DNA of 54,084 nucleotides, taken from the NCBI GenBank assembly GCA_032718475.1, contig JAUCBJ010008805.1, forward strand, positions 1-54,084, given 5' to 3'. The stretch comes from Nemertoderma westbladi (taxonomy: Eukaryota > Animalia > Xenacoelomorpha). Under the pieces are notes generated by a model, which did no database searches, was not told the DNA's origin, and saw only the letters and a list, made by a program, of their open reading frames with translations. Shown here piece after piece: positions 1 to 54,084 of this stretch (within the stretch, counting starts at the first letter, position 1; every line of letters starts with the position of its first letter). The translations under genes and the position numbers were made by a program.

Positions 1-644
1 AATCGCTCTATGGATCCGAAGAATCCCTGCACATATCCTGCTGCCGACCTCTTCCAAACAGCTGGATCCATTGTATCTTTAGCCACTCCCATCCTGTGTA
101 TATCTTCCCAAGTAGCCTCGGACATATCAAACGGATGTCCGAGTCCGGGAAAGTTCCATTGTGATTCAACAATAGATATCAATTCTTCCCTGGCGTATCC
201 CGCGTAATTATCTTGGGTCGCTCGCTTATTCTTCGCCCAGTCGGCTTGATGTTCCTCCACCGCAATGAATATCGTAGTTAGCACTGCAGCGGGAAGGGTA
301 AGAAGGGGGTCCGAGTAGACTGTAGCAGCCATCTGCACTCCATGTTCGGGAGTCAGCTCTACAGTATCCGAACTGCTGGAGCTATCGGGTCGCTGGGAAG
401 TAGGTTCTTGACCAAGATGTTGCTGCGATAGGACAACTGCCTCTTGGTCCCGTTTTACCTGTGCCCGAGTACCTATGATGGACCTATGGTGGACTAGCCT
501 AGGGTCTGATACTACTGGAGGGATGACCTTTTTTACAGTAGGAGGTGAGCCGAACTTCTCTCTTATTCGCTCCACACTCCTATCTGAATCACAGATAGTG
601 GTCTCGATCAGACTGTCCGACAGGTTTTGCTGAGTGTCAGACAT
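1..644 (-). CDS. gag: Gag N-terminus of family B left copy (partial, runs off the window)
   Basis: ATG at 644-642 gives MSDTQQNLSDSLIETTICDSD..., homologous to ORF 50154. Confidence 0.85.
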   Translation of the reverse strand, partial: MSDTQQNLSDSLIETTICDSDRSVERIREKFGSPPTVKKVIPPVVSDPRLVHHRSIIGTRAQVKRDQEAVVLSQQHLGQEPTSQRPDSSSSSDTVELTPEHGVQMAATVYSDPLLTLPAAVLTTIFIAVEEHQADWAKNKRATQDNYAGYAREELISIVESQWNFPGLGHPFDMSEATWEDIHRMGVAKDTMDPAVWKRSAAGYVQGFFGSIER

Positions 645-1984
645 GTTTAGTTATACAGTTGAATGTCTACTACTATAGTTTCAGTTAAAGCAAGTCTAGT
701 AATTCAGTATGACCGCAAGCCTAGCGATTTATTACCGATACCGTTACTCAGTGTAACGTGATATATATACAATATATTAGAATACCAGTATGCTTATAAT
801 ATATAAGTATTATTACAGACTAGATTTGTCACAGAGTACCGGTATATAATTTTAGCACAAATATATATATATAGTAGGCCTATAATGAATACCGGTATAC
901 AGCTTACACTTATAGTATATAAGTATAATTCTGGACTAGAATTAATTACAGAGTACCGGTATGATTTCAGCTCAAATTTATAGAAATAAATATAATAAGC
1001 CTATGGTAAGTACCGGTATGTCAATTATTTTTATAATAATTGAGTTCCTGAATATTTTGGGGTTACTTAGTTACTTTAACTTACTTTATTAACGTTATTT
1101 AAGCAGTAGTCCAACTGATAGTGAGACCTAGTTGTCGTATGGCAGGCCTACTATTTATAAATCGTTTGAGTTGATTTATAATATGTATATACCCGTTTAA
1201 TGGGTTTGTCAATACTTGAAATAAATGTTATTATTTCTGGGGGTCACTACACAGAAGCTGAACGCTCTCAGTGAAGTGCTATTTATTTGACACTAAAACT
1301 GATAATTCTAATTTACCTAAGTTACTTAATACTACGAATTACTTACGATACGGGTGAGATTAATTCTCTAATTAAACACAACAAAATATTACGTACGAAT
1401 TTTTTAGGGTAATTTTGCAGGAAGTCTACAAACCAGTCTAACAAAGGGTTAGAATTCGGTTTATTACAACGGACAGGGTACTACGGTATTTGAAAATAAT
1501 AAGTAGTAGTAAATATATTGTACTGTCCAGATAGGAAAATACCACCGCCTGACGACCTATAACCGTATCGCTATAGGTACTACGTTATGTATCACGGATT
1601 GTTCCTACCCAGAAGTTAATAGAGCTAACGAATGTGCCTATCAACCACTTTACAACACAAATATACTGCCTACACTAATTACTTCGGAAGGCACTGTACT
1701 CTAAACCCTAAATTAGGTACAAGTACCGGTATAACAAATAATCAGTAGTTAAATATACTTGAACAGTTAAAAGAACCACGGCATCTGCTGGAGTGACCGA
1801 AGCACAAAGTCGTCAGTCTTTACCTACGCCAAGCAGCCCTGATGTAGTACCGGGGTTAGTTTAACTATAACGGTATGTATAACAAGCACAATTACTGTAG
1901 GAATAAACTTGGGGACATGAATGTTGCGAATAATCGCATAAACTCTGAATAATAAATATTACGCTACCCGTACAGAATACTCAA

Positions 1985-2520
1985 ACAAATACAAACCAAA
2001 CGCTGGCAGACTACTATTAAGCCTAAACAAACTACTGTATGTGCAGATTCTGAAACTGTTAGTTAGTATGCGTTCTAACACGGTAGTACGACTTACTCTT
2101 TAAGAGGGGATTGACCTTACCGCTTATGGCTGCCCCAACTTACTAACGGCACTTGATCAGACCAACTCTACACACGCAGCAATCCCTTCAGACCCAAAAA
2201 TAGCTAGACAACAATCCAGCCTACAAATATTTAAGTAATAACTATTACGGTACCTGAACAGACCACACAAACAAACACAGGCTAAAACACTGGCAGACTA
2301 CGATCAAGCCTAAATAAACTACGGTATATGCAGACTCTGAAACTGTTAGTTAGTATGCGTTCTAACACGGTAGTACGACTTACTCTTTAAGAGGGGATTG
2401 ACCTTACCGCTTATGGCTGCCCCAACTTACTAACGGCACTTTATCAGACAAACTCTACACACGCCGTAATCTCTCCAAACCCAACCACAGTCAGACAGCA
2501 GCTCAGCCTACAATTATCTG
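1985..2520. repeat. ~287-bp tandem duplication in the family B leader
   Basis: tgaaactgttagttagtatgcgttctaacacgg... at 2051 and 2338. The right copy has the equivalent duplication at 48403/48691. Confidence 0.85.
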
Positions 2521-4422
2521 AACAATCTGAGCAGGGTCACACGCCTTCTGCTCAATATTAGCCTACTAGGAAATAAAACCGACAGAAATAAGTAAGCTCC
2601 AAAAGAAACAAGGGGTGTACAGTCCCTAATCTCTTAGACAGCCTACCGGTATACAATAATCAAATCGAATAATACTAAATGTACTTGTACAGCAGTACCG
2701 GTACCGGTGATGACAGTTAGGCCTACTGACCTACAAAGTACCGGTTCAGTTTACCAGTCACTACGGTAGTTTGCAACCTTATTGCCTACTGCAATAAGAT
2801 TATAAACTGTTACTGTTCGTCAGAACAGTATTAAACTGTATTTAATGCCTACACTTGCAACCTTATTGCCTACTGCAATAAGATTATAAACTGTTACTGT
2901 TCGCGCTTTTGAAGACCTTTAGCAGTTTAACCTGCCAAAATTTATATGTCTTTTAGTTAATTAAAACCACTTTAGCATACGACAATAATTTATGCTAATA
3001 CGCAAAACATTAGCCGAAGTCAGCCCATGCGCGATCATTCACCCGATGGATCTACACCCGGGAGACTGAATTCGGATGCTTGAATTGTATTATTACAGTG
3101 TAAGGTTGCAGTGTATACCTAATGTATTATTCGATAGATCGTTAATAATTAATCTCTGACAGATATTATTGGCTTTCGGGAAATATTAACAGTTCCTTTA
3201 GGACGTGGCGCTTTATCTATTTAAACAGAACTAAGACTTATACTAAAACGCAACGATACTGCTTATGATTAAAGTATAAAGCGTATTCTTTAGGAAATAC
3301 TTTGTTACCAATCACGATCATACACACTATTCTGCCGACAGTCAGTACATTTGATCACACATAAAGAGAGCAGTAATTGACTCACGTAGGGTCTGCTAAA
3401 TAACATTGGATTCAATACACACCACATTAATATAAATCGCAATTGTTATGTATAGCCGGTCTCTCTAACCTGTAGTGTTATCAAGAAAATTGGGAATTGG
3501 GTGATTTATCCGTATTATCCAAATAGCAATATTTCCATCAACAAATAGGTACAATTAATAACTGACGGTAAAATAACAGTACAAACAATATGATTAATGC
3601 AATTAAATTAGGTAAGTAAAGTATCAAGGTGAGATGAGTGATTTAAGTCAGGTAACAGTTTATACTTTCGATAATTCAAGCAGTTTACTAGAGTTCTTCC
3701 CAAAATGCCGGTGTTTCTGGCTTAGACAGCAATAACAACAAAGTATCAAGAAAAAACAGTAAGACTGAACACTCTCCTTATGATCGACTAAAAGCTACAC
3801 GTCGACAGGAAAAATCGCTCTGATTGGCTCAAGCCAAACAAAGAACCTTGCATCTAATGGCTGTTTCCATGTCAGCAACCAGCTGCTAGATGTCGTAATA
3901 TGAATCATCACGGCTAAGCTGTGAAAGGTAGTTGGTGCATTACAGGTTTTTTGCCTTACCATGTCCGCCAAAACACGTATATAGCAGAATTACTTTTATG
4001 TCCGTTAAAACACCTGTAAAGGTACCTTGCGGGCGAGGGGAATATATATACAGTCCGAGAACCCTTTTAGAGTATTCCAGCGCCGGGGGGGGAACTGGCC
4101 AGCAAAGGCAAACGTATCAGTTATCCCACAAAAGCTTTTACATAGCCTACAGTATAGGCCTAGAGATAAGTAGGTGGAATCTCAACGTCACCATCGCATT
4201 GTATCAACATAGGGCAGCACAAATCAGTATTATTTATTACCTTTTCCTCATTACATTTCCCATTGTTCATTTTCATTCTACATTATTTTACCCGCGCCTA
4301 CTCCAACACTACTTCGAGTTATATAGAAACTGATGTTGTTAATTCCATATATTGTCTACATATATTACAGTCTTTTTATTAAATCACATATCAATATAAT
4401 ATGAAACTAAAAGTAATATTGT

Positions 4423-4425
4423 ATA

Positions 4426-4472
<47 letters not shown>

Positions 4473-5850
4473 TATACGATACATTTAACATTGCGGTAGA
4501 GTATGCTACGGCAAAGGCTACTGACTGGGCCCTAATCCCCAAAGAGTCCACCAGGGGATGGGCCAGCAGTTGCCAGGACAGACGCTGCGTTGCCCACCAG
4601 AATGGCCATGACGATACGCTGAAGTAGAAACCTGTGGTAGCGCGGTCATGCGTCAAGGTGTGGAGACGGGACCCAATCTCCTGGAGGAAGGAGGACGTCT
4701 CCGGACCGGGGCGCCCCAGGGTCTCGAACGCAACAGGGTGAAATATATGACCCCGCTCCATCACCTCCGCATATGTCAAGTTCTTTCCCTGTTCGGCTCC
4801 CTCTGCAGCGTGACCCCCTGCAATTAGCGTCTGTTGGAGGTGACTAGGGGCAAGGGGGTCAACCACTGTGGCATCCCAGGTTAGCATTCAACCCTGGGAC
4901 CAAGGCAGAAGTGTCACCCCATCTACACGCTTCCCGTCATTGCGGTGAGAGTCCTGATGGTTCCAGAATGGACGGAACCCCACAGCTGACCAATGCCCAT
5001 CTCACAATATCATTAACCATGGTGTGGTGAGGGAACCGGCCTGCGCTCCTTCGGCATGAGAGACCATGTAGACCATTGGACGCTACTGGGTTGCCACAAC
5101 AGTCGCAGATGTGGGGCTCTACCACCTTTTCTCCAAGGCGAATGGCGATGGCAATTCGAAACTGCGCATCACTTAATTTTAGCCCCAGAGCTGCACTTGG
5201 AAGAGCATCAAGCCAGCAGCCAGCGGTCGGGTGATCGAGGGAGTTCAGTCGAGCAAGGTCGAGAGTAGAAGCTACAAGACGGAGGGTGGCGAGGCTTTCT
5301 TGATGGATAGGTGCCATCCACACCCTCTGTGTTGACACAGTGGGTGGCGCTGAGTCAGGGGGGAGAGACACATTCCGTATAGTCATGGCTAATTCCAGTG
5401 CTGGGCTCGGCATCCCTGCGGAAGGGTACAAGCGGTTTGAAAGGGTTGAACATGCTGCCGCAGAAGCCAGGAAGGCAGAGGGTGCGAGCTGCACTGCTGA
5501 TCCCAAACCAAGACCGCCAACCCGTGCTGGTAGGCAAGCCTGGGCCCATGCTGGGTCACCAATTTCTGTATTGGCAACCACTTGAAGGGCACCACGAAGC
5601 ACTCGATCATAGTCCCTAAGAAGTGTGGGGAACCTAAAACATGGGGCAGCCTTAAGGAAGTACATCAGCCTGGGTATGGCAAATGAGTTCCTCAGGAGGA
5701 AAAAGCCGTGTTGTGCGTCAAGGAGTGGAAGGCGGCTAACTACAGTGGTGAGGTCGCCGACCTTGGCTGTGAGGCAAGAGGCAATGGCTGATTCTCTGAT
5801 GGGGGCGCCAAGAATGGTCAGCTGATCCAGCGGCGGGCATGGGACCACAA
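4423..5850 (-). mobile_element. 5'-truncated non-LTR retrotransposon with restriction-like endonuclease (CRE-clade-like) and (TAT)n tail
   Basis: ORFs 4937-5848 and 4384-4887: RT thumb region, C-x-C...GLHGLSC...HHxxVND zinc knuckle, DG..WDATV..K..Y..AFETLG endonuclease motifs. (AAT)n at 4423-4470 on the + strand. Confidence 0.8.
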
Positions 5851-6339
5851 TCTACATGGGACTACAATCTACATATTATTCGATATATTATAAGTATATT
5901 AATTCAATCTGGTATTTTAATTCAATTTGAAATTAATTCATAGAGTACTGTTTATCTAATCCCCTTTTCAATTTTGGTTTTTCAACTCGCGTTCGACTCA
6001 GTAGATGGAGTTATTTCATTTAGAATCCGACATATCTCAGGATCAGTTTGAGCCCAAAATGAAGAGCGTACAATGATTAGTTCTAATTTTAGGTTAGTTT
6101 GAGTAACAGCTGTCCAACGCAACGTTATGGACGGAACGTCAAGGGTGGAAAAAAATTCCACAATTATCAATCACACCACAAAATCATATTTTATCACTGC
6201 CATATGCTGTGCTGATATGTGCAAACCGGCAATGTACACATATAAATGACCAATTAATAACTCTGCCGTCAATAACTATAACTAACTTTTAAACTTTTCA
6301 TCATTTATAATGATTCAATTATTAATTATATGTTCAGAT

Positions 6340-7510
6340 ATTATAAGATATTATTATGTTTGGCATGAAAGGGTGAAAGCGACTGATTTGGCAGCCCACT
6401 GTGTAGAGGCTGGTCATATTCCACAATTCCATTTAATAAAAGCAGTAGCAAGAGAAAATGACTTACGTAGACGTAAAATACTAGAAAGCTTATGTATAGC
6501 GTCCCTGGGTGTCGAATTTGAGTTGCCTAAATGTGACAGTTGCCGAAACGCGACGTAACCCAACACTTATATTACGTTACCTGCTCACGCATAATTATTT
6601 TCGCGCTCTCGGCGCGATATATCTCCAGGTTCTCGAAGTCTCTATGGGGCAACTTCGGAGAAGCCTACTCAGTAGTATCGTATAAAAGCATTTTACAAAG
6701 AGCATTGCGTACATCCCTCTATAATTACAGAGTTTAAAACTTTAGTCGACGACAGCAGAGCCATCTACGACCGAATTCTTTCACAAATCGAAGTACAATC
6801 TTTGCACAACGCCCTAAACACCGCTTGCCACAAGCTTTACTCTACCAATGCGATACAGTTTACAATTGAATACAGTGGCGAAAAACTTAATTACCTTGAC
6901 GTCACAATACGCCACAGCAATACCGTCAAACTCGATACCACCATATACATGAAGCCCACCTCAAACAAACTACCAATCCACTTCACCAGCGTCCTAAGTA
7001 AAACAATGTTACTCAACATTGTCAAAGCACAACTTCTACGGTTCCGCAGACTCACCGACCACAATGTTGACTATGCCACCATACGCCACCAATAATCCTT
7101 AGAACAATGTGCAGGCCGTGATTACCCATTGGATTTCCTCCGCGAGATGTACCTATTTAACCCACATGTTAATATCCTCAATGTCCGTGACGCAGATGCT
7201 AAACTGAAACGGATTTTCCTACCCATCGCACCACTGTTCCATCCCACCGTCGCCCCACAAATAAGGCGCTGAAACTTGCTGCTACGCAACCTAAATGTAA
7301 CCATATCTCTCACACCCCACAATAACCCAAACCTTGGTAATCACCTATTGAGAAAAGCCCCACCACCTGGTCCCCCCGCGGTAGTGCTGGGGGCCGTTGC
7401 CTCACGTGTCCCACAATAGCTGATCACCGAAAGACCCATTGGGGGGAGCGAATTACAGGGTCCTTCAATTGCAAATCCCATAGCGTCGAATATTTCATCA
7501 CACATAAAGG
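6340..7510 (+). mobile_element. Penelope-like element fragments (GIY-YIG C-terminus, then RT C-terminus and start of GIY-YIG)
   Basis: LAAHCVEAGH...RKILESLCI at 6390-6500; IQFTIE..KLNYLDVTI..TTIYMKPT..QLLRFRR in ORF 6802; degenerate GSFNCKS..YFIT near 7460-7500. Confidence 0.75.
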
Positions 7511-7817
7511 TTGGCCGCTCTCTCTCCAGTGGGGATTATATTATATTATATATATTTATTTATTATTTGCAGTACAGTGAAAATATTGTAACTTAATAGA
7601 TCTATACAGTTATAAACACAGTGATAGTTGCAATACTGTAGACCTACAATATCGCCATTTATTTGATGTGCATTATTTTTATCAGCATTAGCAATTCATT
7701 ATTGTCTATATTGGGTTATTAAAAATCAAGCACAATAACCATTAACCACTGCATTAAATATAACGAATTAATATATATTAGGTCTGGTTGCCATGGAAAC
7801 ATGTACATGTACACTGA

Positions 7818-8150
7818 ACACTAGATTCACGATTGCCACTCTTTCTTGATAACTCTTCAATTATCCTTCTAAGTGCCAAAATGGGCTCCATGGTCCCACG
7901 ACCTTTACGGAACCCATTCTGATTTCCACGTAGCAGTCTCTCAATGGGATCCCTGATGCGATTTAATAGAATTCTATTGTATAGCTTTGCAGCAATCGAG
8001 ATCAATGAGATTCCCCGAAAAGAACCATAGAGTGTTAGGTTGCCCTTCTTGGGAACTGGCACCAACTTATTTGTTTTCATTTCATCTTGAACTGTCTTCG
8101 TTGTGTACGTAGAACACTCTGGTATGTTAAAGACCTCAGGGGGGACATCC
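7818..8150 (-). mobile_element. LINE (RTE-like) RT fragment
   Basis: PVPKKG..FRGISLISIAAKLYNRILLNRI..QNGFRKGR. Same family as 38950-39105. Confidence 0.8.
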
Positions 8151-8357
8151 TTGAGAGTATTATATTGTTACTGTAAAATATAAATAGAAAATTGGTCCAA
8201 ATCAGCCGCCATACCCCGTTTATAGTTCCTTAAACTGCGTTCCCTTTGTGTGAAGGTGATAAATTGGGAGGCGGTGACAGCGCTCTAAAGATCCAGTTTA
8301 ACATTTTGCTAACATCAATTAATATTTTAATTATGACCCTTTCACTTATATTTCTAG

Positions 8358-8512
8358 ATGGATACTTTACGACAATGAGTTTGACGGGGTTTATGATATT
8401 CTAGAACCAGGGAGTTATTCATCCGATCTCCTGTCTACTTCTCAGATAATGAGCTCTCTGAGATTCATACCAACACACGGAATCATGTTATTCTATGGGG
8501 ATTACTACACTG
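8358..8512 (+). CDS. Host exon: betagamma-crystallin Greek-key motifs
   Basis: tttctag|A TGG...; WILYDNEFDGVYDILEPGSY...SSLRFIPTHGIMLFYGDYYT; donor G|gtacgt. Confidence 0.8.
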
Positions 8513-11500
8513 GTACGTAACCCCAATATTATTTTAGATAACAGTACATTTTATAGAACCAGTAGTGTTAATATTCATCCCAACAATCAGAATTATATTA
8601 TTCTCTCAGCCTGACTACAAAGGTATGGAACCCAACAGTATGAGTTCTAGAATATGTGCCAGGTATCTAGCAGGAAGACAAGATTATTATCAACGAAATG
8701 GCTGAAGGTTTTCATTTCATACATTACTAAAATCAAAATGTTTTCATTTCAGCCCTAACTAGCAGTAGACTGGAGCATTAGATCTCTACCTACTAACTGT
8801 AGAAACGTTCCACAAAGAATAATCTATATTTCTAGTAAATAAATTCAAAGATTCAGCTTAAACGGATTAAAATCTAGGAAATGGGCAAGTTTATCACTTT
8901 CATACATTACATACTTTCATACAACAAGCGTTCAGACTGGAGTACTGCATACTAACTACCGTCCTCAGAAAGATAACGGATGTTTCCCATTATAGCGTCG
9001 ATTTTCCCTGGGGGGGGGTGGGGGGGGAATATATTGCATCGAAATTCCCCCTTCTTTCTTCTATCTATATGCCTCTTTTGCCATTATTGTAGGAGAAGCT
9101 GTAGTGTCCTGTAACAGTCCCCTAGTCAAAGTTGATGGGGAGGCATTCTCCAGGTGTAGCATACCAGACCTTGGAGTTTACGAGTTCAACAACGTCACTA
9201 AGTCTGTAGTTGTATCAGGAATTTTCCCATGGACAGCCTACAGGTAATTCAATACAGAATATGCAGTAATGTGGGGCGAGACACGTAGTCGGCGAGCCTT
9301 TGCATACGGTTCATATAGGGCAAATGGGGCATGTCCGTCTGTCTGTCTGTCCGTCTGTCTGTCTGTCCGTCTGTCTGGTAAATGTTTGAACGCGAATTTC
9401 TCGGCATCGCTCGTTCGGAATTGAACCAAACTTAGTAGGTAAGTAGTAGAGAGAAAGTTTAGAAAGTTTGTAAAGTTTGGTGAAAAATCATGCAGTCTGA
9501 CGTCAGCTACGACAGATTATGTGGTTTTTAGAAAATGTTAAATTTCTCGGGAAGGCCTCATTTTCCTGAGCTGAAATTTTGGTGGCCTGTAGAGAATCAT
9601 GAAGTCTATCTTTTACGAAATTGAAAAGTTAAGACATTTAATTGGGGATCCGCTAGAGACTCAGAAGTAATGACATAGGCCTACCGGTACGGTACTGCTG
9701 TACAGTGCTGCACTGGTAAGTACGAAATTGCAGAATAACAATTTGACACCACCTAGCGGATTAACATATGATTGTATATCGAATGAATACATTTATAGCA
9801 TGGGATATGGGGTCCAAACTAGACATGCCCCATTTGCTCTATATGAACCGTATGCCAAGGCTTGCCGACTACGTGCTGCGCGAAGTCCCCACGAACGTGT
9901 TATTATATAACTTATACTTTCTATTATAAATATCAGTAAGCGAGGGGTGAGTACACTACCAGCAGATTTACATCTCGTTGTGATGATGAAGGTAAGCACA
10001 TACTGTATCTGTGATTAATTCAGTGTGAGTTGGTGTTAGGGGTGTCCTAAACCCTCAGTCCCTTGTTGCTGGATAATATATATTTGGGACGCACATAGAC
10101 ATTAGTTATTCTTACTTCTACCGAAGAATAGGACATTTATCTACTGTAGCTGTATGTGAAGCTGTTTGGATTCGTTATAATTATTATATCACTATCAGTT
10201 AATAATAATATTAAATTTATTATCTCAATATAATAATAATAATACATACATTATTTTATTGTCTATAATAATAATATTTTTTTTTAAGGACTCATTATTA
10301 TTTATTAATTAAGAGATTAAAATTGTATATACAATTAAATATATAGCTGCACCAACCCAACATCCCACCACCAATCAGAACAATACAATTAAGACAAACC
10401 AATTAAACATACAATTAAAAATGGTGCACCGTGGATTAATACCGGTCTGCGAGGTCATTCCCCCGCAGACCCGCACCATCTCCAAAGCCCAGCGCCCTCC
10501 AGGGACGCCGGCCACCACGCCTACAGAGGGAGTTAGAGCGGAGGAGCGCGAACTGAAGCCGCCTCCGAACTCCCCCGAGAACGCAGGCTAGGCCACGTTC
10601 CCGCATCCCCTGCCGCCGAGCCACAAGGGTCTCAGCGAGGTGGCTGATGAAGATATCAGTCTCCTTTCGGAGTCTACCATCCCGTCGGTGGTTCCGACAA
10701 GGGGAGTGAAGGAGAACCTTCTGTCTTCGCACACCGCGCTGTAGTGCACCTTCTTGGCTCGGACTCTCTGCTCGAGGACAGAGTCTAAGGACCGGTGAGC
10801 ATATGAGGGGGCGTCAGCGTTTACAATCGCGATATCGAACGACGCCACCCTCTGCTCAGTCCAGACTCCCCTCGCCAGGAGATCCAGCCCTAACTCCCCC
10901 CACCTCGCGGCCCCTTCTGTCCAGGTAGCCGGTGCACAGCGTGACTTCACGCTGTACAAATGAACCACCAAAGGCAGAAGCGATGAGGTCCCCAAAGACC
11001 TCACGGACCTCATCGTGCCGCTTTATGATCAGGCCACCCGACTTACAGTTCAGGGCGTGGGTTGTCGAAAACGGCTCCCCACACCCCTCACACTTCGCCG
11101 GGAGGCCGGGCGGCGTGAGGCCGTACCTCAGCGCGAGGTTGTCGCGGAACAGCTCTGGGGCCAGGTCGGTGTTATCCACCACGGAGGGCTGCGCCGAAAG
11201 CCACCCACCCGTCTTGTGGGACACCGTACGGTCCACAGTACGGCGCCTTTCGGCGGGGACGGATTGGACGGCGGACTCCATCGCTGCCTTATAGGCAGCG
11301 TCCTGGGCGACACGACTAGTAGCCAACGCGGAGGCGAGAGGGGGTCCCGGATCCCGATCCCCCCATGGCGGACAGGGAGGAGGACCAGCTCCTCGTCCAC
11401 AGTTCCGGGGGAAGTCCCAAAGAGGGCCGGGATGAAGCGACGCAACAGTTCAGTGCGGATCGGCGCCAGATCATCATCAATATAATAATAATATTACATT

Positions 11501-14500
11501 TATTGTCTCTATCTAATAATAATTCTTGTTTTTTCTAATTCATGAAATTGTTTTTTGTTTTTTTTTGAAATTGTTTTGAAATTGATTTTATTATATTGAA
11601 TATTTTGTTGTAAAATATTTTAACAATATTTCTAGTCTACTTCGTATTGTTCACTAGTTAATCAATTAGCTGTTTTATAATTGCTTTTTAATTAAAAAAT
11701 CATTAGAATATCTTTCTAACCACAATTTCAGGGGTGTCAATTATGCAGGACAATCACCTGTTTCATTCAAACCTGGATACTATGGAACCGACTTGGAAAT
11801 CAACATCAGCTCAATCCATATTGTCTGCGAGGAAGCCAAGTCAAAACCATCACGTTAGTGGATGGTTTAGACTCGGTCAACTGTAATTACTGTATACTAA
11901 TTATTAGATTATTAAGGACATCGATTTTTAGTAGTTTGACCAGATGAGTGAATTACGTATTTTAGAATAATTTATAATTATTTATTTATATAAAATCTCT
12001 ATTAATTAATATTGGTTCCCTTTGCAGCGAGGGCGTGCAGAACAACATCTGGTGCGAGACCATATCGGAACTGCCGGTTCCCATTCATCTACGATGGAAC
12101 CGAGTACACAGATTGTCCGTTAATCGATAGAGAATCGAACTGGTGCGCCACTGAAGTCAGTGAGGATAGGACCTATGTTCCTGGGAACTGGGGCTACTGC
12201 ACACCTGATTGTAACGGTAAAGAATAGGAATGATCATGAAATTATTTCATATTTATGAAATATTTTTGACTTCTATTATAGACCTGATGCCCGCCTTTTT
12301 GTAACTTTTAATGAATTTGACTTATTGATAATCTTGGAAGTCAACAATTTGATATGCATACTGCACCAAAAAGCGAATAAGTAGAAAAAAAGTGTAAGAT
12401 ATATTATGGGTGGATTTGAATTGTAATGTTTTAAAAAAAATCATTTTTGACGCCCCTTAGCCGCCTAAAAGTTTAGCTCTAGGGGTTTTCCTGGTCGCGG
12501 AATCCATTTCGAGTATCAGTTTTAACATTTTATGACATCTAAATTGGCTGTCAGGCTGTCGGTTATTTTTTGAAGGACAGACTAACAGGCTTACAGACAG
12601 GAACGACGAGGCCAAAATGAATACTGATATCAGTAAGTCACGAACCAAGAAAACCCATATAGGAAACAGATAGTATGAATTACATTGTTTTGTAGACATA
12701 CTGACCGACAGACCGACAGTAAAACTGACAGACAGCAATATCCCGAGAAGTAGGACAGATCTTGTTAAACGGTTTTCATATTTGGAATCTGGATCAAAAT
12801 CTGCTCTAGATATTTGAAGAGACAGTAACAATACCTGCAATATCTTACTGTAAAGTTTGTGAATCAAATCATAAATCCGACCTTCTCACCAAAACAGTAA
12901 ACTCCAAGTACCGTAAGCGAATATATTGCAGTATTGGTCCCTTATAACCGGTGAGGCAGAAAACAGTCTACGAGCAGACAAACTTCGATAAAACAAAATC
13001 CCGCGCAGCGAATCCTAAAATCAGGCTGACTCACTGACGGACTAAGGGGCTCGTATACTTTGCCGCGGTGTGATTTATATGGTTGGGCGAAAGAGACGCT
13101 AGCTAGGTGCAGAGATTTGGAGATGTCTAACTAGCGGGCAAAGTGCAGTACGGACAAAAGTTAATTTTATATATTTTGAGGTGTAAATAATTTCTAACGC
13201 GCGCGTGTTAATTCTGAACAGTCAAAATCAGTTTTGCTCCTTCACATATATAATTACTGGGTACGGTGTGCATTTTACAAATATTCTAATTTTGTAACTT
13301 GTAGGTCCAATACTCACGAATAATAAGGCTCCTTCCCCTCTTGCGTATTTCCAGGACTCAAATTCAGGCATAAGGTTAATGCTACGCCCAGAATTCGGCA
13401 ATTTTTTAATTTACCAGGTCCCTAATACTAAGAAGAAATGTGTTAGTTTACTACAGTAGGCGTACGGTTACAAATATCTATCCTGGCTCTTATCTGGAAT
13501 TTTAGTCACCTAGGTAGGCTGGGTAACTTCCTATCAGGACGTTGGCGGGGACACGGTAGATGTTAGTATATCCCTAATAGCCTCAATTTATTTGCGCCTA
13601 GTCGTAAACTGCCCTACCGCCTGAACGGTACAATCCTAATTCAGGTGAAACACAGCAACCCTCCTAGCCTACAAGTTCTAATGCAATGGACACCGTTGTA
13701 CTACAAATAGTCGCAAACGCACCTGTACTTAGCAAGAGTTAGGCGTACAGTTTGCTGCACCCTACCAATGTGTATGCTTCGTACCGGTGTGCCTACGTCC
13801 TATCTGCGTACTAGTATCTGCCTGCTCTCTCTCCCCCCCCCGTAGGAATATGAAGGTCTACTGCGGTTTTTTCCTGAATCAAGACAGTACAGTCCCTAAG
13901 ATGTAATTTTAGGCGTACAGCGTGTCACTACTTCTACCTTTGATCTTTGGTCTTACGCTTAGGTAGCAAGGCATCGAACGCTGTCTAACCTTTCAGGCGA
14001 TGGGCGAATAACTAAGATGGTATTGCGGGTTGTCTCCTGTCTACATTCCCTTGATGTTCTCGTTCATTGCTGCGGCCCGATCTCTAGCCGGCCATCCTGT
14101 TCCTAAGTGTGTTCACCGTAGTGAATCATGGTGAAAAGAAAAGGCAGGTAGCGGTATTTCTGAGTTTATTGCAGATAATAATACAAAATGTAATCTGAAA
14201 ACTAATGACAGAATAAACAAAAATCAGATAACTCAGAATAATTGAATATATAATTGAATAACTAATGAACAAATCGCACCTTTATATAGCAAATTTGTGC
14301 TGCAATCAATCGAGAACATTCTATAATTATATTGGGTTTTTAAAGATAACCATTGGTCCAGCTAATATATAACTTGCACGACATTGGTTACAATCTAATA
14401 ACTGCAGTCTCATTGGTTAATCTAGGTACAGACAAATGTAATTTAATTTGTAGCGGTCAATTTAAATGAGTTGAAATTCTGTACAAAAAATAATTCGCAC

Positions 14501-17500
14501 TTACTAGGATTCGAACTCAATACCTACTACATATATAATTTCCAACGCTCTACCGACTGAGCTACTGAACCACTTGACTAAACATCGTACAATAGATATA
14601 ACAAATGCAAATGAGGATTCAAGGTAATCTTTTAGCAAAGTTAATTCGAATAAAAATAAAATTTTGAAAATCCACGGCATTTAGGGAATACCGCTCCATG
14701 AAAACAGGATATTATCGTGCATAAAATATACGGTTTTCACCAATAATCAATCAAACTATAGAATACTTAGGGCGTACTTACATATTTACAATTAAATTTC
14801 AAACAATACTTCCTTTCTACATAATGATTCGATACAAAATAATTACAAATTCAAACTTTACGTATTTAAGGCTTTACTAAGTAAGTACAATATAAATCTA
14901 AATTAAATTCACCAATATAAATCTATTGCATCTCAATATTGCATAAATTCAAACAATTAAAATACAAATAAATGAAAATTATAAGAAAAGGCTCGCGAGT
15001 CTTCCATCTACTATTGCATCTCAAATATTGCATAAATTCAAATAATTACAAATACTTTCGTGCCTAAATGTAGATTGCATAAGTTCGGAATAATTACAAA
15101 TATGAGTCTTTCTAAGCACAAAACTTTCTAACTATAAAACTTTCTAAATACAAAATATAACACTTTACAAATGAAACTATAAGAAAGGCCCATGAGTCTT
15201 CCATCTACTCTTACTTTCTATTTCACTGTAAATACAAATACTGCTTATAAGATATAAATTGCATAGTATTCGGAACAATATAAATTGCATAAGTTCGGAA
15301 TAATTACAAATATAAAATATAAATTCTTACAAAATATAATCTTTACTAAATATAGATATAAACTGCATAAGTTTAGAATAATATAAACTCCTTTGCATCT
15401 CAAATATGAAACATAAATCTTTCAAATATAAGTTCCTTCTAAATATAAACTTTCTAAATTTCATAAATTCGGAACAATACAAATTGTATAAGTTCGGATA
15501 AATATAAAATATATAACTCAAATAAATCACAAATTCACAAGAAAGGCTCACGAGTCTTCCGTCCACCCTTGCCCTCCCTTTTATCGCTTAGTTGATCGAG
15601 CCCTGCCGCGTCCTCGAAAACTGCGCACAGGTGACTTTGCTCGCGATATGGGACTCGTGGGGCGAGTCACTGGTTTCGCTTGGACGTTGAGAGACGGTGC
15701 GACTATTTCCTCGCAAATTCGTCTATTTGGCATCCCAAAACCTCGACCGATTCCTCGTGACCGATCAGTTGTCACTACAGTTGGTAGAACGTCTGGGAAT
15801 GCGCGGGAAGCGGACGACGCAGACCCAAGAGCAGCTTGCGCCCCCTTTTGATCAGCTGGTGTGTGTCCCGATCCTCCTGTTGGTTCTCTAGGAAGCGATA
15901 CCGTATCCGTATCCCGTATCCCGAGTAATTCGAATGGTCGGCTCAGCTCCCTTGCGTTCTTCTATATTAATAGACTTCTTTAACTGTTGGCCCACTTTCT
16001 GGACCCGTATGATCCTACCCTGTCCATTCTCCCGAGGGTGACGTGCAGACGGCGCAACCGGAGTGGCTGGTATATTTGTCGCCTCTAGGACCTCGAATAC
16101 GCTCGCTCGTATACGTTTGTGGTAAAACGCGGCTCGGTACGCCCATGCGACGGTTAACCAAGCTCCTTTATTCCGCTTTTCAGTTCGGAAACGATCGAAT
16201 TCACCATACGTGATGCGATTAACGACTTTCTGAAAATTCCACGTGTTTTTGTTATCGGGGTGAATCTGTAATAGATACTCGCGCACTACTCGGAATCCAC
16301 TGTCGTGGGGTAAAATATCGACTACCTCGATAAGTTCGTCATATTGGGGCATAGCGGAGATGTATCCTTCCGACATCATCGTTTGGGGATTTACCGCCCA
16401 AAATCCAAGATGCGCCCTCATCGGAAATCGTCTTCTTTGTGCCGATACATGTTCGTCGGCTAAATCTTCCCACTCATCGAATAATTTTCTCACGAGTTTT
16501 ACAGATTCGTGTTCATAGGGTATGTCTCTTAGTTGGCATTCAGATGCTCGATGCCCTTTTATATTGCAATAAGTACATTGAGCCATAAATCTCCAGCAAG
16601 TATAAAAGGTATGAGACCCTTGATCTCCACACCATCCACAGATTAGCTGAGTCGTAGTAATGTGCTTTCCACTGCACTTGGTCGAATGATGTCCAGCGAC
16701 GCCACATTTACCACACATCGTATTGGCAGGGTACCACACTCGTTCGTATATAAGATCTCCAATCGGTCGAACGCTTCCTCCCACACTATAATCGTAATCA
16801 TCTGGATCTATGGGTTGGTAGGTTTCTGAGGGTTGTATACAAACTATAGCATCTGTTGCTTCAAGTTGTCGAATCTCCGTCTGAGATTTCTTCGGGAGGT
16901 TCCTTTCTATCTCAAGAAGTTCCTCTAAAGGATCGTCAGTGATCGTAGTAGTTACTTCGAAATCATCACCAAGGTGACCGATAGGCGCGCGCGTCTGCCG
17001 TGATTCATCCGTAATCTCCACGATACGTTCTCCTTCATAGGGTAACAATATAAACATAGATGGTCTTTCGATAAGAGATCCCGCACAGCGAAGATACACG
17101 TCTCGAAATATACTAAATCCTGCTCGAGTAAAGGCATTACACTGAGCGTCGGAGTTGTAGAAGGGTTCAAGGAATCGTCTAAACACGTCGGTATGAATTC
17201 TCCCTTCCATGTAGAACGTATGATCTTCTCCGAGACAAAGTGGATGTCTTTTGAGAGTCCGAGACACAATGTCGGCGATTAGGCAAACATTCACTGACGA
17301 CTCTATTGCTAAATAATATTGTAGGACCGCTCGTGGAGGTGACGTAATAGCCCAATACACGCATCCTCTCCATTTAAGCTGTGATTCAAACTCACTCATA
17401 TCTGGAGTATCACCTTCTCCATAAGTCTCAATATACTTGGTTCTCTTACTTTCCTTATAATCCCAATTGAATAACAGGTAGGAAATGTATCCAGTTCCAG

Positions 17501-20500
17501 TCTTCTGAGTATTATACTCACGAAAATATCCCTGTTCTATAGACCACAAAATAAGAGGTCGAGTGTCGACGTAAGGTGTCGGTAGTCGGTCATCGCTGTC
17601 CGTCATGCCGGCGAAGTCGTTAATTAAGTCCTCCCTTACTCCTGATCCAATCTTTACAACAGTTTTATCTAAAATCATGTTTCTTACCATCTTCGGTAGC
17701 ATTCTAGCGTCGATATTACAAGCTTGGTCCATCTTCTTTACTATGTCAGTGATAAGATGGTGTCGCTTTGTATTCGCTGGAGGTATCGGCATTCGTTTGT
17801 CGCTCCTCTGACTACTGAAAACGTGCAGGACTCCGTCCGCCGCTCTAATTTGTATAGTCTTAGAAGTCAAACTCTGTTGATGACTACCGCCCTCGTTATC
17901 GTAAAACATGTAACCATTTTCCTGAAACGATCTAAACGTCCTATTCCATTCATCCAACAATTCTTCCGAAGGTTGCCAAATCTTCTCTATGTCCTTATCA
18001 TCTTCGAAACGAATAACCTTACCTCGCCAATCCGCGGCAATATCTGTATCCGACTCGAAGGTTCCGGTTCCAATCCATAAACGAATCGTCTTGGTTAAAT
18101 ATCCTTTCAAATTACTCGGAGCTATATCGGCACCAGCTCTATCCAGTTCCTTAAAGTCTTGAATATGAGGTGGAACGTTGTACACGACCTTTTGAGTAAT
18201 ATGTCTACGTAAATCATATATCTTACTCATATCGCTGAAAACAACTGCAGGAAGAAACTCCAAGTTTGAAATGATTTCTGGATGATCCACGATGGGTATT
18301 TCGTACGTCGTATCCTGTCGGACTGGTATACTAATAGGAAAATTGAGTGTCGTACTCAATGGTTTCGTAGTTGAAGTACTATATGGTTGCATTTCTCTTG
18401 TCCTCTCCGGGGATGCAATCTGTAGTCTCTGAATAACGTTTTGAGCAAAGTTTATGCTCTCGAAAACTTCCGGTGTCATCTCCTTAGCTGGAGTTTGATC
18501 GTGTGACGTCCAATGGTAAGGTAGGCTCGCGAGTCTTCCGCCCCATTCTTCCATCTCACCTTTCTCGAAAGCCTTGTAGGCTTTGTAAAGGCTAAGAGCT
18601 TCTTTCTTTTCGCGGGTTGACTGATTTGCCTCGTCCAGCGTAAGTTCAAATACATCGGGTTCAACAATCTTAGGTGGGTAAACGACAGTTTCTCCCGCCT
18701 TTGGTCCGGTCATAGCAAACGAATGATATGGATTCGATAAAGGATACCCTCCTTCCTGATAGCGTAGTTGTTGATGGTTCGAACACCTCGCCAATATCGG
18801 TTCGGGATTTTCCTTATTCAAACGCATCGGAATCGCATTTCGTTGTTCGCGCATACAAGAACCGCATTGATAATAAAGTTTATAAACTGAAAATGCTTCC
18901 TTGGTTTCTCTATCGTCCCCTCGAGTTCGTCTGTAAAGATGCATTCCATCGAATTCATCGCGTACCGCGGGCATAGGTTCGTGCGCCTTTAGGTATTGCA
19001 TGGTATGATACAAACGACTAATTTCAGTATCGGGGTCTTCGCTAATGTCTCCCGTATCACACAAAGCGTCGTACGGGTACAGTTCATTGAAGGTTTTGCG
19101 CAAACTTTCGATTCTTTCATTTAATGCGTTTTGTCTTCTCTTTAATACATTTGAGTCATATTTAGTTCTCGCGAGTTTCGCTGTACTTTCTGATAATTCT
19201 TTTATACCAAATATAGTGTAGTCCTTGGCTCCAAATCTTTCGAATGGCGCTGCTGCCTCCTCTTGGATATCATATCCCCATCTCGGCTCTCCTTGTATCC
19301 CTTTCTCCATAATTAGAGGTGTAGTTACATAATCATTACTACTAGAGGGAATACAACAGAGTTTGTAGTTAGTTGTGAGGAGACGTGAGAGTTTCGTCTG
19401 CCCTTTTGGCTCGACAACGCTCTAACCTCCTACCCTAGCCTAAGATCTAGGGTTTCTTTAATGACACGCTGCTTCTTATCTAAAAATTTTTGCCGAAATA
19501 AAAACGAATTTGGGCTAAACTGGCTGTGAGTCTAAAATACTCACCTTTTGATCCCAAACTATTATCAGAAAATAAGCAGTCAAGAATTAGTAATAAATAT
19601 AGGGGAGTCTATTTTGACGTAACTTATTGAAACAAGACCGTGTAAAATTTAATTAAAATTTTAAGAAAGGCTCGCAAGTCTTCCTCTCTTGTTTCTCTAA
19701 TTTTAAGTTCCACCCGACTGTACCCTGAAATCTATTCACTGGAGAAAATTTTAAAAATTTTTCAAATCCAAATGGATTGTCTAAAATTTCGAAAATGTCT
19801 CAATATTGTGAGTTCCAAGTAGAATTCCATTTCTTATACCTACAAATCCCGCTCCTATGTGACACATAAGGGTACTACCCTCAATGTTCACATATAAAGA
19901 CAATGGAATTTTACCGCTGTCCTTACTACGGTGTACAGGTACGTGGAAATCTATTTGTAAACTCCTAATTATTTACTAATATTAGTTGGAGATTTGTAGT
20001 CTCCAGACTCGTTACGAGTCTCTTCAAGAAGTACGAGACGTTGAGTCGGTCTGTCTACTGTACGACCGTCAATTGTCCGTACCGTCACAGTTCTTGTCAC
20101 TCCATCCATAGATGGATGTGTGGCTAAAATTACACCTGTTATCCAGAAGCGTCTTTTTAGATTCACTTCCACTAACAGCACGTGATCTCCCGGCTTTAAT
20201 GCGCGGGTGTTATTGTACCAGTTTGTTCTGGCAGAAATAGAGGGCAAATAATGGTTTTGCCATATTTCCCAGAATTTGTTAGCTAGTAGTTGCGTGATTT
20301 TCCACGCTTTTCTACCATTGCTATCGCCTTCTATTGGAATAGAAATAGGCATTAATGTGGTCGGTGCCTGCATAAGCAGGTGTGCCGGTGTTAAAGCAAA
20401 CTGGGATTGTTTGTCATCGGGTACTAATACTATTGGTCTAGTATTTAGTATTGCCTCGATTTCAACAAACAGTGTTGTCAGTTGGTCGTCTGTCAATATG

Positions 20501-23500
20501 TGGTTTACTGGAATGACCTTTGCCATGGCTGTCTTTATAGATCTAATCAATCTCTCCCAGACTCCGCCTCTCCATGGACTATCTGGAGGATTAAACTTCC
20601 AAACAATCTTGTAAGGACGTAGTTCGTTTGAGATTTGATCATGATCCAATTTCTTAAAGGCTCTAGCAATCTCATTTCGAGCACCAACAAAGTTTGTCCC
20701 TTGGTCTGAGTACAAGCATTTCACTAGTCCGCGTCTAGCGATAAATCGCCGCAATGCTAGTATAAACGCGTTGGTGGAAAGATCCATCACACGTTCAATA
20801 TGAACTGCCCTACTGGACATACATGTGAAAATCAGTCCCCAGCGTTTTACTAGTATACGTCCACGTTTCGTATGTATGGGACCAAAGCAATCAATTCCAG
20901 TCTCTGTAAAAGGTGGTCTGAATGCTTGAAGTCGTGCTTATGGGAGTTCACTCATTTCTTGGGTACCTATTCTAGAATGTACCTTTTTACAAATAATACA
21001 CGTACGTGTCACTGAACTTAACGCTTTACTGTGTCTAATTAATACAAATCTTGTACGTAAGTAGGAAAGATAGTGGTGTCTTCCAGCGTGTTTTAGATGT
21101 AAATGTGCGTCCAGTATCATTGCACGTTGTAGTTCGTGATGTTGTGGTATTATTATTGGGTATCTAAAGTTTGTGTTAAAGTCAATGTTTTGAAGCCGAG
21201 ATTTATGACAAATTAAGCCATTATAAATTATCGGACTCCAACTCAATATTGGTGACGACTTGATTGGTTGACCTTGATTTATAGATGTGAATTCGCGCGC
21301 GAAATATCACAGTTGGTAATGGCGAATTAATTTAATCTCACACCTGTCAATCTCAGTCAATGTAAGTCGACGTGTAAAGTCTCGTTTGCCTTTAACGTAT
21401 TGTACAAAACGTACAATCCACGCTAATTTTCGGCAAGCGTTTGTCCAAGAGTCTGTTAAGTTTACAATACAGTCGACGTGAGTATTTGTGACGTCATCAG
21501 GTAAGTCAAAGAATTTGGAAGGTTTTGATTTACTAGAAGGGCCCACGGGTCCGCCGGTAAGTATTCCCTTGTTGACTGTTGATCCGTCCGGGTCTACAAG
21601 TAATTTGTCCTTCTTCGTCTTCTTACCTTGATTGTCAGTACTTTGTAAGTCGATCGTTAATGGTGGTTTGAACTCTATGGGGTCGGTGGGTTTCAGTAAA
21701 CTTAATTTTCTGCCGATATTAATCCCGGGTCTCACCATAGGTTGCAAGTTTGGTATGTCTCTTGAGCGCAGAGTAACACCTGTATTTACATTAGCGTAGG
21801 TACTACCCACATCTGTAATACATGAGGTTTCACCGTGCTTATGGTTGCTCAAGTGTGTCAAAATTGGTAGTTTGTCAATACAAGGCCGCTCCAATAGGGA
21901 AACTGCGGCTTTACTGTTTGTCAATATGTTACTAGTGTCTGGTAGAACATTTTGTGACATGTCTGGCAAAACGTCTGGTTGCGCTTTCGTCCTTTTGGGC
22001 TCCTCTCCGAGGCGCACCCATGAGGTGGACGTGTTTCCACCACCCCGGGGGCCAGTTCGACTGATATTTCTATCAGTCGGATGTTCCAACCAGGCCGCAG
22101 GGTGGCCCGATGCTTCCCGGGTTCTGTTTTCGGTCCCCCGATCACACCGGCACAGCTCGTCGAACGTGTAGCCAGATGGGCGGCTACTGTCAACTTACTG
22201 TGGCCTGACTGTACATTGAGCCAACTCAAAGTATAACAAAGAGTCAACCGGCAGGTGGACCAGTCGATAGCGATCGAGCACCAAGGTCGCCCTTAGGCCT
22301 AACCGACGGTCTTGTCCCATGTGGGCTTGAGCTACCCAACATGGAATTTTGACTCGTTTTCACCTGCCTCGCCGCAGTATTGAAAAGACAATACTGTCTG
22401 TAGCTCAAAAGCTACTGAACAAGTAACCACTTACCAGTCACTGTACACGTGTACTCAACAGATGTTCACGAAATCAAGTACACAAACGGTAAGCACAAAA
22501 TCGAACACATACCATGCACACACAGAGACATAATCGGTAAGGACAAAATCGGGGTCAAATCAGAGGGGACAAAATTGTATCGATCGGAGGCAAATCAAGA
22601 GTACTTATTTTGCCGTCAGGGCAAAATAACTTTGTGTGCACAAAGTATGCTGGGGCGCAGTAAAGTATGGTCCTACTAATACCAGTGGCGTCTTGTCCAA
22701 CTGGCAAGGGTTCCCATACCCACTCGCAGTGGCCACACATACAATCACGTGTACTCACGTACCCACAGCAACAGAAAGCTCAAGACCCGACGGTTTATTC
22801 CAATGCCACCAAAGACCAATCAGCTGAACATGGAGACAATAACATATAGTATCAAAAAAACGGAACAGCTGATGGCCAATGGAACCATCCAAGCCCCAAG
22901 CAAACTGCCACTGATCGCCCACATACGAAACATAGTTCGCGCCACATGAGCCACAAATCACGCCATGCCACCACCCCTACTGTGTACAGGACTGGCAGTA
23001 CGGCAACATGCCGACTAGACGGAACCACGGCACCATGGCAATTCATGGTTCGCTAGACACGAGGGCCTTAAGTAACTCCCTTGCACTATATCACCAGATT
23101 TAACGTGCCCCCAGACCCTCACGAGTCCGCCGCCGCCTGTTGACAGCACCCTTATAGAGACCTCACCTCTTTAGGTACCGTCTGGTAACGTGTCTGGTGT
23201 AGAAAGGCTCGCAAGTCTTCCGTTCTTGACCTTTGAAGTTATATCTTTCCATTTCGCCTTCGGTTTTTTCTTGAGTTTAGCCGCCGTCTTTTTCTTTGCT
23301 TTCCCTTTCTTTGGTTTTTTAATTTCCGCGTCTTTAGGGATAGTGTTAGACTTGTTGTCGTATAGTGGTGGCCAATGTTGTATTGATCCCTGCAAGAACT
23401 GTGGTCCGTGCTGCCAAAATTCTTTGTTCTCCGGTTTACAGAATTCCTCAGGCATCATTCCTCTTGACGCAATATCGGCTGGGTTTTGTGGTCCGGGACA

Positions 23501-26500
23501 ATGTCGCCAATCTTCCTTTATTGAACGGTCTAGAATTTCTGCGCGACGGTTAGCTACGAATGTCTTGATTTCAAGTGTGTCGTTGTTTATATAAAATAAA
23601 ACCAACGTCGCGTCAGTCCAATAAAATATCTGTAAACTTGACTGTAGTTCTGTCTGTATAAGGTTCACGATTGTGGTTGACAGGGTTGCGGCTTGTAGCT
23701 CAGCTCGTGGTGTCGTCATATACTTAGTAGGCATTGTTTTTGCCTTAGAAGTAATGAGCGAAACATCGAATTCTTCTGAGTCTACTTGTCTGCGCAAGTA
23801 CGCTGCCACACCAAAGCCGTTGTCACTGGCGTCGGAAAAACAATGTAATTCCAAGTTGTCAGGAAATGTTGTTTGTAATGGAAAGTAGACTCTGGGTATG
23901 GAATAATCCTCTAGCGAAGATAATTCTGCCTCCCAGGTTTTCCATAAGTCCACTTGGTCTGATGAGATCGGCTCGTCCCATGTCAGTCCATCCTTCCAAA
24001 TACTGCGCATATAAATTCGGGCTTGCAGTATTATTGGACTGATGAATCCTAATGGATCGAACAATCGGCTCAATTTTGATAAGCATGATCTCTTTGTCAG
24101 TGTGTTTTCTTGACTGTCCAGTCTCACCTTCACTCGAAAGTTGTCCGTGTTTGGGTCCCAAAAGAGCCCCAACACCTTGGTCGTCGGTAGTGGTTCGAAC
24201 TCTAGGTCTATGTCACCACCTCCACGCTCAGTCGTTCCGAATGAGTCTACCAATTCGGCACTATTTGAGGCAAATTTGGTGAGGTTAAAACCTCCGCCCT
24301 CTAAGCAGTCCCGTAATTGATGTGCTACTGTTATAGCACGTTCTACTGTGTCACAACTCTGTAAACCGTCATCGACGTAAAAGTCACATTCTACGATCTT
24401 AATTATCTCTGGGTCATATATGTGTTTCTGATCCCTAGCGGCTTGCTTTAGGGCGTACATCGTACAGTTTGGGCTGTCCCTGGCACCGAAAACGCGAACT
24501 TGCATTTGGTAAGTCGCCGGTGGTAGACTTAAGTCTCCTTCCGGGTACCAGAGGAACCTCAAACTGTCTCTGTCTCGCTCTAACGCTCTCACTTGGTGAA
24601 ACATAGCTTCGACGTCACAAGTAAAGGCTACTTGACGCTGACGGAAGCGCATAATCACCCCCATAAGATAATTATTCATGTTTGGTCCATCCATCAACTC
24701 GCTATTGAGGGACATTCCCTCAAACAGAGCCGCACAGTCATTGACTACACGTACTTTGTCTGGTTTGTTGGGGTGTCTCACGTAGTGATGTGGCAAGTAG
24801 TATGTTTGGTCAGTCACTATCTCCGGGTTAGTCATTCGGATAGCGTATCCCTTGGTCAAATACGTCTCCATCTGAGTGTTGTACTGCAGATGGGCTTTCT
24901 CGTCCTTTAATAGACGTTGTCGTATTGAGTGTAGACGTCTTAAAGCTAGTGGATAGTTATTTATGAGTTTAGGACTTTGGCTACGCCATAACATCCCTAC
25001 CTCATAATGTCCGTCTTTCGTCTGGCGGATAGTATCTTCCATTATCTTCAAAGATTGTTTCTCCTGTTCCGACATACATGGTTCGTAGCTACCAGGTTCA
25101 GCTGTATCTTGTTCTAACCACCTGATAGTCTTCTCCGTTAATTCTTTGTCCAGTGCAGCTTGTTCCACTTGATGATTTCTTAAAGCGTCATCATTGATAT
25201 CGACGGGTATTGTTGAGGTTATTGGGGTAGGTGGACTCGCAAGCCTTCCGGCGTTATCATCTGTCGTCGATGGAATCTCTGGCTGACTCGTCTTCTCCCC
25301 AAGTTCTAAACTCACCTGGTGGATTAGCTGCTCCTTGTGACTTATCATACTAGTTACACGTCTGTCATGTTTTGTATGTAAGGTAGTATAGTCTACGTCG
25401 TGTGAAAAGGAATGAGTCGACGTTGTAGTTAATAAACTACATGTACTTTGTATATCGTCTTCCTCGTCACTTATATCCAGTGTGCGCACAGGCGCTCGAG
25501 TATACCATCCTATCGGCGTTCTACAGGCGTATGCGTTTCCCGCTACGACTGCCGATGGTCTGGTTTCCCACACTTGATGTAGGTTGAATTGGTCTGTCCC
25601 GATCAGCATTGCTACCGATCTATAATTGACAGGACATTCAGGTACACCAAGGTGTCTGAAATACTTACGGTCCTCCAAGGATTGTTCTGGGACAGGACCT
25701 AGTAGGTTACTAAAGTCCTTGGTGGCCGCGAAAGTCAAATCCTTAAAGGGTAACAAAGATCTCTCCTTTTCGCTGTGTTGCGATTTCGGAAGAAGAGTGT
25801 CTAAGTTTAACTTAACTCGTGTCACTGGTATTGCACGTTGTCCGTGCATACTACTTACGGTGTAACTGACGTGCTTACCTTGTCTGAGATCCGTCACGAC
25901 ATCAGCTATCTGCTCATCCATGTAGCTGTGAGATGAGGCTGAATCCAGGATAGCGTAGATTCTCTTGCTCCCTTTTGTGCCAGTAATCTTAATCGGAATT
26001 ACACTGAAACCCTTTAGTTGGTCAGTCGTCAGAAGCGCGATCGATGGTTGTTCGTCTCCATCTGAATATACGTCGTCGTCTTCTGACTCTTCGTCCGACG
26101 ATCCGGATTGTTCTGAGAAGCAATCCTTAATATGTGTCACGAAGGTTGGAGTCGTTTTAGATTCTCGATTCTTGTAGGCTGTATTACATTTCGCTGCTGC
26201 TTCCGGGTGTTCCCTGGCGAAGCGTTTTGTCGGCGTGTGGCTGTCTGGGTGGAGCAGACCGTCGTGGTTGCGTCCACAGGATGGACAAGTGTCGGTATTT
26301 GGGCAATCTTTGCGGACGTGTCCGTGTCGCGTACACCGCCAACAAGAGTCCAGTGGCCGTATCTGCAGCCGTCGTTCTTCCGAGTTTAACTCGCGAAACT
26401 GTCGACAACCTCTCAACTTGTGACCGATATACCGCTTGCCTAAATGCTCGCAGTATTGGCAGCCGCTGAAGTCTGTACTGAGTTGCTGTCTAGTCTGTTT

Positions 26501-29500
26501 TATTCCAATGGGCGCAGATACCCTACTACCGTCCGAGAATTGTCGTGTTTCCGTCGATGTGGCGTAAGTGGCCGTCTTGGTGGATGTTGTCTGGGGTTTT
26601 TGTCGGTTTGACGATGGCAAGGTGATTCCTTCTGCTACGATGTGCTGGTCAGTGTAGTTGGATCGAGTTTCTACCACTGCTTCCCTGGATATCAAAAGGT
26701 ACACATCTTCCAGTTTTAAGAATCCACCCCGCTCTTCCCGCTGGTATTCGATCTTCCTCCACTCCCGACGAAGTCGATGGTGGAGTCGTCCTATGATCTT
26801 TAATAGGACTGTAGGGGTATTCCCGTAGTCAAGTTGTCCAATGGATCTCAAAGTAGTGATAGCGTTCTTTATTTCGTCAGCCAGTTTCAATAAGTCGACG
26901 GGTTTAGTAATAGCCCCTCCCTTACAGAGTTCCTCTATCACTGACCTGGCCATGCTGACTGTACCTCCGTAGATCGAAGTTAAACGATCGTACGCTAGTT
27001 CGAAGGCGTCCGGTACACCAACGAAGGTCTCCGCCAAACGTTTAGGTTCTCCCGACAACGTTTGAAGCAGGTAATTAAACTTCTCCCGTGATGTAAAGGC
27101 GCACACGGCGATCTGAGATTCGATATAGTCTACGAAAGTGTGCCAGTGTTTTGAGCTACCGGAAAACTTAGGTGGTTGTTGCACCGGTAGTCCTTGTCTA
27201 GCTGCGAATTTCGCTATTTCTTCTGCAACGTTCAGAGTTTCGCGTCCTTGGTTGGTAATCTGGTTGATGTCCCTTCTTGGCGCTTTTCCCTGATATGCTG
27301 TGTTTTTTGAAGGTATAGTTCTTTGTGGTTCCTTCGGGTATCTATTGTGTTCGAATTCAGTGTTCCTCGAACTATCGGTTTGAGCTTCCTCCAGACGTTC
27401 CTCAATCTGAGCCAACTTGTTAACAACTGGTCGCAGGATGTCGGCGAACTGTTGTGTACTGATTGCGTCCGTTGGTTGTAACACCTTCTGTGTTGGTGTA
27501 TTTTGTGGAGGATTGTCTACAAAGGAGTTGTCTGAACGCTCGCGTTTATATTCATCGGCCGCCCCTGTTCTAAATACCTCGCGTTTCGGGTAATCCGATT
27601 CGCTCGAAGTACTACTATCATCTGGATATGGTGGTCGACGTGCTCGCGTCCGTTGCGTCATACGAATTCTAATGTTTCGTTTCGGAACATCGTCCACTGA
27701 TCTCCGTTGTTCGGTAGGCTCACAAGTCTTCCTCGAAGTCGTAGATTGCGATGTAAACTGGTTGAACGGTCGCGTATCCACTGTTCTCCGTTGTTCGGTA
27801 GGCTCACAAGTCTTCCTCGAAGTCGTAGATTGCGATGTAAACTGGTTGAACGGTGGTTGGACGACAGCGTTTGAATCCAAAGGCCTTGTAGGCCTAAACG
27901 TCATTGGGTACGTGTAGTGCGTAACGAGTTTTGGTGTCGAAGGTGGACTCACCTGTTTTGTCGTCAGTAGTGCAGGTCCAGTCAACAAACTACTACGATC
28001 TGTAATCGGTGGGTTACTTACCTTGACTTTCAAAATAGGCGACGACGTTGCTCTTGACGGTATGAATTTGTCCGGAATAACCAACCTGTGTTCCGTCGCA
28101 CCATGGATAGGAGAAATATCACTACTACCCGCAATCGAAACAGGTTCCTTAGTTGTAACTGGTGCGAACATAGGGGTTACTTGAGGGAATCTTTGACATA
28201 AGTCTTTAACTAATTGTCGTTCCCGTCCAGGTGCTCCTATCGAACCTTCCTTCATTCGTTCCTGGATTTGGCGGTGCCTTACCTCTATCTGGTCCAAATC
28301 ATGTCCGTCACGAGATCTCATCGATCGATCGCGGGCTAGAAGATCCAGATTTTCCTTGGCTTCGGCTAATTCTCTCGCCTTCTTCTCAAGTTCGAAACGA
28401 AGTTTAACTTCCTTTTCTCGTTGTTCCGTTTGTTGTTGTTGCGCCTCGAACTCCGCTTGTCGTATAGCTGATTGAGCTTTTATTTGCCGTGTCTTCATCT
28501 CGACTCTGGCTTCTGAAACTAACCTTTTTCTTTCTAACTCTGCCGCTGCCGTTTGTCGCTCTAACTCGGCTGCTGCCGTTTGTCGCTCTAACTCGGCTGC
28601 TGCCGTTCGTTGCGCTAACTCGGCTGCCACCGTTTGTCGCTCTAACTCGGCCGCTGCCACTGCCGTTTGTCGCTCTAACTCGGCTGCTGCCGTTCGTTGC
28701 GCTAACTCGGCTGCCGCCGCTTGTTGGGCAATGTCCAACTCTAACCTTTCCATTTCGGCTGCTTCGAGTTCGGCTTGTTCCTGCAGATGAGAGATTCTCG
28801 CTACATTCGCAACGCGTATTTTCTCTTCCTCCACCGCTGCTTGTATCATTAGCAGTTGAGTTTGTTCTTCCATTTCGTGTTGCTGTCTGTAGAACTGTTG
28901 CTGTTGTCGAGCAACTTCTGACGTGACCATACTTCCCTCGCCAATTTCGCTACGAATACTTACCAACAATTGATCCAGTATTCCCGGTGCCGATTCGATT
29001 CGTACGGGTGAAGTTTCCCTCGTATATTCCGGCACGGTTTCCAAATCGCCGACGTCTTCGCCGCACATTCGTAAGTGGTCCGTCAGATGTTTCAATTGTC
29101 CATCTAGCCTATACAGTTCCTGTTCTTCCTCGGGTTGTAATAATTCGTCCGAAACTGACTCACCTAACAACTGGTCTGCTTGTTCCTGTTGTATCTGTCT
29201 AATCGTCGACTTAAACTGAATCAGTTTCTCTCTAGCGATCATTAGTTTCTCGAGGATTCTAAGTTGTGTGTCCATATCCTGTCTCTGTCTAGCTAGATCT
29301 TGTAGACCAATTAGGTTATCTACGGACTTATGTACTTTACTCTGTACTCTTACCTGTAAAGTGTAGAACTCGAACCGAGACATCGGAGCGGTCAACTCGT
29401 CTAATATGCGTTGGCCTTCTCCAATACTCCTGGTTATATGCGCCATGTAACCGCCGACGCTTCTAACCACACTTTCTGTGCTTCCTACTGAACTTACCAT

Positions 29501-32500
29501 GTCCGTTTCCCTGTATCTAGGTTGCGGAACAGTTAGAAAGTCCTCGGTCCTGCCGTCGCCTCGTACTACGGCATCCGGTACTCCCGTTGGATGTACTGGT
29601 GATGCACACGGTGTAGGTTCGGTAGGCTCGCGAGTCTTCCCCTGTAGTTCTTCCGCTGCTGACTTATCCGCGTCACATGAGTCATAGTCGGTAGGTGTAT
29701 TCTTTGTATAGTCTTGTTTGTCACTCATTTCGGTAGTTGTAAGTCAAGTAAAATGTGAGTGTCAAAGTATCGAATTTACCGTATTTATATTTAAACGGTA
29801 CTAATTACAGTCATATAAAATTGGCCTACCGGCCGATTTTATAGCAGATGGATAAAATTAGCCTAAACGGCCAATTTTACAGCAAATAAATGTCATGGAA
29901 TAAGTATATAATAAAATTAGCCTAGCGGCCAATTTTATAACAAATAAATCGGATAACGATATGCGTTATCAAAAGGTAAATTAAATACAATAATACGGAC
30001 TAATTCAGCAATGAAAAAAGAAATCGTACAGAATGCATAAATACTTGAGACAGTGGAACCCACAATAATTTTAACTAATACGGTAATGCCTAACTTATTT
30101 ATGCAACTTTTCAAACTCACCCACTCCAATAATTCTCCAGAAAAACAGATTCCCAGATACAAACCGGACGTGAACCTTTCCGTTTTCAACGTTGCGGACG
30201 AAGCGCGATTTTCCCAACCAAAGTTGTTGAGTTATCTATCTCCCAAACTTGCTAAACACGGTCTTGCTCTCGTTACAGTCTAGAAATGAGTTCTGAATCC
30301 TGAAAAACAAAAGAGTTAGGTTTTACTTTTACGAAAAATTTTGTACCGGTACAATATGGTATTTAAACCCTTTTAAACACCGGTATTCAATTCCAAAATA
30401 TTTTACACGCGGTTCAAACCAAATTTTATTTCAAAATTAGCACTTAGCTAATCAAATATAAATTTTTACCTCAAAATACAAAATTTTCAAATAACTTTAG
30501 TCCTACCGAACCGTAGTTCAGTAAAACATATTCCTACTATTTGAAGAGACAGTAACAATACCTGCAATATCTTACTGTAAAGTTTGTGAATCAAATCATA
30601 AATCCGACCTTCTCACCAAAACAGTAAACTCCAAGTACCGTCAGCGAATATATTGCAGTATTGGTCCCTTATAACCGGTGAGGCAGAAAACAGTCTACGA
30701 GCAGACAAACTTCGATAAAACAAAATCCCGCGCAGCGAATCCTAAAATCAGGCTGACTCACTGACGGACTAAGGGGCTCGTATACTTTGCCGCGGTGTGA
30801 TTTATATGGTTGGGCGAAAGAGACGCTAGCTAGGTGCAGAGATTTGGAGATGTCTAACTAGCGGGCAAAGTGCAGTACGGACAAAAGTTAATTTTATATA
30901 TTTTGAGGTGTAAATAATTTCTAACGCGCGCGTGTTAATTCTGAACAGTCAAAATCAGTCTTGCTCCTTCACATATATAATTACTGGGTACGGTGTGCAT
31001 TTTACAAATATTCTAATTTTGTAACTTGTAGGTCCAATACTCACGAATAATAAGGCTCCTTCCCCTCTTGCGTATTTCCAGGACTCAAATTCAGGCATAA
31101 GGTTAATGCTACGCCCAGAATTCGGCAATTTTTTAATTTACCAGGTCCCTAATACTAAGAAGAAATGTGTTAGTTTACTACAGTAGGCGTACGGTTACAA
31201 ATATCTATCCTGGCTCTTATCTGGAATTTTAGTCACCTAGGTAGGCTGGGTAACTTCCTATCAGGACGTTGGCGGGGACACGGTAGATGTTAGTATATCC
31301 CTAATAGCCTCAATTTATTTGCGCCTAGTCGTAAACTGCCCTACCGCCTGAACGGTACAATCCTAATTCAGGTGAAACACAGCAACCCTCCTAGCCTACA
31401 AGTTCTAATGCAATGGATACCGTTGTACTACAAATAGTCGCAAACGCACCTGTACTTAGCAAGAGTTAGGCGTACAGTTTGCTGCACCCTACCAATGTGT
31501 ATGCTTCGTACCGGTGTGCCTACGTCCTATCTGCGTACTAGTATCTGCCTGCTCTATCTCCCCCCCGTAGGAATATGAAGGTCTACTGCGGTTTTTTCCT
31601 GAATCAAGACAGTACAGTCCCTAAGATGTAATTTTAGGCGTACAGCGTGTCACTACTTCTACCTTTGATCTTTGGTCTTACGCTTAGGTAGCAAGGCATC
31701 GAACGCTGTCTAACCTTTCAGGCGATGGGCAAATAACTAAGATGGTATTGCGGGTTGTCTCCTGTCTACATTCCCTTGATGTTCTCGTTCATTGCTGCGG
31801 CCCGATCTCTAGCTGGCCATCCTGTTCCTAAGTGTGTTCACCGTAGTGAATCATGGTGAAAAGAAAAGGCAGGTAGCGGTATTTCTGAGTTTATTGCAGA
31901 TAATAATACAAAATGTAATCTGAAAACTAATGACAGAATAAACAAAAATCAGATAACTCAGAATAATTGAATATATAATTGAATAACTAATGAACAAATC
32001 GCACCTTTATATAGCAAATTTGTGCTGCAATCAATCGAGAACATTCTATAATTATATTGGGTTTTTAAAGATAACCATTGGTCCAGCTAATATATAACTT
32101 GCACGACATTGGTTACAATCTAATAACTGCAGTCTCATTGGTTAATCTAGGTACAGACAAATGTAATTTAATTTGTAGCGGTCAATTTAAATGAGTTGAA
32201 ATTCTGTACAAAAAATAATTCGCACTTACTAGGATTCGAACTCAATACCTACTACATATATAATTTCCAACGCTCTACCGACTGAGCTACTGAACCACTT
32301 GACTAAACATCGTACAATAGATATAACAAATGCAAATGAGGACTCAAAGTAATCTTTTAGCAAAGTTAATTCGAATAAAAATAAAATTTTGAAAATCCAC
32401 GGCATTTAGGGAATATAATTCTATACTAGATGAAATAGAAAAAAATTGGAAAACAAGTATTTGAAAGCCAAATACAAAAGTAGGTGGAGTTTTTAATTGT

Positions 32501-35500
32501 CCCTCTAATGGTGTACCCCTATCCATGGAAACGCCATTCACCCCTGATTCACCCCTCCTCGTGGTTCAACCATCCCTGCACTTCCCGACCCCCACTATAT
32601 TCCAACGAAAAACTAACAATATAAGAATAAAGACTCTTCTTAACTAATATTTTACCTTTTTTTTTAAATATATATCTTTACAGATAAAACTATTTTTTAG
32701 TTGACGGTGGCTGGGGTGAGTGGTCATCCTGGTCTAGCAACACACAAGGTGATTGTCCTGGATCCTATTATCTTATATCCCGAAGACTATGCGACAACCC
32801 CACACCAAGTCCAAGCGGAGAGCCTTGTAATGGAGAATCCTTTCAATGCGATATCCTACCAGGTATGCTGGTATGGGTTACTAATGAATTACAGTAGTAT
32901 ACTCTAGTATGCTAATAATATTATTTTAAAAATATATCTAGAATTTACTCTATTTACATCAGGGTATTGTCAAAACAAAATTTAATTATATAAATTCTGG
33001 ATTTCCATTAACAAGATATTTAATTAAAATGTAGTCATTTTAAACCTGTGTGGTTACGGTATAAGCTCAGCTAGAGGCAGAATCTAATAACAAATAACTT
33101 ACCTACCTTTATCAAGGTAAAGTAAGTACCTACTACTGTGTAGGACAACATTAGTACAATGCGAGTTTATGTTGTCTTCAATCTCCATTTTCAATAAGGA
33201 CTGTGTAGTACTTTCGAAAATGTTCGGTTATTAATGCGTTTAGAAACTTAACGTAATATATTATTAAAACATTTATGTAAAGGAGTTGTTTTATGGTAAT
33301 TTTTAAGCAAAATAATAAAGCAAACTATATTTCAATGGTGGTCAATTTGCGCTGGAGTTTATTTATTTTAACCTGCGGTCAATCCGCCACTACCTGAATA
33401 CACCATGACCCGTAATATTAAGTGTGGGTGATGGTTTGACACGGATGCTCCCCAATCAAAATTTTTCAAAAATTTTATAGACAACCAGCTCTACTCGTTC
33501 GCTGAAGACCATTATTATTATATTCAATGTTAGACATACCATGTTCTGGAACATTTTGTTTATGTATGAATAGCTATGCAATATAGGTAATGTATAGGTA
33601 TACCGCTGTTGCCTAACTACTAAAATAAAATATATAACACGTTCTAGAATTTTGTGTATTTATTAAATATATTAAATGGGATTAAGCGAACGATAATTCT
33701 GCGAATTATATGAAACAATTGCGACGAATGTAAAGAATGGCCACGGCACGGATGGTGCGATTTCGCAATGACGCATTTTTAAAACGCTTATTAAAAAAAT
33801 AAACTCAAAATCGCGAATTATTCCGGCTTCATGGGGACATCGACGGTGAGTTGAACTAGTTGTGTTTCAAATTTCAAGCAATATGATAAAGATTTTTAGA
33901 ATAATCTGGAGGGGGGTCCGTGTCATCAGAAAATGACACTAGTACGGGTCATGGTGAATATAATATACTATTCAGAGTTTTAATGTAAGCGGATTCAATT
34001 CCCTGCACTACCCAGTGGAAAATGGTGAAAGTGGCTTTTTGCCAATTAGTTGGGAAGGTGACATTACTAATATAATGTCACCTAATAACCAACTTAGGCA
34101 ATACACATTGCCAGCCACGATCAGAGTTGAGAGGCCGTAAGCCATCTCAAGGGGACAAAGGGGCTAGCAACAAGGGATAGTGGCAACAGGGAGTGTCGAA
34201 GTGGAGATAAAATAGGTCAGCCAATGATGGGATGGGAAACCTTGTAATTGAAGTGTATCCATTGGCCAGGCCACTTAGATCAGTAGGAGTAACCAAAAGG
34301 TGTTGATAATATAACCGTTGTATTTATTGCCTATGATTCAGTTGGTATGTGTAGAGTTGTGGGACCGGAACGGCTTTTAACCGTCATCATTACCGTGCTG
34401 ATTATTATATTCTGACATTACGAACAACTGTCACTAAAACTCTATTGGTTTTTATTCGACCGGCCTACGGCCTTACCAGACTCAGATAGCAGGCCTTTCA
34501 GCAGCCCACGGACGCGGCGACGCATATAATCCAAACAACACACCGGTCGGGATCCATACTGCCAACTCCAGGATCCCGTCACATTTAATATAAAAAAACT
34601 TTTAGTATCTGAATAAATTTGTGTAATTATTTTAATATTTTTGCCTTTGTAGAGGTCAGACTCACTCCCTCTACTTGCTCAGCTTCTTCGATTTTCGACT
34701 CTAACTTTGCCTGTACTCAAGCAATGTATAACAATGGAGCAAGTTGGGCTACAAATCATCAAGGTGTTAACTCTTGGTATATTACATACTTTAGTGCCGC
34801 CAAAACAATTACACGGTTGGTATTATTGGTCACCTACACATATATAAAGGTAGAAGGTTAACAACTGTACTGTAGCAGTGATCTAGAAAGTGTTCGATTG
34901 ATTGATAGTGACGTTAGTGATAGTCACATTAGTTAAAGTTACAGTAAAGTCAGTCCAATTGGGTACCGAACCATTTTCACCGAGACAATTCGGACCCATT
35001 CCAAAAATATCCTATTTTGAATTCAATATCCTTTTTGATTAAATATATTTAGTGTTGGGAGACCTCGAGTGACAAAATAAAAAAAACAGGTTAAACTAGC
35101 TTTCACCCATAGGGCTTTATCAGGCTAATAAGAGTAACACAAATTTACCGAAAAACTGCAAATGCACTGACTGAATGACCGGTACCGTTATCTAGGCCAC
35201 ATTACAAGTATTATAGAGCCAATTATACTTAACATACTGTATATTAATTCATATCTACTGTATAGAACTTATCAATTAAATTAAATGTCACCGAATTAAT
35301 TAGAGTTTTAATGTACTACAGTAGCACCAAATATCCTAACTACAGCATAGAACGAATATCGGGATCTATCTCTGTCTCTGCCTGTCTCAGATTTAGTGAT
35401 GTAATATGATGTATTTTGTAACTCTGAAGAATTTTTATATTATATACTTGCAGATTGTATTATCAGCATAGAACAACCGGATCTTGTTTACATTGTGAAA

Positions 35501-38500
35501 GAAACAAAGGCATCTCTGTATTATTCAATACTGGAGATATTCGATATTTTACGTTGCCGAATAGCCTGTTAGTATTGTAGTTCCATTAGCCCTTATGACC
35601 CTAAATAATATCGAATCTATAAATTACAGGTTCTTGATTGCAACATGTGATGGGACTCACAAAAGAAGTGTAATTTAGGGGCACATTGGGGCAACTAGGT
35701 TTTGCTATAATTTTATTCTATATATGTTGGTCTTTGAATGGAAGCTTGGGGTGTAACAAGGCCTATCATCAAGAAATTTTGATCCCAAAATTTCTAGAAT
35801 ATATTTTTTAAAGATATTTTTGAATTTATAATGAATATCACTTTTAGTATATATTTGCAATGAAACTAGTAAATATTTGATATGAAATATGAATCATACC
35901 TTCATGCGGGCATACTGTACTCATAGGAACAATCCCGGACATGAAAATTTTGAAATAAAGTATGTTTTCCGAGGTTTTCCGATATGTCGAATCGAATGGT
36001 TTTATTGAAAAAGTGTTTGAGCACATCGGATTTTGCCTATTTTAACCGATCTTGACCTAATTTGCAGTGTACTTTAAGAGGCGTCTCAAGAAAGTCATAG
36101 GCTGTCCACAAAGCTTAGTCACTAAATGAGGCCGCCAAAGCACAAGTTTCTGCACTGGCTGGTCATCAGGGTGAACGGAATGTCAAGCAAAGCCGATATG
36201 AAACCGTTCAAGTCTCAATAGTGGGGAAGCTATTGAAATACCTCCAATGTTGGACATAGGAGTCATATGACATATCAAGCCATCCCTGGAGATTAAGCCC
36301 TATTTCTTGAGGGCTGTCAATGTTCATTGTCATAATATTATTATTGCATCCCCTCAAATTACATCCTCCCTTGCTAGTTGAGCACCAATCTCAACTGTGC
36401 ATTCTCTTCAGTTAAAATTTGGACTTCAAGGTACTTAAATTGTTTCTCCCACATGTTATCAGCATTAATTATATTTACCCTACTTGACTTAAGAATAAGA
36501 CACATACAGTAACTGTATCACACGGACTGACTCTGATATAACAGCCTTTCAATGATCCCAAGTTTGTATCAATACAAGCCGGTCATTCATTCTACCACAT
36601 CCATCAGTTGAACTATTTATTGTTTCTGATGCAGCATCCAGTGTTGATGGACAGTAACTAATAACTACCCCCGGTACTAATAGTATTCACAATATTATTG
36701 GGGTCAGATCAGGTGTTCTAGGTCATTTATCAAGACATGCAGCATAAAGAAGGTGCCACCTGTCGCTGCATAGACCATCTTAATAAGGGCAAATCTGGTG
36801 CTGTAACTGGACCCCTTTGTTCTGAGGTAAGGACGCCCTCTGAAAGAGGATTAAGGTCCCATATACTCCGATTGGCTGCAGGGGTATATGGCCTAGACAG
36901 ACGGTGATATACCAATTGCTGAACAGGAGTAGAGTACATTCATCTCCAATATTTGTACACTCCAGTGACCTGCACATGGCAGCATGGGTGCAAGACATGG
37001 CCCAGCAGATGAGCTGCATAGCCAATGGTGAGTCATGTGCATCATAGTAGGTATGGGTGATGTAGTAGGTCTTACTCCACTGCGACACACACCCTGTGTA
37101 ATGGCATTATTATTTTAATCCAAATCCATACTGGGGGTTGGGGGTGCTTTTTTGCCGACTCAGCTCTCAGGGCAAATACCATTCCACAGGGGTGTCCGGC
37201 CACTAGAGGCCAGTGGAATTACCGGACACAATTGGCCTCACAGTCGTGAGTTATCTCCTGACCTGCTGCCTGTCTCACCCCCTACTGGAGAGAGAGCGGC
37301 CGACAATTATGTGACTCCCTTTCCTGATGATCTTTCTGGCCCAACCTTGGGTCACCAGGGAGGCCAAATTGTGAGGGGAGAAGGGTGTTGGAGTTGGAGG
37401 CTGTTCTCATGTTCCACGCCGACCAACCAAGCCATTGGTAAACCTGGGGCAAGTTACTAGACTAGCCTCAGTTGATGCTAACACTCGGATCCCCAATACG
37501 ACAAGGTGAGCTGACTGCCTTGGCAGATAAGCTTTCTCTTAGTGCAGTGGGTGTTCAAGAGCACCGAATGCAGACTGGACAGACTGATGAGGTTCTGATT
37601 AGTGGCAATGGTGGAATTGGTCTATTGATAAATCCAACTGCACGAGCAGCATTGGACAAAATAGACCAAATCTCTAACCGCATCATCCGTTGCCACTTCT
37701 CATGTTCTGGAAGACTGGCTAAGAAGTTTCCGAAGGTGGTTCTGATTGTGTGCTATTCTCCAACTAGTGTTGACCCTGTAAAGGAGGTGGAAAATTTATA
37801 CTATAATCCATAAGCAGATACTGATGGAGTTTATCACCATGCAGTCTTAACATTCCTGGGAGATTTTATTGTAAGTTTGCACCAATCACCTACATTGCCC
37901 TGGGTCCATAGCGATAGTGTTAACCGAAACTCTGCCTATCTTCAGGATTTTATCTCTTGAAATGGAATGTTTTCGGCTGGAACCCAGTTCAAGAAGCGAA
38001 CTGGAAAGCTGTGGACTCATAGTGGACCCAGTGGTCACAAGTCCCAGTTAGACCATATTCTGTTTCGTAGGAAATACAGGAGCTCTATACAAGACTGTAA
38101 TGCATTTACACTTCGACCCTTTTCCAGTGATCGCCGCCTTATTGTGGCCAAGGTAAGACTTAGTCTGCGTGCTAGCAGAACAACGACATCTGCCTTGCCG
38201 CGGCATGACTGGTCCTCTTTGTTGCAACAACCAAGTGTGAGATCCAGCTTCACACTAAAGCTGAGCAACAGGTATCAGGTTCTTGCCTCTGAGGCGGCAG
38301 ATCACTGTGAGGGCTATACTGCCTTCACAGAAGCAGTTAAGTTAGCAGCTGTAGAAACAGTTCCTGTATACCCTCGAAACAGGAAAAGGGCCCCCTGGAC
38401 TGACAACAAAATTCAGAAGTGCCGAAATGACCCCTATAAGGCGCAGAAAGAGTCCCGACTCAAACAGACTACAGCGGCCAAGAATGCAGTTAAGGCTGAA

Positions 38501-41216
38501 TCTAGGTCCCTGAACAGGCAGTACTCTGTTAATCTACAGGAGCTTATAAACCAACAGGTTGATGCCATCAATGATGACAATGACACAGCAGGCAATCATC
38601 CCAGGCATGGAAATCAATAAACTCTGCTGACTGGGCAGAAAAGCCAACCAAACACCAAGGTTAAGGCAGAATCACCATCGCTTCAATGATTGGAAGGCCC
38701 ACTTTGAAAATGACACTCTTGTATTTTAAAGACCCCAAGGGGAACACCATCTACTCCACTGGCACGATTGGTCTTAATGCTCTTTGCAGAAGCCTTCAGT
38801 GGAGTAGATGGTGTACCCCCTGGGATCTTTAAAATACAATAGTGTTTATACCATCATAGTTTACATGTAGAGAATGACAAGAGACCCACATTAATTGTTG
38901 TATTGAAATAAATTGAAAAAAATTGAAAATTGAACACTCTATGGTTTTTTCGGGAATCTCATTGATCTCGATTGCTGCAAAGCTATACAATAGAATTCTA
39001 TTAAATAGTATCAGGGATCCCATTGAGAGACTGCTCCGTGTAAAGTGGAAATCAGAATGGGTTCCGGAAAGGTCGTGGGACCATGAAGCACATTCTGGCA
39101 CTTAGAACGAAAAATTGTTATCTTTATGGGGCATTGAGATGCCACCAAAATAATTGTAGGGCACCTTGCTCACATAAAATTGCGCAACCTGCAGCACCCT
39201 GCATAACATTCTGGAATATAAAGTAGTAGCCCTTTCAATGTAAATGTAATATGTGAATCTATTGAGGAAGAAAATATTTACCTAGACTCGTTAATTAAGT
39301 CAAAATTTAATATAATATGAAGATATAATAATAAATTATACATTTATATTTGTTATTTCAGGTGCCCTTATGGACTATTACAGCTTTATCAGTGAGGCCT
39401 GCATTATTTTTTCCCACAGCAAAGCCAGGTTCCCATTATACCGCTGGGTTGGCCTAAGCACTAATGTCTAAAATGTCTTGCGTAAGGACACAACGGTGAG
39501 AAATATCTACAGCCTTTAGTCGGATTCGAACCTGCGCCACCAAACACTATTGTGAAAGCATAGCAGTCAGTCGGGATATACTGTATATATAATTTCTCGA
39601 ATAAAAGAGGCCTGTATTTGCAGGCTGCAGGCAAGTTTGACGCATTAAACATGAATAAAGAATAATCAATAATCAATACACATTTGTGTTAAAAAATAAA
39701 AAGCCCGAGGTTTATATTAAGTAAAATGTATATAGAATAATACAACGTTTATAGAGTTATATTTATCGGCAGGAGTGAGTAAAAGCCCTCAACACGGAAG
39801 AGTCTCTGTTTATAATTACTTATATACGGCTACCGCAATGGAGTGAGGATGGAGTGAGATAAGATTTATCAAGAGTTAACTGATAATACTGTACTACTAC
39901 TAGGATCGGCATGCTGCATTGCAGCTGCATTTTTAAGAATGCTGTGCCGGCTTGTCAACCAAATTGCACCGCCACAACTCCCTATCACCCATGACATTTG
40001 CTAGATCATCCGCATCTTTAAGGCCAGTGTCCTTTAAGATGCGTCTCAAGTTTCAACTGATACACTCCGCTGACGAACGTGGCAGTCTAACCCACAAATA
40101 CATGTGGATGTTTCAAAGTCTCCATATATGTGACACATATACCTGAGAAAGTCGACTGGTGGTTAAAAATTTCCTGGGACCCCTATTGCGCAAAAAACAG
40201 ACATATTTCAAAATTTGGTGCTGGCACCAAAATTTGGCACCAACCAAAAAAACACGTTTGAAATTTTTTAATTAATTTATATGAGTTCCATCTAATTAAA
40301 AAAAAACCAAAAAACCGGTGTAAATCAAAAATAGAAATGTTACAAATCTTATTTCATGAAATTTAATTTAAAAAAAAACGACTCAAAAAAGTGCCAAAAG
40401 TAGGGTTAAAAAATGGTGCTATAACTCGAAAACTTCTCAATATTTTTGAAAACAGTTTTCACTATTAGGAAGGCAATAGATTTTTAGGAAAAGTCATAAA
40501 ATTTCACATTCCCAACTGTATTTGTTTCAGAGTTATATCAAGAAAAACACGGGGGGTCATATTATTGACCCCACCTCGGGGGTAATAGGGTTAAGCGACA
40601 TAGGGATCAGCGATGCTTTGTATATTCTGGAATTTCGAGAATTTCATTACTTGCCACAGCAGCGATATGGAGTATTTCTGCATATTTTCTTGAGTATATA
40701 TATTTAAAATATTCCCGTGGATATTATTAAATATTAGAAACTGAGTTGGCATGATGTCTTTGGTCCAAGCAAGATAATCTTTAAGCCAGATAGAATGTTT
40801 GCAATACAGATGGATGTGATTAAAATTATGAACTCCGTGTAGTCATTGTGATCTCAAATTTTGATCTGTTCGTTATAGAACTTTCATTATGTACGTATGA
40901 ATGGCAATGGGAGAATCGTGTAGGTGCATTATTCAAGGAATGGCTGTTCTTTCTTGTTCAGAGTTAGTGATATTCCAATATATCCGCTGCCACTACATTT
41001 AAAGTACTTTTAGCAGCTTTGGTCTAAAGAATATAGATTGTTTTTTACCCCCAAATTTACACAACTTTTATAAATACTTTACTCAGAGCGTTTAGTTCGT
41101 TCGGCATAAATCCATCAGTATCTGGAGTTACGAATGTGAGAATTACCGTAACATCTGTCTATGCAACATACAACAATGGAGCTCAGTATATTGGCTATGA
41201 TGGCTACAATGGATAA
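8358..41216 (+). CDS. Host gene, 3' part: betagamma-crystallin / FN2 / TSP1 / F5-8 type C mosaic protein, join(8358-8512,9093-9243,11732-11853,12028-12216,32701-32862,34653-34815,35454-35567,41087-41216)
   Basis: All eight exons have AG/GT boundaries and compatible phases, and splice into one stop-free frame ending TAA at 41214-41216. AATAAA at 41272. No 5' exon found in the window. Confidence 0.85.
9093..9243 (+). CDS. Host exon: betagamma-crystallin Greek key
   Basis: ttgtag|...GEAVVSC...IPDLGVYEFNNVTKSVVVSGIFPWTAY; donor AG|gtaatt. Confidence 0.8.
9268..9905. mobile_element. Non-autonomous element with ~55-65-bp subterminal inverted repeats and a (GTCY)n microsatellite (HINE/DINE-1-like or MITE)
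   Basis: 9282-9335 is an imperfect reverse complement of 9822-9875; gtgggg at 9271 pairs with ccccac at 9887; gtccgtctgtctgtc run at 9333-9376. Related copy at 44330. Confidence 0.65.
10270..11470 (-). mobile_element. Second 5'-truncated CRE-like non-LTR retrotransposon (frameshifted RLE domain)
   Basis: CEGCGEPFSTTHALNCKSGGLIIKRHDEVR, then DLLARGVW..FDIAIVNADAPSY..KKVHY..FTPLV across overlapping frames. GC-rich island between (AAT)n-rich flanks. Confidence 0.8.
11732..11853 (+). CDS. Host exon: end of crystallin domain
   Basis: tttcag|...RGVNYAGQSPVSFKPGYY..NISSIHIVCEE; donor C|gttagt. Confidence 0.78.
12028..12216 (+). CDS. Host exon: fibronectin type II domain
   Basis: tttgcag|; CRFPFIYDGTEYTDC...WCATEV...NWGYC; phase 1-1, 189 nt; donor G|gtaaag. 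Confidence 0.92.
12420..12810. repeat. Dispersed repeat split by the central Bel/Pao element (continues from 32426); uninterrupted related copy at ~43530-43900
   Basis: ggttttcctggtcgc.gaat..catttcga... and ...catatttggaatct...gctctaga|tgaaatagaaaa are shared with 43541-43880. Confidence 0.75.
12811..14690 (-). repeat. 3' LTR of family A (1880 bp)
   Basis: Direct repeat of 30538-32415, with about 8 substitutions and one 2-nt C-run indel by eye. Confidence 0.95.
14485..14573 (-). ncRNA. tRNA-like Pol III cassette in the 3' LTR (A box, B box, T6 terminator); not an intact tRNA
   Basis: Minus strand TAGCTCAGTCGGTAGAGC...GAGTTCGAATCC...TTTTTT. Confidence 0.6.
15888..19310 (-). CDS. Accessory ORF3 of family A: DEDDy (WRN/EXD/mut-7-like) 3'-5' exonuclease plus three CCHC-type zinc knuckles
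   Basis: ExoI FYDNEG (~17900); QIRAADG; LPKMVRNMILDKTVVKIGSGVREDL (ExoII, ~17630); YVDTR; QYYLAIES (ExoIII, ~17305). Knuckles CGKCGVAGHHSTKC, CGWCGDQGSHTFYTC, CTYCNIKGHRASEC (16535-16715). Confidence 0.75.
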   Translation of the reverse strand: MEKGIQGEPRWGYDIQEEAAAPFERFGAKDYTIFGIKELSESTAKLARTKYDSNVLKRRQNALNERIESLRKTFNELYPYDALCDTGDISEDPDTEISRLYHTMQYLKAHEPMPAVRDEFDGMHLYRRTRGDDRETKEAFSVYKLYYQCGSCMREQRNAIPMRLNKENPEPILARCSNHQQLRYQEGGYPLSNPYHSFAMTGPKAGETVVYPPKIVEPDVFELTLDEANQSTREKKEALSLYKAYKAFEKGEMEEWGGRLASLPYHWTSHDQTPAKEMTPEVFESINFAQNVIQRLQIASPERTREMQPYSTSTTKPLSTTLNFPISIPVRQDTTYEIPIVDHPEIISNLEFLPAVVFSDMSKIYDLRRHITQKVVYNVPPHIQDFKELDRAGADIAPSNLKGYLTKTIRLWIGTGTFESDTDIAADWRGKVIRFEDDKDIEKIWQPSEELLDEWNRTFRSFQENGYMFYDNEGGSHQQSLTSKTIQIRAADGVLHVFSSQRSDKRMPIPPANTKRHHLITDIVKKMDQACNIDARMLPKMVRNMILDKTVVKIGSGVREDLINDFAGMTDSDDRLPTPYVDTRPLILWSIEQGYFREYNTQKTGTGYISYLLFNWDYKESKRTKYIETYGEGDTPDMSEFESQLKWRGCVYWAITSPPRAVLQYYLAIESSVNVCLIADIVSRTLKRHPLCLGEDHTFYMEGRIHTDVFRRFLEPFYNSDAQCNAFTRAGFSIFRDVYLRCAGSLIERPSMFILLPYEGERIVEITDESRQTRAPIGHLGDDFEVTTTITDDPLEELLEIERNLPKKSQTEIRQLEATDAIVCIQPSETYQPIDPDDYDYSVGGSVRPIGDLIYERVWYPANTMCGKCGVAGHHSTKCSGKHITTTQLICGWCGDQGSHTFYTCWRFMAQCTYCNIKGHRASECQLRDIPYEHESVKLVRKLFDEWEDLADEHVSAQRRRFPMRAHLGFWAVNPQTMMSEGYISAMPQYDELIEVVDILPHDSGFRVVREYLLQIHPDNKNTWNFQKVVNRITYGEFDRFRTEKRNKGAWLTVAWAYRAAFYHKRIRASVFEVLEATNIPATPVAPSARHPRENGQGRIIRVQKVGQQLKKSINIEERKGAEPTIRITRDTGYGYGIAS
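19342..19544 (-). promoter_or_regulatory. Putative intron and splice acceptor just upstream of ORF3
   Basis: Donor AAG|GTGAGT at 19544; branch CTAAC at ~19370; TTGTATTCCCTCTAG acceptor ending at 19342, ~30 nt before the ATG at 19310. Confidence 0.5.
19969..22194 (-). pseudogene. Integrase region of family A: one frame with two in-frame stops (21307-21309 TGA, 20938-20940 TAA)
   Basis: SWTNACRKLAWIVRF linker; HLHLKHAG...CIIC zinc finger; GIDCFGP, SDQG and VWERLI (D,D,E); C-terminal GDHVLL..W..G.I...DG..RTV. ORFs 22089, 21246 and 20820 share one frame. Confidence 0.9.
23171..29728 (-). CDS. gag-pol: Gag-protease-RT-RNase H polyprotein of family A (2185 aa, ends before integrase)
   Basis: Coiled-coil AAAELERQT repeats; PKFSG..W..F capsid region; three Cys/His knuckles; ILDSAS protease; YYLPHH..KVRVV, DVEAMFHQV, FYVDD RT; FSDAS..PRAEL..WTDA..NPAD RNase H. 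Confidence 0.95.
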   Translation of the reverse strand: MSDKQDYTKNTPTDYDSCDADKSAAEELQGKTREPTEPTPCASPVHPTGVPDAVVRGDGRTEDFLTVPQPRYRETDMVSSVGSTESVVRSVGGYMAHITRSIGEGQRILDELTAPMSRFEFYTLQVRVQSKVHKSVDNLIGLQDLARQRQDMDTQLRILEKLMIAREKLIQFKSTIRQIQQEQADQLLGESVSDELLQPEEEQELYRLDGQLKHLTDHLRMCGEDVGDLETVPEYTRETSPVRIESAPGILDQLLVSIRSEIGEGSMVTSEVARQQQQFYRQQHEMEEQTQLLMIQAAVEEEKIRVANVARISHLQEQAELEAAEMERLELDIAQQAAAAELAQRTAAAELERQTAVAAAELERQTVAAELAQRTAAAELERQTAAAELERQTAAAELERKRLVSEARVEMKTRQIKAQSAIRQAEFEAQQQQTEQREKEVKLRFELEKKARELAEAKENLDLLARDRSMRSRDGHDLDQIEVRHRQIQERMKEGSIGAPGRERQLVKDLCQRFPQVTPMFAPVTTKEPVSIAGSSDISPIHGATEHRLVIPDKFIPSRATSSPILKVKVSNPPITDRSSLLTGPALLTTKQVSPPSTPKLVTHYTYPMTFRPTRPLDSNAVVQPPFNQFTSQSTTSRKTCEPTEQRRTVDTRPFNQFTSQSTTSRKTCEPTEQRRSVDDVPKRNIRIRMTQRTRARRPPYPDDSSTSSESDYPKREVFRTGAADEYKRERSDNSFVDNPPQNTPTQKVLQPTDAISTQQFADILRPVVNKLAQIEERLEEAQTDSSRNTEFEHNRYPKEPQRTIPSKNTAYQGKAPRRDINQITNQGRETLNVAEEIAKFAARQGLPVQQPPKFSGSSKHWHTFVDYIESQIAVCAFTSREKFNYLLQTLSGEPKRLAETFVGVPDAFELAYDRLTSIYGGTVSMARSVIEELCKGGAITKPVDLLKLADEIKNAITTLRSIGQLDYGNTPTVLLKIIGRLHHRLRREWRKIEYQREERGGFLKLEDVYLLISREAVVETRSNYTDQHIVAEGITLPSSNRQKPQTTSTKTATYATSTETRQFSDGSRVSAPIGIKQTRQQLSTDFSGCQYCEHLGKRYIGHKLRGCRQFRELNSEERRLQIRPLDSCWRCTRHGHVRKDCPNTDTCPSCGRNHDGLLHPDSHTPTKRFAREHPEAAAKCNTAYKNRESKTTPTFVTHIKDCFSEQSGSSDEESEDDDVYSDGDEQPSIALLTTDQLKGFSVIPIKITGTKGSKRIYAILDSASSHSYMDEQIADVVTDLRQGKHVSYTVSSMHGQRAIPVTRVKLNLDTLLPKSQHSEKERSLLPFKDLTFAATKDFSNLLGPVPEQSLEDRKYFRHLGVPECPVNYRSVAMLIGTDQFNLHQVWETRPSAVVAGNAYACRTPIGWYTRAPVRTLDISDEEDDIQSTCSLLTTTSTHSFSHDVDYTTLHTKHDRRVTSMISHKEQLIHQVSLELGEKTSQPEIPSTTDDNAGRLASPPTPITSTIPVDINDDALRNHQVEQAALDKELTEKTIRWLEQDTAEPGSYEPCMSEQEKQSLKIMEDTIRQTKDGHYEVGMLWRSQSPKLINNYPLALRRLHSIRQRLLKDEKAHLQYNTQMETYLTKGYAIRMTNPEIVTDQTYYLPHHYVRHPNKPDKVRVVNDCAALFEGMSLNSELMDGPNMNNYLMGVIMRFRQRQVAFTCDVEAMFHQVRALERDRDSLRFLWYPEGDLSLPPATYQMQVRVFGARDSPNCTMYALKQAARDQKHIYDPEIIKIVECDFYVDDGLQSCDTVERAITVAHQLRDCLEGGGFNLTKFASNSAELVDSFGTTERGGGDIDLEFEPLPTTKVLGLFWDPNTDNFRVKVRLDSQENTLTKRSCLSKLSRLFDPLGFISPIILQARIYMRSIWKDGLTWDEPISSDQVDLWKTWEAELSSLEDYSIPRVYFPLQTTFPDNLELHCFSDASDNGFGVAAYLRRQVDSEEFDVSLITSKAKTMPTKYMTTPRAELQAATLSTTIVNLIQTELQSSLQIFYWTDATLVLFYINNDTLEIKTFVANRRAEILDRSIKEDWRHCPGPQNPADIASRGMMPEEFCKPENKEFWQHGPQFLQGSIQHWPPLYDNKSNTIPKDAEIKKPKKGKAKKKTAAKLKKKPKAKWKDITSKVKNGRLASLSTPDTLPDGT
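27693..27852. repeat. 84-bp in-frame tandem duplication in gag
   Basis: PFNQFTSQSTTSRKTCEPTEQRR occurs twice. Confidence 0.9.
29814..29938 (-). promoter_or_regulatory. Three stem-loop repeats in the leader upstream of gag
   Basis: TAAAATTRGCC-(4-5 nt)-GGCCRATTTTA at 29814, 29853 and 29911. Confidence 0.6.
31890..32141 (-). promoter_or_regulatory. LTR Pol II promoter and polyA signal
   Basis: Four CCAAT boxes (attgg at ~32056, 32077, 32108, 32137), TATATAAA at 32013-32006, Inr-like TCATTAGTT ~15-25 nt downstream, AATAAA at 31895-31890. Confidence 0.6.
32210..32298 (-). ncRNA. tRNA-like Pol III cassette in the 5' LTR U3
   Basis: Same as 14485-14573. D-stem GCTC/GAGC intact; acceptor and anticodon stems unpaired. 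Confidence 0.6.
32701..32862 (+). CDS. Host exon: thrombospondin type-1 repeat
   Basis: ttttttag|; VDGGWGEWSSWS...RRLCDNPTPSPSGEPCNG; phase 1-1; donor CAG|gtatgc. Confidence 0.9.
34653..34815 (+). CDS. Host exon: F5/8 type C (discoidin-like) domain, N-terminal part
   Basis: tttgtag|; CSASSIFDSNFACTQAM...WAT..QGVNSWYITYF..AKTIT; donor CG|gttggt. Confidence 0.8.
35454..35567 (+). CDS. Host exon: F5/8 type C domain, middle part
   Basis: ttgcag|; RLYYQHRTT...ERNKGISVLFNTGDIRYFTLPNS; donor CT|gttagt; phases fit both neighbours. Confidence 0.72.
36060..36450 (-). mobile_element. Decayed RTE-like LINE 3' fragment
   Basis: Reverse translation gives ..GFA*HSVHPDDQPVQKLVLWRP..GQPMTFLRRLLK. Similar ends at ~39920-40080 and 42150-42530. 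Confidence 0.5.
37100..39105 (+). mobile_element. Decayed RTE-like LINE: AP endonuclease and start of RT
   Basis: VGVQEHR..GIGLLI..ISNRII..CYSPT..LGDF..WTH..SQLDHIL..SDRRLIVAKV; GISLISIAAKLYNRILL at 38950. Confidence 0.8.
38713..38845. mobile_element. Short foldback/MITE (~48-bp arms, ~35-bp spacer) within the LINE
   Basis: acactcttgtattttaaagaccccaagggg.acaccatctactccactg versus cagtggagtagatggtgtaccccctgggatctttaaaatacaatagtgt. Confidence 0.65.
39380..39560 (-). mobile_element. tRNA-derived SINE remnant
   Basis: B box GGTTCGAATCC at ~39522-39533, followed by TGTCCTTACGCAAGACATT and CCCAGCGGTATAATGGGAACC, which resemble conserved central domains of metazoan SINEs. Confidence 0.55.
41087..41216 (+). 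CDS. Host terminal coding exon: end of F5/8 type C domain
   Basis: tttactcag|; AFSSFGINPSVSGVTNVRITVTSVYATYNNGAQYIGYDGYNG*; AATAAA at 41272. Confidence 0.78.
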
Positions 41217-42149
41217 AGTTTAACAGGTTGGCAACTCAAATCGCATTATTATTAATTTATTTATTTATTATAATAAAAACTGCAGACGCCCACTCTGTTT
41301 CTCCCTCTTACATAAAAATGTGTTTTTTGAAATTTGGGCTAAACTGCTGAATTTTGGCACCACATATCACCGGCAAGTTATAGGATAACAGTCAAACATC
41401 TGGAGACGACTTTCAAAATGTTTAAGTCATGTAAATCAGTATTTTACAATACTGTAAACAAGTTACCTACTGTACCTGTATTATGTTAAATGCCGATTAA
41501 TTCTTAATTCATTTTTTAGCCCAATTCTCAATTCATTTTTTAGCCCAATTCTTAATTCATTTTTTAGCCCAATTCTTAAACCCAGTTCATTGTTCGTTTT
41601 ACACATTTTATTTTCAGAGCAAAGCTAATGGATGGCTCGCGTCTTAAACTGGAGACGAAGATATTTATGTCTACCATTTCATTAATTCTACCCATTCAGA
41701 TTCTACAGTATTATCTACCCATTAATCGACTGTAATAATATAAGTTATCAACAATGGTGAAAGGAAATAATACAGAACATTTTCATATATTTCACTAACA
41801 CTGAATGTATCTCTAATTATATTACTGTAGATTTCACTCAGCACTTTATCCACCCCAACTTACCCGAGTTCTCTGTAAATATATTTTATTGAATTACAAT
41901 AATATGTTGCGGTACTGAGTACCTTAGAGACAGAACAACATAGAACATCAAAATGGCTTGATGCAAGATGGCGATAAATTCTAGAGTCGAATATTGGTCC
42001 ACTAACAACTTATTGGAGAACTATAACAACCATACTACTACTACTACGTACTATAATCGGCCTACTGCATTGAAACTGCACATTGAGATGCTATGCCGGA
42101 TTAACAAAATATTTTGTCATCACCATGCAATCCATAATTGGCAAGCCCA

Positions 42150-42530
42150 ATGCAGCGTGAATTAAGAATGCTATGCCGCTTGTCAACAAAGTTGCACTAT
42201 CACAACTCCTTATCCCCCATGACTATCGCGAGATTATCAGCATCTTCAAGGCTAGTGTCCTTACAAGACGTCTCACGAAAGACATGGGCTTGTCCACCAT
42301 GCTTAGTCACTCTTTGAGGCTGCCAAGGCACAAGATCGTGCACAAGATTGTTCTTGACACAACGAATCCGCCGTAGCATTCTTGTGAAATCGTGTGCATT
42401 CTGGTGTCATCAGCAGTTAGAGCCCAGCATGGACTCCTATAGAGGAGTACTGGAACTACTGCTGCTCTAAATAATCGGACCTTACAGTAAGTTTCCGATT
42501 AATTATGTGTGACTTCCAAATCCTGGAAAA
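42150..42530 (-). mobile_element. RTE-like LINE 3' fragment
   Basis: FSRIWKSHIINRK(L)KVRLFRAAVVPVLLY on the minus strand; 3' part matches 39920-40080. Confidence 0.6.
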
Positions 42531-44616
42531 ACCTTTTTAATTTAATATATAATTGAATAGAACAACAAACCACAAAACATTAAAGTATATATCAGACTAA
42601 ACCAAACCCACCACACAAAACCAAGTCATGAAAATTATGTGATTGTTCTATCTCTTGTGACAAAAACTTGGAGGCAAAACAACCCACGTAACTAAGAAGG
42701 AAGTGTTATGTTAATTTTTATTTGTTGTTCTGCTTCTATGAAAAATAACAATAAAACAGCCCCTATTTTAATAATTACTGATTGTGTCTTCCCAGACTTC
42801 CCTGCAAAAAATTAGATATGTAATTTAATGGGTTCAATTTATCAAAAAAAATTGAGACACTGAAGGGAATTAGTGATTGGTTATTTTCTCCAAACGACCT
42901 TTTTTAATTGGTGTGTTTGTTGTTCTGGCTCTATGGTCACGATTTTTAATAATATATTAATGGAGTTTTATTTGATAAAGGGGTTAAATTACAAACAATA
43001 TAATTATATCTGGACACACCACCAAACGTAGCAAGGACGCTTTGTGTTGTGCTAATATATTAAAATTATGTAGTTGTAAAACAATTACATTAACTACATC
43101 ACATAATAAATAGTAAGTATTTATTATGTGATGTGGTAATGTAATTGTTTTGATCAGGAATGAAAAATATGCAGCAGCACGTCAGCGGGAGTAGAACCAG
43201 CGCTATACGTACGTTTCGTTCCGTTTCGTTTCGTTTCGTTACGTTTGTTTCAACGAGTAAGGTCAACGATTTTGAACATTTCTTCGGCGAAGATTGCGAC
43301 ATTTCGCAAACGTCGCGATTTTTGAGAAGATTGCGAAAATCGCGAAATTTCGCAAACGTCGCGCGCTTCGCGAAATTTTGTGTTTACCAATATCCCATCT
43401 AGCGAATTAATATCGCGCCTCAACAATCTGTCCGTTAAATATAAGAGAAGGAAACACCATTTTAAAAAAAAAGTTTAAAAAAAGCTAAAAGTTAAAATAG
43501 ATAAAATAGTTAAAATAAAAGCTAAAAGTTTAGTTATAGTGGTTTTCCTGGTCGCAGAATTCATTTCGAATGTCAGATTTAACATTTGCTGACTTCCAAA
43601 TTGTCTGTTTGGCTGTCGGTTATATTTTGACGGAAAGACTGACCGAGGCTAAATTTGAATAATAGAAATGAAGTCACCCACACCGAAAACCCATATACTG
43701 TAGGGAATTTTTTAGACAGATAGTGTGCTTATAATAATTGACGGACAGACATACTGACGGGTAGACCGACCGTAAAACGGACAGACAGTCATATCTCAAG
43801 AAGTAAGATAGATTTGATTAAACGATTTTCATATTTGGAATCTATTTAAAAATGAGCTCTAGATGAAATAGAAAAAAAAATTGAAAAAAATGTATCAAAA
43901 TTGCAGATAGGGGGGGGGGGGGGGGGGGGGGACTGGACGCAATAAAATTCCATCCTTCTCCAGGGGAAATTCGACACAAAAATACTGAAGCTATACTGGT
44001 TTTCGAGGTCAACGATCACGATACAACTCGTATAAAATTATGTGATAATTCTGTTATAATTGTCTGAAGGGACGGCAAAAATCGAATTTGGTTGGATAAT
44101 ACGATATTTATGATGTCGTAGCGTGATCAGCGTCCCAGAAAACCCATAATGTCTAAAAATCAGGTTGATTTGGTCATAATTGTTGATAAATTTGTGCTAC
44201 TTGTATTTATCGTGCCGCACATTGACGCGTATCCAAAAATGCCCTAATCAACAATGTACGATATAAAGGAATTTATACAATATTCGAGCTCCGATGTTTT
44301 ACAGTATTGGCTTACAATATCTTCTACAGTATGTGGGGCGAGCCACGAAGTGAGCGAAGCATTAGCATATGGGTGCCGTTGTCTGTCGTCGTCGTCGTCG
44401 GAAATTTTTGTTCGCTAATAACTCGGTTATTCCTTGATGAAATTAAACTAAACTTGGTATGTATGTAGTCCGTCAAAAGTTTAGAAAGAATCTGAAGTTT
44501 GGTAAAACAGGAACAAACGCAACGAGTTTACAGTGGATACGAGTATCCATCTGCCATAAATCAGCAGTTATAAAGTTAGTAATAGTAATAGTAGTTACAA
44601 TAGTTATAATAATAAT

Positions 44617-45642
44617 TAGGGGTGTGCCGTACATCCGGCCGGGCCGGAATTCCGGCCGGATTTTGAGAAAAAAGTCAGGTTCCGGGTCCGGCCGGATTTC
44701 AATTTTTTGGCCGGATTTCCATTTCAACAAATTGTTAACAAAATTTACAATTAATATAAATTTTCCAAAAAAACATCAAAATAAATTTTCTTTCAAATTC
44801 AAAAAAATTTAAACATAAGCAAATACATTAGAATAGTGAGGAATACAATACAATTTTTTTGATAGTTTGTATCATCTTCATTATTCATTCTATGAACTAC
44901 GATAAAGTCTAAAACAGAGCTATCATTTTATGACTATCTACATGCTGAGCTGACTGACTACTTTTTTGCCAAGAATATTTGTATTTGGTTGGGCTCAGCC
45001 TCACTAGCACTTTATGAATTAGTACAAGTATGCCCAGGCCATATAGGGTGAGTGAGGGAGACTAGTATGCCCAGGCCATATAGGGTGAGTGAGGGAGACT
45101 AGTATGCCCAGGCCATAAAGGGTGAGTGAGGGAGACTAGTATGCCCAGGCCATATAGGGTGAGTGAGGGAGACTAGTATGCCCAGGCCATATAGGGTGAG
45201 TGAGGGAGACTAGTAGTGCCCAGGCCATATACTAATTATAACTAGTCAATAATTATTATATTGTCCGAGCGCGCAAGCGTTGCTGTTTGCTCTAGGTATT
45301 GTTATAAATTGAGATTAAGCTTACCGCCGTGAATGACCAGTATATTCGATGGGCAATTTAGAAATTCTAGTAAGTCCAATAACTCAGATAGTATAAAAAA
45401 ACTACACCTACTGTATTATTACTTCATTCTATTTTTCAATTTTCACTGTATTTAATTTAATTTTCATATTTTACATTTAAAAACATCAAATCAATCCATT
45501 GGGCCTATATCAAATTAGCAAATATCAAATCAGCGTAGGGTGTGGTGCAAATAGTTATGGTGATATATAAAAAAAAATTTTACAAATCCGGCTCCGCTTC
45601 CGGTCTGGCCGGTTTGAAAAAGGTCAATCCGGCACATCCCTA
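44617..45642. mobile_element. Non-autonomous hAT-type DNA transposon
   Basis: TIRs TAGGGGTGTGCCG...CGGCACATCCCTA; 8-bp TSD ATAATAAT (44609-44616, 45643-45650); subterminal CCGG repeats. Confidence 0.8.
45027..45231. repeat. 37-bp minisatellite, ~5.5 copies
   Basis: Unit agtatgcccaggccatatagggtgagtgagggagact. Confidence 0.95.
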
Positions 45643-45964
45643 ATAATAATAATAGTTATAAAGGTCGTTAGTCTCCGTTTAGGAAAATTATTTTAAGACA
45701 AAACAGGACGAGCGCAACGAGGCTAATAAAGGAGAAGAGTATTGTAAATAATATTATATTATATTAAATAGCCCTAGTTAGAAGGTTTACAAATGACAGT
45801 TAAAGTGTGTAAGTGTATAAGGGCAAACTAAAATGGATCTCTATTTTTACAACTAGTTCATCAGAAACTGATAGCATCGCCTTCACTCATATATATTTGG
45901 GGAAAGACGGTTTTTGTATATCTAATAGAGATTAGTATAATGTACTCTTTAATATAACCATTCG

Positions 45965-46649
45965 AGCTGCGCAAAGGCCCCACGAACGTGTTCCCACTGT
46001 ATACTTACAAAGGCCCCACGAACGTGTTCCCACTGTATACTTACAAAGGCCCCACGAACGTGTTCCTACTGTATACTTATATTGCGTGCTACACGAAGGC
46101 CCCACGAACGTGTTCCCACTGTATAAACTTATATTGCGTGCTACACGAAGGCCCCACGAACGTGTTCCCACTGTATAAACTTATATTGCGTGCTGCGCGA
46201 AGGCCCCACGAACGTGTTCCCGCTGTATAAACTTATATTGCGTGCTGCGCGAAGGCCCCACGAACGTGTTCCCACTGTATACTTATATTGCGTGCTGCGC
46301 GAAGGCCCCACGAACGTGTTCCCACTGTATACTTATATTGCGTGCTGCGCGAAGGCCCCACGAACGTGTTCCCACTGTATACTTATATTGCGTGCTGCGC
46401 GAAGGCCCCACGAACGTGTTCCCACTGTATACTTATATTGCGTGCTGCGCGAAGGCCCCACGAACGTGTTCCCACTGTATACTTATATTGCGTGCTGCGC
46501 GAAGGCCCCACGAACGTGTTCCCACTGTATACTTATATTGCGTGCTGCGCGAAGGCCCCACGAACGTGTTCCCACTGTATACTTATATTGCGTGCTGCGC
46601 GAAGGCCCCACGAACGTGTTCTTACTGTATACTTATATTGCGTGCTGCG
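45965..46649. repeat. 50-bp minisatellite, ~14 units with shorter variants at the left
   Basis: Unit cgaacgtgttcccactgtatacttatattgcgtgctgcgcgaaggcccca. Confidence 0.95.
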
Positions 46650-49600
46650 TGTAAAAGCTTCTGTGGGATATAACTGGCCCTTTTGCTTCGCAATCCAGTT
46701 TCCCCCCAGGCGCTGGAATACTCTAAAAAGGTTCTCTAACTGTATATATATTCCCCTCGCCCGCAAGGTACCTTTACAGGTGTTTTAACGGACATAAAAG
46801 TCATTCTGCTATATACGTGTTTTAGCGGACATGGTAAGGCAAAAAACCTGCAATGCGACAAATACCTTTCATAGCTTAGCCGTGATGATTCATATTACGA
46901 CATCTAACAGCTGGTTGCTGACATGGAAACAGCCATTGGACGCATGGTTCTTTGTTTGGCTTGAGCCAATCAGAGCGATTTTTCCTGTCGACGTGTAGCT
47001 TTTCGGTCGATCATAAGGAGAGTGTTCAGTCTTACTGTTTTTTCTTGATACTTTGTTGTTATTGCTGTCTAGGCCAGGAACAACGGCTCTAGAGTCAATT
47101 CGTTTCATACTTTTAGAAGAAACATTAGTAGGCTTAAATTATAGAGCGTATGACTGTTATCAATTCAATACAGTTCTTAACAACTCATATCACATATCGG
47201 TCCATATCAGTTCATATCGTAACTTAACATACCGTCTTAATGCTGTTTACTGTTGTGTTTTGGTTGAATATCATTTGGAGAACATATATAAAGAACCCAA
47301 ATTTCCCAATTTTCTTGATACACTACAGTTTAGAGAGACGGGTTATATATAGCGATTGCGACTTATATTGTTGTGGTTTGTAGTGAATTTATGCTATTTG
47401 ATAAGCACTACATTGGTCCGTTGCTATTCCCTTTATATATGATAAAATTCATTGACGGTCGGCAAATTAGTGAGCAGTATTGTGTGTTACCGGTAGTGTG
47501 CATGATTGTGACTGATAACTAAGCATTTCCTAAAGAATGCGCCTCATACGTGAATCTTAAGCCTTACCGACTTACCGTTGTGATTAGTGTAAGTCATATC
47601 TCTGTTTACTTAGATAGAGCGCCACGTCCTAAAGGAACTGTTAATATTTCCCGAAAGTAAATAATATTAGTCAGAAATTAATTATTAACGATCAATCGAA
47701 TAATACAATACAGTAAGCTTCACTGCAATAATAATTTAAGCCCTCAGAATCCAGTCTCCCGGGAATATCCAGCGGGTGAATGGACGCGCACTAGGCTGGC
47801 TTCTGCTAATGTTGTGTTTATTGGTATTAAATATTTGTCTTCTTCTAAAGTATATTTATAAACCAAAAGACATATAAATTTTGGCAGGTTAAACTGCTAA
47901 AGGTCTTCAAAAGCGCGTACAATAACAGTCATTGAGTTTATTGCAGTAAGCAATAAAGTTGAAAGTACCGGTCAACCGGTAAACCTGAACCGGTACTTCT
48001 GTAGGTCAGTAGGCCCAACTGCCAGAACCGGTACTGCTGTGGGTCCGTAGGTCCAACTGTCAGAACCAGTACTTCTGTAGGTCTGTAGGCCCAACTGTAC
48101 TAACCGGTACTTCCAGTATAAGTACATTAGTATTATTCGATTTTGATTATTGCATACCGGTAGGCTGTTTAAGAGATTAGGGACTGTACACCCCTTGTTT
48201 CTTTTGGAGCTTACTTATTTCTGTCAGTTTTATTTACATGTAAGTTAATATTGAGCTGAAGACATGTAAGTCTGCTCAGATTGTTCAGATAATTGTAGGC
48301 CGGACTGTTGTCAGATTGTTGTTGGGTTTGGAGAGATTACGGCGTGTGTGGAGTTTGTCCGATAGAGTGCCAGTTAGTAAGTTTGGGCAGCCATTGCTGT
48401 AAGGTCAATCCCCTCTTAAAGAATAAGTCGTACTACCATGTTAGAACGCATACTAACTAACAATTTTGGAATCTGCACATACTGTAGTTTATTTAGGCTT
48501 GACAGTATTCTGGCAGCGTTTTGGCTTGTGTTTGTTTGTGTGGTCTGTTCAGATACCGTAATAGTTATTACTCAGATATTTTGTAGGCTGGATTGTTGTC
48601 TAGCTATTATTAGGTCTGAAGAGATTGCTGCTTGTGTAGAGTTTGTCTGATAAAGTGCCAGTTAGTAAGTTGGGGCAGTCATAACTGTAAGGTCAATCCC
48701 CTCTTAAAGAATAAGTCGTACTACCGTGTTAGAACGCATACTAACTAACCGTTTTGGAATCTGCACATACAGTAGTTTATTTAGGCTTGGTGGTAGTCTG
48801 CCAGCGTTTGGTTTGTATTTTGTTTGAGTATTCTGTACGGGTAGCGTAATATTTATTATTCAGAGTTTATGCGATTATTCGCAACATTCATGTCCCCAAG
48901 TTTATTCCTACAGTAATTGTGTTTGTTATACATACCGTTATAGTTAAATTAACCCCGGTACTACACGGGCTGCTTGGCGTAGGACAAGACTGGTGACTTT
49001 GTGCTCTGGTCACTCCAGCAGATGCCGTGGTTCTTTTAACTGTTCAAGTATATTTAACTACTGATTATTTGTTGTACTAGTACTTGTACCTAATTTAGGG
49101 TTTAGTGTACAGTGCTTTCCGAAGTAATTAGTGTGTAGGCAGTATATTTGTGTTGTAAAGTGGTTAATAGGCACGCTGGATCTGGTAGTCCGCGGTAATT
49201 AACTTCTAGGTAGGAACACTCCGTGATACATAACGTAGTACCTATAGCGATACGGTTATAGGTCGTCAGGCGGTGGTATTTTCCTATCTGGACAGTGCAA
49301 TATATTTACTACTACTTATTATTTCCAAATACCGTAGTACCCTCTCCGTTGTAATAACCAGAATTCTAACCCTTTGTTAGACTGGTTTGTAGACTTCCTG
49401 TAAAATTGCCCTAAAAATTCGTACGTAATATTTTTTGTTGTGTTTAATTAGAGATTTAATCTCACCCGTATCATACGTAATTTGTAGTATTAAGTAACTT
49501 AGGTAAATTAGAATTATCTGTTTTAGTGTCCCATAAATAGCACTTCACTGAGAGCGCACAGCTTCTGTGTAGTGACCCCCAGAAATAATAACATTTATTT

Positions 49601-52600
49601 CAAATATTGATAAAACCCATTTTTAAACGGGTATATATCTATTATAAATCAACTCAAACGATTTATAAATAGTAGGCCTGCCATACAACAACTAGGTCTC
49701 AATATCAGTTGGACTACTGCTTAAATAACGGTAACAAAGTAAGTTAAAGTAACCAAGTAACCCTAAAATATTCAGAAAATCAATTATTCTAAAATAATTG
49801 ACATACCGGTATTTATCATAGGCTTATCATATTTATTTCTATAAATTTGAGCTGAAATCATACCGGTATTCTGTAATAATTCTAGTTCATAATTATACTT
49901 ATATATACTATAAGTGTAAGCTGTATACCGGTATTCACGATAGGCCTATTATATATTTATATATATTTGTGCTAAAATTATATACCGGTACTCTGTGACA
50001 AACTAGTTTAAAATACTTATATATATTATAAGTGCATACCGGTATTCTAATATACTGCAATAAATTACCGGTACTAGGCCAACGGTCATACTGAATTACT
50101 AGACTTGCTTTAACTGTAACTATAGCAGTAAGTATTCAACTGTATAGCTAAATATGTCTGACACTCAGCAAAACCTGTCAGACAGTCTAATCGATACAAC
50201 CATCTGTGACACAGATAGGAGTGTGGAGCGATTAAGAAAGGAGTTCAGCTCACCTCCTACTGAAAGAAAGGTCATCCCTCCAGTAGTAGTATCAGACCCT
50301 AAGTTAATCCAACACCGTAGGTCTATCATCGGCACTCGGGCCCAAGTCAAACGGAACCAGGAAGCAGCTGCCCCACAGCAGCAACAGCCTATTCAAGAAA
50401 CTTGTTCCCAGCGATCAGATAGCTCCAGTAGTTCGGATACTGTCGAACTGACCCCCGAACGCGGATTGCAGATGACGGCTAAAGCCTACTCGGACCCCCT
50501 TCTCACCCTTCCTGCCGCAGTGCTAACAACTATATTGATTGCTGTGGAGGAACATCAAGCAGATTGGGCGAGAAATAAGCGAGCGACCCAAGATAATTAT
50601 GCGGGATACGCCAGGGAAGAATTGATGTCTATTGTCGAGTCACAATGGAACTTTCCCGGACCCGGACTCCCGTTGGATCTGTCCGAGGCTACTTGGGAAG
50701 ATATACACAGGATGGGAGTGGCTAAAGATACGATGGATCCAGCTGTTTGGAAGAGGTCGGCAGCAGGATATGTGCAGGGATTCTTCGGCTCCTTAGAGAG
50801 ATTAGAAGAACAACTGTTTCGACAACCCCAAGGACCTCAAGAGCAGGAAGAACTGCTATATCAAGTACGCGAAAGAACCCTACGCATTCGACTAATCCTA
50901 TCAGCTTTTGAGGAAACTTCCAAAAGAAGACAGGACACGTCACTGCAGGTTGCTGTCAAAACTTGGTTCCAGCGGGTAGGTCTCCAAATCCAAGAAACAG
51001 ACCAGTGGAAATCCCAGCTGTCTGAGAGACTAACTTATGAAGAACCAACCGATGCCACCCTTTCTCAAGTGGAAGGCGAAGAGACCTCAGAGAAACCACG
51101 AACGAGAGACGCCATAGACATTTATCTGTCCGACTATCAGCGATTCCTAGGAGACGAAGAATTGAGGAGACGGCTGTCTGGACTTTCCCCCAATAGTGAA
51201 GGAACCCAGCGTGTGTTAGATTCAATCGATGCTGAAATGTTAGCTGCTAACCAAGCAGAATTTGATGAAAAACTCCGCCTCGCTAGAGTCCAAGAAGAAA
51301 AAGTAAAGAAAAGACGGATAGAGGAACAAAAGGCGGCGGCTACGGCAGAAGCAGAAGCAGAAAGAAAAGCAGCGGCGGCAGAAGTAGAAGCAGAAAGAAA
51401 GGCAGCGGCGGCAGAAGTAGAAGCAGAAAGAATAGCAGCAAGGGCAGCAGCGGCAGAAGCAGAAGCAAAAAGAAGGGCAGCAGCGGCAGAAGCAGAAGCA
51501 AAAAGAAAGGCAGCGGCGGCAGAAGCAAAGGCGGAAAGGGCAGTGGCAGAAGCAGAACGGAGAGCGTCTGAGCAGACTACCCAACTGGAGTTGGAAAATC
51601 TGCAAGAGACGCAAGACAACATAAATAAACAGTTAACTGCTAGTCACATGCAGATGATGAGAAAATCTACTCCCAACGCCAGGGATACACATCATCGGAA
51701 GAAAGTGAAACCACCGATCCTGAAGGCGGAGGAAATAGATCTCGTCTAAGCAGGCGTAGAAAAACATCTCATCGTCACAAATTGCCTGATTTGCCCCCAG
51801 CTGTTAGAAGACAACTAGCTAGCACAGACTTAGCGAGTACGGAACCCACATACCAAACTATTCAGGTCAAAAGACTCCCTACAATAGTTGATGAGCCTGA
51901 AATAATTAGGCCTGTCGTTCCCAAAGTCACACCTGTGCTAGAGACCCCTGTACTTCCAGAGCTTAACTCTAAGTTCCCTTTACACAGTACTACACTGCCT
52001 GTACCCGGTAGAACAGTCCATGAGAATATTCCTGTCCTGGAAGCTGAGAGAGAAATCAAAGATTTGTCTCCCGTCGTCCCACGTCAGCCCGCTACAATGT
52101 TGGCGACTCCCGCTTCGGCGGTTGAGTGGGTAGAGGAGGGACGGCGGGGGATGAATCTCCTGCTCGGACAGATGCAGGAGACTGTCCACCAGCTTAAGGG
52201 AACAGTAAGGGAAAGTAGGGCCGAATTGCAAGAAGTGTAGCAAAGTATCGCGCTAGAACGCGACAAATTAGTCAATATACAAAAGGGCATACCAATACCC
52301 CCTGTAACATTGTGTCAACCTGTTAGGTCTGAAGTATTACATGCGCAAGGTGTGGAGCCTACACGCATCTATACTGCTAGTGAAGTAGAAACTCCTATAG
52401 CAAACCCTATTAAGGGTGATTATAGACCTGTTATTAATGATATTCCCTATAGACCTGATAATGATCCGAGAAATTTATATACCGATAATTCGATATTAAA
52501 TAACACGATGGCCCAAGAAAGCTTTACGCGGCAGATAGCTAGAACAGAAGCCCGCCAAGCGGTCAAAGTGGGAGAGATCGTCAAATTCAATGGAGACGAG

Positions 52601-54084
52601 ATGAAATGGTTACCTTTCAACGAATATTACAAAGACAGCATACAGAACTCTGTACTATCTAACGGACAGAAACTTAGGTTCCTCATCAAGTGCTTGGAAG
52701 GACCTCCCAAGTTAATGGCGTTAAAGTTTATTGGACATCCAGAAGGATTAAGACAAGTATGGGATACATTAAACATCAGGTATGGTAACAAGGATAACAT
52801 AGCTAAGTATTTATATGCAAAATTAGTAGCCCCCCGACACTTCCTTAGTAGCGGGATTATAGAATTTTCCGATGAAATTCAGGAGATCTGTAGACAATTG
52901 GACTGGTTAGGTAAGTCTCATGAATATCAGAGTTCAATGGTTATTGGAGCTGTAGTCTCTACTTTACCAAAGGGTGGAGTATGTACACGCTGGGACAAGA
53001 AAGTGTTGTACATGAACGAACAACAACGACGAAGTCCTACCATGGCTGATCTCATGTCCTTCTTAGATGGTGAGGTAAAACTACAACTCATCAAGCAGTC
53101 CAGAGAGAAAACATCGGAAAATAAGGTAAGTGAGAAACCCGCTTCTAGGAGAAGAATAACACCGGTGTGTTACACTGACGACGGCGAAAGCCAAGTTTCT
53201 CAAGAAGAGGACAGCGGGAAAGATACTGAGCGATCTTACTACGTTGACAAAACCTCAAAAGATGTAAGTAAATACAAGGCTCGAAACAATGATAGGAGAG
53301 AACAGGTTGCCAAGACCCCCCCTCAGTCTCCTAACAGAATGCACCGAAGAAAACCCGAAGAAAAAACGAGAGTGCATCAAGTTACCCAAGGTAAGGTGAG
53401 TAACATAAAACCTAACTGTGCGCTGTGCGACGGGACCCACCGTTTGAGTGCGTGTGCTGAATTTCTAAAGAAATCCCTTGTAGACAGACGTGCAGTTGTG
53501 TGGGACAAGCGGTTATGCTATAATTGCCTCAGACCAGGACACCAACAGCGAACCTGTTACTCCGACATAAAGTGTGCAAAGTGTGGCGCGAAACATCACA
53601 TCTTGTTACACAGTGAGTTCGAACGAGACAAACAGAGTCAGGTAAGTGAGCCCGAACTACATGTCCAATTCAGTGATGTAAACGACACTGATCAGGAGTC
53701 TGAGATGGAAGGATTCTATACTGATGAATTCTCCGACGCCAATGAATCCTGTTATCTAATCAATACCGCAGTGTATCGAGCACTTACTTATGAAAAGGAC
53801 ACCAACAATGAGTTTCCCCCAACTACTTTTGCCAAACAACCATCTTGGAAAGCTCCAACTTCCAACGTAGGAATCAGAGAATTTCCTGTAGTGCAGGTAA
53901 GAGTTCACGGTCTTAACAAAAGTTACATAGTGAACGCCCTCCTTGACTCCGGCAGCACAGGAACATTCATCGATCAAGAATTAGCCGAAGATATCTTTGC
54001 TGGACAACCCAAGTTCCGGACTAAATTAAATATGTCAGGAATTATGCAGGTTTGGAAATCTACCTTAATGGCAGATTACTATGT
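46650..54084 (+). mobile_element. Bel/Pao LTR retrotransposon family B, right copy; continues off the right edge
   Basis: Begins TG at 46650; ~3.5 kb of LTR plus leader; gag with capsid region, triple knuckle and ALLDSGS protease. Confidence 0.92.
50154..54084 (+). pseudogene. gag: Gag-protease of family B with a frameshift (~51640) and an in-frame TAG (52238-52240)
   Basis: AAAAEAEAERK coiled-coil; KFNGDEMKWLPF..LIKCLEG (~52580-52700); CALCDGTHRLSAC, CYNCLRPGHQQRTC, CAKCGAKHHILLH (53417-53612); LLDSGS at ~53940. Confidence 0.88.

Follow-up and report, generated by a model that had tools for sequence, protein, structure and literature searches.

Introduction

According to the ICTV profile, Bel/Pao retrotransposons (Belpaoviridae) have genomes of 4.2-10 kb, LTRs of 0.2-1.2 kb and an 18-nt primer site complementary to the 3' end of a tRNA (PMC8742986). 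Members with an env-like third ORF carry it between the integrase and the 3' LTR, together with env-type splice signals (PMC8742986, PMC13524379). The bdelloid rotifer elements Juno/Vesta (LTR retrotransposons) and Athena/Terminon are described as encoding an RNase D-like DEDDy exonuclease in a separate ORF after pol, in the place of env, with one catalytic Asp replaced by Glu and with neither transmembrane nor coiled-coil segments (PMC5408684, PMC6431247); the first paper reports DEDDy ORFs from both gypsy and Penelope-like elements. In the trypanosome RNase D TbRND (PDB 7c42), a cluster of CCHC fingers comes after a DEDDy exonuclease; the knuckles boost RNA binding and cleavage, and overexpression of the enzyme lowers guide RNAs (PMC7797062). 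In the gypsy elements of the Tf1/sushi group, 11 nt of the LTR complement the primer site, and the self-primer of Tf1 is produced through RNase H cleavage alone (PMC7175516).

The window analyzed here is a stretch of 54,084 nt from Nemertoderma westbladi. It contains a Bel/Pao element that shares with the env-bearing Belpaoviridae the Pao-type pol domains and their order, the position of the third ORF (ORF3) and the env-type splice signals; here, in contrast, the third ORF encodes an enzyme-like soluble protein, with a predicted exonuclease domain. From the rotifer ORFs, with which ORF3 shares the features listed above, it differs in its Bel/Pao host element, in its catalytic set (DEDE, against DEED in rotifers), in its length of 1140 aa, which takes in an unrecognized N-terminal region of 430 aa and three CCHC knuckles (rotifer knuckles being reported for gag/pol only in the available part of PMC5408684), in the purifying selection acting on it and in the LTR-complementary primer site of its element, the rotifer ORFs being compared by description. 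A search for published reports of a DEDDy ORF3 in Bel/Pao, or of one with knuckles, found none.

Organization of the element

The element occupies 19.6 kb on the minus strand. Pfam matches to Peptidase_A17 (E 1.7e-42), DUF5641 (E 1.1e-21), DUF1759 and Integrase_H2C2, and the order Gag-PR-RT-RH-IN recovered from Pfam and motifs, assign it to Bel/Pao, in agreement with the preliminary description, as an atypical lineage. With its total length, LTRs of 1.9 kb and no tRNA-type primer site it falls outside the ICTV descriptive range; its integrase in a separate frame and its LTR termini, TA..TA and not TG..CA, also set it apart from other Belpaoviridae. The 3' LTR (1880 nt, 12811..14690, minus strand) and the 5' LTR (1878 nt, 30538..32415, minus strand) are 99.5% identical, differing by 8 substitutions and one 2-nt indel, and the element is a young insertion. 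It is flanked by a 5-bp target site duplication, CTAGA (12806..12810 and 32426..32430), a call that requires the 5' end of the element to carry 10 additional nt (32416..32425, minus strand), which separate the matched part of the 5' LTR from the duplication. The inner border of the 3' LTR lacks these 10 nt; they recur as a loose contig end in one sequencing run (X4).

ORF1 (23171..29728, minus strand) encodes 2185 aa comprising Gag (DUF1759, knuckles), protease, RT (YVDD) and RNase H (Peptidase_A17). The integrase frame (19969..22194, minus strand) contains H2C2, the DDE core and DUF5641; its two stops in the present copy (20938-20940 and 21307-21309) do not occur in other contigs. The integrase frame is separated from the RNase H stop by roughly 1 kb in which no long frame occurs (22195..23170, minus strand); neither these stops nor this separation is mentioned in the preliminary description. 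This gap is a family trait, since its contig coverage is the same as that of the rest of the element. A nested insertion was considered as its cause and rejected on comparison of repeats, LTRs and contigs. The 3' untranslated region (14691..15887, minus strand) is AT-rich, internally repeated and variable among copies, and closes with a short purine run adjoining the LTR.

Regarding the primer site, called unusual in the preliminary description, the 11 nt abutting the LTR (30527..30537, minus strand) indeed lack TGG and are exactly complementary to a site within the LTR of the same element (31567..31577, minus strand; 3' LTR copy 13842-13852), a candidate self-primer. Such a match arose in 2 of 3000 shuffles. 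A stretch of 7-9 G comes after the LTR site, which is overlapped by TCATATT, taken here to be initiator-like; TATA-like boxes lie away from it. Neither a tRNA nor a ribozyme was detected in the LTR by ARAGORN and Rfam. The same kind of LTR-complementary site is present in a second Bel family of the window, the 3' end of which lies outside the window. The likeness to Tf1/sushi is one of sequence complementarity; Tf1 belongs to another superfamily and needs no exonuclease. The odd primer site offers an exonuclease an alternative job.

Features of ORF3

An ORF scan gave ORF3 as an intact frame of 1140 aa (15888..19310, on the minus strand, which the preliminary description leaves unstated), a length with a chance probability of about 2e-31. 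The frame lies between integrase and 3' LTR in the sense of gag-pol, without a stop, as had been described, and has no introns; its ATG is 659 nt past the integrase stop and its end 1198 nt short of the 3' LTR. ORF3 has neither signal peptide nor transmembrane stretch (19-residue hydropathy maximum 1.38; N-terminus 0.07), and profile searches gave no homology to fusion proteins, so that it does not qualify as an env glycoprotein.

The N-terminal region (aa 1-430, 18021..19310, minus strand) yielded no usable match in Pfam, NCBIfam, PDB sequences or the ESM Atlas, in keeping with the earlier remark on an unrecognized region of about 450 aa. The CGSC...CSNH noted there is present as C-x2-C-x22-C-x2-H (18866-18777; CGSC at aa 149, CSNH at aa 175-178) and is a putative zinc site. 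It is followed by the predicted exonuclease domain (aa 440-700, 17211..17993, minus strand), with FYDNEG at aa 469, KIGSGVREDL at aa 553-562 and YLAIE at aa 666, and by three CCHC zinc knuckles (aa 866-925, 16536..16715, minus strand) at aa 866-879, 891-905 and 912-925, the motifs and knuckles being those of the preliminary description. Pfam zf-CCHC reached only E 0.15 on the knuckles, which align with those of two distant relatives, P0003 and P0004. These carry the same exonuclease-knuckle layout and also share a predicted helical tail (E.fAD.G..R..GF; aa ~935-1015, 16266..16508, minus strand). The two remaining of four HMMER matches, P0002 and P0005, were dropped as generic knuckle matches (a coffee protein and a copia gag).

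Word-index searches with ORF3 gave no homologue, being insensitive enough to miss P0003 and P0004 too. No relative was found in locus searches of metagenome, viral and prokaryote contigs, by tblastn of phages and plasmids, or when 151 proteobacterial genomes were searched with a profile (best E 0.013, most matches with stops).

The exonuclease domain

There is little doubt that aa 440-700 of ORF3 adopt a DEDDy fold, as first proposed from the motifs; profile and structure searches both led to this fold. On sequence grounds the domain is placed as a remote member of the PF01612-like superfamily, in the group of EXD2, WRN, Nibbler and RNase D, with no subfamily assignable. The catalytic residues are D471 and E473 (ExoI), D561 (ExoII) and Y666 with E670 (ExoIII), the catalytic set reading DEDE. 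D471, E473, K553, D561, G605, W653 and Y666 are invariant in all 37 rows of an alignment that took in 34 bacterial members. At the ExoIII Y-x3-D position, ORF3 and P0004 have Glu as the final acid and P0003 has Asp. With EXD2, the WRN exonuclease, Nibbler (mut-7), Exd1 and NrnC the domain shares, in register, ExoI D-x-E, ExoII K-x-G-x-G..D and ExoIII W..Q..Y-x3-D/E; it differs from this group by two insertions of about 30-40 aa, and identity is 15-22%. The motif spacing had been likened to that of WRN, EXD, mut-7 and RNase D, a point that needs correction, the spacing here being longer than in compact EXD2-like enzymes: in the alignment, 90 residues separate ExoI from ExoII, against about 59 in those enzymes, and 109 separate ExoII from ExoIII, against about 69. 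The Pfam exonuclease domain was not called in ORF3, P0003 or P0004, where it falls below the cut-off because the domain is too divergent.

An unseeded three-sequence profile compared with the PDB returned EXD2 first and trypanosome RNase D next, with WRN at E 0.52; all matches were weak (best E 0.079). The ESM Atlas, in agreement with this, gave a PF01612 cluster at 0.92. Against 16 bacterial EXD2-like domains, hhalign gave a probability of 81.6 (pairwise E 1e-5, score 41.8), whereas 100 column shuffles scored at most 21.5; against an NrnC-like set the probability was 4.8 and one of 100 shuffles was higher (136), and against E. coli RNase D it was 1.0. Direct HMM scores of ORF3 against bacterial profiles were zero or below (best -1.2 bits, equalled by 5 of 300 shuffles), and the NrnC-like set had no HMM match to ORF3. 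The unseeded AlphaFold model of the domain was poor (pLDDT 30). A seeded model (pLDDT 71) matched NrnC, EXD2, WRN, Nibbler, RNase D and Exd1 at Z 11-13.5, with Pol A (among the top matches, with WRN) and Egalitarian also matched; it was built with DEDDy sequences, so that these fold matches are not independent proof.

Both parts of TbRND were weakly matched by the unseeded profile, and its Z score with the seeded model was 10.6. Their knuckle matches are generic, the likeness being one of layout; in TbRND, a cellular enzyme of mitochondria, there are four fingers and the linker is short, whereas ORF3 has three fingers about 165 residues away and extra domains. The nuclease is probably catalytically active although its ExoIII acid is Glu.

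Expression and selection

A splice donor, GTGAGT, lies in the 5' leader (30115..30120, minus strand), and an acceptor, a pyrimidine run with AG, lies 31 nt before the ORF3 ATG (19342..19351, minus strand). The two are joined (joint 19341/30121) in one contig of one run (X4). It is the one joint with GTGAGT..(Y)nAG among 14 viewed, with 15 of 57 joints displayed in all, and it uses one of only two such acceptors in 15.8 kb. A further run, X5, presumed to be RNA, has a different organism label and a small share and was left out as evidence for expression. Since the leader donor is joined to an acceptor just upstream of the ATG, we consider it highly likely, from the joint in that contig, that ORF3 is normally expressed env-style from a spliced RNA.

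ORF3 belongs to the Bel/Pao family and is not a nested insert. Other contigs carry it, divergent ones spanning it gap-free in some cases and with gaps of 3 and 6 in others, and no flanking repeats or target site duplication of its own were found, contrary to what an insertion confined to one copy would present. Contig depth is alike over ORF3 and gag-pol, a figure that is not a copy number and carries little weight, the runs having been found using ORF3. Copies diverge freely, mainly through transitions, and in some of them about 2 kb of ORF3 is deleted (joints 17026/19155 and 17138/19171). ORF3 is under purifying selection: variants of the nuclease core comprise 25 silent and 10 replacement changes (25/35 silent, against 21-28% expected; P ~1e-7), pN/pS is 0.11-0.16, and no stop, indel or change of a catalytic residue occurs.

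Possible functions

In the reading preferred here, a Bel/Pao family keeps ORF3 under selection as an accessory gene in env position. Its product, probably translated from an env-style spliced RNA and predicted to be a 3'-5' RNA exonuclease, would grip single-stranded RNA with its zinc knuckles, by analogy with trypanosome RNase D, and would trim or destroy host small RNAs or the tails of these, so that silencing of the element would be weakened. As a whole this chain is put at somewhat less than an even chance. A small-RNA target is favored because the near structural kin include Nibbler, Exd1 and TbRND, enzymes of small-RNA ends; as the fold group also includes the DNA exonucleases WRN and Pol A, RNA specificity is only inferred. 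Mature piRNAs have 3' methyl protection, which counts against small-RNA trimming. The recurrence of DEDDy ORFs in gypsy and Penelope-like elements suggests that the role is not tied to one priming mode, and this, together with the site of the second Bel family and the sufficiency of RNase H in Tf1, places counter-silencing above primer trimming, with proofreading the lowest of the three functions suggested in the preliminary description. Primer trimming, by which ORF3 would mature the element's own primer, is a rather doubtful alternative: LTR-derived RNA would pair with the primer site, and its unpaired 3' tail would be trimmed to the 11-bp duplex by the exonuclease, recruited through its knuckles, leaving a 3'-OH for RT. 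The exact complement abutting the LTR end in place of a tRNA-type TGG is consistent with it, as are the resemblance of the ORF3 knuckles to nucleocapsid fingers (a profile match) and the trimming of single-stranded 3' tails by RNase D-type enzymes (PMC7797062); besides the Tf1 and second-family evidence, it is opposed by the location of ORF3 outside the Gag-Pol polyprotein, whereby packaging would not be automatic. Slightly less probable still is the fuller scenario of a Bel/Pao lineage that dropped tRNA priming and captured an env-positioned exonuclease-knuckle protein, which would trim LTR-derived RNA to the primer duplex. In the papers searched, no LTR element is described as priming by means of an RNA-trimming enzyme of its own.

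That ORF3 is instead a nuclease of reduced or lost activity, retained to bind RNA as a scaffold or decoy in the manner of Exd1, Maelstrom or Egalitarian, whether to transport RNA, to assemble particles or to interfere with the piRNA machinery, appears unlikely. Glu at ExoIII in ORF3 and P0004, Exd1 and Egalitarian among the fold matches, 430 unexplained N-terminal residues and the same option raised for rotifer ORFs (PMC5408684) would fit such a role, but the Tyr and the acids at all four positions are retained and do not vary across family variants, P0003 retains Asp, and the Asp-to-Glu change is conservative. A little less credit is given to an RT proofreader or cDNA-end trimmer needed for an unusually long RNA genome of about 17-18 kb. 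The length of the element relative to its family range (PMC8742986), Pol A and WRN among the top fold matches, and the TA ends with 10 extra terminal bases point in that direction; the free, mainly transitional divergence of the copies points away from it, as do knuckles suggestive of RNA, a separate mRNA for ORF3, and the larger LTR elements Burro and Ogre, described without an exonuclease in the available part of PMC6431247. That ORF3 is a passenger of no use to the element, be it a captured host gene or a nested insertion, is largely refuted and very improbable: the loss of about 2 kb in some copies, and rotifer ORF3s without significant departure from neutrality (PMC5408684), would be compatible with it, but the low pN/pS, the splice joining ORF3 to the leader of the element itself, the lack of framing repeats and introns, and the nearly gapless divergent contigs are not.

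Significance

New here are the splice from leader to ORF3, an exonuclease ORF in a further superfamily, and purifying selection; the exonuclease ORFs of rotifer retroelements had earlier been described with neither a sign of selection nor an assigned function (PMC5408684). ORF3 supplies a soluble domain open to direct assay. If it trims the primer, it would represent a new way of starting reverse transcription. Should small RNAs prove to be its target, ORF3 would count as a suppressor of RNA silencing encoded by a transposon in an animal; such suppressors have long been expected on the arms-race view and, to our knowledge, have rarely been shown.

Element structure

The element measures 19.6 kb, with 1.9-kb LTRs at 12811-14690 and 30538-32415, and is about twice the size range given in the ICTV Bel/Pao profile (PMC8742986). 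The LTRs are 99.5% identical (8 substitutions and one 2-nt indel), and the insertion is therefore young. The termini are TA..TA instead of TG..CA. A 5-bp duplication, CTAGA, flanks the element only if 10 extra bases at its 5' end (32416-32425), absent from the inner edge of the 3' LTR, are counted; one contig of X4, a sequencing run whose contigs were compared with the element, terminates on the same 10 bases. ORF1 (29728-23171, minus strand, 2185 aa) encodes Gag, protease, RT and RNase H. The element's Pfam matches were DUF1759 and Peptidase_A17, with Integrase_H2C2 and DUF5641 for the integrase; together these form the Bel/Pao domain set, which upholds the Bel/Pao identity proposed earlier, and the Pao name stands in one of the matched models itself. 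The integrase lies in its own frame; between it and RNase H come a stop and about 1 kb without a long frame (22195-23170). Because contigs cover this gap like the rest of the element, it is a trait of the family; most of it is skipped in a minority of contigs, with short sides and weak support. The two stops in the integrase of the window copy are not shared by other contigs.

A tRNA-like stretch with an A-box/B-box look was seen by eye at ~32310-32220 (minus strand) and again at the corresponding position of the 3' LTR; neither ARAGORN nor Rfam called it. Coding repeats of 27 nt occur in gag (28513-28756), and tandem arrays of 50-52 nt and 37 nt lie at 45944-46681 and 44987-45252. Decayed ORF fragments resembling non-LTR retrotransposons were also picked out by eye (4384-5851, 7778-8167, 10436-11493 and 37961-38620); the fragments scanned against Pfam had no significant match.

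ORF3 and its predicted exonuclease domain

ORF3 (15888-19310, minus strand) reads through 1140 aa without a stop, as the preliminary description had it, and contains every motif named there: FYDNEG (ExoI) at aa 469, KIGSGVREDL (ExoII) at aa 553, YLAIE (ExoIII-like) at aa 666, three zinc knuckles at aa 866-879, 891-905 and 912-925, and the CGSC/CSNH cysteines as a C149-x2-C-x22-C-x2-H178 motif (aa 149-178). Neither a signal peptide nor a membrane anchor is present in ORF3, which is therefore not env.

Single-sequence searches are nearly blind to the nuclease: Pfam yielded zf-CCHC alone (E 0.15), the ExoI region drew a weak match to an epsilon subunit in NCBIfam (E 0.027), and the PDB sequence search gave no match. 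The ESM Atlas offers a lead, in which residues 400-780 fall close to a PF01612 cluster (0.92; 163 features in common, with the family assigned to 50% of the members). HMMER against 1.84 billion representatives returned four matches, two of which, P0003 (558 aa, single 7.5-kb contig) and P0004 (715 aa, single 11.3-kb contig), show 25-28% identity in alignments spanning the nuclease, the knuckles and the tail, and are possibly ORFs of other mobile elements. A profile built from ORF3, P0003 and P0004, compared with PDB sequences, ranked EXD2 first (E 0.079) and trypanosome RNase D second (E 0.089, mainly via the knuckles), with WRN at E 0.52.

The bacterial comparison set comprised 40 selected PF01612 domains, including 16 EXD2-like and 20 NrnC-like ones. 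In hhalign the EXD2-like domains gave a probability of 81.6 and a score of 41.8 (controls: no higher than 21.5 over 100 column shuffles, 13.8 reversed), and the NrnC-like domains a probability of 4.8, with 1 of 100 shuffles scoring higher; plain HMM scores of ORF3 against bacterial domains were near zero. D471, E473, K553, D561, G605, W653 and Y666 are invariant in all 37 rows of a joint alignment that includes 34 of the 40 bacterial domains. YLAIE aligns with ExoIII, with Y666 invariant and E670 on the ExoIII Asp column; P0004 has Glu and P0003 Asp in that column.

AlphaFold reached a pLDDT of 30 from the three sequences, and a pLDDT of 71 with a pTM of 0.69 when seeded with the bacterial rows. 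Foldseek matched the seeded model to NrnC and EXD2, and VIA matched it to Pol A, diDNase, WRN (Z 12.5, rmsd 3.3, 171 aligned), Nibbler (Z 12.1, rmsd 3.2, 177 aligned), RNase D, Exd1 and Trypanosoma brucei RNase D (TbRND). The seeded model shows compatibility with the DEDDy fold, not proof of it. Taken together, the search and model lines make it very probable that the nuclease is a DEDDy exonuclease. No subfamily can be named from the sequence and structure searches.

Copies and selection

The ORF3 stretch is present in runs of three studies under one organism label, with a small share in a fourth; the comparison covers four of the nine runs listed, and one study is possibly the window's own source. 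Within the nuclease core (17280-17920), silent changes make up 25 of the 35 variants listed, where 21-28% would be expected (P ~1e-7), and pN/pS is 0.11-0.16, as obtained from pooled variants against one copy rather than from a codon model. No stop and no indel occurs among these variants, and the sole catalytic codon hit carries a silent change. For one of the ten replacements a further variant lies in the same codon, and the two combined may be silent. Across the whole element, the differences with the best support are mostly private to the window copy; in the 29 of 40 such rows that were classed (non-coding rows and the two integrase stops left out), silent and other changes number 8 and 10 in gag-pol, 4 and 2 in integrase and 3 and 2 in ORF3. 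Selected divergent contigs span the N-terminal part of ORF3 gap-free, and in the linker they show gaps of 3 and 6. Minor copies carry a deletion of about 2 kb in ORF3. No repeat or duplication framing ORF3 was found and family contigs cross it, which places it in the element rather than in a nested insertion with its own target site duplication. Selection, a point raised in the preliminary description, is seen in the silent excess of the core. ORF3 is real and under selection; that it is a passenger without a role for the element is very improbable.

X4 contig depth over the ORF3 3' end (15675-17459) and RT-RNase H (23410-25194) is 4-18x that of the nuclease; depth is a crude measure, and the excess suggests an amplified deleted derivative.

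Expression

Two pyrimidine-rich acceptors were picked up by a motif scan of the region from integrase to ORF3, and no others of such strength occur in 15.8 kb. One X4 contig (depth 211, about the gag depth of that run) contains the joint 19341/30121, in element sense TGG/GTGAGT..TTCCCTCTAG/, which unites a canonical leader donor with an acceptor 31 nt upstream of the ORF3 ATG. This joint was one of 14 examined, among 15 of 57 joints listed, and its chance, computed after the fact, is ~4e-7 per joint. X4 is guessed to be DNA, in which case the joint is probably a genomic copy of a spliced ORF3 RNA; should X4 be RNA, the joint is the splice itself. On both readings ORF3 is part of the element's own transcription unit, and it is likely expressed in the manner of env. 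Between integrase and ORF3 there is also a donor at 19544 (minus strand), which together with the second acceptor (19739) could bound a 195-nt optional non-coding exon.

Primer site

The 11 nt that follow the 5' LTR contain no TGG and are exactly complementary to LTR positions 31577-31567, a complementarity reached in 2 of 3000 shuffles. Tf1 likewise has a primer site complementary to its own LTR, its primer being cut free by RNase H (PMC7175516, available sections). A second Bel/Pao family is represented by two copies that are 84% identical, at 46648-54084 (+) and 1-4142 (-). Each has a 12-13-nt site 2-3 nt past the likely LTR end with an exact complement ~435-460 nt upstream (48130-48142 and 47694-47706 in the + copy; ~2675-2664 and ~3135-3124 in the - copy), making this a further candidate for self-priming. 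Literature searches, mostly outside subscription journals, found no report of self-priming in Bel/Pao.

Proposed function and significance

Small-RNA ends are the site of action of several fold neighbours of ORF3. For this reason, and because ORF3 stands alone as an accessory protein and DEDDy genes turn up repeatedly across retroelement classes, a counter-silencing role is ranked first, though tentatively. ORF3 would be an active RNA exonuclease whose knuckles may bind RNA as in TbRND, an enzyme that loses most of its binding and cleavage when the finger domain is deleted and that depletes guide RNAs when overexpressed (PMC7797062, in the part available). Primer trimming, which would tie the exonuclease to the primer site, comes next and is doubtful, since the same kind of site in the second Bel/Pao family lowers the odds of such a tie. 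A dead-enzyme scaffold is unlikely and proofreading slightly more so, with the passenger reading last.

DEDDy ORF3s are carried by rotifer Juno/Vesta LTR elements and Athena/Terminons (PMC5408684; PMC6431247; PMC6338049, available sections of each), and the published Juno/Vesta ORF3s confirm the rotifer precedent named in the preliminary description. According to the same portion of PMC5408684, the rotifer ORF3s have a DEED motif, their activity is unproven and they do not depart significantly from neutrality, whereas the Bel/Pao ORF3 is under purifying selection (pN/pS 0.11-0.16). Literature searches, again mostly outside subscription journals, turned up no exonuclease reported for Bel/Pao, and by term search 'exonuclease' is absent from the main text of both PMC3118150 and PMC13524379; an annotation in Repbase, Dfam or GyDB is possible. 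The enzyme class and the type of capture are already known, and the host superfamily is a further one for such capture. New together in one element are the knuckle-bearing exonuclease architecture, the env-style splice, the odd primer site and the further host superfamily.
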